A stretch of DNA of 64,000 nucleotides from a virus. Location of the stretch: positions 9,064 to 73,063 of the IMG/VR virus record IMGVR_UViG_3300013108_000622; one strand, 5' to 3'. This document shows positions 1 through 64,000 of this stretch, one piece after another. A program made the translations under genes and the position numbers. Position 1 is the first letter of the stretch, and the number at the start of each line of letters is the position of its first letter. The notes below the pieces were generated by a model, which was not told the origin of the DNA, did not search any database, and was given only the letters and a program-made list of their open reading frames with translations.

Positions 1-1
1 T

Positions 2-493
2 GATGCCGGAGCAATGGACGATACGGTTGGAGACATAGGATCAGAAGACGATACAGGTATTGATGATGCAGGAACTGATGATGCAACAGAGGAGCCTGCT
101 GAAGATGAAACATTGTTGGCAGAACCAGGTAAAAGAAATGATATTTCTTGGAAAAATTTAGAAGAAGATTCTTATGTAACCCCCGGCTCCAAAGGTAAAG
201 CCTACACCCCCGTTAAATCAGACAAGAGGGATATGGGTGCAAGAAACCGTAGCTACAAGAGCCATTGGGCCAATGAGAAGGGAAAAAACACACAAAGAAA
301 CACGTTTGCTGGATCATCGGAACTTAACCAACTTGCAAGAGGAATTTATGAATCTCAAGAAACTAATTATAAAAATGAAGATGACTTAGATGAGATTCGG
401 GTTGTAGAAAATGATTTTGAGATTCAAAAAATAATTAAAAGTCTTGAAAATAAAGAAAAACGAGGAAAACAAAATGCCAAAATTCAAACATAA
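2..493 (+). CDS. 5'-truncated acidic protein, possibly the C-terminal tail of the portal protein
   Basis: Frame is open from the window edge; D/E-rich; sits upstream of the head-protease cluster. Identity inferred from synteny only. Confidence 0.35.
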   Translation, partial: DAGAMDDTVGDIGSEDDTGIDDAGTDDATEEPAEDETLLAEPGKRNDISWKNLEEDSYVTPGSKGKAYTPVKSDKRDMGARNRSYKSHWANEKGKNTQRNTFAGSSELNQLARGIYESQETNYKNEDDLDEIRVVENDFEIQKIIKSLENKEKRGKQNAKIQT

Positions 494-1304
494 TAAAAAA
501 AGAAATAGCTCTTTTCTATATGAAGCTTTGATTCAAGAGCTAACAAAAGCTGTTGTTTCTAAAGATGAGTCTAAAAAAGAAACAATTGTGAAAATGATTA
601 AGGAATCATTTAACAGCAAATCAGCGATGTACCTTGAGTTAAAACTTTATAGAGCGATTACACATACCAAAGGCGCTGGGGTGGTAACGGCTGAAAAGAT
701 TATAAATGAAGTAAAGCGCAGACACGCGGCTCTTGACCAAAAAAAGTTAATCAAAGAGCAGGAGAGTCTAGTTAGGAAAATCCGTAAATCTCTTTCAGAT
801 GATACTTTTTCTAATTTTGTTCCTAACTATAAACAATTAGCTTCAATTGCTCAAATTTTTAATAACAATGTTTCTGTAAAATCTAAAATTCTATTGGAAA
901 ACGAGGTTGTTGCCTCTATGACCTCGAAAGAAACCGACAAGCAAAGGTTGGAACCAATTGATAATATAGTTTATAAATCTTTTGTTAAGAAATTTAATGA
1001 AGAATATGGCGACAAGCTGTTGAGTGAGCAAAAAGATCTTCTAGGCAAGTTTGTTAATTCCTTTGGTGATAATTCTTTAGAGTTGAAAGCTTATTTAAAT
1101 GAAGAAATTGGCCGCCTCAAGAAAGCTGTAAGTTCCTCTAAGGATAAAGAAGAATTTTTAGAAGATAAAGAGATGTCAAAGAATATTAATAAAGTTCTAG
1201 ACATGTTAGAAACTTATAAAGATAGAAAGCCTGATGCAAAAATGATCGAGGAAGTTGTGATGGTCCAAGGCTTAGTATGGGAGCTTACCCAAGATGTCAA
1301 TTAA
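474..1304 (+). CDS. hypothetical head-cluster protein
   Basis: Long ORF; ATG 474 preceded by GAGG. Confidence 0.6.
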   Translation: MPKFKHNKKRNSSFLYEALIQELTKAVVSKDESKKETIVKMIKESFNSKSAMYLELKLYRAITHTKGAGVVTAEKIINEVKRRHAALDQKKLIKEQESLVRKIRKSLSDDTFSNFVPNYKQLASIAQIFNNNVSVKSKILLENEVVASMTSKETDKQRLEPIDNIVYKSFVKKFNEEYGDKLLSEQKDLLGKFVNSFGDNSLELKAYLNEEIGRLKKAVSSSKDKEEFLEDKEMSKNINKVLDMLETYKDRKPDAKMIEEVVMVQGLVWELTQDVN

Positions 1305-1833
1305 AATCAAAATCGATCCAGATCCTCAATCTGAGCCTGAACCGATAATAATTTCTTTAGAAGTTCGGAAAACGCTAGATGGCAAGATTATGATTCTTGA
1401 TCATTTATTGATTGATATTGTTCTTGACACACAGCAGAATAAAATTGTTTTATTTCCTAAAAACTCAATTGATGATGAAATTTATCATATACAAGACTCA
1501 TACTTCAACCACTTGCGCAACGAAGGCATAATCCTCGCAGATAGCATAGTTTCAGGAAATGTCTTTGGTAGCCTGGAGGCAACATACCCAAACCCCGTCG
1601 ATGAATCAATCAGTGCCGCACAGGTAATACTTTTGGCAACTAAGAAATTTATTGACTCTGAGAATCCAAAAATTGAAGCTCAAGAATATATTGAGAATGA
1701 AATAGAGGATTACTTAGTAGATCCTACTGATAGTGATTCTACCGAGTTGGGTGAGGTTCCGCAAGAACCAAAGAAGGGTTCCCAACAGTCAGAAAAAGTT
1801 AGAAGCTATTTAAGTGGTTATGGATATTACTAA
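1294..1833 (+). CDS. hypothetical protein
   Basis: 179 aa ORF overlapping its neighbours. Confidence 0.6.
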   Translation: MSIKIKIDPDPQSEPEPIIISLEVRKTLDGKIMILDHLLIDIVLDTQQNKIVLFPKNSIDDEIYHIQDSYFNHLRNEGIILADSIVSGNVFGSLEATYPNPVDESISAAQVILLATKKFIDSENPKIEAQEYIENEIEDYLVDPTDSDSTELGEVPQEPKKGSQQSEKVRSYLSGYGYY

Positions 1834-2132
1834 TGAACTTATTGCTATTTGTGCTTGCGGCTTATGGTCTTACGCAAATTATAGTATTTGGAAGCATATT
1901 CAATAAAATTCGCCCCTCCCACCACTTCTTCCACTGCTCTATGTGTGTAGGATGGTGGGTTGGACTCTTTTTATGGGCAATTAACCAACATACAGAACTA
2001 TTTACATTTGACTATTCTATTACTAGTGCTGTTTTATTAGCATGTATTAGTTCTGGAACGTCATATGTTTTGAGTATGGTGTTTGGCGACGAAGGGATAA
2101 ATTTTAAAAATCGAGGTGATAATAATGTTTGA
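1833..2132 (+). CDS. small membrane protein (DUF1360-like)
   Basis: Three hydrophobic segments and a CxxCxGxW motif (CSMCVGWW). Confidence 0.55.
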   Translation: MNLLLFVLAAYGLTQIIVFGSIFNKIRPSHHFFHCSMCVGWWVGLFLWAINQHTELFTFDYSITSAVLLACISSGTSYVLSMVFGDEGINFKNRGDNNV

Positions 2133-2259
2133 AAATTCTTTTACAACAAAAAAACGTTTGTTGCGTCCTGTTCGGCGCTGTAAATCTGGCTGCCATCCCG
2201 TGCGGGTTGCGCCCGCACCGACAGGAATAAAGTATGAAAATTACAGAAAGTTATATTAG
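2125..2259 (+). CDS. unannotated 44 aa basic peptide (MFENSFTTKKRLLRPVRRCKSGC...)
   Basis: GAGGTG Shine-Dalgarno at 2113-2118, ATG 2125, TAG 2257-2259; below the ORF-track cutoff. Confidence 0.45.
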   Translation: MFENSFTTKKRLLRPVRRCKSGCHPVRVAPAPTGIKYENYRKLY

Positions 2260-2716
2260 AGAGATAATAAAAGAAGAGATTAAGAATCTTCGTGAAAACC
2301 TTGAAAATGAGGGAGAGCACAAAATTGCGCATTTAGCATATCTTATGTTGGGCAAGCTCCGTGAAGAGTTTGAAGATCATATGGGTAACGTGAATAATGA
2401 TTCGGATATCTCTAAAGAGTTTGAACTCTTACATGATTCTATCAGTGAGTCATGGATGGTGGCAGACAAAATGTTAACCGGTGGAGAAACGGCAGATGGC
2501 CTTCCTGGTCTTTATGAAGCTCAGGGAGACTGCGCACAAGAAGAAATTTCCAACGCTTTAGATGTTGTTTCGCGGTGTGTAATGTCGGGTCAATCTCAAA
2601 GACCCAAATCAACAGAAACTGAATTGGGTATAATGCCATCTAAAGTCGCCGCCCCACCGGAAGGAACAAGTGCAGGTGGAGTAAAATGGATAAAGGAAGA
2701 GGAATCAAATGAGTAG
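2234..2716 (+). CDS. hypothetical protein with MKIT..IREIIKEE N-terminal tag, putative internal head protein
   Basis: N-terminal motif shared with the 3314 gene; head cluster. Confidence 0.55.
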   Translation: MKITESYIREIIKEEIKNLRENLENEGEHKIAHLAYLMLGKLREEFEDHMGNVNNDSDISKEFELLHDSISESWMVADKMLTGGETADGLPGLYEAQGDCAQEEISNALDVVSRCVMSGQSQRPKSTETELGIMPSKVAAPPEGTSAGGVKWIKEEESNE

Positions 2717-3314
2717 TAAATATCTTTTAAGAGAATATTTTGAGCTTTGCTCAGGTGGCGTCTGTCAAGACTTGCTTTCCGAAGACGAGAAAAAACAAGT
2801 CCAAAACGGCGCGACCTTTCTTTCTGGTGTAATGCAGCGATGCGATGAGCAAAACGGAAATGGCCGAGTATATCCTGGACCTATCCTGCAAAGGGAAGTA
2901 AAGAATTATATGAAGGCGATTAAAGAGAATAGAGCTTGCGGGGAGTTAGATCACCCAGAGGATTCTGTTGTTAACCTTAAAAACGCAAGCCATATGGTGA
3001 CTTCTGTTTGGTGGGAAGGAAAAGACTTGATGGGAAAAATCAAAGTTCTTTCAACTCCTGCTGGTAAAATCTTAGAATCATTAATCAATGATGGTGTAAT
3101 GCTTGGGATTTCATCGCGTGGTTTGGGGTCTGTTCGTGAATCCCAAGGCCAAACGATGGTTGAAGACGACTTTCAGTTGATTTGTTTTGATATTGTATCA
3201 GAACCTTCAACTCAAGGTGCATATATGATGATGAATGAATCCAAAGAAAAGAGAATTTGGTCTAAAGCAGACCGCATAAACCGAATGTTAAACGATATTA
3301 TTGGTGACAAATAA
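2709..3314 (+). CDS. prohead core protease (T4 gp21-like)
   Basis: NGNGRVYP, GELDHP, SH, GISSRGLGS and FDIVSEPS motifs. Confidence 0.93.
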   Translation: MSSKYLLREYFELCSGGVCQDLLSEDEKKQVQNGATFLSGVMQRCDEQNGNGRVYPGPILQREVKNYMKAIKENRACGELDHPEDSVVNLKNASHMVTSVWWEGKDLMGKIKVLSTPAGKILESLINDGVMLGISSRGLGSVRESQGQTMVEDDFQLICFDIVSEPSTQGAYMMMNESKEKRIWSKADRINRMLNDIIGDK

Positions 3315-4147
3315 TGAAACTTACAAAAGAAGTATTAAAAAGAATTATTAACGAAGAGATAGACTCACAAAGATTTCCAATGAAGTTAAGTCAAGTTAAT
3401 CCGAGTATCGCAAAACAAGTTACAACTTCAGGCAAAAAAGACGGAAATCCAGCAGACGACGCAAGAGATGTAAATGTTAAAGAATATTCTGTTTCTGAAT
3501 TAAAACCATCGCAGTCTTCTATGAACCTTCCTAAAAGCTTGGGTATGTTAGTTGCAATGATTAGTGGTAAAATGCCAAGCGGCGGTAATTTAGGCGGGTT
3601 CATCAGCAGTGATAGATTTATTATGGACGGACACCACAGATGGGTGTCAACAGCAATGTTGAATCCAAAATTAAAAGTCGCAGGATATGTTGTAAATATG
3701 CCAGCTTCTGACTTGATTCCTGTATTGAACGCTATCACCGTGGGCAGACTTGGGATTACAAAAGGAAAACAAGGCACCGGCTCATTTGCTCAATTCCAAA
3801 AAGAGCCGATTCAAAAAGAAATGTTAAACCTTATAAAGAAAGGAAATAAGCATGTAAAGCCTCAAGCCGTTAAAGCAGCTTTTCAAAAGTATGTCGGTCA
3901 GCAAATTGAAAGCGATGAACAGCTTGTAGCAGCAGCTGCACAAAAAGCGGCAACTAATTTGAGAAATGTTAAATTTGAACTTCCTGCAAACGCTCCAGCG
4001 CGGCCTGATATGCCAGTAATAGATAAAGATAAGGTTCCTGATGCAGATAAAATAGCAATTGCGGCCATTGAAAAAGGCGAAGTAGATATGTCAAAACCTT
4101 ATGCGAAAATTAAAGAATCTAAAAAAACATCCATTAAAAAGAGATAA
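3314..4147 (+). CDS. ParB/Sulfiredoxin-like domain protein with N-terminal tag
   Basis: LKPSQ...FIMDGHHRW motif. Confidence 0.6.
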   Translation: MKLTKEVLKRIINEEIDSQRFPMKLSQVNPSIAKQVTTSGKKDGNPADDARDVNVKEYSVSELKPSQSSMNLPKSLGMLVAMISGKMPSGGNLGGFISSDRFIMDGHHRWVSTAMLNPKLKVAGYVVNMPASDLIPVLNAITVGRLGITKGKQGTGSFAQFQKEPIQKEMLNLIKKGNKHVKPQAVKAAFQKYVGQQIESDEQLVAAAAQKAATNLRNVKFELPANAPARPDMPVIDKDKVPDADKIAIAAIEKGEVDMSKPYAKIKESKKTSIKKR

Positions 4148-4149
4148 TA

Positions 4150-4572
4150 GTGAAAAAGAACGAACTAAAAAAGATCTTAAAACCCTTAATCAAAGAGTGC
4201 ATCAAAGAAGTTATCTTTGAAGATGGCACTTTGTCTGGTATTATATCAGAAGTGGCGCAAGGACTGTCATCTGTGCAGTCAACAGCTCCACAACAAATTG
4301 TAAAAGAACAAACAACCCTTGCACCCAAAGTACAGTCGGTATCACAATCTGAAGGTTATAGGCAAGCAAGGCAACAACTAGAAGAAGTAAAGAACTCTCT
4401 AGCTAAGACTACTGGATTGTCTGGTATTTTTGAGAACACTACTCCAATGCATTCTAGTGGTGGTGCGTCTTCAAGACATGGGGCACTATCTGATGTAGAT
4501 CCTACCGATCCTGGTGTTGACATCAGTGGTATAATTGATGTCGCAGGCAGAGCTTGGGGTCAATTAAAGTAA
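4150..4572 (+). CDS. hypothetical head-cluster protein
   Basis: GTG start; N-terminus ELKKILKPLIKECIKEVIFE. Confidence 0.6.
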   Translation: MKKNELKKILKPLIKECIKEVIFEDGTLSGIISEVAQGLSSVQSTAPQQIVKEQTTLAPKVQSVSQSEGYRQARQQLEEVKNSLAKTTGLSGIFENTTPMHSSGGASSRHGALSDVDPTDPGVDISGIIDVAGRAWGQLK

Positions 4573-4576
4573 TAAA

Positions 4577-4783
4577 ATGGAAGTTAAAAAAAGAAAAAAC
4601 GAAACCAACGAATCACTTATAAGAAGATTTGTTAGGAAAGTTAAAAAAGAAAAAATTATTGAAGAATATCGAGAAAGAGAGTATTTTAAAAAACCTTCTG
4701 AGGTTCGCAGAGAAAAAAACGCTCGTCGTCAAATAGAGCTTGAAAAACAAAAACGAAAAGAAAAATTAGAAAGAGAAGAATAG
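4577..4783 (+). CDS. rpsU: ribosomal protein bS21
   Basis: 68 aa basic protein, ESLIRRFVRKV...EYFKKPSEVRR bS21 signature. Confidence 0.85.
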   Translation: MEVKKRKNETNESLIRRFVRKVKKEKIIEEYREREYFKKPSEVRREKNARRQIELEKQKRKEKLEREE

Positions 4784-4817
4784 AAAACTAATTATTTAAC
4801 GTAAGAGGGTATAAAAA

Positions 4818-5222
4818 ATGGCAGTTTTTAATTACGGCGCACCAGGCATTGGGAATGTAGCATCATACCAGGTGTCTGGCAAACCATTTGTTTCGGGCGG
4901 CATTAACGTCGGCGCAGAACCAGATGACACCACAGAGATCGGCTTTCCATCTGTTACAAGGTGGATTATCATAACTAATCATGATACTGCACAAGATGTA
5001 TCTTGCTCTTTTTCAGAGACTGGATTTACTACAAACAATTATTTTACAGTGTCGAGAGATAGAAATGATTATACAAACACACAGACACAAAGAATGGAGT
5101 TGAAAATTAGTAAAATATTCTTAAAAGGCGCTTCGTCCAATGTTGATGTTATAGCTGGTCTTACCGGGATTTCTACTGGATCAATTTTGAATAATTGGTC
5201 GGGCTCTATGGGAGTAGGATAG
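4818..5222 (+). CDS. putative virion protein, paralog 1 of 4
   Basis: GNVASYQVSGKPF...FPSVT...NWSGSxGVG. Confidence 0.6.
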   Translation: MAVFNYGAPGIGNVASYQVSGKPFVSGGINVGAEPDDTTEIGFPSVTRWIIITNHDTAQDVSCSFSETGFTTNNYFTVSRDRNDYTNTQTQRMELKISKIFLKGASSNVDVIAGLTGISTGSILNNWSGSMGVG

Positions 5223-5230
5223 AGGTTAAT

Positions 5231-5647
5231 ATGGCAGTTTATAAACCAGGACCACCAGGTTTAGGAAATGTAGCATCATACCAAGTATCAGGAAAACCGT
5301 TTGTTACTGGGGGCATAGATGTTGGTGCTGCAACTGTGGGTGGACATCCTCTAGAAATAACCTTCCCAAGTGTTACTAGTTGGATTATAGTTACAAATCT
5401 TGACGATGCCGCCGACGCACCTGTAAAAGTCGGTGCTTCACTAAATGGTTTAGCTACGGACAATTATTTTACTGTATTAGAAGATTATAGTCAGTGGAAG
5501 TGCTCAAGAACTCCTAGGATGGATTTAAAATTAACAAAACTTTATTTAACTGGAACATCGAACAATGTTGACATTGTTGCTGGTGTTACCGGAATCAACA
5601 CTACGGAAATATCTGGCAATTGGACCGGATCAGTTGGAGTAGGATAA
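5231..5647 (+). CDS. putative virion protein, paralog 2 of 4
   Basis: Same motifs; ATG 5231 after GAGG. Confidence 0.6.
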   Translation: MAVYKPGPPGLGNVASYQVSGKPFVTGGIDVGAATVGGHPLEITFPSVTSWIIVTNLDDAADAPVKVGASLNGLATDNYFTVLEDYSQWKCSRTPRMDLKLTKLYLTGTSNNVDIVAGVTGINTTEISGNWTGSVGVG

Positions 5648-5648
5648 A

Positions 5649-6053
5649 ATGAAAATTTACGACCCAACACTACAAACACCATCTTTAAATTCGGCGGGTG
5701 CGTATCAAGTATCGGGGATACCATTTTTCAAAGGCGGACTTACGGCAACAAACACCGTACAGGTTATCGAGTTCCCGTCTGTAACTAACTGGATTTATTT
5801 TGCAAATGTAGATGAAACCCTCGCAGACGATTTGAAGGTCGGCTTCAGTGAAGATGGTATCAATGGGAAGAATTATTTTATCATTGGCTCAAGCAATTTT
5901 AACTACGCACCATACGAGGCTTTCCCGTGGAAAGTGACTAAGATCTATTATAAGAGAGTCAGCGGGGATGTTACTTTTGATATTGCAGCAGGTTTAACTG
6001 GCATCGTCACAGGCTCAATTCTTAACAACTGGGCTGGTTCCATCGGGGTATAA
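5649..6053 (+). CDS. putative virion protein, paralog 3 of 4
   Basis: AYQVSGIPF...FPSVT...NWAGSIGV. Confidence 0.6.
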   Translation: MKIYDPTLQTPSLNSAGAYQVSGIPFFKGGLTATNTVQVIEFPSVTNWIYFANVDETLADDLKVGFSEDGINGKNYFIIGSSNFNYAPYEAFPWKVTKIYYKRVSGDVTFDIAAGLTGIVTGSILNNWAGSIGV

Positions 6054-6094
6054 TACTACTTTTCCCCATTTTAAGTCTTTTCTTTCGAATAACA

Positions 6095-6102
6095 ACTATT
6101 TA
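6095..6102 (+). promoter_or_regulatory. putative late promoter motif ACTATTTA (one of many copies)
   Basis: Recurs before structural genes at 9200, 12032, 15026, 16810, 41497, 55129, 60494, 62679. Confidence 0.6.
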
Positions 6103-6142
6103 TTAACGATACATATATTTTTTATATTTTAAGGAGAGAAAA

Positions 6143-7249
6143 ATGTCATCATCTATGTTACAGCAAGCCGTCATCGACGCGCAAGCACTTAAGGAAGCTG
6201 CAATCAAAAATGCAGAGCAGGAAGTTCTTAAAAAATATTCTGGTGAAATAAAGGAGGCCGTCGATTCATTGTTGGAAGAAGAACCAATCACAACAGATGA
6301 TTCAATGGACTTAAATTCAGATGAAACCCCTACAGAGACTATTGTCGAGGACATTCCACTCAAGGCAACCGAAGGACTCGATGACCAACCTGAACAAGGA
6401 GAAGTGGTCGAATTAAACTTAGACGAATTGAGAGCCTCTATGGTTGACAACTCCACAGAAGAGCCGATGTTTGAAGTTAACGAGGCTGAACTAGAAAGTC
6501 TTTTATCTGAAGACGAACAATCGAAACCTGACTATATTGATATTGATAACGACGGCGACAAAGAAGAGTCAATGAAACAAGCCGCTGCTGACAAAAAGAA
6601 GGGCGAAATTAAAGAAGAAATCAACGAAGAAGAATTGGAGCTAAACGAGGAAGAACTCAAAGCGGCAATTGAAGAAATTTTAAAAGTTGATTACGAAGTC
6701 GTTCCACGTGGCAAAAATGGCCAAACACATGCAACAAAAGTTGGGCATGAGTGGGCTTTGGAAGCATCTCTCGCAAAACAAGAAGACACCGAGACCAAAG
6801 AAACCGATGCTTCAATGGTAAAAGCAATCGAAAAAATCCAAAAACTAGAAGAGCAAGTAAAATCTCTCAAGTCTGACAAGAATAGACTTGCAAAAGATCA
6901 TAGTGAACTAAAGAGTATTGCCTGTCAAGTCAGTGATAAGCTGGCTGAAATAAACACCACCAACGCTAAGTTGGTATATCAGAATCGTATTCTGAAATCC
7001 CCCTCCTTGAATGAGCGACAAAAAACAAATCTTGTCGAAGCGGTTTCAAAAGCGAATTCAACCGAAGAGGCCAAAGTTATTTTTGAAACTTTGCAAGATT
7101 CTTTAACTTCTAAAGAGCCCAGTGCTCCTAAGAATTTAAATGAAGCTGTAAGTAAAAATAATCGGCTTATTTTGAAATCACAACAAACAACCAGCCAATC
7201 TTCAGATTCTACTTCGGTGAGAATGAAGAGGCTTGCTGGAATTATTTAA
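6143..7249 (+). CDS. prohead scaffold/core protein (gp22-like)
   Basis: Acidic coiled coil directly before the capsid gene; many LxE sites; C-terminal RMKRLAGII. Confidence 0.75.
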   Translation: MSSSMLQQAVIDAQALKEAAIKNAEQEVLKKYSGEIKEAVDSLLEEEPITTDDSMDLNSDETPTETIVEDIPLKATEGLDDQPEQGEVVELNLDELRASMVDNSTEEPMFEVNEAELESLLSEDEQSKPDYIDIDNDGDKEESMKQAAADKKKGEIKEEINEEELELNEEELKAAIEEILKVDYEVVPRGKNGQTHATKVGHEWALEASLAKQEDTETKETDASMVKAIEKIQKLEEQVKSLKSDKNRLAKDHSELKSIACQVSDKLAEINTTNAKLVYQNRILKSPSLNERQKTNLVEAVSKANSTEEAKVIFETLQDSLTSKEPSAPKNLNEAVSKNNRLILKSQQTTSQSSDSTSVRMKRLAGII

Positions 7250-7271
7250 TTATTTAAGGAGATTTAATACA

Positions 7272-9113
7272 ATGAGTATTATTGAAAAACTAACTGAGGG
7301 CGTCATGAAACGTGATGTCCAAAAAGAAGGTCAAGCTCTTCTCAATAAATGGGAAAAGACTGGTCTACTAGAAGGTATTGAGAATGATCACGGTCGTAAT
7401 AGTATGGCTGCGCTTCTTGAAAACCAAGCTAAAGAGCTTCTTCGCGAAGCTTCCTCTATGCATGCTGGCGATGTCGAAGGCTTCGCAGCAGTAGCATTTC
7501 CAATCGTCCGTCGAGTATTCGGAAATTTGGTTGCTAATGAACTTGTTTCTGTTCAACCTATGAGCCTGCCATCAGGACTCATTTTCTTCCTCGACTTTAC
7601 ATATGGTAGCGCCCGTGCTGATCAATATGTAGAGCGCACCTCACTTTATGGTGGTGGTGCTGTCGGTAATCAAATCACTGGTGGTGTTGATCTTAGCACC
7701 GTTAGCGGTTCTCAGTCTGGTTACTATGGCCTTAACAATGGCTATGCGTCCCCTACTGGTTCTTCCGACGTTTCTCTATATTGTGTTGTTTCTGGATGTT
7801 TTGGTGGTTCCGGTCTTCAGACCGAAGCCGTTGGTAAAACAGTCGGTGACGGCCTATCAACTGGGTTTAGTGTTGCTACAACAACATCTGATTATCCAAT
7901 CCCAACCACAACAACTGGTTTGGGCACAACAAAATTAAACAGCCAAGATGCATTTGATCGTCTTTGTAACTTTGATCCTGATTTTACATCTGGAACAACT
8001 CAAGTTGCTGTTTTCGCACTAACAACTGCTTCAAATGCGTTGAAAAATGCTAATTCTGAATATAACAAACATGACCTTGTTGCAATCAGTGCATCACCTG
8101 CAAATGGTTCGCAAGTTCGTCGTTTGACAGCATATTCAGGTTCTAACATTTTTTATCGTAACACTTCTGATGGTGGTTTGGGCGACGGAACTATTTTCCT
8201 TTTTGTTGCTAGTGATACTGTGCCAGCAAGCACACTACGCGCAGCATATGGAACTACAGCCGGTGTCAACTACCCACTTGAAGATTCCTTTGGCGCAGCT
8301 CCAACTCTAGGTGCTGTTCAAGGTCAACTAAACTGGGCGCTTGAAGATAACGCGGCAATCCCCGAGATTGATATCAAGGTTGATAGTGTGTCAATCACTG
8401 CAAACACTAAAAAGTTGAAAGCTCGTTGGACACCTGAGTTGCAACAAGATATTAATGCTTATCACAATCTTGACGCTGAAGTTGAGCTTACAAGCATTCT
8501 TTCTGAGACAATTGCACTTGAAATCGATCAAGAGATTCTAGAAGACCTTATCAAAGGCGCTTTGGCTGGTACATACTACTGGTCACGTAAACCTGGTAAG
8601 TTTGTGAATCGTGAAGAAGGTACAAGCACAAATCAAACTCTGTTCCCAGATTTCACTGGTACAGTTTCTGAGTGGTACGAAACGCTTCTTGAAACTATCA
8701 ATGATGTTTCCGCTGCTATCCATCGCAAGACATTGCGTGGTGGTGCGAACTTTATCGTTGTTAGCCCTGAAGTTTCAAACCTTCTTGAGTTCACTGCCGG
8801 ATTCCGTGCAGACACAACAGCTGATGAGGCTCGTGGCACAACCGGAGCAATGAAAGTTGGCTCACTTAGCAAGAAGCTTGATGTTTATGTAGACGCATAT
8901 TTCCCAAGAAATGTGGTTCTAGTTGGACGCAAAGGAAACAGCTTCCTTGAATCCGGCTATGTATATGCGCCATATGTGCCACTACAAATCACTCCTACCA
9001 TTTTTGGACCTGACGACTTTACACCACGAAAGGGTGTAATGACTCGATACGGAAAGAAGATGGTAAGACCTGATATGTATGGTCTTGTAATCGTTGAAGA
9101 CTTGTTAGGTTAA
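7272..9113 (+). CDS. major capsid protein (T4 gp23-like)
   Basis: VSVQPMSLPSGLIF, KLKARWTPELQQD, GYVYAPYVPL, PRKGVMTRYG; AAGGAG before ATG 7272. Confidence 0.95.
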   Translation: MSIIEKLTEGVMKRDVQKEGQALLNKWEKTGLLEGIENDHGRNSMAALLENQAKELLREASSMHAGDVEGFAAVAFPIVRRVFGNLVANELVSVQPMSLPSGLIFFLDFTYGSARADQYVERTSLYGGGAVGNQITGGVDLSTVSGSQSGYYGLNNGYASPTGSSDVSLYCVVSGCFGGSGLQTEAVGKTVGDGLSTGFSVATTTSDYPIPTTTTGLGTTKLNSQDAFDRLCNFDPDFTSGTTQVAVFALTTASNALKNANSEYNKHDLVAISASPANGSQVRRLTAYSGSNIFYRNTSDGGLGDGTIFLFVASDTVPASTLRAAYGTTAGVNYPLEDSFGAAPTLGAVQGQLNWALEDNAAIPEIDIKVDSVSITANTKKLKARWTPELQQDINAYHNLDAEVELTSILSETIALEIDQEILEDLIKGALAGTYYWSRKPGKFVNREEGTSTNQTLFPDFTGTVSEWYETLLETINDVSAAIHRKTLRGGANFIVVSPEVSNLLEFTAGFRADTTADEARGTTGAMKVGSLSKKLDVYVDAYFPRNVVLVGRKGNSFLESGYVYAPYVPLQITPTIFGPDDFTPRKGVMTRYGKKMVRPDMYGLVIVEDLLG

Positions 9114-9144
9114 TTCTTATATTAACTTAATAAAAGTTATGAAT

Positions 9145-9181
9145 GCCCCGTCTTTCTTATGAGAGGCGGGGTTTTCTTTTT
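9145..9181 (+). terminator. intrinsic terminator
   Basis: GCCCCGTCTTTC-ttat-GAGAGGCGGGGT stem followed by a T-tract. Confidence 0.85.
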
Positions 9182-9226
9182 CGTTTAACATTAATTTTAA
9201 CTATTTAAACACAGGAGAACGGAAAA

Positions 9227-10504
9227 ATGTCAGTACCTATTTTAACGCCATCACAAACAACAAGCATTGTGGCCCTTCCTGCGACCGGAACACATTCTCA
9301 AGTTCATAACGGCTCCTTACCTTACGGAATATACCTAAACTCAACTGAATTTATTTCTGGTGCAGTGGATCAAGTATCCTTTACCTATAAAATGTTGGGT
9401 GGAGATGTTCTTGACATTGAATTAAGCTCCTCAAATGTTTATAGCTCTTATGAGTTAGCAGTTCTAGAATATTCATATATTGTTAACAATCATCAAGCGA
9501 AGAATGTCTTATCTAGTTTTTTAGGAGCAACCACAGGAACCTTTGATCAAGATGGAACTTTGCAGGACGGCATACTATCTTCTAGTTTAAGTGGTTCTTA
9601 TGCCTCTTTAAAGTTACCCAAATTCACATTTGAATACTCAAAGAAGGTTTCAGAAGGGCTTGCGGCAGAGGCTGCTCTGGGCGGAATAAGAATCTATTCC
9701 TCCTCTGTTGATTTACAAGATAACATTCAGGATTACGATCTTCAACATATTGTCCAATCCGCATCATTAGATTCAGGATTCGACTATAGTGGCAAAGTTA
9801 ATAACAAAAGAATAGCTATTCGAAGAGTGTATTATCGTTCACCCAATACGATGTGGCGATTTTATGGTTATTATGGCGGCTTGAATGTCGTAGGAAACTT
9901 ATACACTTATGGTCAATATTCAGACGACTCAACTTTCGAAATTGTTCCAGCGTGGCAAAACAAGTTGCAAGCCATGGCATTTGAAACAAGTCTTTATACC
10001 AGAGCTTCACATTATTCTTATGAAATAAGAGATAATAGAATGAGGGTTTATCCACCCCCTTCACTTCCTGGGACAGGTTCACCACGAAAAATTTGGTTCG
10101 AATTTTCAATCCCTGAAGATTCCTGGCAATCTGATAAAACTTTAAAAGATGGGACAGATGGTGTAAACAATTATAACACACTACCTTTTGCAAATATTCC
10201 ATATGCAAACATTAATAGCATGGGTAAGCAGTGGATCCGTAAATATGCCCTGGCAATCTCTAAAGAGATGCTCTCACAGGTAAGAGGAAAATTCGGAGCA
10301 GTACCAATCCCAGGAAATAGCGTAACTCTGAATTCTACTGAGCTGGCAGCACAAGCAAAAGAAGAGCAGAATAATTTAAAAGAAGAATTAAAAACATTGT
10401 TGGATGACCTAACTTACGACACCTTGGTGGAAAAAGACGCTAAAATGTCTGAAGATGCAAATAGAATTAATGTTGTAATACCGATGGGCGTATATATAGG
10501 ATAA
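9227..10504 (+). CDS. neck/head-tail adaptor protein (gp13-like)
   Basis: LGGDVLDIEL, WIRKYALAISKEML..VRGKF; follows the capsid gene. Confidence 0.75.
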   Translation: MSVPILTPSQTTSIVALPATGTHSQVHNGSLPYGIYLNSTEFISGAVDQVSFTYKMLGGDVLDIELSSSNVYSSYELAVLEYSYIVNNHQAKNVLSSFLGATTGTFDQDGTLQDGILSSSLSGSYASLKLPKFTFEYSKKVSEGLAAEAALGGIRIYSSSVDLQDNIQDYDLQHIVQSASLDSGFDYSGKVNNKRIAIRRVYYRSPNTMWRFYGYYGGLNVVGNLYTYGQYSDDSTFEIVPAWQNKLQAMAFETSLYTRASHYSYEIRDNRMRVYPPPSLPGTGSPRKIWFEFSIPEDSWQSDKTLKDGTDGVNNYNTLPFANIPYANINSMGKQWIRKYALAISKEMLSQVRGKFGAVPIPGNSVTLNSTELAAQAKEEQNNLKEELKTLLDDLTYDTLVEKDAKMSEDANRINVVIPMGVYIG

Positions 10505-10517
10505 GGGGGTATGTAGA

Positions 10518-11012
10518 ATGTCAGATGATGACAACAAGTGGAACAGGCCAACAAACCCACCAGCGCCTCTCTTTTTTAATAAAAAAGAAAGAGATTTGGT
10601 CAAACAAGTTAATGATGAGTTAATTGAGCGAGTTTTAGGGCAAACGATTCTTTACTATCCGATTAGTAATACTCATACTGAGTTTCACCCATTATATGGT
10701 GAAGCAATCGAAAAAAACTTTTTACCTCCGATTAGAGTGTATGTGTTGGTAGATTGGAACGGAACCGACACAACAGCAACTAGCTATGGGATTGATAGAA
10801 TGTATAATTTAACCTGTCATTTCCACAAACGCAGATTAACTGAGGATCAGGATTTGTTTGTTCGTGAAGGAGACTTTATTTTATATGGAGGCGATTATTA
10901 TGAGATTCTCTCAACTTCCGAAACTACACAAATCTTTGGTCAAGTAGACAACCAGTTAGAGATATCTGCAAAATGTACAAGAGCAAGACAAGGGCTTTTT
11001 GATGGGACATAA
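10518..11012 (+). CDS. neck/head closure protein (gp14-like)
   Basis: GQTILYY..LYGEAIEK..F..P..; EGDFI; synteny. Confidence 0.65.
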   Translation: MSDDDNKWNRPTNPPAPLFFNKKERDLVKQVNDELIERVLGQTILYYPISNTHTEFHPLYGEAIEKNFLPPIRVYVLVDWNGTDTTATSYGIDRMYNLTCHFHKRRLTEDQDLFVREGDFILYGGDYYEILSTSETTQIFGQVDNQLEISAKCTRARQGLFDGT

Positions 11013-11014
11013 AA

Positions 11015-12001
11015 ATGAGCAAAGAAGACGAAGTTAAAGAGATGCTCGCCGAGCGCCGCAAAGCTGGTAAGAAAGCACGTAAAAATAAAGAAACTGGATT
11101 ACCTTCCAAAATACCCGGCGAATCTTTAGAGCCTGACAAAGATTTAAAAGTTATGGAACAAATTGTGGGTTTTGAGCCATCAACTTTTGAAACTATGGAC
11201 TATGCAATGTTCGAGTGGTTGAATAATGAGGTTAACGTATTTTGTACCACCAACAAGGGTTGGAAAAAGACCCCTATCGTATGGGTGGCCGGAGAACGCT
11301 CTTGGCAGGTTAAAAACCACAAAGATTTAAGAGATTCTGACGGTGCTTTGATATTTCCTATCATAACCCTAGAGCGTGGCCCGTTCTCAAAAGATCTTCA
11401 AAAAAAGGGTGCTTTTTACGGCAATATATTTCCCGTCAAAGACAAACAGGGCGGCTCAATAACGGTGGCAAGAAAGTTATATCAAGATAAAACTTCGAAC
11501 TTTGCCAATGCTGATGCAAGACGCCGCAGTACACAACCAGACGATCCTAGTACCGCAAACTTAATTCGTGGTCCACTGACAAATAATAAAAAGGTAGTAT
11601 ATCAGACAATTTCAATCCCAATGCCATCTTATGTTGATGTAACTTATAATATAAGCATCAGAACAGAATATCAACAACAGATGAACGAAGCAACTCAGCC
11701 ATTTGCGACTTATACTGGCGGAATAAACTATTTTACAGTAACAAGGGACGGGCATACATACGAAGCTTTCATTCAGTCAAACTTTGATAGCACTAACGAT
11801 GTAAACGATATGAAAGATGAGACAAGAATATATGAAACAAAAATACAAGTAAAACTATTAGGATATTTGGTGGGTGCTGACAAGAACAGTAAACAACCAC
11901 ATATAGCTGTTAGAGAAAATGCAGTCGAGGTTAAGGTGCCTCGGGAACATGTTATTGTTGGGGATAAAAACCCTTGGAAGGGTGGAAAGTACCGTCCCTA
12001 A
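11015..12001 (+). CDS. tail terminator/completion protein (gp15-like)
   Basis: PIITLER...PSYVDVTYNISI.T...QMN; precedes the sheath gene. Confidence 0.55.
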   Translation: MSKEDEVKEMLAERRKAGKKARKNKETGLPSKIPGESLEPDKDLKVMEQIVGFEPSTFETMDYAMFEWLNNEVNVFCTTNKGWKKTPIVWVAGERSWQVKNHKDLRDSDGALIFPIITLERGPFSKDLQKKGAFYGNIFPVKDKQGGSITVARKLYQDKTSNFANADARRRSTQPDDPSTANLIRGPLTNNKKVVYQTISIPMPSYVDVTYNISIRTEYQQQMNEATQPFATYTGGINYFTVTRDGHTYEAFIQSNFDSTNDVNDMKDETRIYETKIQVKLLGYLVGADKNSKQPHIAVRENAVEVKVPREHVIVGDKNPWKGGKYRP

Positions 12002-12075
12002 AGTTTCATTAGGCTTTTTGGCCTATAAGATACTATTTATTAATGACTTTAAAGACCTTTGAGGAGAACACACAA

Positions 12076-15012
12076 ATGCCAGCAAATAAATTTAGATTTA
12101 TATCACCAGGTATTCAATTTCGCGAAATTGATGAATCAACAATACAAGAAACCCAAGGACCAATCGGCCCTGTTATTATCGGAAGATCGCAAAAAGGCCC
12201 AGGACTTGTTCCAACAAGGGTTGAAGACTATGACGAATTCGTAAGACTTTTTGGAGAACCACAACCAGGAACGGTATCAGGTGATATTTGGCGAAATGGT
12301 GGAGAGGGCCTCGCACCAACATATGGTGCTTATGCTGCTCAAGCATACCTAGAAAACAGCAATGGCTTAACTTTTGTTCGACTATTGGGAAGAGAGAATA
12401 AATACTCAACTACTGCCGGTAAAGCAGGTTGGTCCGTAGGATCAGGCTTCACGGGTAATGCTGGTGCAAAAGGCGGCGCATATGGACTCTTTCTAGTAGA
12501 GTCTGGCTCTACAAACGGCTCACAACAGGGCACATCCGTAAATACAACTGGTACACTCGCCGCCGTTTGGTATATGCAAGATGTGACCGCTGCTGCTTGG
12601 TTAAGACTATCCGGCGCACACGGTGGTACAAACCTCTCACCGACTGGTGCAAACGCCACCACACTTCTTAACGAAGAAGACAGCACATACACAATCGAGT
12701 ATGTCGAAGCGGGCGTAGTACAAAGAAAATATAACTTCGATTTTGATGAAGATAGTGGTAATTTTGCTAGAAAAGTTTTCAACACAAACCCAACGAAACT
12801 TAATTCTACATATTATGAAAATTCTGAAAACTTTTTTCTCGGAGAAACATTTGAAAGAAATGTAGCAGAAAAAGGATTGTCCGCACCAAGCTCCAAACAC
12901 ACTGTTTGGGGAGTGATGTTGGGCCTCCAGAACTCGTCTAATAAATATAACAATAACAAATCTTCCGCAGGCCCAGCTTCAACAAACTGGATTGTTTGCC
13001 AGGATCAGGGTGCATCTGGAAGTTTTGAACCATCGAAACTTACAAAACTCTTTAGGTTTAAATCTAGAGAGTTGGGAGACCATGCACAAAGAAACATAAA
13101 AATTTCTTTTGATGATATCCGTTACTCCCCAGATCCAGATTACAAATATGGCTCTTTTACCGTCCTTGTACGTGACATTAGAGATAGTGATAACTTTCCA
13201 AATGTTTTAGAGAGTTTTACAAATTGTAATTTAGATCCTGAGTCAACAAATTATGTTGCAAACAGGATTGGTAATGCTTTCTCAAGATGGGATGATGACG
13301 ACAAGAGATATCGCTACTATGGAGAGTATCCAAACCGTTCTCAATATATCACAATTGAGATGGCCGAAGATGTAGCTCTAGGTGCAGTTGCCCCAGAACT
13401 CTTGCCATTCGGCTATTTCGGTCCTCTACGACCTGTATCGTTTGGTGTAGCATCTGGTTCTATTTCACCTCTCAAACCTTGGATTGGGATGAGCGTTGGA
13501 AACAGCGACAATGCCAACACATCAGCAATGGTGTCAAACGCCTTGCCGGACACCTATGGTGGAATTAACTTTGTCTCTGGTGGACATGCCTTCGTGGGTG
13601 CTTTTGATTTCCCACGCTCTTATGTAAGACCAAACTCTACGATTGGAAATCTATCATCTAGAAATGATTGTTTTTGGGGTCTTGACACTTCAAGATCTGG
13701 CTCAAGTATTCGTTACTCTGAAGCTGTTGTAGACACACTAAGGGGTCTGCCAGACAATTATCGTTTGGGGGAAGATGGACCAACTCTGAGCCCGTCATCT
13801 GACGTGTCAGATTATCAATACATCTTCACCCTAGATGATGTAAGTCTTTACAGCTCCACAGACCATACAATTGGAAGCACATCTTCAGTAGATGCGTTTT
13901 ACTTGTCGGGCTCTAGAAAAGTCGGATATTCAGTATCTTCTACCGGATCCAATACTTACAAAAATACACTTGATGACGGATATAATAAGTTTACAGTGCC
14001 GATGTTTGGTGGGTTTAACGGCCTTGATATTACCGAGGTTGAACCTTTTAACAATAACTCAATTGGTTCGAACGCACAAGATTCGTATGAGTATAACTCA
14101 ATTATGAATGCGATTGATTCCGTAGCAGACCCAGAATCCGTAGATATGAACATCTTAAGCGTTCCAGGTGTTACAACCACTGGCTTGACTGATAGGGTTC
14201 TTGATGTAACAAGAGAGCGTGGTGATTCCTTGGGTGTTATTGATATTGTTGGTGGGTTCAAACCAAAGGCCGACCGCGCTGCGGCAACAACAAAAGATTA
14301 TGACGCATCTGCTCGCGGAAGTGTTGACACAACTGTGTCAAATATGAAGACACGACAAATCAATAATAGTTACGGAGCCGCTTATTATCCGTACATTAAA
14401 ATTAGAGATTCTAAATCTGGACGAGCATTCTTCGCGCCACCATCAATCGCGGCAATCGGAACATACTCTTTCTCGCAAACTTTGTCAGATGTCTGGTTCG
14501 CACCAGCTGGCTTTGTTCGCGGCGGTCTCTCTGACGGCGCAGCCGGTATTCCAGTAGTTGGAGTATCTGAGCGACTAAGCGCAAAAGAGCGTGATAAGTT
14601 GTATGAAGTTAATATTAACCCAATCGCATCGTTCCCATCAGAGGGTATCGTTGTCTTCGGCCAAAAAACACTTCAAGCGACACCAAGTGCATTGGATAGA
14701 GTAAATGTTAGAAGATTGTTGATTTATCTGAAGAAGGGTATTTCACTAATCTCCTCAACCATCTTATTCGATCCAAATATGGCAGTAACATGGGACAGAT
14801 TCAAGTCAGCAGTTGATCCATTCCTTGGAAATGTTAAATCAAGATTGGGGTTGATGGATTACAAGATTGTTCTTGACGAAACAACTACAACACCCGACTT
14901 AATTGACAGGAACATTATGTATGCCAAAATTTTCATTAAGCCAGCACGAGCAATAGAATACATTGCAATCGACTTCGTTGTTACCAACTCTGGAGCATCT
15001 TTTGCGGACTAA
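12076..15012 (+). CDS. tail sheath protein (gp18-like)
   Basis: FISPGIQFREID N-terminus; WFAPAGFVRG, INPI, GQKTLQ..SALDRVNVRRLL. Confidence 0.95.
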   Translation: MPANKFRFISPGIQFREIDESTIQETQGPIGPVIIGRSQKGPGLVPTRVEDYDEFVRLFGEPQPGTVSGDIWRNGGEGLAPTYGAYAAQAYLENSNGLTFVRLLGRENKYSTTAGKAGWSVGSGFTGNAGAKGGAYGLFLVESGSTNGSQQGTSVNTTGTLAAVWYMQDVTAAAWLRLSGAHGGTNLSPTGANATTLLNEEDSTYTIEYVEAGVVQRKYNFDFDEDSGNFARKVFNTNPTKLNSTYYENSENFFLGETFERNVAEKGLSAPSSKHTVWGVMLGLQNSSNKYNNNKSSAGPASTNWIVCQDQGASGSFEPSKLTKLFRFKSRELGDHAQRNIKISFDDIRYSPDPDYKYGSFTVLVRDIRDSDNFPNVLESFTNCNLDPESTNYVANRIGNAFSRWDDDDKRYRYYGEYPNRSQYITIEMAEDVALGAVAPELLPFGYFGPLRPVSFGVASGSISPLKPWIGMSVGNSDNANTSAMVSNALPDTYGGINFVSGGHAFVGAFDFPRSYVRPNSTIGNLSSRNDCFWGLDTSRSGSSIRYSEAVVDTLRGLPDNYRLGEDGPTLSPSSDVSDYQYIFTLDDVSLYSSTDHTIGSTSSVDAFYLSGSRKVGYSVSSTGSNTYKNTLDDGYNKFTVPMFGGFNGLDITEVEPFNNNSIGSNAQDSYEYNSIMNAIDSVADPESVDMNILSVPGVTTTGLTDRVLDVTRERGDSLGVIDIVGGFKPKADRAAATTKDYDASARGSVDTTVSNMKTRQINNSYGAAYYPYIKIRDSKSGRAFFAPPSIAAIGTYSFSQTLSDVWFAPAGFVRGGLSDGAAGIPVVGVSERLSAKERDKLYEVNINPIASFPSEGIVVFGQKTLQATPSALDRVNVRRLLIYLKKGISLISSTILFDPNMAVTWDRFKSAVDPFLGNVKSRLGLMDYKIVLDETTTTPDLIDRNIMYAKIFIKPARAIEYIAIDFVVTNSGASFAD

Positions 15013-15055
15013 ATTGAAATGAATAACTACTTAATTAAAGAAGAGGACATATAAC

Positions 15056-15619
15056 ATGGCAGCATTTTGGACAGACACAACAGTAGAACCGAAAAGGAAT
15101 TTTAAGTTTATCTTAAGCATCCCCGGTGGAACAGTCCCAGGAGGAATTCAAGAATTTTTAGTTCAAAAAGTGAGCAAACCTTCGATTGAAACCACTGCGA
15201 CTGAGCATACATTTTTGAATCATTATTTTTATTTTCCAGGCAAGAGTAAATGGTCAACAGTTCAAGCGACTTGCGTTGATTTAGTTCGACCTGCAAACGG
15301 AAATATGACTGCTACTATTATGAATATGATTGAGGCTTCCGGCTATTCTCGCCCAACTGCGATTGATTCTCAAAATCCAGCGAGTTTAAATACAATGTCA
15401 AAAGCGGGAGCGACCGCTGCGTTGGGGACTGTTAAAATCAAAACACTTGATTCTAAAGGCCAAACAGTTGAAGAATGGGTGTTGCATAACACTTTCGTTC
15501 AAAAAGCAGAGTGGAGCGAACTTGATTACGGTAATGAAGAACTGTCAACTTGCACACTAACACTTCAATACGATTTTGCCCACTTGGAAGTTGGTGGCAC
15601 TGAAATTCCACGTAGTTAA
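15056..15619 (+). CDS. tail tube protein (gp19-like)
   Basis: EPKRNFKF, WVLHNTF...LDY...LTLQYD; follows the sheath gene. Confidence 0.85.
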   Translation: MAAFWTDTTVEPKRNFKFILSIPGGTVPGGIQEFLVQKVSKPSIETTATEHTFLNHYFYFPGKSKWSTVQATCVDLVRPANGNMTATIMNMIEASGYSRPTAIDSQNPASLNTMSKAGATAALGTVKIKTLDSKGQTVEEWVLHNTFVQKAEWSELDYGNEELSTCTLTLQYDFAHLEVGGTEIPRS

Positions 15620-15679
15620 TTAAACAACGTAGATATTTATGTTATAATAAGATTATCTTTATATAGATAAGAGGTATCG

Positions 15680-16507
15680 ATGCCAAGAAATAATAAGGAC
15701 CGAATGGGGGTTCAAGACGAAAACCCACCTTTGGTCGCAGAAACGAATTCAATTTTAAATTTTGTAGTTCCTACTGAATTTGTAGAATTACCAACAAAGG
15801 GTCTATTTTATCCCCCGGAACATCCATTACATAATGTCGAAAGTGTTGAAATCAAACACATGACAGCGAAAGAGACAGATATTTTATCTTCAAAAACACT
15901 TCTTAAAAAAGGTGTTGCAATTGATAGAATGCTTCAAAGTATTATTGTAGATAGTTCCATCCAAGTAGATGATCTTTACACTGGAGATAAGAATGCACTC
16001 ATCATAGCCGCAAGAACAAGCGGTTTTGGTGAAGAATACAGTGCTTCAATAACTTGTACAAACTGCTCAACAGTTTTTGAGCAAGAATTTAACCTTACAG
16101 AAGTAAGTGTTAAGCAAGTAGAGGACGATATAAAGTTTACAGATACGGGGACATTCTTCATTGAACTCCCACAAACCAAAGTAAATGTGGAGTGTAAGCT
16201 TCTCACCACTGAAGATGAGAAGCGATTGCTTGCATTACTGGAGAAGAGACAGAAGTTAAAACTTCCAGAATCTTCTTTGACAGATCAATATAAATCATTT
16301 ATAGTTTCGCTAAATGGCGTTACTGAAAGGAGTACGGTAGAAGAGTTTATTGACTTGATGCCAGCTCGCGATGCAAATTACTTGAGAAAAGAGTATGATA
16401 GAGCAAGACCAGATGTGGACTTAACCCACGTTTGTGATTGTGATAATTGTGGCGCGACTGTTCAAGTAAATATTCCTTTTACCGCCAACTTTTTTTGGCC
16501 TCAGTAG
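15680..16507 (+). CDS. baseplate hub assembly / tail chaperone (gp26-like)
   Basis: VELPTKGLFY, MTAKETDIL, two CxxC, C-terminal NFFWP. Confidence 0.8.
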   Translation: MPRNNKDRMGVQDENPPLVAETNSILNFVVPTEFVELPTKGLFYPPEHPLHNVESVEIKHMTAKETDILSSKTLLKKGVAIDRMLQSIIVDSSIQVDDLYTGDKNALIIAARTSGFGEEYSASITCTNCSTVFEQEFNLTEVSVKQVEDDIKFTDTGTFFIELPQTKVNVECKLLTTEDEKRLLALLEKRQKLKLPESSLTDQYKSFIVSLNGVTERSTVEEFIDLMPARDANYLRKEYDRARPDVDLTHVCDCDNCGATVQVNIPFTANFFWPQ

Positions 16508-16679
16508 TAAATATGCTGAGTCTGTTTATGAGGAAATATTTTATCTTAAACAATATGGTGGGTGGAGCTTTCTAGAAGCCTATAATTTGCCAATACGTAT
16601 CCGACAATGGTGGTTGCGGAGACTTATTAAGCAGTTAGAGCAGGAACAGGAAGCAGTGAAAAATGCTCATAAAAAGTAA
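16494..16679 (+). CDS. start-less ORF (gp51-like hub chaperone), probable frameshift extension of the upstream gene
   Basis: FGLSSKYAESVYEEIFYLKQYGGWSFLEAYNLPIRIRQWWLRRL..; no in-frame ATG; begins on the T7 run 16490-16496. Confidence 0.65.
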   Translation, partial: FGLSSKYAESVYEEIFYLKQYGGWSFLEAYNLPIRIRQWWLRRLIKQLEQEQEAVKNAHKK

Positions 16680-16685
16680 AAGATT

Positions 16686-16765
16686 GGAGTGGTGGCCGAT
16701 TGGAAGGTGGTAGTTTTTTAAATTATTGAGCGAAAGCTTTGGGGGTTCGATTCCTTCACACTCCG
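16686..16765 (+). tRNA. tRNA-like RNA: Ser-type body with UUU anticodon (atypical or pseudo-tRNA)
   Basis: Cloverleaf: GGAGTGG/ACACTCC acceptor, GCC/GGT D stem, GTAGT/ATTAT anticodon stem, GAGC-GAAA-GCTT variable arm, GGGGG-TTCGATT-CCTTC T arm, G73, no CCA. Confidence 0.75.
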
Positions 16766-16774
16766 TTTTTTTTC

Positions 16775-16800
16775 AAACCCCTTTATGGGGTTTTTTATTT
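16775..16800 (+). terminator. intrinsic terminator
   Basis: AAACCCC-tttat-GGGGTTT followed by T-rich tract. Confidence 0.7.
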
Positions 16801-16848
16801 TAATTAATAACTATTTACTTTAAATAATGTAAGTGGAGATACCATATC

Positions 16849-17160
16849 ATGTCCGAAGAAACTCTTGAATTAAATTTAAACTCAAAAACCAATATAGAAG
16901 AAGATTTATCAGTAAACCTTGATAAGGCAAATACAATCAAAGAGGTTGTAAAAGGTGCGCTAGGCTTTTCATCCAAACCTGTGTCCATAAAGGGCACCCA
17001 AGACCAGGTTGAGTCCTTAAAAGAGCTGTTGTTTGTGGAAAAACAGTTGATTGAATCAGATGGTCTATCCACAGAACAGATAGAAGAAATAAAACAACTT
17101 TTAGAAGAAAAAGTGAGCAAATTTCAAGAACAAACAGAGATAGAGTGGCCTCTTAGGTAA
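16849..17160 (+). CDS. hypothetical tail-region protein
   Basis: ORF with GGAG SD and upstream late motif. Confidence 0.6.
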   Translation: MSEETLELNLNSKTNIEEDLSVNLDKANTIKEVVKGALGFSSKPVSIKGTQDQVESLKELLFVEKQLIESDGLSTEQIEEIKQLLEEKVSKFQEQTEIEWPLR

Positions 17161-17166
17161 ACTTAG

Positions 17167-19632
17167 ATGGCAACACCGGAACAAGACATCGCTGAACAAA
17201 CCAAGATTCTAAAACAAATCTTGGCACAGTTAAAAAAAGGTGGTGGTACATCTGATGCTTCCGGTGGCACAAAAAGTGTTGGTGATGTCGAGCAGGCATC
17301 TGAAGACGTTGAAAAATTAAACGAGAATCTTGACCAAACTGAACAAAAAACAGATCAAATTGCAGATAATTTTAATGAATTAACAACCTCAATCGGAGAT
17401 ACAGCAGATGCAGTCAGCGGACTTGTTTCTGCTATGGCACCAGGATTTGGGTCATTTACCCCAGCTAGTATTCGTGATGTTGCTCTTGAGATGGACGCAC
17501 TTGAGGCTGAGTTAAACAAAGTTACTGGAACTGCTGGAAAACTAACTCCATTAATGTATGAGTTGGCTAATGCTAATAGGGAATTTGGTATTACTACAGC
17601 AATGTCACAACAGGCATTGGCATCTTTACAAAACAATATGACCCAGTTTTCAAGACTGTCAGATATTAGCAAGACAAAGGTCGGAAACTTAGCAGTTCAG
17701 ATGGAAAAACTTGGAATTAGTTATGATCAAACCGCCCAACTGCAAGACACTCTTGTAAAGGGTATGAGTATGTCTACTGAGGCGGCTATCAATACTCAAA
17801 GGGAGATAGCAAAAGTCGCAGGCTCCTTGGGTGTTGCTCCAGAGCGTATGGCACGTGACTTTCAGGCAGCAGCACCTCGACTTGCAGCATATGGTTCTCA
17901 AGCAGTTGATGTGTTTAAAAAATTAGCCGCACAATCAAAAGCTACAGGAATTGAAATGAGCAAGTTGTTGGTCGTCACTGAACAATTTGACACTTTTGAA
18001 GGCGCAGCTAAAGCTACAGCACAACTAAATGCAGTGCTAGGCACCACTTTAAATAGTGTAGACCTCCTAACGGCATCAGAAGGTGATAGAATCGAAATGA
18101 TCAAGCGTTCAATCGCCGCCACCGGGCAATCATTTGATTCAATGGGAAGATTTGAACGAAAAGCGATTGCTGCAACAATAGGGATTTCAGACATGGATGA
18201 GGCAGCCAGATTGTTTGGGACATCCCTGGGAGAATTGGAAGATCTAGAGGATGCAGTTGATCCACAAGTTTTAGCTCAGCAAGATTTGCAAAAAATGATG
18301 GCCTTGAGTACCTCGATGCAAGATCAGATGCTAGCCAAATTCGAACAAATGGCACAAGTTTTGGGTGGACCAGTACGAGAAGTGTTGAGTGATTTGCAAC
18401 GATGGTTTTCAACAGAGGGATTACAGCAGGTCGAGAGTTTTTTCAAAACAGTTTCTGAAGCGATCACGAATGTTCATCAACAATGGACAAGTTTTACAAA
18501 TTCGTTCCCACTAATGTCTGGAATAATTGGCACTGTAACGAAATCTATTATTACTTTCGGAATCCTTGGGACTGCAATATTTGCCACCACAAAAGGTTTG
18601 GGCGCTTTGGTGGTGGGCGTAAAAGGCATCAGTGGCGCACTAGTAGCCTTTGGTAAAGACGGCAAAGACGCCGCCGATGGTGTCGGAGAAGCTCTTGAAA
18701 AAACGGCAGAATCAGGTGCAAATGCAACAAAATCCTTTGGGCAGGGATTAGCTGATGCAATTAAAAAAGTAGGTCAAGCTGCCACAACAAACGCCAAGGG
18801 ATTGCTTGCATTTGGTGGGGCTGTGGCTTTGATTGGTGTCGGCGTTGGCGCTGCGGCGCTTGGGATGGCACAATTTGTTTTATCATTTTCTAAATTGAAA
18901 GCGGATCAGATCGGTGGGCTCGTGGCAGGGCTTGTTTTGTTTACGGCTACAATGGTCTCGTTAGGTATGGTCATGTCTACGGTAGGCACAGCAGCAGCCC
19001 CGGCAATGTTGGCATTCGGAGCAGCATTCTTAATGATTGGTGGTGCCATCGCCGCAGCCGCTGCCGGTTTTAGTTTGTTGACTGAATCCATAGCTGTGTT
19101 ATGGGCAACAATAATGGCAAATGATACTTCTGCTTTTACAGAAATGGCAGTTGGAATAACTGCATTGGCAGCGTCTATTGGTACTTTAACAGCTTCTCTT
19201 AGTATGCTTGGGCTAACAGCAATTCCAGGCTTACTTGGGTTAGCTACTTTAGTCAGTAGTTTAACGGCAATGTCCAATTCTATAAAAGATATGGACACTT
19301 CCAAGATTGCGGCTTTAAGTGATATGACTCTCTCAATTAGTCAGACCACTAGTGAACAATACAACGGACTGGGCACAGCTATGAAGAATTTTGGGACAGC
19401 AATAACTTCTGCCAACAGTGCTGGTGTAACAATACTACAACAAGCATCACAGCTTGTAAAAGAGATGGCCGCCATGAATGCTGGCGCAACACAAAAATCT
19501 GCTGCACAAACAAATACCACTACCACCACAACACAGGCACAAAAACCAGTTGAAGTAGTAATTAATATAGATGGGACAGAGTTTGTAAGACAGGTCGTAA
19601 TCCCTGGGTTAGACCGAGTTTATTCTCAATAG
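17167..19632 (+). CDS. tail tape measure protein
   Basis: 821 aa Ala/Gly-rich helical protein with hydrophobic C-terminal repeats, after tube and chaperone genes. Confidence 0.85.
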   Translation: MATPEQDIAEQTKILKQILAQLKKGGGTSDASGGTKSVGDVEQASEDVEKLNENLDQTEQKTDQIADNFNELTTSIGDTADAVSGLVSAMAPGFGSFTPASIRDVALEMDALEAELNKVTGTAGKLTPLMYELANANREFGITTAMSQQALASLQNNMTQFSRLSDISKTKVGNLAVQMEKLGISYDQTAQLQDTLVKGMSMSTEAAINTQREIAKVAGSLGVAPERMARDFQAAAPRLAAYGSQAVDVFKKLAAQSKATGIEMSKLLVVTEQFDTFEGAAKATAQLNAVLGTTLNSVDLLTASEGDRIEMIKRSIAATGQSFDSMGRFERKAIAATIGISDMDEAARLFGTSLGELEDLEDAVDPQVLAQQDLQKMMALSTSMQDQMLAKFEQMAQVLGGPVREVLSDLQRWFSTEGLQQVESFFKTVSEAITNVHQQWTSFTNSFPLMSGIIGTVTKSIITFGILGTAIFATTKGLGALVVGVKGISGALVAFGKDGKDAADGVGEALEKTAESGANATKSFGQGLADAIKKVGQAATTNAKGLLAFGGAVALIGVGVGAAALGMAQFVLSFSKLKADQIGGLVAGLVLFTATMVSLGMVMSTVGTAAAPAMLAFGAAFLMIGGAIAAAAAGFSLLTESIAVLWATIMANDTSAFTEMAVGITALAASIGTLTASLSMLGLTAIPGLLGLATLVSSLTAMSNSIKDMDTSKIAALSDMTLSISQTTSEQYNGLGTAMKNFGTAITSANSAGVTILQQASQLVKEMAAMNAGATQKSAAQTNTTTTTTQAQKPVEVVINIDGTEFVRQVVIPGLDRVYSQ

Positions 19633-19636
19633 TAAG

Positions 19637-21574
19637 ATGGCAAAATCAAAAAAACAAGAAGCCGATGAGCGAAGGCAAAAATATATTAACGATCTCTTAA
19701 CCTTTAATCAACGCACCGCAGCAGCTGCAAAACAAAAGGCAGAAGACGCAGCAAATCGACGAGCCGCTCGCCGTGCGGCAGAAGAGCGAGCAAATCATAA
19801 TGATAGAATGGATTCACATTCCCAAGACGCACAATCAGCAGCCCGAAATGCAGAAAATCGTTCCAGACAATTAGAAGAGCAACGCAGGCGTGATCCTGTA
19901 TCCCAATCACAACAAAATCAAAAAGTAAATGAGCAAATTAGGCAAAACGAGCGACGACAAGCAAGAACGGATGCCGCGTTTAAAAGAGCCGAAAATAGAG
20001 ATGATGCCGAAACCGAACAACGTCTTGTCCACCAGGCAATAGATAGGAATAATGGCGCAGCCGCTGCCGACGCATTACTACGTGGAGAAGAACCGGGTGA
20101 GAATTTTGTTTCTCGCTCTAGACCGCGACTAGTTGAACCTCGCAGGCAACGAGAAAAGACCAGTTTTGAAAGTGATATTGCTAAATTAAAACAAGAAAGA
20201 TACGACAGACAAATCGCCGACCGTGAAGAAGAACAATATTGGGAAAATTTTAATGCACAAGAGGACGCCAGAAGTGTTGATCAAATGCTCGAACGTCTTG
20301 ATGCTGAAAATGCCCGCTCAGAACGGTCAGAACGGTCAGCCCTTTCGCGCCGGGTCGGGACAGCATTCAATTCTGAACCGGAAAGAGCAAAGAACTTACA
20401 AAAACTAGCAAAACAACACCAACAGGAATTAGCCAATAGACAAGCAGCTGAACAAAGGGCTCAAGAAACTGTCAAAGCCGAAAAACGTGCGAATGCTGTA
20501 AATAATCTTAACAAAAATGTTAAGAATTTAACCCCAGCAGAACTAATAAAACGCAGAGAAAAAAGAGCTTTACAAACAAGGCAAAAAAAGTTTGATATAG
20601 CCGAGAAAAAAAGACTTCGAGCAGAAAATCTCGCCAAGGCCGCAGCCAAAAGGAAGGCAGCCGCAGAAGCCAAAGCAGCTCGAAGATTTGGTACAAACCC
20701 GGTAGCAAAACTTGGCTCTCAAAATAAACCAAAAGGGTTTAACTCCGGGAATCAAAAACCATTCGGAGGAGATCCTGCCAATGGTATGATAGCAGACCCA
20801 TCAGATGTCCTAGCTAATCAAAAAATGCAGTATATCGAGGTCTATAGTTTGGTTTCTGGCTACACTACTGCATTCAAGGCATATATTACAAATTATCAAG
20901 ATAACTTTAAATCTGATTGGTCTAGAACACAAGTTTATGGCAGGATGGATCCTATTGTTAATTTTAAAAATACCACAAGACAGATAGTCTGTGAGTTTGA
21001 TATCCCTGCTGTATCACCTGAAGAAGCAAAACAAAATATGGAAAGGATTTCAACTCTTGTTCAAATGTTGTATCCTTCATATGAAGAAGAAGGTGCATTC
21101 GGAAGCCAACAACCAGGCGCTCGAAGCTTTCCGGGGTCAACTATAAAGGGAGCACCAATGGTGAAAATTTCTTTTATGAATTGGATTCAGCATGCTGGCA
21201 AAATGCATGCTGAAGCTTCAACATCCGGCTTGATGGGATATTTGGATGGGTTTAGTTTTAACCCAGAAATGAAAGATACAGGATTTTTCCAAGGCAAATG
21301 GCCAACTGGCAGACATTCGGCATATTTATACCCAAAATCAATTCAAGCAAGTTTTACCTTGAATGTGATTCACGAACATGAGCTTGGTTGGGTGCAAGTT
21401 GATAATAAAATGATTCCACGTCAAGGCAATTTTCCATATGGTTTAGAGTCAGGAGACAAAACAAGCTTCAGAAAACCTACAACCTTTGAACAAGAAAACA
21501 GCGGAAAGAATGACAACATAAATGAAGCGAAGGCAATAAGCATAACTTTCGGCGGGGAGGATCCATTTGAATGA
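19637..21574 (+). CDS. baseplate/tube-initiator-like protein with a long charged N-terminal extension
   Basis: C-terminal FKAYITNYQDNF.SDW..VYGRMDPI..F..TTR domain; N-terminal E/R/Q/A helix. Confidence 0.6.
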   Translation: MAKSKKQEADERRQKYINDLLTFNQRTAAAAKQKAEDAANRRAARRAAEERANHNDRMDSHSQDAQSAARNAENRSRQLEEQRRRDPVSQSQQNQKVNEQIRQNERRQARTDAAFKRAENRDDAETEQRLVHQAIDRNNGAAAADALLRGEEPGENFVSRSRPRLVEPRRQREKTSFESDIAKLKQERYDRQIADREEEQYWENFNAQEDARSVDQMLERLDAENARSERSERSALSRRVGTAFNSEPERAKNLQKLAKQHQQELANRQAAEQRAQETVKAEKRANAVNNLNKNVKNLTPAELIKRREKRALQTRQKKFDIAEKKRLRAENLAKAAAKRKAAAEAKAARRFGTNPVAKLGSQNKPKGFNSGNQKPFGGDPANGMIADPSDVLANQKMQYIEVYSLVSGYTTAFKAYITNYQDNFKSDWSRTQVYGRMDPIVNFKNTTRQIVCEFDIPAVSPEEAKQNMERISTLVQMLYPSYEEEGAFGSQQPGARSFPGSTIKGAPMVKISFMNWIQHAGKMHAEASTSGLMGYLDGFSFNPEMKDTGFFQGKWPTGRHSAYLYPKSIQASFTLNVIHEHELGWVQVDNKMIPRQGNFPYGLESGDKTSFRKPTTFEQENSGKNDNINEAKAISITFGGEDPFE

Positions 21575-21915
21575 TAACACGTTATGGGGCAAGAAATATC
21601 TTATTGACTGGCGCAGGGACTACATATAAAGATATAATAGGCAGGAGAAATTTACGATTCGTGGGTCATTATGCAACTCCTGATATGGACTTCCCAAGTC
21701 CACAAGAAATAGCAAATTTAAAAACAATAAGTCATGTTTGGAAGGAAGGTGATCGATTGTGGAAATTAGCTGCCCAACACTATGATGGCAAAGCCCATTT
21801 GTGGTGGGTAATTGCTTGGTTCAACCAGGCACCAACGGAATCGCATTTAAAAATTGGAGATATTGTTTATATACCAACTCCATTAAGAAAAGTTTTGAAT
21901 TATTTGGATGTTTAG
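21571..21915 (+). CDS. LysM-like baseplate wedge protein (gp53-like)
   Basis: HVWKEGDRLWKLA..Y...LWWVIAWFN...GDIVYIP. Confidence 0.75.
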   Translation: MITRYGARNILLTGAGTTYKDIIGRRNLRFVGHYATPDMDFPSPQEIANLKTISHVWKEGDRLWKLAAQHYDGKAHLWWVIAWFNQAPTESHLKIGDIVYIPTPLRKVLNYLDV

Positions 21916-21917
21916 TT

Positions 21918-24794
21918 ATGAGCTTAGAAGCTGATAAAATTATAGAAGACGTGGAGTTTGATGATCAGTCCTTTTTGTGGGATTTCATCGACAAGTTTCA
22001 AAACTATGGTGTAAATGTTGTCGATGACAAAATGGAGCAAAAATATCAATATGAGAACTTCATCCAATTGCATGATGAGGATCCAATCTCTTTAGTTAAT
22101 AAATTATCTGCCGATGGTATTGACTCAATAATGGAACTAACGACAGCGCAGGCGTCTATGTTGATTCCAAAAATCAAACTTTATAAGGTAAAGAGCCACA
22201 AAGAAAAGGATAAAAAAGTTGAAATCCTTTTTCCATTTGGCGGGCACTCAACTTTGGAGTCGATTACCAATAGCGACCTAGATAGGGGAACAGACGCTGG
22301 TATTGTTAGTGTTGATATCCGAGATACAGGGTTCAACCCCGCCAATGTCGGAATTGCATTTGAGGGAGATATAAAGTTACACTTTCAATCATTTCAATCT
22401 ATTTTTATGGAGCGATATGTTGGCAATGAAATTATTTCTTTTGCAGAATTGCTCGATCAACAGGGGGCGACAGGAATAATAAAGACCGAAGCCAAAGCCG
22501 CTGCCCAATCAAAAGACCCAGGAATCGATGCACCCATGATTAAAATGGTTGTTGGATGGCAAACCCCTCCAATTCCAGTAAAAAAAGATGGCTTCGATTC
22601 CCCAATTTCAATAATAGATTCAGGAACTATAGAAAAAATTGAAAAGCTAACAAGATCATATATAATCCTGCCAACCAGGAATAACTTAAAAATCAATGAT
22701 GACGCTTCAGTGACTGTCACAATAAATTTTGCAGCAAGAATTGAGGGTAGAACACTTGGCGCTGATGCAGACTTGTTGAATGTTGGAAACTATGATCCTG
22801 ACGCCGCAGAAAAAATTAAAAACCTAAAAAGCCAGCGAGATAAATTAAAGAAAGACTATGCAAAGCTGAAAAAAACATTCAGAGGAAAGTATAAAAAAAT
22901 CCCACCATTAAGTAAAACGACAGCCATCTTTGACCCCGACCAGAGCGGAGCATCAGTGACCGCTGGTGCCGAAACGGGAGAAGCAGTAGGACAAGCAGCC
23001 GGAGCAGGTATGGCGGTTCTCGGTGTCGCCGCAGTCGCCTCAGGAGTGGGGGCTGTTGGCGTTGCCGCAATCGCTGGCGCAGGAGCACTAGCACCGGCTG
23101 CGGGTGAAGCAATCGGCGGTCAATTTGACCCGGATGCTGAACAGATTCAACTTACAAATCTTGCAGATAGTAGATTTGATGGAGATGAAGCAAAAGCAAA
23201 AGATTACAAAACAAGCAAGGCTCAGCTTGAGGAAATTAAACGGAAATATAAACAATTGGCTGTACAATCTCGACAAATTGCTTATAGTAGTTTTTTAAAT
23301 AGAGTAAGGAATAGCCCAAGAGGAACGAAAAGACTGTTCCAAGTAAAAATCCCTAGAGAAGCTTACGCTTTATACGAAGAGTTGTTAACCGGTGCAAAAG
23401 AATTTTTTGAAAAAGATAAACAAGAGAGAAAAGAAAATAAACGACAAAATGTTTTTGATAATAGTTTTCAAAGATTAAGAAAAAATTCAAAAATTGATAT
23501 TCAAAATAAAATTTCTAAATCCCTAAATAAACCAGGCGTATGGTCAGAAATGAATCCCAATGCCAAACTTGGTCTTACAAAAAAAGATTTGGGTAATAAA
23601 AATCAATACCAAAAACAATCCAAATATGTTAAAAGAGCGGAACAATGGACAGGAATTTATAACGACTCGGATGATATTAAATTAAAAGATAGTTATGTTC
23701 TAACTTATTTTTATCTAGGTGATTTGTTGGAGTCGGTAATGTCTATGTGTTGGGACAAACCAATCAACTCTGATTCTGATTCAAGCGGCAAAAACACACG
23801 TGACGATAAAAGATATAGAGAGCAAATTAGGTTGTTGTCTGGACCATTTAATTATGTAGACCCAGATACTGGGAAAACAAGAAATATCTCTATTGCTGAT
23901 ATTCCCGTATCTTTAGAGTTTTTTAATGCTTGGTTTGTGGACCGCGTGGTAAAAAGGAAGATAGATAAATACCCGTTGCGGGCCTTTTTGAGAGATTTGT
24001 GTTCTAGATTGTTGAACAATGTCTTGTCTCCAAAACGATTTGGTCCACTAAATTTCAACAAACAAATAAAAACCAGAGTGATGCCTGTGTGGAGAAAGAA
24101 AGGTGATCCAATATCTCAAAAGTGGAAAAAAAACATAAACTATCAAAACGGTGATATCACAAGGTTAAAAGCTAACAACCTGGCAAACACAGATAGTGGT
24201 ATCACAACAGATATAGAACCCTATCTTTTCCTATACGTTGTTGGAAGCGTAACCGATTTTTTAAATGCAGAATATGAGCAGGATATAGAAAATAACATCC
24301 CACATTTTGCTGTTGGAGCCGAAAATGGGATTGTTAAGAAAATAGATTTTTCTCGTACAAAAATTAAGTATAAGTTAGAGTCTGAATTGTCTAAACAATC
24401 TGGATTAGCCAGAGGGAATCTGCTCTTGGCGGATCAATATGATTCAAACTTAACCCTGTTAGGCAATCCAGCGTTCAAACCTGGTTCTCTGTTATTTATC
24501 GACACTAAAGCTTTGGGTCTTGGTGTGACAAGAGGTAAGAGCACAGTTGGTGCGCTTTCTGGTAAGCCAATTGAAGTAGAGCCTCAGTGGAGAGCAGACC
24601 TTGGGATAGGCGGATATTACAGGGTAGTAAATGTTGCACACAAGATCAACGAAAGTGTCTTTGAAACAACATTAGAGACGATTAGTGAGTTCTCTTATCG
24701 TTCGCTCCAAAGAAAAAGGAACAAGTCGGTAACTTCTCAATCAAAAAAGAATAATAGTGTACAAACTAGGCTGATAAACGCAAACAAACAATAA
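21918..24794 (+). CDS. baseplate hub-like protein
   Basis: C-terminal LTLLGNP.F.PG...GGYYRVVNVAH.I...FETTLE hub motif; true start at ATG 21918. Confidence 0.6.
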   Translation: MSLEADKIIEDVEFDDQSFLWDFIDKFQNYGVNVVDDKMEQKYQYENFIQLHDEDPISLVNKLSADGIDSIMELTTAQASMLIPKIKLYKVKSHKEKDKKVEILFPFGGHSTLESITNSDLDRGTDAGIVSVDIRDTGFNPANVGIAFEGDIKLHFQSFQSIFMERYVGNEIISFAELLDQQGATGIIKTEAKAAAQSKDPGIDAPMIKMVVGWQTPPIPVKKDGFDSPISIIDSGTIEKIEKLTRSYIILPTRNNLKINDDASVTVTINFAARIEGRTLGADADLLNVGNYDPDAAEKIKNLKSQRDKLKKDYAKLKKTFRGKYKKIPPLSKTTAIFDPDQSGASVTAGAETGEAVGQAAGAGMAVLGVAAVASGVGAVGVAAIAGAGALAPAAGEAIGGQFDPDAEQIQLTNLADSRFDGDEAKAKDYKTSKAQLEEIKRKYKQLAVQSRQIAYSSFLNRVRNSPRGTKRLFQVKIPREAYALYEELLTGAKEFFEKDKQERKENKRQNVFDNSFQRLRKNSKIDIQNKISKSLNKPGVWSEMNPNAKLGLTKKDLGNKNQYQKQSKYVKRAEQWTGIYNDSDDIKLKDSYVLTYFYLGDLLESVMSMCWDKPINSDSDSSGKNTRDDKRYREQIRLLSGPFNYVDPDTGKTRNISIADIPVSLEFFNAWFVDRVVKRKIDKYPLRAFLRDLCSRLLNNVLSPKRFGPLNFNKQIKTRVMPVWRKKGDPISQKWKKNINYQNGDITRLKANNLANTDSGITTDIEPYLFLYVVGSVTDFLNAEYEQDIENNIPHFAVGAENGIVKKIDFSRTKIKYKLESELSKQSGLARGNLLLADQYDSNLTLLGNPAFKPGSLLFIDTKALGLGVTRGKSTVGALSGKPIEVEPQWRADLGIGGYYRVVNVAHKINESVFETTLETISEFSYRSLQRKRNKSVTSQSKKNNSVQTRLINANKQ

Positions 24795-24821
24795 CAATTT
24801 TTATTACGGATATTTATAGAC

Positions 24822-26918
24822 ATGGCAATTAAACCAAATCATCCATCTAGGGAGTCTGAAGTTGATGACTCAAAGTATGAATCGAAAAACGGCTACACGA
24901 TTGTTAAAGATGTCCAACCTCCACAGGGCGAAAATAGTCTTGGCGCACAAGACATGTTCCTTCAAAGAAAGTATTATAAAGAACAGATTTACCCGAATCA
25001 ATTCATCGCTGCCACTCCCATCGATATGTGGTATGACAAAAAAAAACAATTTTTTGGAAAGGTTGACCCAGAAGGACTTGCAATTTATGCTGACAATTCT
25101 AAACTAAAGCAACTAGTAAGCTTAAACGACTCAAATATTTTTGCTTTAGACTTTGTTGCTGATGCCTTTGAAGACTTCAAAAGCAATTTTCTTTTTTTAA
25201 ATAAGAAACAAGTCGCTGGTACTCCATTCGCAACTTTGGATCCCCAAAGAGGTGCGAGACAAGTATTAAAAGATTATGACGTATGGATGGATGAAGTTTA
25301 TACCAGATTCTCTTCAGGCTTTATGTCCGATGTAAATAATCAAAATAGTTTAATCGACTTTGGAAGTTTCATGAAATTGTTTAAAAAGTTCGTTAAATTT
25401 AATTATGGTGAAATGCCAGTTACTCTTTCGCAATATATTTACTCTCCACTAGCGGCTTCGACCATCAGCGGGTTGATGATTGAGGTCACACTAGACAAAC
25501 ACGGAAACGATCTGAATAAATATAACCATTTTATTTCTGATAAGAATTTTTTGTGCTTTGCTAATTCGGCTCAAAAATATGGATTTAAAATTGATAAGAA
25601 TATGCCCGGTCGATTGATCGCTGACATTAAGTCACCAGCAATGAAAAAATATATGGATGTTTACCCAAAACAGCCGAAGCCATTTATCTTAGAGCCACCG
25701 CAAGCACCTACAGCAAACCCACCGCAGCCCCCATCACAAGTAGAGGCGGAGCCGCTTGAACCCGGTGATTTTGTGGAGTTTGTAGTGATGGTTCCGACTA
25801 CGCCAGACGTTTCTTTGCCAAACCTTATTTTAAGAGATCACAGTTTGGTGCAGGACAGATATCTATCCCCAGGCACAAAATCTAAAATAGTAAATGATGC
25901 TGAATCTGGTCAGAAGAAAAATATGCTCACTTCTTTGATTGAGCACAATAAGGGTAATAATGGCGGGATGGTGCCTGTGCTTTATCGGGGAAAAATATTA
26001 GAGACATCCCCAACAGATAGGTTAACAGATCAGTCTGGATATAAACCATTTTTCGATCCCAATGGGGAAAAATATTATATTATTGATGTTGACCAAACAC
26101 GCCCATTTGGAAACACCTCAAACGTACACATTACAGATGCCAATACAATTGCCAGAAATCATTACGGAACATCTTATGAAAACATAAACTTGCCCACATC
26201 GGGAAGAACGAGAAGGTATGTTAGAGGGCAATTAACAACTGAATCCTTCGCCCAACCAGAATTGGTAATCTCAATGGAAGTCCCAGCCGATGCTGTACAC
26301 TTGTCTGCAACAAGAAACGAAACAGCAGTACGAAGATTCATAGAGAGGACAACATACAAACAAAGATATGAACAGTGGGAAAGAGCAAACGATGAATATT
26401 ATGAAATCTGGGAACAGACTACACTAAGGGATTACAATAGATTATATAATACATGGTCGCAGAAAAAAGAACAATATGAGATTGACTTAGAAGAATATGA
26501 ATCAAGCCCAAGGTTGTCCACAAACAATGTTATTGGCAACAGAATGATTCGTTCATCTGATGTTGATATGTATCTACTTAAACAAATTTGTATGCAATTT
26601 TATCACTCATATGTGACTGATCATCCTATCGTTTCACCTACAACCTTCACCACTTGCAAAAATGGCACTTATGGAACTAAAAAATTAGCAATCTATAGAG
26701 AGCAGATTACAAAATCTATTATCGAACAAAAATTTAATGATTCATATTGGCTTGATCAAATTATACAAATTAGGTATTATGAAACAGGATTAAAATTGCC
26801 TAAAAAAACATTAAATAAATATCGAAACCAAGCGCAACTATTGTTAAAAAATAACGGGGGTCAACAAGCGATGTTATACATTAATAAAGAGTTTAGGAAA
26901 TTGCTATTGACAACCTGA
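24822..26918 (+). CDS. hypothetical late protein
   Basis: 698 aa ORF preceded by GATATTTA motif. Confidence 0.55.
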   Translation: MAIKPNHPSRESEVDDSKYESKNGYTIVKDVQPPQGENSLGAQDMFLQRKYYKEQIYPNQFIAATPIDMWYDKKKQFFGKVDPEGLAIYADNSKLKQLVSLNDSNIFALDFVADAFEDFKSNFLFLNKKQVAGTPFATLDPQRGARQVLKDYDVWMDEVYTRFSSGFMSDVNNQNSLIDFGSFMKLFKKFVKFNYGEMPVTLSQYIYSPLAASTISGLMIEVTLDKHGNDLNKYNHFISDKNFLCFANSAQKYGFKIDKNMPGRLIADIKSPAMKKYMDVYPKQPKPFILEPPQAPTANPPQPPSQVEAEPLEPGDFVEFVVMVPTTPDVSLPNLILRDHSLVQDRYLSPGTKSKIVNDAESGQKKNMLTSLIEHNKGNNGGMVPVLYRGKILETSPTDRLTDQSGYKPFFDPNGEKYYIIDVDQTRPFGNTSNVHITDANTIARNHYGTSYENINLPTSGRTRRYVRGQLTTESFAQPELVISMEVPADAVHLSATRNETAVRRFIERTTYKQRYEQWERANDEYYEIWEQTTLRDYNRLYNTWSQKKEQYEIDLEEYESSPRLSTNNVIGNRMIRSSDVDMYLLKQICMQFYHSYVTDHPIVSPTTFTTCKNGTYGTKKLAIYREQITKSIIEQKFNDSYWLDQIIQIRYYETGLKLPKKTLNKYRNQAQLLLKNNGGQQAMLYINKEFRKLLLTT

Positions 26919-26935
26919 ATTATATGTGATATTTT
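26907..26935 (+). promoter_or_regulatory. sigma70-type promoter, probably leaderless for the polA-like gene
   Basis: TTGACA-N17-TATTTT with TGn extension; ATG 7 nt downstream. Confidence 0.65.
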
Positions 26936-26942
26936 ATGAAAT

Positions 26943-28145
26943 ATGTTATTTCAAATAATAGATAACAAACGAGCTTGTCCAAATATATATCTTAACAATA
27001 AGATTGTTTCCGATCCAGATTACAGTAATTTAACTGGAACTTGGTCTTATGATCCTATGTTTAATAAACATGATATTAAATATGCCTCTTTATATGCTGA
27101 AGGCGACAGCCTTGATGATTGCTGTCCCGATAACTTAATCCCAAAATGGGAAGAAGTCAAGCAAAAACACGTGGCTTTCTTTAAATCTTTTAATATTGCC
27201 AAGGTAAATTTTCAAGATTATTGTCTATACGATCTTCTTCCTGAGTCTTTTGTGAGTGAGTATTTTGAGACAAAAAATAAAATAACACAACATGTTTTTG
27301 ATAGCTATGAAATCCCGACAAATTATGATTTTTTGGTGGAGTTGTCTGATCTGGTGGCATCGATTCAGAGCCAGAGATTGATCATAGACACAAGTTTGAT
27401 GGATGAGAACATACACGAATTAAGGGTTAGAAAGATAAAAGAAAAATTAATGAACATTGAGCCAGTTGTTTCTTATAATGTGTTTGGAACAATTACTGGC
27501 AGATTAACAACCAAGAAAAATTCATTCCCTCTTTTGACCTTGGATAAAAATTATAGAAATATAATACAACCCAATAATGATTGGTTTATTGAGTTAGACT
27601 TTAATGCTGCTGAATTGCGCTGTCTTTTGGCACTCAACGAACAACCCCAACCTTGCGAGGATATACATAAGTGGCACGGGAAAATATTAAATAAATTATA
27701 CGACCACAGGATGGAAAGAGATGAAATTAAACGTAAGATTTTTAGCTGGCTTTATGGACCAGCGAATGTTTCTCTTGGTATCCCAGAGATTGAAAGGTTT
27801 TATGATAAAGAAAAGGTAATTGAAAAATATTGGGATGGTGAAGAAGTGGTAAACCCATTTGGAAGGCGCATAAAGGCGGATCATTTTCATTCACTTAATG
27901 CAATAATCCAAAGCACAACCTCCGACACTTTTTTACGTCGTGCAATTGCGGTAAATAAACTCCTGAATGGTAGAAAGTCCTTTACAATGGGGCTCATTCA
28001 TGATAGTATGGTAATTGATTTTGATCGTAATGACAAAGATCTTCTAGAAGAATTAATGGTTGAGTTCGGGAATACCGATTTGGGTATTTTTAAAGTTAAT
28101 GCAAGTTTGGGAACAAACTTTGGTAATATGAGGAAGTTTAGATGA
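26943..28145 (+). CDS. compact family A DNA polymerase
   Basis: TITGRL, DFNAAELR (motif A), K..FSWLYG (motif B), NAIIQST.SD, IHDS (motif C). Confidence 0.8.
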   Translation: MLFQIIDNKRACPNIYLNNKIVSDPDYSNLTGTWSYDPMFNKHDIKYASLYAEGDSLDDCCPDNLIPKWEEVKQKHVAFFKSFNIAKVNFQDYCLYDLLPESFVSEYFETKNKITQHVFDSYEIPTNYDFLVELSDLVASIQSQRLIIDTSLMDENIHELRVRKIKEKLMNIEPVVSYNVFGTITGRLTTKKNSFPLLTLDKNYRNIIQPNNDWFIELDFNAAELRCLLALNEQPQPCEDIHKWHGKILNKLYDHRMERDEIKRKIFSWLYGPANVSLGIPEIERFYDKEKVIEKYWDGEEVVNPFGRRIKADHFHSLNAIIQSTTSDTFLRRAIAVNKLLNGRKSFTMGLIHDSMVIDFDRNDKDLLEELMVEFGNTDLGIFKVNASLGTNFGNMRKFR

Positions 28146-28753
28146 AAAGAATATTTAATCGAAGTAAGCTATTAAAAGATGCAGAATTAAGATATGCTCC
28201 AGTTGTTATTCGAGTTGAAAAATTCACACCCGAATCGGCATTAAAGTTTCAAGAAAAAATGGAACTCGCCCACAATACTGGCCAACCAGTAATCCCTATT
28301 GTTATTGATTCTTACGGTGGTCAAGTTTATAGTTTGATGGCTATGATCGCACAAATCAAAAGCTCTGAAATCCCAGTGGCTACAATTATTGAAGGTAAGG
28401 CAATGTCTTGTGGGGCAATCCTAGCAACCTTTGGCCAAAAAGATATGAGATATATGGATCCTAATGCGACAGTAATGATACATGATGTTTCCTCAATGGC
28501 GTGGGGCAAAATAGAAGAATTAAAATCTAGCACTGACGAGGCAGCCCGATTAAACACTATAGTGTTCCAAATGATGGCCAAAAATTGTGGAAAGAAAAAA
28601 AATTATTTTCTAGATATCGTACATGATAAGGGTCATTCCGATTGGTACTTGGATGCAGATGAATGTGTAAGTCACAATATTGTGCAACACTTGGAATTAC
28701 CACAGTTAAAAGTTGATATCGAGGTTAATTTCGAATTCGGCACCGGAGAATAA
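28142..28753 (+). CDS. clpP: ClpP-like protease
   Basis: IDSYGG, AMSCG (Ser), MIHD (His), DWYL (Asp). Confidence 0.8.
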   Translation: MKRIFNRSKLLKDAELRYAPVVIRVEKFTPESALKFQEKMELAHNTGQPVIPIVIDSYGGQVYSLMAMIAQIKSSEIPVATIIEGKAMSCGAILATFGQKDMRYMDPNATVMIHDVSSMAWGKIEELKSSTDEAARLNTIVFQMMAKNCGKKKNYFLDIVHDKGHSDWYLDADECVSHNIVQHLELPQLKVDIEVNFEFGTGE

Positions 28754-28756
28754 TTA

Positions 28757-29068
28757 ATGGCTTCTAAAAAATATAATAAGTTGGTAAGAGACAAGATTCC
28801 AGAAATTATAAAAAGCAAAGGAAAAACCTGTATCACAGTGACCGCTACCCAGAAGGTATATTTGCAAAAACTAAGAGAGAAATTGTTAGAGGAGGCGAAT
28901 GAATTTTTTGAGAATCCATCTTTGGAAGAATTGGCAGATGTTCAAGAGGTTGTGTGTGCTATTGAAAATGCCTATAACTGGGATAGTTTGCTTCTTGCAA
29001 GGCTTGACAAGAGAATCGAGCGAGGATCTTTTAAAAAGAGGATAATTTTAAAAGAGGTGTCTGAGTAG
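28757..29068 (+). CDS. MazG-like/phosphoribosyl-ATP pyrophosphohydrolase family NTP pyrophosphatase
   Basis: YNKLVRDKIPEII...KLLEE..E...EELADV.EV. Confidence 0.8.
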   Translation: MASKKYNKLVRDKIPEIIKSKGKTCITVTATQKVYLQKLREKLLEEANEFFENPSLEELADVQEVVCAIENAYNWDSLLLARLDKRIERGSFKKRIILKEVSE

Positions 29069-29071
29069 GTT

Positions 29072-29905
29072 ATGGAAACTGTGATTGGACTTGGCCAAGC
29101 TGGTTGTGTGATAGCTGATGAATTTGCAAAATATCCGCAATATTCTATTAAAAAAATCGATGTTGGGTTGCCGAAGACAAAGACCACCTTCCCGATAAAA
29201 GAGTATGAAAAGCTTGAAGATTATGAGGAAAAACTCCCAACACTACAGCATTTTTTTAGGGGAGTGAGGGGCGATATATTATTTGTTGTTGCCGGTGGTG
29301 GAAAAGTATCTTCAGCATCATTAACTGTTTTAAAATATTTAAAAAATAAATGCAACATCAGTGTTCTATATATTCAACCAGAATTATCTTTACTGAACGA
29401 TGTCCAACAGAAGTTGGAAAAACTGGTCTACAATGTTTTCCAACAATATGCAAGGTCCGGCTTATTCGAAAGACTTTATTTGGTATCTAATGAACAGATC
29501 GACTCTATTTTAGGGGGTTCTCCCATAAAAGATTACAATAATAACATTAATCATATGATCACTTCAACAATTCATATGATTAATATTTACAAAAACAATC
29601 AAGCAGTGACAGACACTTTTTGCCAACTACCCGTAGGGGCTAGGATTTCCACTATTGGGATGAAAAATATAGAAAAAAATGAAGACATGGTGTATTTTAA
29701 CCTTGACAGCGTGTCAGATATGGTGTATTATTACGCATATAACAAATCGAAACTTGAATCTGATTCAAATATAATGAGCAACATTAAAAACAACATTACA
29801 GAGAATAAGAAATCAGGGATTAGAACAACATATGGCATTTATGAAACAGATTATGAAGAAGATTATATTTATTGTCTGTCTCATACGTCGATAATTCAAA
29901 AATAA
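29072..29905 (+). CDS. divergent tubulin/FtsZ-family protein
   Basis: VIGLGQAGCVIA N-terminal loop; AGGGKVSS at the signature position; LVSNE. Confidence 0.6.
   Translation: METVIGLGQAGCVIADEFAKYPQYSIKKIDVGLPKTKTTFPIKEYEKLEDYEEKLPTLQHFFRGVRGDILFVVAGGGKVSSASLTVLKYLKNKCNISVLYIQPELSLLNDVQQKLEKLVYNVFQQYARSGLFERLYLVSNEQIDSILGGSPIKDYNNNINHMITSTIHMINIYKNNQAVTDTFCQLPVGARISTIGMKNIEKNEDMVYFNLDSVSDMVYYYAYNKSKLESDSNIMSNIKNNITENKKSGIRTTYGIYETDYEEDYIYCLSHTSIIQK
29703..29731 (+). promoter_or_regulatory. internal sigma70 promoter for ssb
   Basis: TTGACA-N17-TATTAT. Confidence 0.6.
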
Positions 29906-29953
29906 TTGGAAAAACAGGAAAATTACTGTTTTTACCTTAAGGAGAAATAAATT

Positions 29954-30685
29954 ATGGCATTAGATTTAGCAAAAATGAAGGCCAAACTTCAAGAATCAGA
30001 AAGCGGTGGCAAATCAAAATCTGATAATGTGTGGTGGAAGCCCCAAGAAGGAGATCAAGAAATTCGTATCGTACCCACCGAAGATGGCGATCCGTTTAAA
30101 GTGTTTCACTTTCATTACAACCTTGGCGATGGCGCTCGTGGTGGTGTTTTGTGTCCCAAGCGTCAATTTGGTGAAGAATGTCCCATTTGTGATTTCGCTT
30201 CGAAGTTGTGGCAAGAGGGAACTGATGATAGCAAGAGAATGGCTAAATCATTGTTTGTCCGACAACGATTCTTTTCTCCTGTGGTTGTCCGAGGAGAGGA
30301 AGAAAAGGGAACCCGAGTTTGGGGATATGGTAAAACAATTTACGAAACCCTACTTGGGCTAGTTTTAAACCCAGACTATGGTGATATCACCGATATTGAT
30401 AGTGGTGTTGATTTCACACTGACATATACTTTGCCGAAAACAAAAGGTGCTTTCCCACAAACAAATCTTACTCCAAAGCGTAAGTCTTCTAGCCTAGCTA
30501 AGACCAAAGCAGCAATTAAAGAAATTGTGGACGCAGTACCAGACATTGATACCCTTTTTCAACGGAAGTCACCCTCCGATGTCAAGGCGATTTTAGAATC
30601 ATTCTTGAGCCCAGTCGATGGCCCACTGGTGGAAACATCCTCTGTAAGTAGTGTTGAAGACGCTATTAAAGAATTGACAGCGTAG
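29954..30685 (+). CDS. single-stranded DNA-binding protein (gp32-like)
   Basis: WWKP..G...IRIVP, HY..C...CPIC zinc site, DITD...G.DF. Confidence 0.8.
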   Translation: MALDLAKMKAKLQESESGGKSKSDNVWWKPQEGDQEIRIVPTEDGDPFKVFHFHYNLGDGARGGVLCPKRQFGEECPICDFASKLWQEGTDDSKRMAKSLFVRQRFFSPVVVRGEEEKGTRVWGYGKTIYETLLGLVLNPDYGDITDIDSGVDFTLTYTLPKTKGAFPQTNLTPKRKSSSLAKTKAAIKEIVDAVPDIDTLFQRKSPSDVKAILESFLSPVDGPLVETSSVSSVEDAIKELTA

Positions 30686-30709
30686 TAACTAAAAACATTA
30701 AGGTTTTTG

Positions 30710-30754
30710 GAAGCTACCGCCGTTGAGTATAACCTCGGTGGTAGCTTCTTTTTT
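30710..30754 (+). terminator. intrinsic terminator between ssb and recA
   Basis: 13 bp stem GAAGCTACCGCCG/CGGTGGTAGCTTC followed by T6. Confidence 0.75.
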
Positions 30755-30767
30755 ATTGGGAATTCTT

Positions 30768-31883
30768 ATGAGCAATGGAAAATTATCATCTTCAGATATC
30801 TTAAAAATGATTAACAAAAAAGCTGGAAGAACGGTCGCCTTTGCAGGCGATCAAGAGAATCCAGCAGACATTAAAGATTGGATCCCCACCGGTTCCCGTT
30901 GGCTCGATTCAATTATTTGTCGCGGACAACTGGCAGGTATTCCAGTCGGTCGATGCACAGAAATCGCAGGTCTTGAAAGCTCAGGCAAATCTTATATGGC
31001 TGGACAAGTCGCACGTGAAGGTCAAAAGAAAGGTATTAAAGTATTATATTTTGATTCAGAGGCTACAATGACCAGTGAGTTTTTAGAAAAACTTGGTTGT
31101 GATATGGAAGGTGATAATCAAATCGTTATCATCCAACCAGAAGACATTGAAATGGTTCTTGAGACTATGGAAATGTGTATGGCCAACGATCCAGATAATC
31201 GTTATTTATTTATTCTAGATTCTCTTGCGATGACACCATGTCGAGCAGACTTGGAAAAAGATTTCAACCCGCAATCCTCAATGGCACAGATGCCTCGTGT
31301 ATTGTCTGTTGGAATGAAGAAGCTGACAGTATCCTTGTCCAAGAGCCAATCTACATTCCTTGTTCTTAATCAATTAAAAACAAATATTAATGTTAGTAAT
31401 CCGATGATGATGCTATCCCAACCTTGGTTTACTCCTGGTGGAAAAGCAATCATCTATGCGTATTCATTGCGACTATGGTTGACTGGTCTGAAAGGAAAGA
31501 AAACGTTTATTGAAGATGAGAATGGTTATCGCATAGGCTCAGAGGTCAAAGCCAAACTAGAGAAGTCAAAGTTTGGAACCCAAGGTCGTATTTGCAACTT
31601 TAAGATCTTGTGGGGAGGCGAAGAAGTTGGAATTATGAATGACGAATCCCTCTTGACAGCAATCAAACCATCTGATAGAATTAAAAATGCAGGAGCGTGG
31701 TTTACATTGGAAGGGTATGAAAAGAAATTCCAAGCTGCCACATTTCCTAAACTTATGAAAAGTGATCCAAAGTTTTCAAAGATCGTTTATGATATTATGG
31801 ACGAAGAAGTCATTCGTAAGTTTGAAAACAAAACTGGAAAGGCGCAAGATTTTTACGATCTGGAAGACACGGAAGCACAATAA
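30768..31883 (+). CDS. recA: RecA/UvsX recombinase
   Basis: IPTGS..LD, EIAGLESSGKS, ILDSLA, NQLK, TPGGKA. Confidence 0.9.
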   Translation: MSNGKLSSSDILKMINKKAGRTVAFAGDQENPADIKDWIPTGSRWLDSIICRGQLAGIPVGRCTEIAGLESSGKSYMAGQVAREGQKKGIKVLYFDSEATMTSEFLEKLGCDMEGDNQIVIIQPEDIEMVLETMEMCMANDPDNRYLFILDSLAMTPCRADLEKDFNPQSSMAQMPRVLSVGMKKLTVSLSKSQSTFLVLNQLKTNINVSNPMMMLSQPWFTPGGKAIIYAYSLRLWLTGLKGKKTFIEDENGYRIGSEVKAKLEKSKFGTQGRICNFKILWGGEEVGIMNDESLLTAIKPSDRIKNAGAWFTLEGYEKKFQAATFPKLMKSDPKFSKIVYDIMDEEVIRKFENKTGKAQDFYDLEDTEAQ

Positions 31884-32687
31884 ATGGAAAATGTTATCTT
31901 ATTGGATATGGATGGTACAATCACACCACCACGAAAACCAATCGAATCAGAGATGGTAGATGCCCTGTTCCAATTGTCCAAAGTGTCTAAAATTGGGATT
32001 GTTACTGGTAGTGGACTTGATTATGTATTGCAACAATGTTCGGATTTATTAAAACCTGCTTACAATATGAAAAACTTTTTCCTGCTACCTTGTAATGGGA
32101 CTCAAAAATATGAATGGTCGGAAAGCGATTGGGAAAACGGGTATTGGACTAAGACATATGATATGGATATGAGAGAGTTTATCGGTGAAGACAAGTTTAA
32201 TAAGACGATGGGTTTTTTAACCGAACAGCTATACATCACTCACCTGACAAATTCGTCCATTCCAAAATCTGGCCACTTTATTTCATATAGGGGGTCTTTG
32301 ATTAATTGGTGCCCGATTGGGCGTCAAGCAATCGAAAGGGATAGGAAGGTGTTTATGGAGTACGATAAGGAAAACAAATTACGTAGGAAGAAAATGGCAA
32401 AGTTTAAGGAAAGCTTTATGTGTGATTTTCTTTCTTTCTCCATGGGCGGCAATACCTCGATTGATATATATCCGGTCGGTTGGGATAAGACACAGGCTTT
32501 AAAACATTTTACAAATCATGATTTTTGGTTTATTGGAGATAGATGCACGACTCCCACTGGTAACGATAAACCTCTTTATGATAAAATCAGAACTGAAAAA
32601 CCCGCTCAAGCCTTTGAAGTAAAATCAACAGCGGATACTCTAAAGATCGTTAAAAAAATCACAAAAAAGCTGAACAACCAGGAGTAA
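31884..32687 (+). CDS. HAD-IIB phosphomannomutase-like protein
   Basis: DMDGTITPPR, INWCPIGR, GGNTSIDIYPVGWDKT, FIGDR...GND. Confidence 0.85.
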   Translation: MENVILLDMDGTITPPRKPIESEMVDALFQLSKVSKIGIVTGSGLDYVLQQCSDLLKPAYNMKNFFLLPCNGTQKYEWSESDWENGYWTKTYDMDMREFIGEDKFNKTMGFLTEQLYITHLTNSSIPKSGHFISYRGSLINWCPIGRQAIERDRKVFMEYDKENKLRRKKMAKFKESFMCDFLSFSMGGNTSIDIYPVGWDKTQALKHFTNHDFWFIGDRCTTPTGNDKPLYDKIRTEKPAQAFEVKSTADTLKIVKKITKKLNNQE

Positions 32688-32689
32688 CA

Positions 32690-33655
32690 ATGAGTAACAA
32701 GATTTTAATTATCGATGCAATGAACACTTTCATTCGCAACTATGTGATGAATCCAAGCCTTGCGGCAGACGGTTCACCCATCGGCGGAACGAAAGGGTTT
32801 TTAATGTCCCTGCAAAAGATGATAAGAGAAATTCAACCAGATAACGTGATTGTTGTTTGGGATGGTGGCGGAGGAAGCGCCAAGAGAAGAACCATTGTTA
32901 AGGAGTATAAAGAAGGTCGTAAACCCCTTAAGTTAAATCGTGCATATAAAGGGATGTCATCGCTTGAAGAATCACAAAATCGATATGATCAAATGCGTAA
33001 AACCATCGAATATCTTAATGCTATGCCGGTGGCACAGTTAATGATTGAAGACATCGAAGCTGATGATGTGATTGCGTATATCTGTCAAATGCCTTCCATA
33101 AGAAACGATGTAAAAATTATTGTTTCTATGGATAAAGACTTTTACCAACTGTGTGATGATAAGACAATGATTTATAGTCCAGTAAAAAATGAGTTTTTGA
33201 ACAAAAAAAGGATATTAGAAAAATTTTCAATTCATCCCAACAATTTTGCGATTGCTCGTGCAATTGATGGTGATAAATCCGACAACCTTGATGGCATAAA
33301 AGGTGCTGGTTTAAAGACGATTGCCAATAAATTTAGTTTTTTAGCAGAAGAAAAATCATATACACTGGATGAATTATTTAAACATTGTAGGCTTGATGAT
33401 TCAGGACTAAAATTGTATAAAAATATTTTAGCAGAAAAAAATAAAGTTAAGATAAATTATAAATTAATGCAACTCTATTCACCCTATATTTCAACCAAAA
33501 GCTCGCAACATATTAAAGATACTGTTGAAAATTTTAATCCAAAATTTAACTTAACAAATGTTATGAAGATGATGTCTCAAGATGGGATTCACCAATATAA
33601 TTGGAATAATCTTTTTCAAAAATTTAGATTGATTGTTGATCAAGGTAGGCACTAG
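32690..33655 (+). CDS. 5'-3' exonuclease/flap nuclease (Pol I N-terminal/RNase H-like)
   Basis: IIDAMN, WDG, YKEGR, EADDVIA, SMDKDFYQL, GDKSDNLDGIKG.G. Confidence 0.9.
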   Translation: MSNKILIIDAMNTFIRNYVMNPSLAADGSPIGGTKGFLMSLQKMIREIQPDNVIVVWDGGGGSAKRRTIVKEYKEGRKPLKLNRAYKGMSSLEESQNRYDQMRKTIEYLNAMPVAQLMIEDIEADDVIAYICQMPSIRNDVKIIVSMDKDFYQLCDDKTMIYSPVKNEFLNKKRILEKFSIHPNNFAIARAIDGDKSDNLDGIKGAGLKTIANKFSFLAEEKSYTLDELFKHCRLDDSGLKLYKNILAEKNKVKINYKLMQLYSPYISTKSSQHIKDTVENFNPKFNLTNVMKMMSQDGIHQYNWNNLFQKFRLIVDQGRH

Positions 33656-33677
33656 TTATTCTACCGTCAACAAGTTC

Positions 33678-33706
33678 TTGACTTTTCGCGTAAAACATCG
33701 TATGAT
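33678..33706 (+). promoter_or_regulatory. sigma70-type promoter
   Basis: TTGACT-N17-TATGAT. Confidence 0.65.
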
Positions 33707-33731
33707 GTTTTTAAACAAACATGAGGTTCCA

Positions 33732-35108
33732 ATGTCTGTAAATAATAAGATTTCTTTTTCAAAATACGGCAAAACTTTTCAAGAAAAATTGGCTTTTATC
33801 ATCTTAGACGATAGAGTTTTTGCAGATAGAATGATGGAGGTTTTAAACATTGAGTTTCTTGAATACAAATACTTGCAAACATTCGTAGAAAAAGTTTTTT
33901 ATTATAAAACAAAATATGGTTCTCAACCCTCTCATGATACAATGAAATCTATTGTTAAATCGGGAATAGTTGAGGAAAATGAGGTATTGCAGGAACAAAT
34001 TGTTAAGTTTTATGCAAAATCTCTATCTGATATAAATATCCTTGAGTCAAGTGAGTACATTAAGGATACTGCTCTTGATTTTTGTCGAAAACAGAAACTT
34101 AGAGAAGCGATGATGAAGTCATCTACACTGCTCCAAAAATGCTCATTTGATGAGATTTCTGTATTGATTAATGATGCACTGAAGGCTGGCGCAGATGCTG
34201 ACTTTGGTTATGATTATATGAAAGATTTCGATAAAAGATTTGAATTCTCTGGTCGCGAAACCATCACCACTGGGTGGCAAAAGATGGATGAACTTACAGG
34301 TGGTGGTGGAGGCCGAAAAGAGTTGGGGGTCGTGATTGCGCCTACGGGTGTAGGAAAGTCTATGGTTCTAGTCCATCTCGGCGCAACAGCAGTAAAAGCT
34401 GGAATGACTGTTGTCCACTATACACTTGAATTGCGTGATACTGTAATTGCTAATCGTTACGACTCTTGTATAACCGGTATACCATTAGATGAGTTGATGG
34501 ATAGGAAAGATGAAATCCGTGAATATCTTAAGGATGTCGATGGCAACCTTATTGTAAAAGAATACCCCACAAAAACTGCAACGACCAACACTATCCGGGC
34601 ACACATAGAAAAATTAAAACAACAAGGAATAATCCCAGATATGATTATCGTTGATTATGCAGACTTGTTAAAAACAATATCTACCCGCAGAGAAAAAAGA
34701 GAAGAATTGGAAACAATTTACGAAGACCTGCGGGCAATTATGATGGAAAATAATGTGGCAGGCTGGACAGCATCACAAACAAACCGAACAGGATTACAAG
34801 CTGAAATCATAACAATGCAGTCAATTTCAGAAGCATTTAACAAATGTTTCGTTGCAGACTTAATATTTTCAGTATCCCGAACAGCCGAAGACAAGCAAAC
34901 CAATGGAGGCAGAGTATATATTGCAAAAAATAGAAACGGCCCAGATGGTTTGGTACACTCCATCTTCATGGACACGGCAAATATTGATATAAAAATTCTA
35001 GAAAGATACACCTCAGAAAGTGGTATATCCCCCTCCTTATCGCAAGGAGAAAAACAACAACAAATGTTAAGCAAATATAAAAAACTAATGAAAGGAGCAA
35101 TTATGTAA
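33732..35108 (+). CDS. replicative DnaB-like helicase (gp41-like)
   Basis: APTGVGKS, TLEL, IVDYADL, TASQTNR, KNRNG. Confidence 0.9.
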   Translation: MSVNNKISFSKYGKTFQEKLAFIILDDRVFADRMMEVLNIEFLEYKYLQTFVEKVFYYKTKYGSQPSHDTMKSIVKSGIVEENEVLQEQIVKFYAKSLSDINILESSEYIKDTALDFCRKQKLREAMMKSSTLLQKCSFDEISVLINDALKAGADADFGYDYMKDFDKRFEFSGRETITTGWQKMDELTGGGGGRKELGVVIAPTGVGKSMVLVHLGATAVKAGMTVVHYTLELRDTVIANRYDSCITGIPLDELMDRKDEIREYLKDVDGNLIVKEYPTKTATTNTIRAHIEKLKQQGIIPDMIIVDYADLLKTISTRREKREELETIYEDLRAIMMENNVAGWTASQTNRTGLQAEIITMQSISEAFNKCFVADLIFSVSRTAEDKQTNGGRVYIAKNRNGPDGLVHSIFMDTANIDIKILERYTSESGISPSLSQGEKQQQMLSKYKKLMKGAIM

Positions 35109-36970
35109 TGGAGAAATCAAGTAAAATTTTATCAGATATTACTGTATTTATGAAATATGCTAAATACAGAAAAGACCTGGGTAGGCGGGAGACCTGGGAG
35201 GAACTTGTTACTAGGAACAAGGAGATGCATGTTAAGAAATTTCCTTATATGCAGGGAGAAATTGAAGCAGCATATGAATTTGTATATGATAAAAAGATTT
35301 TACCATCGATGCGTTCCTTGCAGTTCGGAGGCAAGCCAATTGAAATCAGCCCAAATAGGATTTATAATTGCGGGTTCCTTCCTGTTGATGATTATAGAGC
35401 TTTTAATGAAATACTGTTTCTTTTATTAGGTGGAACCGGCATAGGCTTCTCTGTTCAGAAGCATCATGTCGAAAAACTACCAGAAATTAGACAACCCAGA
35501 CAAGATCGTAAACGTAGGTTTCTTGTAGGGGACTCTATTGAAGGTTGGGCAGATGCAGTTAAAGTGCTGATGCGATCTTATTTTGAAGGCACATCAACGA
35601 TTGATTTTGATTTTTCAGATATTCGCCCAAAGGGTGCTAAGCTTGTGACCTCTGGTGGCAAAGCCCCAGGCCCAGAACCTTTAAAAACTTGCGTAAGGCA
35701 AATTAAATCAATTTTAAATGAAAAGGTGGAGGGTTCCCAACTTGAACCAATTGAGGTCCATGATATTGTTTGTCATATTGCTGATGCCGTTCTCGCTGGT
35801 GGGATTCGCCGTGCTGCACTTATTTCACTATTTTCGGCAGATGATCAAGAAATGATCTCATCAAAATCGGGAAATTGGTGGGAAAAAAACCCCCAAAGAG
35901 CCCGTGCAAACAACAGTGCAGTTTTGGTCCGACATCGTGTTAAGAAAAAGTTTTTTGATGAAGTATGGAATCGCATTGAACATTCGAATTCTGGGGAGCC
36001 AGGTATTTATTTTACCAATGATAAGGATTGGGGAACAAATCCTTGTTGTGAGATCGGCTTAAAGCCATTTCAATTTTGTAATCTATGTGAAGTGAATGTT
36101 TCCAACATCACGAGCCAAGAAGACTTAAATGATCGTGCCCGAGCCGCCGCCTTTATTGGAACCCTACAAGCTTCCTACACTAATTTTCATTATTTAAGAC
36201 CTATTTGGGAGCGAACGACGCAGAAAGAAGCCTTGTTGGGCATTGGACTAACAGGTGTCGGTTCTGGAAAGGCACAACATATGGATATGGAGCAAGCATC
36301 AGAAATAACGAAAAAAGAAAATAAGAGAGTGGCAGAGTTATTGAATATAAATCCAGCAAACAGGGTTACAACAATTAAGCCCAGCGGCACTTCATCACTT
36401 GTATTGGGGTGCTCAAGTGGCATCCATGCTTGGCATAATGATTATTATATTCGAAGAATTCGAGTTGGGAAAAATGAAGATATCTATCATTATTTATCCA
36501 TCAATCACCCAGAATTAATAGAGGATGAATTTTTCCGCCCCCATGATACTGCTGTAATCTCCATTCCACAGAAAGCACCAAAAGATGCAATATTACGCAC
36601 TGAATCTGCGTTGGGATTGCTGAATCGAGTAAAGTGGTTTTCTCAAAATTGGATACAACCAGGCCACAACAAGGGTAATAATACACATAACATTTCCGCC
36701 ACGGTATCCTTAAAGGAAGAAGAGTGGGCACCTGTTGGTGAGTGGATGTGGCAAAATAGAGATTTTTATAACGGGTTGTCTGTACTTCCATACAATGGTG
36801 GAACATATAAACAAGCCCCATTTGAAGACTGTGATGAGCTAACTTACAAAAGGATGATGGAGAGTTTATCTGATGTCGATTTAACTAAAATTGTAGAATT
36901 AGATGATAATACTAATTTGAGTGGAGAAATCGCTTGCGCCGCTGGTGCTTGTGAGGTAAAATATATTTAA
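35108..36970 (+). CDS. nrdJ: class II (B12-dependent) ribonucleotide reductase
   Basis: RETWEE, NC, GGIRRAALI, TNPCCEI, TTIKPSGT, C-terminal ACAAGACE. Confidence 0.9.
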   Translation: MEKSSKILSDITVFMKYAKYRKDLGRRETWEELVTRNKEMHVKKFPYMQGEIEAAYEFVYDKKILPSMRSLQFGGKPIEISPNRIYNCGFLPVDDYRAFNEILFLLLGGTGIGFSVQKHHVEKLPEIRQPRQDRKRRFLVGDSIEGWADAVKVLMRSYFEGTSTIDFDFSDIRPKGAKLVTSGGKAPGPEPLKTCVRQIKSILNEKVEGSQLEPIEVHDIVCHIADAVLAGGIRRAALISLFSADDQEMISSKSGNWWEKNPQRARANNSAVLVRHRVKKKFFDEVWNRIEHSNSGEPGIYFTNDKDWGTNPCCEIGLKPFQFCNLCEVNVSNITSQEDLNDRARAAAFIGTLQASYTNFHYLRPIWERTTQKEALLGIGLTGVGSGKAQHMDMEQASEITKKENKRVAELLNINPANRVTTIKPSGTSSLVLGCSSGIHAWHNDYYIRRIRVGKNEDIYHYLSINHPELIEDEFFRPHDTAVISIPQKAPKDAILRTESALGLLNRVKWFSQNWIQPGHNKGNNTHNISATVSLKEEEWAPVGEWMWQNRDFYNGLSVLPYNGGTYKQAPFEDCDELTYKRMMESLSDVDLTKIVELDDNTNLSGEIACAAGACEVKYI

Positions 36971-36981
36971 AGGAGTGCTAA

Positions 36982-37242
36982 ATGGCAACTATATCAATAA
37001 CTGAAGAAAAGAAGAAGCATGTAATTAACTTAATTAAATCTTATAGAGCAATCGATGGAGCGATCCAACCTTACCAAGACCAGCGTAAAGAACTACGTAC
37101 CGAATATATCGAGAATCAATGGTTAAGTAATAGTGAGATTTCTTTAGTTAAGAAAGCATACAATGCTGTCAAAACCAAGGTGGATTTAGATGATCTCTCC
37201 TCGTTTGTAGATATTGTAAAGAGTGAGATACCAAATGTGTAA
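36982..37242 (+). CDS. small helical protein, possibly DNA-binding
   Basis: 86 aa with AAGGAG SD; weak resemblance to DsbA/GapR-type proteins. Confidence 0.45.
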   Translation: MATISITEEKKKHVINLIKSYRAIDGAIQPYQDQRKELRTEYIENQWLSNSEISLVKKAYNAVKTKVDLDDLSSFVDIVKSEIPNV

Positions 37243-37600
37243 ATTCAAACCATTTAATAAACACGTATTGGTCGAAAAAACCGCCGAGAAAAAATCTCCA
37301 GATTTGAGCCCTGTATTGATACCAGAAGGAGCCCAATTGGGAAATCAAGAAAGGTTCGGCCTGGTGCAATTTGTGTGTGCAGCTAGTGATTGTGAAGATT
37401 TTCTAAAACGACTAAACCCAGATAATCCTTCTTGGGCAACTCAGACAGGCACCATGGATGATGCTTACATTACATCAAGAAAAAAAGATGGTGTTGCTAA
37501 TCTGGTTGTTGATCAGACAATGGTGGAGGAGATAAAAATAGATAATAGTCTATTCCACTTGGTGCATCAAAGACATATTGTTGGGATAATTGACAAGTAG
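37235..37600 (+). CDS. GroES-like co-chaperonin with insertion
   Basis: FKPFNKHVLVE..VLIPE mobile loop; EEIKID...HLVHQRHIVGII. Confidence 0.6.
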   Translation: MCKFKPFNKHVLVEKTAEKKSPDLSPVLIPEGAQLGNQERFGLVQFVCAASDCEDFLKRLNPDNPSWATQTGTMDDAYITSRKKDGVANLVVDQTMVEEIKIDNSLFHLVHQRHIVGIIDK

Positions 37601-37607
37601 GTAAAAA

Positions 37608-38300
37608 ATGAATATAAAAGATTTAAAAGAAATGGTTCGAGAAGCCTTGACAGGGCTTCCAGTATTGTTGTCTAAACCAAAATTAATTGTAGAGGCAAAT
37701 TATGGACGTGTAAAGCGAAGAATAGAGGATGAAAAAATCCCGTTTGCCATGTTAACTGCCTCTCGTGGAGATTATAATCAAAAAGAAAATCAATTAAGGA
37801 ATAAAGAGCTTAAAATGTCTTTAGACACCGCTGGTTTTCCATATGTTTTAATGCCTGGGAGTGGATATAAAGAAGGAGGCTCTGACGGCGATGTCGTTAC
37901 AGAAGATTCAATACTGGTATGGAATGAGCCTCGTGGCGACAAATTCCCATCAAGTGGTGGGTTGTTTGATCTAGCTTCTCGTCTATCAGAGGAATTTGAG
38001 CAAGATTCATTTTTATATGGTGGACCACGAAAAGGCGATAATGAAAAGCCATACGCAATTCACTTATACACCAACACAGGTGAGATTATAGATGAAATTT
38101 GGGCCGGAGGAGAAGAAGGTTATAATGAGCTTTTTGTTGTAGATGATGCCGCTGAATATTGGTCTAAAATTGCTGGTAAAAAGACGCAATTTAAAGAAAT
38201 TTTAAATAAATGGAATAATTTTAATTCCAAATCTCGTCTTGATGCGATGAAAAAACAATATTACATAAATCTGGCAGAATCCAAACTTAAAAATGATTGA
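37608..38300 (+). CDS. hypothetical protein (DUF3293-like)
   Basis: FAMLTASR...ENQLRNKEL...EDS...FEQDSFL. Confidence 0.5.
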   Translation: MNIKDLKEMVREALTGLPVLLSKPKLIVEANYGRVKRRIEDEKIPFAMLTASRGDYNQKENQLRNKELKMSLDTAGFPYVLMPGSGYKEGGSDGDVVTEDSILVWNEPRGDKFPSSGGLFDLASRLSEEFEQDSFLYGGPRKGDNEKPYAIHLYTNTGEIIDEIWAGGEEGYNELFVVDDAAEYWSKIAGKKTQFKEILNKWNNFNSKSRLDAMKKQYYINLAESKLKND

Positions 38301-38994
38301 ACCAATTTTTCTTTATGATGATAAGGTAGGAAAGGTAGAGTATGTCGAGCACATGGGTAGTGACTTATCTGTTGTTAATTCTGCTCGTGTTTCTTTTGGT
38401 AAGCATAAACAACTATTAGAAGAAAATGATGCGAAATTGATTAATTATCTTATTAAACATCGCCACACCTCTACTTTAGAGCACTGTGTAGTGACTTTTA
38501 GGTTTAAGGTTCCTCTATACGTGAGATCCCAACACCATCGTCACCGCACCTGGAGTTATAACGAAATAAGCAGGAGATATACAGATTACAATATAGAATT
38601 TTACAACCCAGAGTTATATAGAACACAGCATGATTCTAACAGGCAAGCAAGCAACACAGATGAATTTGTTAGTGGTCCTATGTCACATCCAATTTTAGGC
38701 TGCGGTTGTAATGAATATATAAGAAGATTTAACAATCAAGCTCTAAAGGTGTATAATAGTTTATTGGATATTGGTGTCTGTCGAGAACAAGCACGAGGAA
38801 TTTTGCCTCAAAATATGTATACTGAATACTATGGAACAGCAAATTTAAACAATATTTTAAAGTTTGTAGATTTAAGAATACACGAGGGAGCACAAGGCGA
38901 GATACAAGAGGTTGCAAACGCAATTTTAAAAATAACAAAAAAATTGTATCCGATTACAGTAGGCGCATATGAGAAAAACAAAAAAGAACGTTGA
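38293..38994 (+). CDS. thyX: flavin-dependent thymidylate synthase
   Basis: SARVSF, HTSTLEH, RHRTWSYNEISRRY, EQARGILP. Confidence 0.93.
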   Translation: MIEPIFLYDDKVGKVEYVEHMGSDLSVVNSARVSFGKHKQLLEENDAKLINYLIKHRHTSTLEHCVVTFRFKVPLYVRSQHHRHRTWSYNEISRRYTDYNIEFYNPELYRTQHDSNRQASNTDEFVSGPMSHPILGCGCNEYIRRFNNQALKVYNSLLDIGVCREQARGILPQNMYTEYYGTANLNNILKFVDLRIHEGAQGEIQEVANAILKITKKLYPITVGAYEKNKKER

Positions 38995-39325
38995 ACATCG
39001 TCCGTGGGGAACTTACGAGGTTTTACAAGACAAAAAAAAATACAAGTTAAAAGAAATCATAGTTATGCCCGGTCAAAGACTGAGTTATCAATCCCACCAC
39101 CAAAGAACGGAAATTTGGGCGATAATTTCGGGGGAAGGTATTGTTACCTTAGAGGGTCAAGAGCTGGAATGCTATGCTGGACGGTCGTTTTTTATCCCAA
39201 AAGAACAAAGGCACCGCATCGAGTGCGTAGGAAAAGAACCTTTAATGTTTATTGAAGTGCAAACAGGTGATTATTTTGGCGAAGATGATATCGTAAGGCA
39301 CGAGGATGATTATGGAAGAAAATAA
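38969..39325 (+). CDS. mannose-6-phosphate isomerase type II cupin domain
   Basis: RPWGTY, PGQRLSYQSH..R.E.W, IEVQTGDYFGEDDIVR.EDDYGR. Confidence 0.88.
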   Translation: MRKTKKNVEHRPWGTYEVLQDKKKYKLKEIIVMPGQRLSYQSHHQRTEIWAIISGEGIVTLEGQELECYAGRSFFIPKEQRHRIECVGKEPLMFIEVQTGDYFGEDDIVRHEDDYGRK

Positions 39326-39611
39326 TTATTATGATTTTATGTTGGTGTGTAAAGACTTCGTTGATTCAAGTAAGAAACTGAACGAGGCCGCCGCACTTTG
39401 TGATAATGATCCAGTGAAACAAGAGATGGTAGCCTTTATCATCCCAGATTTTCAAAAAATGTTTGCTCGTTCAGAAGGTATAAAGGTTTTATTAGAACAG
39501 GAAAGGTATGATAAAAATCGCGGTTTTATACTTGAAGAAATGAAGGCTGTTACCAAGGAAAACCTTAAAATGGCACGAAGGATAACAGATAAGCTATCTG
39601 GATTGATTTGA
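39312..39611 (+). CDS. hypothetical protein
   Basis: ORF within the operon. Confidence 0.55.
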   Translation: MEENNYYDFMLVCKDFVDSSKKLNEAAALCDNDPVKQEMVAFIIPDFQKMFARSEGIKVLLEQERYDKNRGFILEEMKAVTKENLKMARRITDKLSGLI

Positions 39612-39653
39612 GCCTCTCTGATAAACTCATTATTGCATTAATAGTGTGGGTGA

Positions 39654-40592
39654 TTGTTTGTGAATATATCGTCAGAAGTTAATCTTCATTCCTCCATACG
39701 AAAAATAAATTTTAAATATGAACAAATCATCGTTGGTTGCACTCTAGAGGCACTAATGTTTTCATATCTTAAAAATATTCCCATTGTTTATACTAACCTC
39801 TCTGCCCCCAAGATGTTTGACAGATTTGAGTTAGGGCAAGATTTATCTTTGTTTTCTTATGAAAACAGGGCGCAGAAAATAATAACACCCAAAACTGAAA
39901 TTATGGTGGGTGCCCAAAAGCTCCCTCTTTGGGAAAAACTGTATTTTCATGTCTCTCTTGCTGGCTTGTGTATTTCCCCCTTTGAATTATCGTCAATAAG
40001 AGTAAAAGATAGCATATTAAAGGGCTTCACAGACAATGCTAGAATGGTAGCTTGTGAGTTTGAAGAACTAATAATCTTTGATGATGCAGGTGTATATGGG
40101 ATAGGAGATCCCATTACCCAACTTGATAAAAAGAAGATGGTATATGATTGGTTTTCAGTCCGCAGCGGTATGAAGCACCGGTATGATGTAATAGAGTCAG
40201 ATTCTGAATTTGTAAGTAAGATTATCTTTTATCGTTCATCTCGCATAGATGGTGATCATGATTTTAAAGATGCGGTCGCCGTTTCAAACCTTACGGATAA
40301 GCAATTGATAGAATATGAATTTTCAGATGTTAATTCTCGCTTCAAATCAACCTATATGATGAAAAAAGCAGGCATACGTGGCGCACGTAACGGTCGCGAT
40401 ATGAGAAACAAAGAGAAATATAAATACTACGCAGTAAAAATTGAGAACACAAAAAGAGAAATCGAATCTGTTAGAAATTATTATAATCCTACAGAAAATA
40501 TCATCTTTAATTACGATAGTGTTTATGATATAATAAGTCACACCCACCCTAAGCAAACTTATGCAACAAAACTCATCAGAAGAATATATTGA
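39654..40592 (+). CDS. hypothetical protein, possible degenerate Rossmann fold
   Basis: QIIVGCTLEAL beta-alpha start; start codon uncertain. Confidence 0.5.
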   Translation: MFVNISSEVNLHSSIRKINFKYEQIIVGCTLEALMFSYLKNIPIVYTNLSAPKMFDRFELGQDLSLFSYENRAQKIITPKTEIMVGAQKLPLWEKLYFHVSLAGLCISPFELSSIRVKDSILKGFTDNARMVACEFEELIIFDDAGVYGIGDPITQLDKKKMVYDWFSVRSGMKHRYDVIESDSEFVSKIIFYRSSRIDGDHDFKDAVAVSNLTDKQLIEYEFSDVNSRFKSTYMMKKAGIRGARNGRDMRNKEKYKYYAVKIENTKREIESVRNYYNPTENIIFNYDSVYDIISHTHPKQTYATKLIRRIY

Positions 40593-41505
40593 TCTCAAGT
40601 CATTTCATTTGGCTGGAATAATTCCAACTGCTGGCCAGCCAATGGATTTTAATTTTCCTTGGCATGACTGTATGGTTCCGATTTCTTCTGACTTCTTGGC
40701 AATTGAGCGAGCAGTTTTAGAGTGCGCAACAGTAGGATGTGAGACTATCTGGGTAGTGTGTCATAGCGATATGCAACCCTTATTAAAACATAGACTAGGA
40801 GAATCGGTTCAGGATCCTGTTTGGATCAGTAGGAAACATGACTTGTTTCCATCATCCTCTAAAAAAGAAATCCCGATTTATTATGTGGAAATCCACCCCA
40901 AAGATCAGGATAAAAGAGATTCTTTGGTGTGGTCAATTTTATACGGCTCGAAGGTCGCAAAAAAAATATGTCATAGTTTGAGCCAGTGGGTTATGCCCAA
41001 CAAGTTTTATGTTTCTTTCCCCCACTCTGTTTATCCCTCTCAGCATTTAAGAAAATACCGCTCCGAGATTTCTAATCACGGTAATTTTTTTGTTTTAACT
41101 GATAAGGGCGACTCGATTTTAGAAGATTGTTATGTTGGTTTCGCCTTTGAAGCATCCGAGCTGGGTGGGTTAATAAAGCACTTTTGGGACAAACAAACAG
41201 GAAAATATGACCCTTCTCAACCAATCTCTGATAGGCGAGATGGAAAATTCATAACTAAAATGCTCCCAATTGAAGAAAGATATTCTGGTAGGCATTTCAA
41301 AATTATGGATATCTTTAAAAAATTAGATAATTCTAAAAAAATATTTAAAATTGAGATGGAATGGTATTATGATATTAGCAGTTGGGATAATTTATGTAAT
41401 TATCTTAGTTCTGAGCATCGTAAAGTTTTAAAAAAACCAAAATTGCCTTTTTTATCTGGCAGGAAATGGAATAAGGTAGGAGAAGATGAACCGGAAACTA
41501 TTTAA
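40561..41505 (+). CDS. nucleotidyltransferase-like (NTP_transferase fold) protein
   Basis: AGIIPTAG...P...PI...AIERAV.EC...GCETIWVV; YDISSW near the C-terminus. Confidence 0.55.
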   Translation: MQQNSSEEYIDLKSFHLAGIIPTAGQPMDFNFPWHDCMVPISSDFLAIERAVLECATVGCETIWVVCHSDMQPLLKHRLGESVQDPVWISRKHDLFPSSSKKEIPIYYVEIHPKDQDKRDSLVWSILYGSKVAKKICHSLSQWVMPNKFYVSFPHSVYPSQHLRKYRSEISNHGNFFVLTDKGDSILEDCYVGFAFEASELGGLIKHFWDKQTGKYDPSQPISDRRDGKFITKMLPIEERYSGRHFKIMDIFKKLDNSKKIFKIEMEWYYDISSWDNLCNYLSSEHRKVLKKPKLPFLSGRKWNKVGEDEPETI

Positions 41506-41526
41506 ATTAAAAGGAAAAGTAAAAAA

Positions 41527-41943
41527 TTGTCAGTAAAATATCTTGAATATAAAGCGGGTCTAGGAAACGTAGGCTCTTATCAAGCCAGCGCAAAACCATA
41601 TTTATCATCTTCTATACATGTCCCCACTGGTGGTGCCGTGGTTAAAATAGAGTTCCCGAATGTAACTAGGTTTTTAACAATCGCAAACGTCGGCCCAGCC
41701 GACTCGGATGATGTTGCAATGCGCGTCGGGTTCTCAGTAAATGGCATAAACGATCTTGAGCACTGCAATTATTTTCTCCTTGAAAACGGGGAGTCATATT
41801 CTGGCGATTGGAGGGTTAAAGAGCTTTATTTGAGAACCGACACTGGCTCTACTAATGCCACTGGCTCAATTATTGCTGGCTTGACTAATATTGCAGCGAG
41901 TGAATTATCCCATAACTGGACTGGTTCTGTGGGGGTGGGATGA
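41527..41943 (+). CDS. putative virion protein, paralog 4 of 4
   Basis: GLGNVGSYQASAKPY...FPNVTR...NWTGSVGVG; own late motif at 41497. Confidence 0.6.
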   Translation: MSVKYLEYKAGLGNVGSYQASAKPYLSSSIHVPTGGAVVKIEFPNVTRFLTIANVGPADSDDVAMRVGFSVNGINDLEHCNYFLLENGESYSGDWRVKELYLRTDTGSTNATGSIIAGLTNIAASELSHNWTGSVGVG

Positions 41944-42242
41944 TGGCACAAGGTGGATTTAGCAGGGACTATGCAAGAGCTGCAAGAATTAGACAAGAAG
42001 CTCAAGCCCGAAAAGAAAAAGAAGAACGCGGACTTATTGGGGATGAGGTTATTATAAAATTAAATCCTTACTTTGAAAACAAGATGAATAAAATGGAAGA
42101 AGGTTTAATTTTGAAGCAAGACGAGACGATTGAAGAATTTATCAAAATAACGCGAGATAGAAATAGGTTGTTGAAGTTTTTGCTCTGGACTAACGCTTTG
42201 ACATTGCTTGGGTTGTCTTTTGTTTTAGGTTATTTTTTATGA
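41940..42242 (+). CDS. hypothetical protein with C-terminal transmembrane helix
   Basis: FLLWTNALTLLGLSFVLGYFL. Confidence 0.55.
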   Translation: MMAQGGFSRDYARAARIRQEAQARKEKEERGLIGDEVIIKLNPYFENKMNKMEEGLILKQDETIEEFIKITRDRNRLLKFLLWTNALTLLGLSFVLGYFL

Positions 42243-42451
42243 AAGTTCACAATGTAATTCAGCGACTGCAACGCGAAAGGGAAGACGAAGAGGTTGTCTT
42301 GATTTTTGATGATAACCGAGCTAAATATTATATTATAGAAGAGTTGCCTTTTCTACACGGTGGTCCGCGCAAGTTTAAATTAAAGCATGGTGGTACTGAT
42401 ACCAAGAGTGTAGTACAAATAAGAATTAAAGAATACGAACCGTCTGAATAA
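42239..42451 (+). CDS. hypothetical protein
   Basis: 70 aa ORF coupled by ATGA overlap. Confidence 0.5.
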   Translation: MKVHNVIQRLQREREDEEVVLIFDDNRAKYYIIEELPFLHGGPRKFKLKHGGTDTKSVVQIRIKEYEPSE

Positions 42452-42485
42452 AAAATGCCCCGCCCAATCATCAGACCGGACGGGG
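42450..42485 (-). terminator. terminator between convergent genes
   Basis: Minus strand CCCCGTCCGGTC-tgat-GATTGGGCGGGG followed by CATTTTTT. Confidence 0.7.
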
Positions 42486-42521
42486 ACTTTAGTTTAACTC
42501 AAAAAGTTAAAGAATAATAAA

Positions 42522-44915
42522 TTATTCTTCTTCAATTGGAATCATAGCCATTTTAAAGTCTTGACCAGTTTTGTTGTTTCGGATCCGCAAGTGATCTGAT
42601 TCCTCAAATAGTGTCCAATCGCCACGCTCATTCTTCATATGGAAATCGCCTGTGTACACATTGGTCGCCCAAACAGCGGCAAATTTCTTACTAGAACTAC
42701 CGAGGCTTCGGGTGTCATTAGCATCAGCAATGATGTCTGAATCCAAAAGACCATTGAAAGTAACCGAATCACTAGAGTCAGAACCTAGATCAACGTTACC
42801 ATTAGCAACAAGATTGCTGCTCAAAGTACAAGTTGTACCAACAATTGCAGCAAAGCTACCAGCAGCAACACTGCTAGCACCGATTGTCGTTCCATCAATA
42901 GCACCGCCATCAATGTTAACGCTTGCCGCAGCCAGAGAAGCTACGTTACCATTGTCAACATCAATTTTGTGCAATGAAGCAAGTCCAGAACCACTTACTG
43001 TAGTAGCGGTCAAACCACCGTTAGCAGCAAGTGTAGAACTATAAGTACCGGTTGTACCCACAACAGCAGCAAAAGAACCAGCAGCAACACTGCTAGCGCC
43101 AATTACTGTTCCGTCGATAGCACCACCATCGATGTTAACGTTAGCTGATGAAAGATCAGCAATGTTACCATTGTCAACGTCAACTTTGTGCAATGAAGCA
43201 AGTCCAGAACCACTAATTGTTGTAAGACCAGCCAAAGCCGAGTCAAGATTAACAGTTAAAGTGTTTCCAGAACCAGCAGTATTAATATTGGTTCCACCAG
43301 CAATATCAAGTGTTTCGCTATCTAAATCAATAGACAGAGCACCACCAGCATCACCTTCGAAATCTAAATCTTGTGCAGTTACTTGCGCATCAACATAAGC
43401 CTTGATGGATTGTTGAGTAGCAAGAGCAGTAGCAGAATCAGAAGCCATGTTGTCCTCATCTTTGACTGAAGTCATTGCAGCTCCACCAAGTAGAGCAAAA
43501 GAGCTACCACTTATAGAAGTGAATTTACCAGTAGACGACGAGTTCGCACCAATAGCTGTTCCATCAATAGCACCTGAATCAACATTAATGTTGGTCATCG
43601 CTTGAGATGCACAGTCCATCGCCGCACCAAGAGCATCTGCTCGAAGGTCGTCGATATGAGCAACACCGTCAATGTATAGGTCTTTCCACTCTTTAGAGGA
43701 GGAACCTAAATCTTGAACGCCATCACGTGCTGGAGCAACACTACTATAGAATGTCGCAGCACCACCAACTTGTAGAGTTGAAGAACCACTAATTGTGGTT
43801 GCTGTAACGGTTCCCAAAGCAGAAGCGCCGGTAACTGTCATCGCATCAATGTGACCAGCATCAGCATGGATTTCTGCCCATTGAAGTGCAGAAGTACCAA
43901 GATCACGAGCTGAATCAGTTGAAGGTACAAGATCAGAATCAAAACGACCAGTAGCCGTAATTGTATCCGATGTTGCATTACCCAGATCTGTATCTCCGTT
44001 AGCAGTCAGTGTAGAACTGAAAGTTGCAGTTGTACCGACTAGAGCAGCAAAAGAACCAGCAGCAACGCTATTAGCACCGATTACTGTTCCATCAATAGCA
44101 CCACCGTCAATGTTAACACTGTCAGAATGCATTGAAGCAAAATCAGCCGCACCAGAACCACTTACTGTAGTAAATTTAGCAGCCGCTTGAGAGGTAAGAC
44201 CAACTGTCATTCCATCTGCTGAACCGCCACTAATAATAGCGTGACCAAGAGTAGCTTTATCAACATCAACTTTGTGTACTGAAGCAAGTCCAGAACCACT
44301 TAATGTAGTAAATTTACCAGAACTTGGTGTGTTTTCACCAATAGTCGCAGCGACATCACCAAAAGTAACGTTTGCATCTGTAGTAAGATCTTGATTGAGT
44401 GTAGAAGCTCCTTCAATTGTTAGGTTTGCACCAACAGTGAAGGTTGATCCTGCATTGACATCAAGTTTTAACTCGCTACCATTAGGTGCCTTAAAATCAA
44501 GATTACCTCGATCATCATCAGCAACACGCATGTAACCAGTGACAGAACCATTCTCTTCGATATCAAGACCAGCACCTGCCGCAGAAGTCGCGCCACCACC
44601 ATCATTGATAAGAATGTTTTTATCTTTTACTTGCAAGTTGGTTGTATCAACTTGAGTTGTTGTCCCGTTAACTGTTAGGTTTCCGTTAATAACCGCATCA
44701 CTTGTAGTTGAAAGGGTTTTAAACGAACCAGCTCCACCAATTGCAAGGGTTTGCCCTGAGATTGTGTGCGAAGCAGAAACACTAGTTAGGTTTTGTAAAT
44801 TTTTGTTGTGATCCAACAACGTCACTGGTGTAAAACTAGATACACCGTTTGTCCATTGGATACCACCAAACGAGCCAGTACCCGCTTGTATACCAAATCT
44901 ATATTCATTAGCCAT
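42522..44915 (-). CDS. tail fibre/fibre-like structural protein
   Basis: G/S/T/A-rich; repeated NIDGGAIDGTxIG; DLGSSSK.W motifs; C-terminal YTGDFHMKNERG.WT..E domain. Confidence 0.8.
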   Translation of the reverse strand: MANEYRFGIQAGTGSFGGIQWTNGVSSFTPVTLLDHNKNLQNLTSVSASHTISGQTLAIGGAGSFKTLSTTSDAVINGNLTVNGTTTQVDTTNLQVKDKNILINDGGGATSAAGAGLDIEENGSVTGYMRVADDDRGNLDFKAPNGSELKLDVNAGSTFTVGANLTIEGASTLNQDLTTDANVTFGDVAATIGENTPSSGKFTTLSGSGLASVHKVDVDKATLGHAIISGGSADGMTVGLTSQAAAKFTTVSGSGAADFASMHSDSVNIDGGAIDGTVIGANSVAAGSFAALVGTTATFSSTLTANGDTDLGNATSDTITATGRFDSDLVPSTDSARDLGTSALQWAEIHADAGHIDAMTVTGASALGTVTATTISGSSTLQVGGAATFYSSVAPARDGVQDLGSSSKEWKDLYIDGVAHIDDLRADALGAAMDCASQAMTNINVDSGAIDGTAIGANSSSTGKFTSISGSSFALLGGAAMTSVKDEDNMASDSATALATQQSIKAYVDAQVTAQDLDFEGDAGGALSIDLDSETLDIAGGTNINTAGSGNTLTVNLDSALAGLTTISGSGLASLHKVDVDNGNIADLSSANVNIDGGAIDGTVIGASSVAAGSFAAVVGTTGTYSSTLAANGGLTATTVSGSGLASLHKIDVDNGNVASLAAASVNIDGGAIDGTTIGASSVAAGSFAAIVGTTCTLSSNLVANGNVDLGSDSSDSVTFNGLLDSDIIADANDTRSLGSSSKKFAAVWATNVYTGDFHMKNERGDWTLFEESDHLRIRNNKTGQDFKMAMIPIEEE
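42945..43214. repeat. intragenic direct repeat of 51 bp (42945-42995 and 43164-43214; partial third copy at 44261-44300)
   Basis: gttaccattgtcaacRtcaaYtttgtgcaatgaagcaagtccagaaccact, 2 mismatches. Confidence 0.8.
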
Positions 44916-45117
44916 ATTATAATTTCTCCTTATTAAAAATTTTCCAAATTTTTTTTAATAAAACGGATCTGCCCGAATTTTCGTTATTGAAAAAACATCG
45001 TACCCGCTTGCATAAGTAGGGTCAAAAAAAGAAAAAGGCAATTTATCAAAACAGCTTAAATTGGCTGTTAGACGTTAAGTTCGGAGGATTAGAGTGGTTT
45101 TATAGGGGGAAAAAAAA

Positions 45118-45519
45118 TTAAATTTTTTCAAGCATAATTTTAAACTTTTCACCAGTCAAATTATTTCGAACAGTTAGCATGTCCTGTTCCTCAATGAGGG
45201 TCCAGTTCCCTCTTTCGTTTTGTAAATGAAGGTCGCCAGTGTAAACATTTGTTGCATATATGTTGGCCCAACGGCTGTTGGATTCCCCCAAATCATAAAC
45301 GAGATCCCCGTATGGGATTACGCTACCAGATGCATTGGTTATGCCACCAATTGTTATGTTCCCAGTCAACTCAACAGTTGCGCCATTCCAAGTTAAATTA
45401 TTGGAACTAGAAAGTTTAGTTTTGGTTTGGACAACAGTTATTTGATTCCCACCAGCATCACCAGTGATTTTTATCCTGTTTCTATTGTCTCTACCACTAA
45501 ATCCGCTACCAAAGCCCAT
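45118..45519 (-). CDS. short fibre-like protein sharing the C-terminal domain of the long fibre
   Basis: ATNVYTGDLHLQNERGNWTLIEE; likely start MGFGSG at 45519, 8 nt after ACTATTTA on the minus strand. Confidence 0.7.
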   Translation of the reverse strand: MGFGSGFSGRDNRNRIKITGDAGGNQITVVQTKTKLSSSNNLTWNGATVELTGNITIGGITNASGSVIPYGDLVYDLGESNSRWANIYATNVYTGDLHLQNERGNWTLIEEQDMLTVRNNLTGEKFKIMLEKI

Positions 45520-45599
45520 AACAGAAATAAATAGTAATTTATTGGAACATTCACCTTTAACAGTGTATTTATTATCAGCGAAGGAAGGAAAATAAACCA

Positions 45600-45854
45600 A
45601 TGGAAGATGAAAACCCTACAATAAGCAACCCTTTTACAAGGGAGTTAACCCAAGAAGAAATTAACGAAATATCTATTAAATCCTTCGACCGTGGTCAAAT
45701 AATGGGACAAAAAGACGCCTATTTCAAGGTAGAACAATGGCTTAGAAAACAAGTGATAGATCAATTTATGAAAAAGGCTGATGATAATGCTAAGATATTA
45801 AGATCAGTTCTGGGGCATGTTGAAGCCCTAATAAAAACAATCCCCGAAGAATAA
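45600..45854 (+). CDS. hypothetical protein
   Basis: 84 aa ORF with GGAAGG SD. Confidence 0.55.
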   Translation: MEDENPTISNPFTRELTQEEINEISIKSFDRGQIMGQKDAYFKVEQWLRKQVIDQFMKKADDNAKILRSVLGHVEALIKTIPEE

Positions 45855-45871
45855 TTAATATTTTATTTTAC

Positions 45872-45900
45872 TTGACAAAAAGGATAAGATCTAGTATTAT
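45872..45900 (+). promoter_or_regulatory. sigma70 promoter, leaderless for dnaE
   Basis: TTGACA-N17-TATTAT-N6-ATG, no SD. Confidence 0.75.
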
Positions 45901-45906
45901 TTCACT

Positions 45907-48900
45907 ATGATTAAGTCTGGTATTCCGTTCGTCGGTCTTCATGCACACTCAACTGCGGGTTCTCCGTTCGATGCTATCGGATACCCTCAACAACACATGG
46001 ACTTTGCTTATGAAAATGGCTGTGATGCCTTGGCACTGACCGATCACGGAAACTGTAATGGTCTAGCATATCAGGTTCTTCATGCAAAGTCAATGGAAAA
46101 AGCTGGCAAGAACTTTAAACCAATCTATGGGTGTGAAGCCTATTTCATCCCATCACTCAAAGAATGGGAAGAAGTCTACAACCAAAGCAAAACAGACAAG
46201 AAATCTAAGAAAGACGCAACAAGTGGTGGATTCACAGTAGAAGACGAATCAGAAACCAAATCAGTAAAAGATATACTTAATCGTCGTCGTCATCTAGTGT
46301 TGCTAGCCCAAAATCAAACAGGTCTTAATAATATCTTTAAGTTAATTTCACAATCATATAAGCCAGGAAACTTCTATCGCTTCCCAAGAATTGATTATGA
46401 TCTGCTCCGAACACATAGTGAGGGTATCATCGCTTCCTCTGCCTGTTTAGGTGGCGTTTATGCAGGAGATCTGTGGGAAAATATGGATAATGGAGATGAG
46501 GCTGTCCTAAATGCTATGCGTAAAACTACTGAAAATATGCAAAGTATTCTGGGTGATCGGTGGTATGCAGAACTTCAATGGTTTAAGCACCCCACACAAA
46601 TGAAGCTGAACACCTTTATCGTTCAAATTGCTAAAGAATATGGCCTTGAATTAATCTCAACTGCTGATAGTCACTACTTTAATCCTGAAGTGTGGAAGTC
46701 TCGCGAGCTATACAAACGATTCAGACCAGGCGCAACCGCATTCTTTGGTGAGATGGCTGAAGATTTAGATGAGTATGGAATGGAACTGTATCCCAAGAAT
46801 GGTGATCAAATGTTTGCGTCTTATAAAAAGTATTCATCCGAACTCGGCGTGAAATTCGATGATGATTTGATTAAAGACTCGATTGCTCGGACTCACCATA
46901 TTGCACATAACCGCATCGAAAAATTCTATCCAGACAATACAGTGCGACTACCCTCCTTTGTAATACCTGATAATATGACAGACGACGAGGCACTAAGTGT
47001 AGCTTCGGTTAATAATTTGCAATCCAAAGAATTGACCGACCCTGTTTATGTGGAGCGACTTGAACATGAACTCCAAGTAATCAAAGACCGTGGTTTTAGT
47101 CGTTATTTCCTAACAATGAAAGCCATCGCAGATAAGGCAACTTCGATGCAAATTACTGGCCCATCACGCGGTTCAGCCGGTGGCTCTTTGGTTGCATATG
47201 TTCTTGGAATTACTCAGGTAGATCCTATTAAGTATGGTTTGCTTTTTTCTCGTTTCTTGAGATCTGATGCGAAAGACTATCCAGATATTGATTATGATGT
47301 GTCAGATCCTATGACACTTAAAGAGTCTCTAGTGAAGGAGTGGGGTGAAGATAACGTAGTTCCTATTTCAAACTGGAACACCCTCCAGTTACGCTCTTTG
47401 ATTAAAGATATATCAAAATTTTATGACATTCCATACCAAGAGGTAAACGTCGTAACCAAGAAGATGGTGTTTGAGGCTATGGCCCCTGCTAAACGCGATC
47501 ACGGTATAAAGGCTGGCGTGTATGAGCCAACTTTTGAAGAATTAATGAAGTATAGTACAAGCCTTCAAGAATTCCTAAAGAAATACCCACAAGTCGAGCC
47601 ACACGTAAGAACCTTGAAAGGTCAGGTGCGTTCTTGTTCACGTCATGCTGGCGGCCTGGTTGTTGGCGAAGATCTCAACAAGTATATGCCCTTAATTTAT
47701 TCCGGTGGTGTTCGTCAAACTCCCTGGACTGAGGGTCAGAATGTTAGACACCTTGAACCAATGGGGTTTATTAAGTTTGATATTCTTGGACTAAGCACCC
47801 TAAGAATGATTGAGGATGCAATCTCAAGAATCATTCAGAAGCAAACCGGTACAACGCCAAAATTTAGTGAGGTTAAAAAGTTTTATGATCAGAACCTCCA
47901 CCCAGACAAGATGGATTTTGATAATCAATCCATATATCGAAATATATTTCACAAAGGAAAGTGGGCAGGTGTTTTTCAGTTTACCGAATCTGGAGCACAA
48001 TCGTTTTGTAAGCGAGCAAAGCCAACTTCTTTGATTGATATTGCAGCTATTACATCAATTTTTCGCCCCGGACCGTTGAGCGCCAAGGTTGATAAAGATT
48101 ATGTAAATGCTAAGAATTCGCCGGGAGATATTAAATATAACCACCCAATCATTCAAGAGGTTACTGAAGAAACATATGGCTTTCTAATTTTTCAAGAGCA
48201 GATTGCTTTACTAGCTCACCGCTTGGGTAAGAATATCTCACTCGACGAAGGTAATCTTTTACGTAAACTATTAACTAAAAAAGGAACAGGCAAAGGTGCA
48301 AAAGATAAGCTTAAAATCTATAACAAATTCGTGGCAGGATGTGCAGAGAAAGGAATTAGCACGGTCGAGGCAGAGAATCTTTGGAAAACTTTTGAGTATT
48401 TTAGTGGTTATGGCTTTAATAAGTCCCATGCTGTCGGTTATAGTATTCTATCTTACCAGTGTGCTTGGCTACTAAACTATCACCCAGCAGAATGGTTAGC
48501 TGCGTTTCTAAACAAGGAGCCTGAAAGCCGCAAAGAAAAAGCTATTAATGTTGTCAAGAATTTGGGATACAACATTCAGGAAGTAAACATTAATCTATCC
48601 GGTCGCAACTGGGAAGTCTCAGACTCCGGTGAACTAGTTCAGCCCCTTACCTCGATTAAAGGTCTGGGCGATAAGGCTATGGATCAAATCTTGGAACACC
48701 GACCCTTTAATTCAATTGAAGATTTGCTGTTCAATGAGGAGATAAGTTATTCTAAACTTAATAAAAAATGTTTAGATGTTTTAGTGCGTTCTGGTGCTTG
48801 TGATACTATTGTTGATGATCGCTTTAAGCATTGTAGACACCTTTGGCTTTCAACCGTAAATAATCGTCCTAAAAACAGGAAAAAGCTGGAAGAAAATATT

Positions 48901-49296
48901 AAATTAAACACTGCTGAGCCTGATTTTTCTGAGGAAGAAAAGATTGAAAATGTTGTAAGTTTAACTGGTATATTTCCATTTGATCTAGTTTTAGACAAGA
49001 AGGTGAGAGAGAGGCTAGAGCAGGCCAAGGTTCCACCGATTGCGGATTATGATAAAGATTTACAATTATCTTGGTTTATTCCTAGGGAAATCATACCAAA
49101 AAAGACTAGGAACGGCAAAACTTTCTGGATTTTGAATGTAATTGATGATACATGTCAAACCACTAAAATAATGTGCTGGAATATTTGGGGAGACACACGT
49201 GTTTTTCTCAACAGACCATACATTGCGAAACTTGAACATAGCGATCAATGGGGTTTTTCAACCCGCAAAGTTGGTGGCTTTAAACTAATAGGATAA
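45907..49296 (+). CDS. dnaE: DNA polymerase III alpha subunit
   Basis: PHP domain (HAHS, ALTDHG, GCEAY), RGSAGGSLV, PDIDYD, KFDILGL, YGFNKSH. Confidence 0.95.
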   Translation: MIKSGIPFVGLHAHSTAGSPFDAIGYPQQHMDFAYENGCDALALTDHGNCNGLAYQVLHAKSMEKAGKNFKPIYGCEAYFIPSLKEWEEVYNQSKTDKKSKKDATSGGFTVEDESETKSVKDILNRRRHLVLLAQNQTGLNNIFKLISQSYKPGNFYRFPRIDYDLLRTHSEGIIASSACLGGVYAGDLWENMDNGDEAVLNAMRKTTENMQSILGDRWYAELQWFKHPTQMKLNTFIVQIAKEYGLELISTADSHYFNPEVWKSRELYKRFRPGATAFFGEMAEDLDEYGMELYPKNGDQMFASYKKYSSELGVKFDDDLIKDSIARTHHIAHNRIEKFYPDNTVRLPSFVIPDNMTDDEALSVASVNNLQSKELTDPVYVERLEHELQVIKDRGFSRYFLTMKAIADKATSMQITGPSRGSAGGSLVAYVLGITQVDPIKYGLLFSRFLRSDAKDYPDIDYDVSDPMTLKESLVKEWGEDNVVPISNWNTLQLRSLIKDISKFYDIPYQEVNVVTKKMVFEAMAPAKRDHGIKAGVYEPTFEELMKYSTSLQEFLKKYPQVEPHVRTLKGQVRSCSRHAGGLVVGEDLNKYMPLIYSGGVRQTPWTEGQNVRHLEPMGFIKFDILGLSTLRMIEDAISRIIQKQTGTTPKFSEVKKFYDQNLHPDKMDFDNQSIYRNIFHKGKWAGVFQFTESGAQSFCKRAKPTSLIDIAAITSIFRPGPLSAKVDKDYVNAKNSPGDIKYNHPIIQEVTEETYGFLIFQEQIALLAHRLGKNISLDEGNLLRKLLTKKGTGKGAKDKLKIYNKFVAGCAEKGISTVEAENLWKTFEYFSGYGFNKSHAVGYSILSYQCAWLLNYHPAEWLAAFLNKEPESRKEKAINVVKNLGYNIQEVNINLSGRNWEVSDSGELVQPLTSIKGLGDKAMDQILEHRPFNSIEDLLFNEEISYSKLNKKCLDVLVRSGACDTIVDDRFKHCRHLWLSTVNNRPKNRKKLEENIKLNTAEPDFSEEEKIENVVSLTGIFPFDLVLDKKVRERLEQAKVPPIADYDKDLQLSWFIPREIIPKKTRNGKTFWILNVIDDTCQTTKIMCWNIWGDTRVFLNRPYIAKLEHSDQWGFSTRKVGGFKLIG

Positions 49297-49300
49297 AAAA

Positions 49301-49828
49301 ATGACTGAAAATAAAGATAAAATTTTATTTGAAAGGAAATCTTTTCAATACCACTATAGAATGATGGCCATTATGTGTAATAATGAAGGGCTTGGCGATC
49401 CTCACAACTATGGAAGATCCAAAGAGATTTTCGCAGCTTGTGAGTTGGGCCATAAAGTGGCGACAAAATACTCTGGTGCTGATGCTTTTCTGCTTGATGG
49501 AACCCCTGTTGAATACAAGTCAACGATTGGTAAAAATGTCAAAGGTTCTTATACGGGAGTTTCTGTGCAGCCCACTTGGAATTTACAGGAAAAATATTTA
49601 CGAGAAGACAAGATTGGAAAGTATCCCTATCACTTTTATAACCGTTTTGATAAAAGTGGGCTCTTGGTCGAATCGTGGAAAGTATCAGCTGATGCAGTTC
49701 TCAAGGTTCTTTTGCCCAAATTTAAAGCATCCTACCCCACAGTATTGAAGAAAAAAGATCCTAGACTTAGTGCCAACATGACTACGGCAGAAATTAAAAA
49801 ATATGGCAAGAGGGTATATAACTCTTGA
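49301..49828 (+). CDS. putative PD-(D/E)xK endonuclease
   Basis: E...GADAFLLDGTPVEYKS motif. Confidence 0.5.
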   Translation: MTENKDKILFERKSFQYHYRMMAIMCNNEGLGDPHNYGRSKEIFAACELGHKVATKYSGADAFLLDGTPVEYKSTIGKNVKGSYTGVSVQPTWNLQEKYLREDKIGKYPYHFYNRFDKSGLLVESWKVSADAVLKVLLPKFKASYPTVLKKKDPRLSANMTTAEIKKYGKRVYNS

Positions 49829-49852
49829 CAAAAGATTTAAATCCTGTATAAT
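49825..49852 (+). promoter_or_regulatory. sigma70-type promoter
   Basis: TTGACA-N16-TATAAT. Confidence 0.7.
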
Positions 49853-49886
49853 ATAGATAATAAAGCATTTTTACAGAGGAGAAAAA

Positions 49887-50870
49887 ATGAACACCGAAAT
49901 GTTTGATAAATTAAAACAAGAAATCCCAAACTTTGTTGAAGAACATTGTTTTTTGGTAAAGCCGGAAAACGTTGTGTATGATGAAACTAAGTCACAATGC
50001 AGACAAGGCGGCCATATTAAAGAAAAGTATCCACTATTTAAAGAAATTATAGAATCGGGTGCTGAATTAGCACCAATTTCAGGCATCCGTTTGCCGAATG
50101 ATAAGTTTGATTTGCGAGAAGGGGCGACTAGAGTAGGTGGCGCAAAACTGGCAAACAAACCTCTTTTAGCATCTGACTACTTTCACAAAGAATTGGGTTA
50201 CACTGAATCCGACTGGGAAGATTTTCAGGCAATAGCAAACGATCCTAAAATTGAGACACCCAACTCTATTGGTGATATGGAATATTTAATTTCCAAACAA
50301 ATCAATAATGGAAATCTTGAGAAAAAAATAGGAATTAACTATGATGAAAATCCAGATGAGTTCATTGAAGCTGCTGCAAAGCGATATAAGAGTGTGATTT
50401 ATAAAAACTCTGGTAGAAGCAAAGATTTTTTCACCAGAAAGGTCAAAAACGCCCTTAAGCCTAAAGTTCAAGCTGCTGGTGCTTATGAGAATTACGACAA
50501 AAAAGCTGCACTAGAGATTTATAAGGCTCAAGCAGGTTCAAACTGGAATGGTCAAAGACAGGGGGAAATCGACAATAACAGAACTGTATATCCAATTGCT
50601 AGTATGAACCACTTGAATCCTAACATTATGGGGTATTCTGCTTCAAAAATGATGTCAAATCCTGATATAATTATAGATTTAGTATTTTGGACTGGAGACA
50701 TTGTTGGCAAAACGAAGGATGAGATCATACAAAAGGAGAGAAATCAGGTTCTCGGATGGTTTAATAAGGTAAATGCAACATATGGGTTTTTCGGAGATCT
50801 TTATGTACTTCCTCAAATCAAGCAGGGGAAAAATAAAGAAAACCTACACAAATTAATCAAGTTGACATAA
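49887..50870 (+). CDS. hypothetical protein with ParB-like N-terminus
   Basis: QCR...PI...DLREGATRVGGAK resembles the ParB GxxR box. Confidence 0.45.
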   Translation: MNTEMFDKLKQEIPNFVEEHCFLVKPENVVYDETKSQCRQGGHIKEKYPLFKEIIESGAELAPISGIRLPNDKFDLREGATRVGGAKLANKPLLASDYFHKELGYTESDWEDFQAIANDPKIETPNSIGDMEYLISKQINNGNLEKKIGINYDENPDEFIEAAAKRYKSVIYKNSGRSKDFFTRKVKNALKPKVQAAGAYENYDKKAALEIYKAQAGSNWNGQRQGEIDNNRTVYPIASMNHLNPNIMGYSASKMMSNPDIIIDLVFWTGDIVGKTKDEIIQKERNQVLGWFNKVNATYGFFGDLYVLPQIKQGKNKENLHKLIKLT

Positions 50871-51739
50871 TGGATATTACAATAAACCAACAAGATGGAC
50901 TTGAGCTTCTGCGCTCCCTTGAAAAGGGGAGCGTGGATCTCATTCTTACAGATCCCCCCTATGTTACATCCCGCCAAAGTGGGATGCAAAAATGGTATGA
51001 AAAAACGAAGAACAACACCCATGAAGCAAAAACAGAATCTGAATGGCTAAACCTTAAAACTCTTACCGAGTGGAAACAATTCCTACGAAAAGGTAAAGTG
51101 GCAAGGGGTAAAAGAAAGAAGAAATTGCAAGAATGCAGAGAAAACTTTCTAAAAACAGGCAGCATTTATGGAGAGAAGTACGGAGTTCAGACTGATTATG
51201 GAGACTGGGATTCAGAGTTTACACTTGATAAGTTAAATGAATTTGTAAAAGAATTTCATCGAGTGCTAAAAGATGGCGGCACGTGTATCATCTTTTTTGA
51301 TATTTGGAAACTTACCAACTTAAAGGACATTTTAGAGGACAATAAGTTTAAACAATTAAGATACATTGAATGGATTAAAACAAATCCTGTTCCAATTAAT
51401 AGTAAAGTAAATTATCTAACTAATTCGCGAGAGATTGCTTTGACTGCCATCAAGAAGTCTAAGCCAACTTTTAATTCAAAATATGATAATGGAATATACA
51501 AATACCCCATTCAGGGAGGCAAGAACCGAACCCACCCAACTCAGAAGAATTTAAAGTTGTTTGAAGAATTAATAACTAAACATTCGAATGAGGGTGAACT
51601 AGTGCTAGATTGTTTCCTTGGTGGTGGCACAACCGCTATTGCTTCTTTCAATACTGGTCGTAGCTTTATTGGTTGCGAGCGAGAGAAAGAGCATTACGAC
51701 AATTCTATTGATTGGTTGGAGAGAGAAGGTAATGAATAA
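50870..51739 (+). CDS. N6/N4 DNA methyltransferase (beta class)
   Basis: DLILTDPPY ... HPTQK ... VLDCFLGGGTT. Confidence 0.9.
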   Translation: MDITINQQDGLELLRSLEKGSVDLILTDPPYVTSRQSGMQKWYEKTKNNTHEAKTESEWLNLKTLTEWKQFLRKGKVARGKRKKKLQECRENFLKTGSIYGEKYGVQTDYGDWDSEFTLDKLNEFVKEFHRVLKDGGTCIIFFDIWKLTNLKDILEDNKFKQLRYIEWIKTNPVPINSKVNYLTNSREIALTAIKKSKPTFNSKYDNGIYKYPIQGGKNRTHPTQKNLKLFEELITKHSNEGELVLDCFLGGGTTAIASFNTGRSFIGCEREKEHYDNSIDWLEREGNE

Positions 51740-51956
51740 TACTGAACATACTTTAGAAATACAAAAATTAATTATAGGTAGAGATGAGGCAGAATGCGAA
51801 GCGAATTCTACTATCTCAGAATATCTTGTAGAAAGAGCTGCACTCTATGGAAATAAGCTCGGCAGGATGAAAAAGAAGGTAGTTGAATTTGACATTGTAG
51901 AAGATCAATACTCAGGGGATTGGGTGTTGATATGTTACTGTGAGAGGGACTTTTAA
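51732..51956 (+). CDS. hypothetical protein
   Basis: Likely start ATG 51732. Confidence 0.5.
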   Translation: MNNTEHTLEIQKLIIGRDEAECEANSTISEYLVERAALYGNKLGRMKKKVVEFDIVEDQYSGDWVLICYCERDF

Positions 51957-52291
51957 TGAGTGATGAGTATGACGTATTAATCGATGATTTGTTCATGGAT
52001 GACTCAAAACCACCATCAAAACCAACCGCCCAAGATATTAGGCAGGCAATAAATAAAGAGATTCGCTTAAATCGTGCAGCAACCAAAACAGTAAAGGGTC
52101 TAGAAATCGATGTACCAGATTCTTGGGTGGACGTACTTCAAAATAATGCAGCTATTCTATATGACTATGGACCAGCAGGTTGGAAAGTTATGTGGTATCA
52201 GAAGCACTCTGAAGGACCGGGCGAAGGAGAGTTAATTCGCTCTTGGATAAGCATAAGAGACAAACGGCATGTTGCCAAGGAGATGAGATAA
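51956..52291 (+). CDS. hypothetical protein
   Basis: Coupled ORF. Confidence 0.5.
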   Translation: MSDEYDVLIDDLFMDDSKPPSKPTAQDIRQAINKEIRLNRAATKTVKGLEIDVPDSWVDVLQNNAAILYDYGPAGWKVMWYQKHSEGPGEGELIRSWISIRDKRHVAKEMR

Positions 52292-52777
52292 ATGATTATT
52301 GAATACACAAGAATGAGAGCAGATGTGCGTCCGCCGGAACGAGCAAACCCCAGTGATGCAGGATTAGATTTGTATTTTAACCCAGAATCAAAAGGGTTTT
52401 TACCAAGCCCAACGATAGATAGCGTAGTTATCAATCCCGGCGAGAGTCAATTACTTTCCACCGGCTATCGCTTTGGCGTACCGCATGGCTATATGTTGGA
52501 GATTAAAAATCGTTCTGGTGTTGCATCGAAACGCTCTTTGATTGTTGGTGCCTGTGTTGTTGACAGTGGGTATGATGGGGAGGTATTCATCAATCTTCAT
52601 AATGTCGGTAAAGAAGCGCAAACAATCGAACCAGGAACCAAGATTGCCCAAGCGGTGATGGTGCCTGTTGTCCATTTCCGTGCTGTCGAGACACAAAGTG
52701 GAAATCTATATGGGTGGTATCCCATCACTATTTCTGAACGAGGCGACGGTGCCCTAGGTTCAACTGATAAAAAATAG
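52292..52777 (+). CDS. dut: dUTPase
   Basis: DAGLDL, NRSG, VVDSGYDGE, KIAQ, RGDGALGST. Confidence 0.93.
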   Translation: MIIEYTRMRADVRPPERANPSDAGLDLYFNPESKGFLPSPTIDSVVINPGESQLLSTGYRFGVPHGYMLEIKNRSGVASKRSLIVGACVVDSGYDGEVFINLHNVGKEAQTIEPGTKIAQAVMVPVVHFRAVETQSGNLYGWYPITISERGDGALGSTDKK

Positions 52778-52789
52778 GGGGATTTGTAA

Positions 52790-53803
52790 ATGAAAAAGGG
52801 AATATGTTTTGACGACGTATTGTTGGTTCCTAAATATAGCGAGATAAGATCCAGAAGCGAGATTGATATTGGCAACCGTCTAGGCGGGTCAATAGAACTA
52901 AGATTGCCGATTATCTCATCTCCAATGGATACTGTAACCGAGCATTGTATGTCTGTTGTTATGGCGGATAAGGGCGGGATGGGAATTGTCCATCGCTACA
53001 ACACCATTGAAGAGCAGGCAAAATTGATTCCGAAAGCAACACTCGTCGGCGCAGCCGTAGGTGTAAACGGAGATTACTTGGAACGCGCCCAAGAAATGGT
53101 CAATGCTGGTGCAAAATTGATTTGTGTTGATATCGCCCATGGGCATCATTCACTTATGCGCAGTGCCCTGTGGAATTTAAAGAACAAATTACCACGAGAA
53201 ATTCATTTGATGGCTGGAAATGTTGCAACCTCTGAAGCCTTTTACGATCTTGCTTCTTGGGGAGCAGATAGTATAAAAGTTGGCATCGGAGGCGGAAGCA
53301 TTTGTTCCACTCGTATCCAAACTGGTCATGGTGTGCCGACTTTACAGAGTGTCATAGATTGTTCTACTGCTTCCTTTGAGACCGGAGTTAAAATGATTGC
53401 AGATGGAGGTATAAAAACATCAGGTGATATAGTAAAGTCTCTCGCTGCTGGAGCAGGATTTGTTATGTTGGGCTCGATGTTAGCAGGAACGCACGAATCA
53501 CCAGGTGAAATTATAGAGCCAAATAGCGAAAGACCTCGAAAAGCATATAGGGGTATGGCGTCTAAAGAAGCACAAGTTGAGTGGAGAGGGAGTGTATCCT
53601 CCAGAGAGGGTGTTGCCACAGAAATTCCTTATAAAGGTAGTGTGGAGCCCATCTTAGAAGACTTGCAAGTAGGCATACGCTCAGGATTTTCATATAGTGG
53701 AGCCTCATGTTTAACAGAGCTTCAAGAGTTTTCTAGTATGTTGCAGCAAACCAATGCTAGCCGCAGAGAAAGCTCAACCCATATTATGGAGCAGGGGTTT
53801 TAA
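52790..53803 (+). CDS. IMP dehydrogenase/GMP reductase family protein lacking CBS domains
   Basis: FDDVLLVP, SPMDTVT, GIGGGSICSTR, IADGGI, YRGMAS. Confidence 0.88.
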   Translation: MKKGICFDDVLLVPKYSEIRSRSEIDIGNRLGGSIELRLPIISSPMDTVTEHCMSVVMADKGGMGIVHRYNTIEEQAKLIPKATLVGAAVGVNGDYLERAQEMVNAGAKLICVDIAHGHHSLMRSALWNLKNKLPREIHLMAGNVATSEAFYDLASWGADSIKVGIGGGSICSTRIQTGHGVPTLQSVIDCSTASFETGVKMIADGGIKTSGDIVKSLAAGAGFVMLGSMLAGTHESPGEIIEPNSERPRKAYRGMASKEAQVEWRGSVSSREGVATEIPYKGSVEPILEDLQVGIRSGFSYSGASCLTELQEFSSMLQQTNASRRESSTHIMEQGF

Positions 53804-53805
53804 TT

Positions 53806-54084
53806 TTGTCATCATTTGCACGTAAACATCGTCGTAAAAAAGAAAAAGACGCCCAAAAGGATTTCAAGAAAAAGGTAGGCTTGTTTGACAAGTTGCCTGA
53901 TCATTGTTTGGTTTGTCAAAAAGATTTTGATAAAAAAGATAAAGAAATGGTGATGTCTTGGAATGTTGTGGTTCACAAAGAAAAAGAAGTGGTGAGGCTA
54001 TATTGCCCTACTTGTTGGGATGAAGCCGGAAAAATTATTAAGGATATAAAAAATGGACAACAAAACGCAAAAGTTAATGTTTAG
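53806..54084 (+). CDS. hypothetical Zn-finger protein
   Basis: CLVC...YCPTCW. Confidence 0.55.
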   Translation: MSSFARKHRRKKEKDAQKDFKKKVGLFDKLPDHCLVCQKDFDKKDKEMVMSWNVVVHKEKEVVRLYCPTCWDEAGKIIKDIKNGQQNAKVNV

Positions 54085-54547
54085 CTCAAAATCAGATATG
54101 TGGGGCACTCCGCAATCTTTTTTTGATAAATTAAATAAAAAATATAAATTCTCCTTAGATGCTTGTGCAACCAAGGAGAATAGTAAGTGTGAAAGATTTT
54201 ATACTATTGAGGATGATGGCCTTTCAAAGAGTTGGGAGAATGAGGTGGTTTTTGTAAATCCCCCATACAGCAACGTGGGCGAGTGGGTTGCTAAAGCTCA
54301 TTATGAATCCACCCACAATAATGCCACTGTTGTGATGTTGATTCCATCTCGCACTGATACAAAATACTGGCACCAATATATAATGGATGCGGCAAATAAA
54401 ATCTTCTTTATCAAAGGAAGGTTAAAATTTCAGAACGGGTCAACAGTCTCGGCACATTCTGCTCCGTTCCCATCAGCAGTCGTAGTATTTGACTTGGGCC
54501 ACTTTCGTTGGTCCGGTGGTCCGACAATTAAAACAATGGAGAGGTGA
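54053..54547 (+). CDS. phage N6-adenine DNA methyltransferase (Dam-like)
   Basis: WGTPQ, LDACA, FVNPPYS, LIPSRTDT. Confidence 0.88.
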   Translation: MDNKTQKLMFSSKSDMWGTPQSFFDKLNKKYKFSLDACATKENSKCERFYTIEDDGLSKSWENEVVFVNPPYSNVGEWVAKAHYESTHNNATVVMLIPSRTDTKYWHQYIMDAANKIFFIKGRLKFQNGSTVSAHSAPFPSAVVVFDLGHFRWSGGPTIKTMER

Positions 54548-54868
54548 ATGTCTGACAAAAAATCAAAAATTATCTTCACCATCCCCGAAAGAAAAAAGGT
54601 CGATCTCAAGTTACAGTTACAATATGATAACTTAACTCAGGTAAAATTTTTCACAACTATTGTTGATGGCTATATCAATAAGGAATCCAGTTTAATGGAA
54701 TATATTAATAAATTTAAAAAACAAAACTCAATCCAAAACAACGAACAGCGAAAGAAGATTTCGGGGAACATAAGAAAAGCCCAGCAAGTTAAAAACAAGT
54801 TTTCCTTGGAAGATTCTGAAGTTGAAAACATATTTGATATTTTAGAAAAAGAGCACCCAGAACTATGA
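54548..54868 (+). CDS. hypothetical protein, possible ribbon-helix-helix
   Basis: KIIFTI strand followed by helices. Confidence 0.45.
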   Translation: MSDKKSKIIFTIPERKKVDLKLQLQYDNLTQVKFFTTIVDGYINKESSLMEYINKFKKQNSIQNNEQRKKISGNIRKAQQVKNKFSLEDSEVENIFDILEKEHPEL

Positions 54869-55107
54869 AGTGTTATGACAAGTGCCGGATTGACGGAAAA
54901 AAATGTAAAGAAAAGAAATGTCGATTGTGGATAAATTATCCACAAGATTTTAATTGCACAGAAATTTCTGTTCAAAAAAATGATAAATTGGTATTTAGGG
55001 AAATTGGCGAGAGATTGGAGCTTACAACATCAAGAGTTAAGCAAATAGAAACTGCGGCATTAAAAAAGTTAAATACTAGGATAAACTCCATTTTGAAAGT
55101 AATATGA
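54865..55107 (+). CDS. stand-alone sigma70 region 4 HTH protein with Cys-rich N-terminus
   Basis: FREIGERLELTTSRVKQIETAALKKL. Confidence 0.8.
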   Translation: MKCYDKCRIDGKKCKEKKCRLWINYPQDFNCTEISVQKNDKLVFREIGERLELTTSRVKQIETAALKKLNTRINSILKVI

Positions 55108-55179
55108 GAGAAGTTTCCAGTTTTACTGACTATTTATAAACAGAAATAACTTTTTATATAAGTTAAGGAGAACTCACAA

Positions 55180-55821
55180 ATGGCAAAAAATGAAAATAAG
55201 ACCCTATTAAATGAAGGAACTATCCGTCGAATGATGAAACTAGCAAACATGGAATCATTGGGTAACGGATTTATTACTGAGAAGTGGACTGGCGAAAAAG
55301 CAGGCGACGAAGGCGCAGGCGATCACGAGGACGACACTGACTATGCAGGAAAAGGAATGCGCAAAGGTGACAAGTCTGATACCGGTCGTGGTGAAGATTT
55401 TGTCAAAGAAGAGTCGGAGATGGAAGCTGAATTGTCTGCCACAGAAGACGAGCTTGGTGCAGAAGATGAGGTTGCGGACGAAGAAGCAGCTGAAATTGAG
55501 AGCGAAGTTACAATCACCGATGATGAAGCACAAGATATTATCAATCTTGCTGATAAGCTAAAGGGTGCTGTTTCCGATGCCGAACCCGAAGAAGAGCCAG
55601 TGGTTGATATGGAAATGGATATCTCTGGAGAGGAAGAGATTGATATCGAAGAACCAGGTATGCGTGGTTCCGAGATGTACGAAGAAGAACTATATGAAGC
55701 TGCACTAAAAGGGTTGGAAATTGATATTGTCGATGACTCAAAAGAAGCAAAACTGCAACAAGTTAAAGAAGCCGTATATAAGAAAGTTATCAATCGCCTC
55801 CTAAAAGAAGCAAAAAAATAA
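55180..55821 (+). CDS. acidic late protein, possible accessory scaffold
   Basis: LLNEGTIRRMMKLA; E/D-rich; late motif at 55129. Confidence 0.5.
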   Translation: MAKNENKTLLNEGTIRRMMKLANMESLGNGFITEKWTGEKAGDEGAGDHEDDTDYAGKGMRKGDKSDTGRGEDFVKEESEMEAELSATEDELGAEDEVADEEAAEIESEVTITDDEAQDIINLADKLKGAVSDAEPEEEPVVDMEMDISGEEEIDIEEPGMRGSEMYEEELYEAALKGLEIDIVDDSKEAKLQQVKEAVYKKVINRLLKEAKK

Positions 55822-55822
55822 T

Positions 55823-55851
55823 TTGACTTATAATCATTTATAAGTTATATT
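55823..55851 (+). promoter_or_regulatory. sigma70 promoter, leaderless for iscU
   Basis: TTGACT-N17-TATATT-N6-ATG. Confidence 0.7.
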
Positions 55852-55857
55852 CACAGA

Positions 55858-56247
55858 ATGAGCTATAACAAAAAAATTATAGATCATTTCGAAAATCCAA
55901 AAAATGTGGGAACCTTGGATGCGGCATCTGCCGATGTTGGCACCGGTTTAGTCGGAGCGCCTGCTTGTGGCGACGTTATGCGACTACAGATTAAAGTCAA
56001 CTCCGAAGGAATAATTGAAGATGCTAAATTTAAAACTTTTGGGTGTGGTTCTGCTATTGCTAGTTCCTCTCTTGTTACTGAGTGGGTCAAGTCCAAAACG
56101 ATAGAAGACGCCGAAAAAATTACAAACAAACAAATAGTTGAAGAGCTTTCCCTCCCGCCCGTGAAAGTTCACTGCTCTGTTCTTGCAGAAGATGCTATCA
56201 AAGCTGCTATAAAAGATTGGAGAGAAAAATGCAAGAAGAAGGGATAG
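55858..56247 (+). CDS. iscU: Fe-S cluster scaffold IscU
   Basis: GAPACGDVM, FKTFGCGSAIASSS, LPPVKVHCSVLAEDA. Confidence 0.95.
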   Translation: MSYNKKIIDHFENPKNVGTLDAASADVGTGLVGAPACGDVMRLQIKVNSEGIIEDAKFKTFGCGSAIASSSLVTEWVKSKTIEDAEKITNKQIVEELSLPPVKVHCSVLAEDAIKAAIKDWREKCKKKG

Positions 56248-56600
56248 AATTTACAGAATTTGATGAAGATGAACAGTATCCCATTTCCATTTCACCACCA
56301 GCCATAGAAGCCTTCAAAGATGCAATTGCTAGCGAAAACCTGCAAGAGGATACCGCCCTCCGAGTAGGTCTCCGTGGCGGTGGCTGCGCTGGTTTTGAGT
56401 ATGTGTTAGATTTTACATCACCCCGATCACATGATTATAAAATGTTCTTTGATGGTGTAAAAGTTTATATGGATCCAATTTCGGCGATGCACCTTGAAGG
56501 AACTACAATAGATTATGTAACTAGCTTGATGGGTTCAGGATTTAAATTTATTAACCCAAATGCAACTAAGACTTGTGGATGTGGATCGAGTTTTGGGTGA
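56229..56600 (+). CDS. iscA: A-type Fe-S carrier (IscA/ErpA)
   Basis: GGGCAGFEY, GFKFINPNA..TCGCGSSF. Confidence 0.9.
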   Translation: MQEEGIEFTEFDEDEQYPISISPPAIEAFKDAIASENLQEDTALRVGLRGGGCAGFEYVLDFTSPRSHDYKMFFDGVKVYMDPISAMHLEGTTIDYVTSLMGSGFKFINPNATKTCGCGSSFG

Positions 56601-56684
56601 GAAATTTTTATTTTTTTCGCTTGGATTTCAAATCGGCGTGTTTGTTTCCTCGCTAGTTTTTTTACTTGCTATGCAAAATTGTTC

Positions 56685-56713
56685 TTGATATTATAAAAAT
56701 GGTGTAGTATACT
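56685..56713 (+). promoter_or_regulatory. sigma70 promoter, leaderless
   Basis: TTGATA-N17-TATACT-N6-ATG. Confidence 0.65.
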
Positions 56714-56719
56714 GTTTTT

Positions 56720-57109
56720 ATGGATAATACCTTATTGTTACTTGCCTTTTTATCATTCACGGCAGGATACATTTTTAAAACTATACTACACTCCTACAGA
56801 ACCTATACCATAACAGCTTCTTTTGTTAGAAAAATCAGCCTTGATATGTTGGTTCTTGTTAGTGAAGTTGTCTATAATGTTTCGTTTATAGAACAGCTCT
56901 ACACACTATCTCTAGAAAAAGCAGGCATGCCAGAAGACGCTAAGAAAATAAAAATAGATCTTGATATGAAATTCGAAGAATGGAAGATGGGGGTAGTAAA
57001 GAATTTTATAGAAAATTACCCCAAAGAGTACCGGTGGCAATTAGATTTTACCGACTGGGATGGGATTATAAAGGAGGTTGATGATATTTATAAACAGGGA
57101 AAAGAATAA
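56720..57109 (+). CDS. hypothetical membrane-anchored protein
   Basis: Hydrophobic N-terminus. Confidence 0.55.
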   Translation: MDNTLLLLAFLSFTAGYIFKTILHSYRTYTITASFVRKISLDMLVLVSEVVYNVSFIEQLYTLSLEKAGMPEDAKKIKIDLDMKFEEWKMGVVKNFIENYPKEYRWQLDFTDWDGIIKEVDDIYKQGKE

Positions 57110-57114
57110 AAGCG

Positions 57115-57474
57115 ATGGACACGCCACCAAACATATCATCATCCCAACACGAGATGAGGGTGTATATATTAGATTACTTTAGAAAGAAAAAGCTCATAAC
57201 TTTTCAAGAGAATGTGATATATTCAGAAAAAGTTTTTAAAATAAATGCTGTCCTGAAGTGGTGCTTTTCCCAGATACAAAATAAAAAAATGAGCTTTGCC
57301 CTTTGGGAAAAAAATAAAAAATTTTTAGCACAATATGTTGCAGGTATCGTTGACATTGAGTGGGATGATAACTCCTTTAATGTAATTGAGATAAAAAATG
57401 ACAAAGAACCAAGAACCAAAAGAAAAACCATCAGCCGAACCAAACGTCGAAAAAGAGGAGATGACGCTGAGTGA
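57115..57474 (+). CDS. hypothetical protein
   Basis: 119 aa ORF. Confidence 0.5.
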   Translation: MDTPPNISSSQHEMRVYILDYFRKKKLITFQENVIYSEKVFKINAVLKWCFSQIQNKKMSFALWEKNKKFLAQYVAGIVDIEWDDNSFNVIEIKNDKEPRTKRKTISRTKRRKRGDDAE

Positions 57475-58093
57475 GTTGAACGAGATTTTAGCCGCATCAA
57501 AAGCCGCCAGTGACCCAGAGTTAAAATGTAGGACCGTCACTATGTACGGCGAGGTTAATGAAGAATCTTGCAAACTAATTGTTTCTTCGTTGCATTATTA
57601 TAGAGCCGTAGGAACTATCGAGGAGTTCGTGGAGTCAGATGAAGAACCAGAGTCTACGGTACAAATTGTTTCTAGTTGTCCAGACATTGATCTAATCATT
57701 TCCACAGAAGGTGGTAGTGTGCCTGATATGTTCTCTGCCTATGATTCCATCAGAGAGGTTTCTAAGTCTTGTGATATATCCACTTTTGGCGTCGGGAGAG
57801 TTATGTCCGCTGGTGTCCTTATGTTGGCCGCAGGTACGAAAGGAAAACGACGAGCAGGAAGAAACTGCCGCCTTATGTTACATGCAATTACTGGTGGTCA
57901 TTTTGGTTCGTTAAAAGAGTTGGAAGTGGATATAAGAGAAGTAAAATGGTATGAAAATCAGTATGTTAAGGCTTTGTCAGCAGAAACGAACTTAACTGAA
58001 AAGAAAATAAAATCTATTTTTCGAAGAAAGACAGATACTTATTTCGATGCCGACCAAGCCTTAGAGTGGGGAATAATAGATGAGATTGTTTGA
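57398..58093 (+). CDS. clpP: second ClpP-like protease
   Basis: ISTEGGSV, VMSAG, LMLH, DTYFDADQALEWGIIDEI. Confidence 0.82.
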   Translation: MTKNQEPKEKPSAEPNVEKEEMTLSELNEILAASKAASDPELKCRTVTMYGEVNEESCKLIVSSLHYYRAVGTIEEFVESDEEPESTVQIVSSCPDIDLIISTEGGSVPDMFSAYDSIREVSKSCDISTFGVGRVMSAGVLMLAAGTKGKRRAGRNCRLMLHAITGGHFGSLKELEVDIREVKWYENQYVKALSAETNLTEKKIKSIFRRKTDTYFDADQALEWGIIDEIV

Positions 58094-58859
58094 TAAGGCC
58101 ATAAATTTTTTAATAAAGGCAAAATTAGATCCATCATCCCAGCGACGTGATCAATTAGACCGCGAGGCTTCGGAGGAGTGGGCAAAGCCGAGTGGTGATC
58201 AAAAAAGTATAATCTGCAATAATAAACACTATGCTATTGAGTGGGACAATGTGGTAACATTCAAACAACCTGATGGGCTTGTGTTGCCAAAAAATTGTTA
58301 TAAAAAACAGAAAAATCCACGCACACCAAATATGTTTGTCGCCCATTGGGATGTTTGCCTTTCATCTAAAAGTTGCTTTAATATATTAAAAAAACGTAAA
58401 CTCTCGGTTCATTTCCTCATAGATAACGATGGAACAATTTTTCAATTAATGGATTGCAATGACATTGGCTACCATGCGGGCAACCGAGCTGTTAACAATA
58501 ACAGCATTGGGGTGGAAATATCCAATGCTTATTATCCAAAATATCAAAGTATATATAAGAAGCGTGGCTTTGGCCCGAGACCGGTTTGGAAAGATGCGAA
58601 AGTTCACGGAAAAACACTAGAGCCTTTCCTCGGCTTCTATCCAGCTCAAGAAGAGGCTTTTATAGCACTTTCTAAAGCATTGAATAGTGTTTATGGAATC
58701 CCATTACAAACACCACAAGTTGGTGGTGTAACCTCCACAACTGTTGTCCCTAGTGTGAAACGTGGAGTGTTTAAGGGTGTTGTGAATCATTTTCATGTTA
58801 CAAATCGTAAGATCGATTGTGCTGGATTTGATATTGATAAATTTTTAAAAAATATTTGA
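58080..58859 (+). CDS. N-acetylmuramoyl-L-alanine amidase (Amidase_2), probable endolysin
   Basis: VAHW, SVHFLIDNDG.IFQ, YHAG..N..SIGVEI, H...KIDC. Confidence 0.85.
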   Translation: MRLFDKAINFLIKAKLDPSSQRRDQLDREASEEWAKPSGDQKSIICNNKHYAIEWDNVVTFKQPDGLVLPKNCYKKQKNPRTPNMFVAHWDVCLSSKSCFNILKKRKLSVHFLIDNDGTIFQLMDCNDIGYHAGNRAVNNNSIGVEISNAYYPKYQSIYKKRGFGPRPVWKDAKVHGKTLEPFLGFYPAQEEAFIALSKALNSVYGIPLQTPQVGGVTSTTVVPSVKRGVFKGVVNHFHVTNRKIDCAGFDIDKFLKNI

Positions 58860-58885
58860 CAAATCCAAATAACTTATGTTAGAAT
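58856..58885 (+). promoter_or_regulatory. sigma70-type promoter for groEL
   Basis: TTGACA-N18-TAGAAT with TGn. Confidence 0.6.
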
Positions 58886-58911
58886 AAGTAATCTCTAACA
58901 AAGGAACAAAA

Positions 58912-60480
58912 ATGAAAAAAATAGAAAATGGTAAAACATTGAATGAAGCTATAATGAGCGGCGTCAACAAGCTGGCTAACGCTGTTGGGGCGACTTTGGG
59001 TCCACGTGGAAGAAATGTTATCCTCAAAGGCAAATCACAAAAGCCAGTTATCACCAAAGATGGCGTGACTGTGGCTAAGTTTTTTGATTTAGATGATCCG
59101 TTTGAAAATTTGGGAGTGCAAGTAATTAAGCAAGCGAGTGATTCAACGAATACATTAGCGGGTGACGGAACAACTACCTCTACTATCTTGGCAAGAGCAA
59201 TCCTTAATAAAGCTCAAACCCATCTATCCAATAACGTTTCTCCAATTGAATTGAAAAGGGGTATTGATTTAGCTGTTGAAGAATTCGTAACTCAACTTCG
59301 TGAAAAAACTCGTCCGGTATCAACACAGGAAGAGATTGAGCAAATTGCAACAATTTCAGCAAATGGTGACAAGGGCATCGGCAAGCTCATTGGTTCGGCA
59401 GTTGATCAAGTTGGAAAAGATGGCGCAATAACCATTCGTGAAGCAAAATCAAATTCAACTTCTCTTGAACTTACTGAGGGTTTTCGTTTTGACTCTGGGT
59501 TGTTGGCAAATGCTTTTATCACTGATGAACGACGTGGGGTCATGAGGCACGAAGATTGTTTGATACTGGTAACAGATCGCAGTATCACAATGATAGATGA
59601 AATACTCCCAGTTTTAGAAATTGCAGCAAGAGACGGACGACCACTCATAATTGTCGCAGAAGATATTTCCGGGCAAGCACTCGCAGCAATGATTATGAAT
59701 TCTATGAAGGGTTCAATGCGAGTAGCTGCAATCAAGGCTCCGAGATATGGTGAGGAGAGAAGAAACATACTTGCAGACTTGGCCATCTCAACAGGGGGAG
59801 CTTTCATCTCCAGGGAGTCAGGAATGCAGCTTCAAGCAACTAAATTGGAACACTTCGGTACAGCTCAAACAGTTGAATCAAACATTTCATTTACAACCAT
59901 TGTAGGTGGGAACCAAGATGATGTTAAGGTAGAGGAAAGAATTTCCCTCCTAAAGGAGCAGCTAGATACAGAGCAGGATTTGCGATTGTGTGAAAAAATA
60001 CAAGAACGAATCACCAGACTCTCGTCCGCCATCGCTATCATTAAAGTCGGCGGCCTCACTGAGGTTGAGATGGTAGAAAAGAAACACAGAGTCGAAGATG
60101 CCCTTGAAGCGGTTAATTCTGCCCAAGAAGAAGGGATATTGGCTGGTGGTTCATCAGTTGTCTTAAGAATTGCAAAAAATCTAGAACTGGAAACCGAAAA
60201 CCGAGAGCAGCAATTTGGAATAGAGGTGGTAAAAGAAGCGGTTAAAGAGCCGTTCAGGTTGATGGTTTCAAATGCTGGCTTGTCTCCTGATATTTATCTA
60301 GAAAAGGTAGAAAACCACTCAAACCCAGAGTCTGGATTGAATGTTGCTACTGGGGAAATTGTCAACATGTACTCTTACGGAATCATAGATCCTTTCAAGG
60401 TTGTAAGGTGTGCTTTACAAAATGCGGCGTCTGCGGCATCGACTTTATTATTAACAGACCACGCAATTGTCGAGGAATAA
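58912..60480 (+). CDS. groEL: chaperonin GroEL
   Basis: TLGPRGRNV, ITKDGVTVA, AGDGTTTST, GIIDP.KV.R.ALQNAAS. Confidence 0.95.
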   Translation: MKKIENGKTLNEAIMSGVNKLANAVGATLGPRGRNVILKGKSQKPVITKDGVTVAKFFDLDDPFENLGVQVIKQASDSTNTLAGDGTTTSTILARAILNKAQTHLSNNVSPIELKRGIDLAVEEFVTQLREKTRPVSTQEEIEQIATISANGDKGIGKLIGSAVDQVGKDGAITIREAKSNSTSLELTEGFRFDSGLLANAFITDERRGVMRHEDCLILVTDRSITMIDEILPVLEIAARDGRPLIIVAEDISGQALAAMIMNSMKGSMRVAAIKAPRYGEERRNILADLAISTGGAFISRESGMQLQATKLEHFGTAQTVESNISFTTIVGGNQDDVKVEERISLLKEQLDTEQDLRLCEKIQERITRLSSAIAIIKVGGLTEVEMVEKKHRVEDALEAVNSAQEEGILAGGSSVVLRIAKNLELETENREQQFGIEVVKEAVKEPFRLMVSNAGLSPDIYLEKVENHSNPESGLNVATGEIVNMYSYGIIDPFKVVRCALQNAASAASTLLLTDHAIVEE

Positions 60481-60507
60481 GTTCCCCCCACTAACTACTT
60501 AATACTT

Positions 60508-60789
60508 GTGAGCCCAGCAGAACAACAAACCATAGTAGAGCTTTCTACCAGAGTGGAGTTTTTGGAAGAAAAGATAATGGATGCACTGGAAGCTGTGCGC
60601 CAAAATCAAGAGAGAATGAGTTCGGACATTTCAAAAATTAAAGAAGCGGTTTATCATCCAGACCAGGGGTTATATGCTAGGCTCAAACTACTAGAAGAAG
60701 AAAGCAAATCACGTGCAAAATTTTTATGGCTTCTTTTATCAATGGGTGTGGGTTCAATCGGAGCCGCCCTCATTTCTCATCTAAGTTAA
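60508..60789 (+). CDS. coiled-coil protein with C-terminal TM helix (holin/XhlA-like)
   Basis: RLKLLEE...FLWLLLSMGVGSIGAALI; ACTACTTA 6 nt upstream. Confidence 0.45.
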   Translation: MSPAEQQTIVELSTRVEFLEEKIMDALEAVRQNQERMSSDISKIKEAVYHPDQGLYARLKLLEEESKSRAKFLWLLLSMGVGSIGAALISHLS

Positions 60790-60799
60790 TATTTTTTTC

Positions 60800-60828
60800 T
60801 TGACTTTAAAACTTCTATGTGCTATCAT
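60800..60828 (+). promoter_or_regulatory. sigma70-type promoter
   Basis: TTGACT-N17-TATCAT. Confidence 0.65.
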
Positions 60829-60836
60829 ACATATTA

Positions 60837-61508
60837 GTGAGTCAGATGAATATGAGTGATGTTGATACAGGGATTACCCTTAAAGAAACCCAAATTTCTC
60901 GTTCTCGTATAGTAAAAGTGCTTGCCGAGGATTTAGATCTTTCGACTAAAGATTTTTTGGAGTCAATTTTAAAGTTTTATGACAAGAAAAACACTCTTAC
61001 AAACAGACAATATCAAGCATTTCAAAAGATTGAAAGCCGATTTTCTCCACAGGAAAAACGTAAATGGGAATCGTGGAAAAAAGAATATAAAGAATTTTAT
61101 TATAACGATTCTAAGATCATAGCCTCCTACTATTTAAAAGCTGGTTACTATTCTACTTTGGCAAACAAGATAACTGACGACGACACATTTGTCCCTAATC
61201 GCAAGGATTTTTTAAAAATGTATAGCAATTCATATGCGCAAAAGGTGGTAGAGGCAACCAGATCAGAACCAAAGTTTGAAGTAGGAGCCCAAGTCCAAAT
61301 TCGTAAAACGGCAGGAAAAACATATGAAACCGAATACCTAAGCCCACTAAGGTTAAGACGATGTTTTGTGTTGCAAAATGATTTACCGGTGGTAAATGCG
61401 GTGAACGGAGCAAAGAGGTATCGTATTTTACCCATGGGTTATTCAAACCCTATTGATATTGATGAAAGGTTTCTTATGAAACTTGATAAGAGAGGAAAAA
61501 ATTCATAA
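60837..61508 (+). CDS. hypothetical protein
   Basis: Start placed downstream of the promoter (GTG 60837 or ATG 60846). Confidence 0.55.
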   Translation: MSQMNMSDVDTGITLKETQISRSRIVKVLAEDLDLSTKDFLESILKFYDKKNTLTNRQYQAFQKIESRFSPQEKRKWESWKKEYKEFYYNDSKIIASYYLKAGYYSTLANKITDDDTFVPNRKDFLKMYSNSYAQKVVEATRSEPKFEVGAQVQIRKTAGKTYETEYLSPLRLRRCFVLQNDLPVVNAVNGAKRYRILPMGYSNPIDIDERFLMKLDKRGKNS

Positions 61509-61888
61509 TGAAAGTAGTAGTAAGTTATGCTTGTGAGCTGGAAGATATTCCTTACACAATTGTAGAATTGTTACAAAATTTAAAAGAAAACCATCTACCA
61601 GGTGTTGAGATTGACATTCAGGATGCTATATTGAGTAGTAATGAAAACAAAGTTTCAGAGGCACTTGAGTCTATGGATGCTGCTCGTATTGGGTTAGCGA
61701 AAATAGACAGTAGGTTGATGGACTATATGAGCATTCTAGCTGGGTATTCCAAAACAAATGCAGATGCTTATATAGAGGACACTCCACCCCCAACCCAACA
61801 GGGTACGCAAGAAGTTGTCCCGCATGATATTTTAAACACGGTGGAGGATAATAATGTTGATACCAAAAGCAAAACCCAAAATGATTAA
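61508..61888 (+). CDS. hypothetical protein
   Basis: Coupled ORF. Confidence 0.55.
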   Translation: MKVVVSYACELEDIPYTIVELLQNLKENHLPGVEIDIQDAILSSNENKVSEALESMDAARIGLAKIDSRLMDYMSILAGYSKTNADAYIEDTPPPTQQGTQEVVPHDILNTVEDNNVDTKSKTQND

Positions 61889-62135
61889 GTTAGTTGAAGT
61901 GGTTGAGAGTGGTGGGCACTACAATCTCCGAGAGATTGTTTTAAATTCTGTCCACATTATTTCAATGGTTGGTGACAATTTCAGTGCAGGACTTCACGCA
62001 AATGGCAAATTACCAGAAGGGTTACACGAAGCTCAACAATTTTCTAAAGTTGCTTTAGCAAATGGTAAAGAAATTACTGTTGTCGGTAGTCCCGATATGT
62101 TGGGACAAAAAGTAAAAAATATTCTTCATGGGTGA
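61881..62135 (+). CDS. hypothetical protein (FlbD-like fold)
   Basis: MIKL...IVLN..HII...KVALANG..ITV. Confidence 0.45.
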   Translation: MIKLVEVVESGGHYNLREIVLNSVHIISMVGDNFSAGLHANGKLPEGLHEAQQFSKVALANGKEITVVGSPDMLGQKVKNILHG

Positions 62136-62143
62136 TTTTTTGC

Positions 62144-62171
62144 TTGACGCTCCAATAACGGTGTTTACACT
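62144..62171 (+). promoter_or_regulatory. sigma70-type promoter for hsp20
   Basis: TTGACG-N16-TACACT. Confidence 0.5.
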
Positions 62172-62192
62172 ACAATCACGGAGGAAAATAAT

Positions 62193-62591
62193 ATGTCATC
62201 ACTAATTCGTTTCAATAACAATCATTCAGATCTTATCGATAGGTTCTTTGGGTTTGACGATCTTTTAACGAGACCACTGGTCAAGGAAGTGAAAGATTAT
62301 CATAAACCAGTCGTCAGGAGTCTTGAAGATAGATATGAAGTTTCTTTAATTGCACCAGGTTTAGAGAAGAAAGATTTTAATATCACTCTTGAGGGAAACC
62401 AAATTACAATCAGTTACGACGCTAGCGAAAATGAAAACAGCTATTGTTACGCAACTAAATATTCGAAATCATATACAATTCCAGCAGATTGCGATGTCGA
62501 AAGTGTTTCAGCTTCATATGAAAATGGTGTAATGGTTATCAGCTTACCTAAAGCTGAATCGGCAAAGCCAAGAACAATTAAAATTAAATAA
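62193..62591 (+). CDS. small heat shock protein Hsp20
   Basis: APGLEKKDFNI...ASYENGVMVISLPK...PRTIKI. Confidence 0.9.
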   Translation: MSSLIRFNNNHSDLIDRFFGFDDLLTRPLVKEVKDYHKPVVRSLEDRYEVSLIAPGLEKKDFNITLEGNQITISYDASENENSYCYATKYSKSYTIPADCDVESVSASYENGVMVISLPKAESAKPRTIKIK

Positions 62592-62619
62592 TTGCTCTCC
62601 TTATTATTGTTGTTTATCC

Positions 62620-62654
62620 AAGGATGCCCTGTGTAATGCGGGGCATCCTTTTTT
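62620..62654 (+). terminator. intrinsic terminator
   Basis: AAGGATGCCC.../GGGCATCCTT followed by T-tract. Confidence 0.85.
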
Positions 62655-62693
62655 CTTTTGTTTTACTTGTAATTCTAGACTATTTATAGTATA

Positions 62694-62909
62694 ATGGAAG
62701 ACAAAACCGACTCTAGGTTATATGTTAGAGTTGGTTGTTCTGTGTGTTTAAGCGGCAGAAGACAAGGTGTTTTTATGAATTGTCCCTATTGTGATAAGGA
62801 AAGAAAGCAAGTGATAGAAGCATCCTTTGGTGCCATTAAAGATTCGCTTCACCAAAATTTATCAGCGGATCAAAAACAAGAATTGATTAAGTTCTTGCAA
62901 GAGGAATAA
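62694..62909 (+). CDS. small Zn-finger protein
   Basis: CSVC...CPYC. Confidence 0.55.
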   Translation: MEDKTDSRLYVRVGCSVCLSGRRQGVFMNCPYCDKERKQVIEASFGAIKDSLHQNLSADQKQELIKFLQEE

Positions 62910-62910
62910 T

Positions 62911-63882
62911 ATGAAAATATTAATGGAAAGCTGGCGAGGATATCTTAATGAGGGACAGCAAACCCCAAAGGCAATTTTTATGGCTGGTGCCCCAGGTTCG
63001 GGCAAGTCCACAGTTATTGATAAACTGGGGTTAGATACACTAGAGATAATTAATCCTGATGAGTTTTATGAGCCAGCATTGGAAAAGTCAGGTCTCGGAA
63101 AGAACATAGCTAAACTAAAGGAAGACTTTTTACAAGCTAGGCAAGACTTTAAAGAACTTTTGAGCGAGATTTTGAATCTTGTTGAGCCCGAAGATGGGTG
63201 GAATCACGAAGTTTTAGGCGAACTATATGATTCTGCCATGGAGGAAGCCAACGACGATCAGACTTTTATTCACAACCTCAAAACTGTACGTAGCAAATAT
63301 GATGCCAACCGCGCAAAGATAGTTCAGCAAGCAAAATTATTTAGTCAAGCTAGAAACTCAGCAAAGGAAAAGCAACAAGCGGCAGCAGCCGAAGGCCAAA
63401 GTTTCGTGGTTGATGGAACAGGCGGACGATTCGGTGTCATTCGCAACCAAAAGCAAGCACTCGAAGAACAAGGGTATGATGTTGGAATGATCTTTGTGGA
63501 CATTCCATTGGAAGATTCTCTTGCACGTCAACAAAAACGCCTTGAAGCTGGTGGTCGCGCACTAGATCCTAAAGCTATTGAAAAATCTTGGAACGCGGTT
63601 AATAAAAACTTAGAACCTTATAACGAGCTGTTTGGAGACAATCTCTTTCGCATTGTTGCGACTGATGAGGAGATGGATGCAAGCATTGCCGAAGAAGGTG
63701 AACGGCTTTCATCTTTCTTGGGAGGTTTGGAAGAAGATTTTCAGTCTGAACTAAAACCACGACTCCAAAAACAGATGAAGCGCCTTTTGCGTCACGGTGG
63801 AAATAAAGATAGTGGACCATTTGACGAGGAAGCTCCGATTGATTATCGCGGCTCTGCTCCTCCGGGCGCACCTGGAGGTTGA
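62911..63882 (+). CDS. zeta-toxin-like P-loop kinase with N-terminal tag
   Basis: AIFMAGAPGSGKS, INPD, FVVDGTG, R...R..GGR. Confidence 0.7.
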   Translation: MKILMESWRGYLNEGQQTPKAIFMAGAPGSGKSTVIDKLGLDTLEIINPDEFYEPALEKSGLGKNIAKLKEDFLQARQDFKELLSEILNLVEPEDGWNHEVLGELYDSAMEEANDDQTFIHNLKTVRSKYDANRAKIVQQAKLFSQARNSAKEKQQAAAAEGQSFVVDGTGGRFGVIRNQKQALEEQGYDVGMIFVDIPLEDSLARQQKRLEAGGRALDPKAIEKSWNAVNKNLEPYNELFGDNLFRIVATDEEMDASIAEEGERLSSFLGGLEEDFQSELKPRLQKQMKRLLRHGGNKDSGPFDEEAPIDYRGSAPPGAPGG

Positions 63883-64000
63883 AAATGCCCACAAAAAAGA
63901 AAGAATTGGAACAGTTACAAGAACTGAAGCCCCAACCCTTACCCAAACTCGCACCCCGAGGAATTCGCTCATTTACAGTATTTAGAGAGACAGATGAGAC

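What the first reader, a model, noticed from the sequence alone, without database searches (positions are those of the whole stretch)
16686..16765. Chimeric tRNA: serine identity elements with a lysine UUU anticodon loop
Seen: a full cloverleaf with G1-C72, G2-C71, A3-U70, G73 and a long variable arm, but anticodon loop UUUUUAA (UUU at 16717-16719). All stems are retained through six G-U pairs, with one mismatch (G7-A66), and it has a terminator just downstream within the late tail operon. Established: SerRS ignores the anticodon, tRNA-Lys has a short variable arm, and tRNA-Lys(UUU) is the target of anticodon nucleases such as PrrC and PARIS AriB. Inference: a Lys-to-Ser mistranslating tRNA, a decoy for anticodon nucleases, or a decaying tRNA-Ser.
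Basis: partly seen in the sequence, partly recalled or inferred. Interest (0 to 1): 0.8.

Follow-up and report, generated by a model that had tools for sequence, protein, structure and literature searches.

The report
Serine-type phage tRNA with lysine anticodon
An uncultured marine phage carries one odd transfer RNA gene whose body looks like a serine tRNA but whose anticodon reads lysine codons; it is real, but it looks more like a one-off leftover than a purpose-built mistranslation device.

Summary
Window 16686-16765 (+) is a tRNA gene by ARAGORN and Rfam (40.8 bits, cut-off 29). It has a long variable arm, G1:C72, G2:C71, A3:U70, C11:G24, G73, six G.U pairs, one G7.A66 mismatch and anticodon UUU, and a terminator lies 10 nt downstream. 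Anticodon-masked profiles of phage tRNAs put its body with tRNA-Ser (36.2 bits; next best 18.4).

It is a singleton. 0 of 80 related phage loci carry a tRNA at this place, and no other 7/5 Ser-type UUU tRNA turned up in IMG/VR pattern scans. The phage reads AAA/AAG as Lys (K at 24 of 31 conserved columns, S at 0), so charging with Ser would be mistranslation, not recoding.

The anticodon arm is abnormal: it has no G-C pair (1 of 143 comparison tRNAs shares this), and U32/A38 and U33/A37 can close the loop. The variable arm and D loop are shorter than in all or most phage tRNA-Ser. About-97% relatives in three other runs keep the loop but carry a 67-nt longer allele inside the gene.

Best reading (about 0.45): a Ser-derived tRNA that lost its Ser anticodon and is weakly used or unused. 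Rivals are an active Lys-to-Ser missense tRNA, a nuclease-resistant Lys-codon reader, a decoy or processing element, and an assembly collapse.

Side finding: large phages hold many long-arm tRNAs with Asn or Lys anticodons that keep the cognate discriminator.

The parts
16686..16765 (+). Class II (long variable arm) tRNA gene, Ser-type body, anticodon UUU, no encoded CCA
   Evidence: ARAGORN; Rfam RF00005 40.8 bits; Ser profile 36.2 bits against 18.4 or less for the others
16710..16726 (+). Anticodon arm: 5-bp stem with no G-C pair (two G.U, three A-U), loop UUUUUAA, anticodon 16717-16719, A39 at 16722
   Evidence: Sequence. A G-C-free stem occurs in 1 of 143 comparison tRNAs. In close relatives 16710 G>A and 16712 A>G both keep the pairing
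16727..16740 (+). Variable region, 14 nt: 4-bp stem (one G.U) with a GAAA loop
   Evidence: Shorter than all 22 phage tRNA-Ser compared, which have 16-22 nt
16775..16793 (+). Intrinsic-terminator-like hairpin followed by a T run, 10 nt after the discriminator
15680..16507 (+). Upstream gene: T4 gp26-like baseplate hub protein (PF12322, phrog_150)
16470..16679 (+). Open +1 frame that extends the hub gene past a T7 run; its stop codon lies 6 nt before the tRNA
   Evidence: The extension is present in the +1 frame in 79 of 80 related loci
16849..17160 (+). First ORF after the terminator (103 aa, no family match)
17167..19632 (+). 821-aa ORF with no family match. Its position after sheath, tube and hub suggests a tape-measure-like protein (inference only)

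Best explanation
This is a genuine tRNA gene of serine (class II) ancestry that entered the intergenic gap between the hub-gene extension and the operon terminator in this phage lineage only. Its acceptor, D, variable and T arms still make a proper tRNA shape. Its anticodon arm has become an almost pure A/U hairpin that shows UUU where a Ser anticodon should be.

Most likely it is a by-product: a tRNA-Ser gene that lost its anticodon and is now decoded weakly or not at all. It would be transcribed with the late tail operon and probably still cut out by RNase P and 3' trimming. If it is charged at all, SerRS is the most probable enzyme, so any use on the ribosome would put Ser at AAA/AAG at a low level.

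Shown: the gene, its shape, its Ser-type body, its uniqueness, and the Lys meaning of AAA/AAG in this phage. Inferred: transcription, processing, charging, and weak or absent decoding.
For: - Ser ancestry: Ser profile 36.2 bits against 18.4 or less for the other groups. The leave-one-out control was 20 of 22 correct for Ser, and 1 of 165 non-Ser tRNAs was called Ser. The acceptor/discriminator signature is found in 16 of 23 Ser. The U31-A39 closing pair is Ser-like.
- Abnormal anticodon arm: it has 0 G-C pairs, as in 1 of 143 comparison tRNAs, and the U32 + A38 combination is rare in Lys tRNAs. The minimum-energy fold closes the loop to 3 nt.
- Reduced Ser features: variable region 14 nt against 16-22 in 22 Ser, and a D region 3 nt shorter than the Ser mode. 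The Rfam score is 40.8 bits, against 53.5-70.2 for five tRNAs of related phages. There is a G7.A66 mismatch.
- Singleton: 0 of 80 related loci have a tRNA within 4 kb. Four scans with pieces of this tRNA found nothing. The Ser-signature UUU pattern found only one real tRNA in IMG/VR, and that one is of the allo-tRNA-like type.
- Cost of Ser insertion: AAA is the most used codon (1328 in 80 ORFs) and Lys the commonest residue. AAA/AAG align with K at 24 of 31 conserved columns and with S at 0.
- Close relatives in 3 of 3 DNA runs laid carry a 67-nt longer allele inside the gene.
Against: - The tRNA shape looks maintained. 23 of 24 stem positions pair. There are six G.U pairs and no A.C pair. 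All universal tertiary bases are intact.
- The only two substitutions seen in the roughly 97% relatives both keep the anticodon stem paired. This fits continued selection on structure, or a very recent arrival.
- UUU reads the phage's most used codon, which is what codon-supply models of phage tRNAs predict.
- The gene sits in a transcribed place with its own terminator.
- No expression, processing or charging data exist. The one RNA run laid covered only 16300-16502.
Confidence: 0.45

Rival explanations
1. Active missense tRNA. It is processed, charged by the host SerRS, which does not read the anticodon, and used on the ribosome. Late phage and host proteins then receive Ser at a fraction of AAA/AAG codons.
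For: It has the Ser-type identity set: long arm, G73, G1:C72, G2:C71, A3:U70, C11:G24. [quoted passage not shown] U33, U36-A37 and a 7-nt loop are present. The structure is kept in relatives.
Against: AAA is the top codon and means Lys in this phage, so the cost falls on the phage's own late proteins. The variable arm and D loop are shorter than in phage tRNA-Ser, and the same review stresses tertiary shape for E. coli SerRS. The anticodon stem has no G-C pair. The tRNA is a singleton.
Confidence: 0.15
2. Back-up reader of Lys codons that escapes tRNA-Lys-cutting defence nucleases (PrrC-like or PARIS AriB-like). LysRS charges it at least partly through the UUU anticodon, so translation of the AAA-rich phage genes continues when the host tRNA-Lys(UUU) is destroyed.
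For: Lys identity rests on the anticodon triplet plus A73 (PMC9976931), and the triplet is present here. AAA is the most used codon. Position 39 is A (16722). In E. coli tRNA-Lys the U39-to-A change abolishes AriB cleavage, and the resistant T5 tRNA-Lys has A39 (PMC12409363 section 22). Other phages do carry long-arm tRNAs with Lys anticodons.
Against: The discriminator is G73, and replacing A73 lowers Lys acceptance. None of the 18 long-arm and 46 short phage Lys-anticodon tRNAs parsed has G73. The body scores 17.7 bits (long Lys) and 7.4 bits (short Lys) against 36.2 for Ser. G2:C71 favours SerRS. No RNA ligase was seen among the ORFs scanned, and there is only a weak polynucleotide-kinase-like hit. 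The host and its defences are unknown.
Confidence: 0.15
3. tRNA-shaped RNA with no decoding role: an uncharged decoy for anticodon nucleases, or an RNase P/RNase Z processing signal that ends and stabilises the upstream late transcript.
For: The acceptor, T and D parts are kept while the anticodon arm has drifted to 15 of 17 A/U. The gene lies 6 nt after a stop codon and 10 nt before a terminator. No promoter-like site lies within 380 nt upstream.
Against: Nothing was tested. 0 of 80 relatives need such an element at this place. The anticodon stem pairing is still kept, which a pure processing signal would not require.
Confidence: 0.15
4. The intact cloverleaf is an assembly product. The real genome carries the longer allele seen in relatives, and the assembler skipped a loop between two copies of a 30-nt repeat (16715-16744).
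For: Contigs of X3, X4 and X7 break or branch exactly at 16744/16715. Contigs of X3 and X7 carry 37 other letters between two copies of 16715-16744.
Against: The window differs from those relatives at 16710, 16712 and a 2-nt T-run length, so it is another strain. X3, from a study other than that of the possible source runs, also holds a piece 16715-16797 identical to the window. A 30-nt repeat is normally resolved by read-length k-mers (general knowledge, not tested).
Confidence: 0.1

Closest known systems
allo-tRNAs (Mukai et al., Nucleic Acids Res 2017, PMC5389517; abstract and passages read)
   Same: Bacterial and phage tRNAs with a long variable arm and G73 or U73, taken as SerRS substrates, that carry non-Ser anticodons (35 codons; a Lys anticodon seen once). 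They are proposed missense or nonsense suppressors or regulatory RNAs.
   Different: Allo-tRNAs have an 8/4 or 9/3 acceptor/T configuration and a tRNA-Sec-like long D stem with a tetraloop. The window tRNA has 7/5, a 3-bp D stem and an ordinary GG-containing D loop. L147 750-836, found here, looks like the allo type; the window tRNA does not.
Natural and engineered tRNA-Ser anticodon variants (Candida tRNA-Ser(CAG); yeast tRNA-Ser with Pro anticodon; nematode nev-tRNAs)
   Same: A Ser or class II body with a non-cognate anticodon, where the synthetase ignores the anticodon. The review PMC9976931 states that such variants stay serylated and mistranslate.
   Different: Those cases are eukaryotic and have shown charging or use. 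Here nothing is shown, the arm is shorter and the anticodon stem weaker. The Candida and nev-tRNA details are recalled, apart from a search listing and a reference entry.
Phage T5 tRNA-Lys(UUU) that neutralises PARIS/AriB (PMC11464382, passages; PMC12409363, abstract and sections 22-23)
   Same: A phage-encoded reader of AAA with A at position 39, the change that blocks AriB cleavage in E. coli tRNA-Lys.
   Different: The T5 tRNA is described as a tRNA-Lys isoacceptor that rescues translation. That it has the ordinary short-arm shape and A73 is my recollection and comes from no call. The window tRNA has a Ser body and G73.
Long-variable-arm tRNAs with Asn or Lys anticodons in large phages
   Same: Class II shape, a UGGCCGA-type D arm and an anticodon of a class I tRNA. 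Eight have UUU.
   Different: They keep the discriminator of the anticodon's own amino acid: Asn G73 in 38 of 39; Lys A73 or U73 in 18 of 18 and never G73. They mostly lack G2:C71. The window tRNA has the Ser signature and scores 17.7-18.4 bits on their profiles.

Membership tests
Bacterial-type tRNA-Ser | Long variable arm (class II) | tested here: met
   14-nt variable region with a 4-bp stem, though shorter than all 22 phage tRNA-Ser compared (16-22 nt)
Bacterial-type tRNA-Ser | G73 with G1:C72, G2:C71 and A3:U70 (or U3:A70), and C11:G24 | tested here: met
   Sequence. The full signature is in 16 of 23 phage Ser and in 7 of 506 other parsed phage tRNAs. The C11:G24 rule is recalled
Bacterial-type tRNA-Ser | Whole-body sequence likeness to tRNA-Ser with the anticodon ignored | tested here: met
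   Ser profile 36.2 bits, next best 18.4; leave-one-out control
Bacterial-type tRNA-Ser | Ser anticodon (NGA or GCU) | tested here: not met
   UUU at 16717-16719
Bacterial-type tRNA-Ser | Charged by SerRS | not testable with these tools
   Needs an aminoacylation assay
tRNA-Lys | UUU or CUU anticodon | tested here: met
tRNA-Lys | Discriminator A73 | tested here: not met
   G at 16765. Of 46 short phage Lys tRNAs, 45 have A73; of 18 long ones, 10 have A and 8 have U
tRNA-Lys | Short (4-5 nt) variable loop and Lys-type body | tested here: not met
   14-nt arm; short-Lys profile 7.4 bits
allo-tRNA (Mukai 2017) | 8/4 or 9/3 acceptor/T branch and a Sec-like long D stem with tetraloop | tested here: not met
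   7-bp acceptor, 5-bp T stem, 3-bp D stem with an 8-nt loop. ARAGORN's extra U.G on top would give 8/5, not 8/4
   G73 with UUU and G2:C71 present. None of the 18 long Lys tRNAs has G73, and none of the 13 with UUU has the Ser signature
Anticodon-nuclease-resistant phage tRNA | Escapes cleavage and still delivers the cognate amino acid | not testable with these tools
   Only A39 can be read from the sequence

The most novel reading that the evidence does not exclude
The tRNA is a working part of the phage's answer to tRNA-cutting host defences. It would be a class II-bodied reader of AAA/AAG that nucleases aimed at tRNA-Lys(UUU) do not recognise (A39, foreign body, extra arm), keeping ribosomes moving on the AAA-rich late genes.

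It would belong with a wider, apparently undescribed habit of large phages: giving Asn(GUU), Lys(UUU/CUU) and, in some loci, Thr(UGU) tRNAs a long variable arm. [quoted passage not shown]
Probability: 0.15. Interest if true: 0.8.

Novelty: new member of a known kind. Interest (0 to 1): 0.35.

Why it matters
If the tRNA were active, it would be a natural phage-borne case of deliberate Lys-to-Ser mistranslation, or a new way to dodge tRNA-Lys nucleases. Both would be of real interest for genetic-code fidelity and for phage-defence biology. As it stands, it is a clean example of how a tRNA-Ser gene can drift into a non-cognate anticodon because SerRS does not check it, and it warns that anticodon-based callers will name such genes tRNA-Lys.

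The more valuable lead is the side finding. Dozens of large-phage tRNAs with Asn or Lys anticodons, and in some loci Thr, His, Trp or initiator-like Met, carry a serine-like long arm yet keep their own discriminator base. That can be tested with existing defence nucleases and synthetases.

Tried and rejected
- Shifted anticodon readings (UUA, UAA; read). The 5-bp stem does not form in those registers, so they are rejected.
- AAA reassigned to Ser. Rejected: K at 16 of 20 conserved AAA columns and 8 of 11 AAG columns, S at 0.
- Recombinant with a Lys anticodon arm. Not supported: the U31-A39 closing pair is Ser-like, while Lys arms mostly have A31-U39.
- tRNA-Sec or allo-tRNA shape. Rejected on the D arm and the 7/5 branch.
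- Link to the neighbouring frameshift. The slippery run is T7 (UUU codons), which a UUU anticodon does not read. Rejected by reasoning.
- attP-type tRNA fragment. Rejected: it is a whole tRNA, it sits in the tail operon, and no integrase was seen among the ORFs scanned.
- Near matches. Megablast of 15000-19000 against phages gave nothing. Blastn of the tRNA gave at best a Bacillus phage tRNA-Ser 3' half, 82% over 45 nt, E 0.02.
- Scans with pieces of the tRNA. Viral contigs and metagenome contigs all gave 0. Records very near the window may be left out of these collections.
- Genome-contig scan for class II UUU tRNAs. Two hits: one a chance match (L094, no tRNA) and one real (L095).
- Host. 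Not identified. The nearest cultured relatives by hub protein are Flavobacterium and Microcystis phages at 33-35% identity.
- RNA run X20. It covered only 16300-16502, so it says nothing about expression of the tRNA.
- The 37 extra letters in the relatives' allele. They could not be folded or searched, because they are not part of the window or of a stored locus. I only read them by eye, without a clear result.
- Paper supplements were closed. Mukai's supplementary tRNA lists and the AriB paper's figure S3 may bear on how rare Ser-type UUU tRNAs are and on the cleavage rule.
- Not used: structure prediction, fold search, complex prediction, the protein database searches, the RNA model tools and the second permitted metagenome scan.

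Full report
**What is there.** The window is most of a 73,063-base virus record with 38.5% G+C. It carries myovirus genes:
- head-tail adaptor, tail sheath, tail tube and a T4 gp26-like baseplate hub;
- major head protein, DnaB-like helicase, ribonucleotide reductase, DNA polymerase, a UvsX-like recombinase and a GroEL-like chaperonin;
- a gp32-like protein.

A related 71-kb record is rated 39% complete, so this record is probably a fragment of a larger genome.

Between the stop codon at 16677-16679 and a terminator-like hairpin at 16775-16793 lies the only tRNA of the record. ARAGORN places it at 16685-16766 with anticodon ttt. Rfam RF00005 places it at 16686-16765 with 40.8 bits against a cut-off of 29, and E 3.4e-05 for the whole-window search.

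**Checking the observation.**
- G1:C72, G2:C71, A3:U70 and G73;
- a 3-bp D stem with C11:G24;
- a 14-nt variable region with a 4-bp stem and a GAAA loop;
- the loop UUUUUAA with UUU at 16717-16719;
- six G.U pairs (one in the D stem, two in the anticodon stem, one in the variable stem, two in the T stem);
- one mismatch, G7.A66.

The universal tertiary bases are all present. The cloverleaf is the minimum-energy fold, but only modestly better than shuffles (z -1.88), and the predicted fold closes the anticodon loop to three bases through U32-A38 and U33-A37.

**Is the body really Ser-type?** tRNAscan-SE is not available, so I built a stand-in.
- From 59 viral loci and five loci of relatives I collected 653 ARAGORN tRNAs.
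- I parsed 529 distinct ones for acceptor and discriminator bases.
- I built anticodon-masked profile HMMs for seven groups.

The window tRNA scores as follows:

| Profile | Bits |
|---|---|
| Ser | 36.2 |
| long-arm Asn | 18.4 |
| long-arm Lys | 17.7 |
| Tyr | 14.7 |
| Leu | 14.4 |
| short Asn | 11.8 |
| short Lys | 7.4 |

In leave-one-out, 20 of 22 Ser were called Ser and only 1 of 165 non-Ser tRNAs was. The signature G1:C72 + G2:C71 + A3:U70 + G73 occurs in 16 of 23 phage tRNA-Ser. It occurs in none of 13 long-arm and none of 24 short tRNAs with UUU.

The closing pair U31-A39 is also the Ser habit, whereas Lys arms mostly have A31-U39. So this is a Ser-derived body and not a Lys tRNA with an added arm.

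One caveat applies. The comparison set comes from loci chosen by a pattern that favours the long-arm Asn and Lys groups, and the Ser set is small.

**Is it like anything nearby?** No.
- The hub protein found 240 related stretches in IMG/VR. In the best 80 (43-67% identity), 0 carry a tRNA within about 4 kb.
- In the closest one (L001), the gap between the hub extension and the next gene is 90 nt with no tRNA.
- Related large records carry tRNAs elsewhere: Ile-UAU, Arg-UCU, Leu-UAA and Ala-UGC, at 53.5-70.2 bits.
- Pieces of the window tRNA found nothing in viral or metagenome contigs.
- A pattern for class II spacing + UUU loop + U70-C71-C72-G73 found six places in IMG/VR. Only one is a tRNA (L147), and it has the long D stem and tetraloop of the allo-tRNA type.

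**What the phage expects at AAA.** AAA is the most used codon (1328 in 80 ORFs) and Lys the commonest residue at 8.28%. I compared seven structural proteins with the 80 related loci at conserved columns. AAA sits on K in 16 of 20 and on S in 0. AAG sits on K in 8 of 11 and on S in 0. There is therefore no reassignment. A Ser-charged UUU tRNA would mistranslate the phage's own late proteins.

**Signs of weakness.**
- The anticodon stem has no G-C pair. Among 143 phage tRNAs compared (44 short Lys, 18 long Lys, 22 Ser, 39 long Asn), one shares this.
- The arm is 15 of 17 A/U, while the rest of the tRNA is about 56% G+C.
- The variable region (14 nt) is shorter than in all 22 phage Ser (16-22 nt), and the D region is 3 nt shorter than the Ser mode.
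- The review PMC9976931 (passages read) says that E. coli SerRS recognises tertiary shape. It adds that the D-loop subdomains and the number of paired and unpaired bases in the arm matter for class II tRNAs. Serylation is therefore likely but not assured.
- The same review gives Lys identity as the anticodon triplet plus A73, with lower activity for any other base at 73. Some lysylation cannot be excluded either.

**Close relatives in nature.** Twenty runs from 15 studies hold part of the stretch. I laid contigs of X3, X4, X7 and one RNA run.
- A strain of about 97% identity covers the tRNA.
- Inside the gene the listed differences are 16710 G>A and 16712 A>G. These turn G27.U43 into A-U and A29-U41 into G.U, so both keep the stem.
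- No difference is listed in the anticodon loop, though 14 less well supported differences were not shown.
- In X3 and X7 one contig runs ...16744, then 37 other letters, then 16715..., and X4 contigs stop at the same place. That is a 67-nt longer allele with 16715-16744 present twice.
- X3 also holds a piece 16715-16797 identical to the window.

I could not fold or search the extra letters, since they belong to no stored sequence. I cannot say whether the longer allele still makes a tRNA. These are contigs of depth 2-7, so the point needs raw reads. The RNA run covers only 16300-16502.

**Explanation.** The simplest account is a tRNA-Ser gene that landed in this intergenic gap in one lineage and then lost its Ser anticodon. 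From GCU that takes two changes; from UGA it takes two in the anticodon plus C32 to U. It has been left with a feeble anticodon arm.

Because SerRS ignores the anticodon, any residual use would place Ser at Lys codons. The large cost of that in an AAA-rich phage would itself favour weakening the arm or breaking the gene, and both are seen. I put this at about 0.45.

The kept stems and tertiary bases are the main argument against it. They leave room for four rivals:
- an active missense tRNA (0.15);
- a nuclease-resistant Lys-codon reader (0.15);
- a decoy or processing element (0.15);
- an assembly collapse of the 30-nt repeat (0.10).

For the nuclease idea, one sequence fact is worth noting. 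Position 39 is A, and in E. coli tRNA-Lys the U39-to-A change abolishes AriB cleavage, as in the resistant T5 tRNA-Lys (PMC12409363 section 22).

**Comparison with what is known.** The closest described kind is the allo-tRNAs (PMC5389517). These have a long arm, G73 or U73 and non-Ser anticodons, with a Lys anticodon seen once. They are defined by 8/4 or 9/3 branches and a Sec-like D arm, which this tRNA lacks. Functionally it resembles natural and engineered tRNA-Ser anticodon variants. It is not a member of the long-arm Asn/Lys group described next.

**Side finding.** The pattern UGGCCGA + N-U-U loop + class II spacing + T loop found 59 matches in 57 IMG/VR loci: GUU 46, UUU 8, CUU 5, AUU 0. 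With U-N-U the counts were UUU 8, UGU 1, UCU 1, UAU 0. The same UUU pattern in 185,579 bacterial and archaeal genomes found one real case: an adjacent long-arm Lys(CUU) + Lys(UUU) pair in a tRNA array of Thalassospira xianhensis.

These tRNAs keep the discriminator of their own amino acid:
- Asn: G73 in 38 of 39;
- Lys: A73 in 10 and U73 in 8 of 18;
- bystanders in the same loci: long His C73 in 2 of 2, Trp G73 in 3 of 3, Met A73 in 6 of 6 (C1.A72 in 4), Thr U73 in 6 of 8.

They mostly lack G2:C71, which is present in 5 of 39 Asn.

Many sit beside ordinary short copies. In L087 this holds for Thr-UGU, Gly-UCC, Lys-UUU and Gln-UUG.

[quoted passage not shown] The overlap is a lead, not a result, because my patterns were aimed at N-U-U and U-N-U anticodons. 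Eight literature searches found no paper describing these tRNAs. The library lacks most subscription journals, and supplements were closed.

**Verdict.** This is an ordinary kind of accident in an unusual place, of modest interest in itself (0.35), with a more interesting family found in passing.

Noticed in passing
window 15680-16679; loci L001-L080: The T4 gp26-like hub gene ends just after a T7 run, and a conserved 56-codon extension follows in the +1 frame. The extension is found in the +1 frame in 79 of 80 related loci, and 71 of those 79 have a T7 run at the junction. A 7-bp hairpin lies at 16500-16520, right after the run. This looks like a conserved programmed +1 (or -2) frameshift, or transcriptional slippage.
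   Followed up: partly
L086-L093, L096-L144, L151, L152 (IMG/VR); L095 5414-5596 (Thalassospira xianhensis): Large phages carry many tRNAs with a Ser-like long variable arm but with Asn(GUU), Lys(UUU/CUU) and, in some loci, Thr, Met, Gln, His or Trp anticodons. These keep the discriminator of their own amino acid and often sit beside ordinary short copies. Asn, Lys and Thr are also the reported targets of PARIS AriB. I found no paper on this.
   Followed up: partly
window 16715-16744 and 16766: Relatives of about 97% identity in runs X3, X4 and X7 carry a 67-nt longer allele inside the tRNA gene: 37 other letters between two copies of 16715-16744. They also have a T run 2 nt shorter after the discriminator. 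The meaning is unknown, and the extra letters could not be analysed with the tools.
   Followed up: partly
L147 750-836: A second viral tRNA with a UUU anticodon, a long arm, G1:C72, G2:C71, A3:U70 and G73-CCA, but with a long D stem and tetraloop, so it is allo-tRNA-like.
   Followed up: no
window 62911-63882: A 323-aa P-loop kinase (Zeta_toxin and AAA_33 domains) with a weak polynucleotide-kinase PHROG match, E 4.7e-07. It might be an RNA-repair kinase. No RNA ligase was seen among the ORFs scanned.
   Followed up: partly
window 57398-60480: The phage encodes a ClpP-like protease (57398-58093), an amidase (58080-58859) and a full-length GroEL-like chaperonin (58912-60480, phrog_5725, E 2.5e-137).
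   Followed up: no
window 26943-28145 and 45907-49296: There are two DNA-polymerase-like genes: a 400-aa ORF with a partial family A match, placed directly after the late genes, and a 1129-aa polymerase.
   Followed up: no
L145, L148: Viral contigs hold stretches with a tRNA-like T arm, a TCCG end and, in L148, CCA, that ARAGORN does not call as tRNA genes. I take them to be integration-site remnants of a Ser-type tRNA; that is inference only.
   Followed up: no
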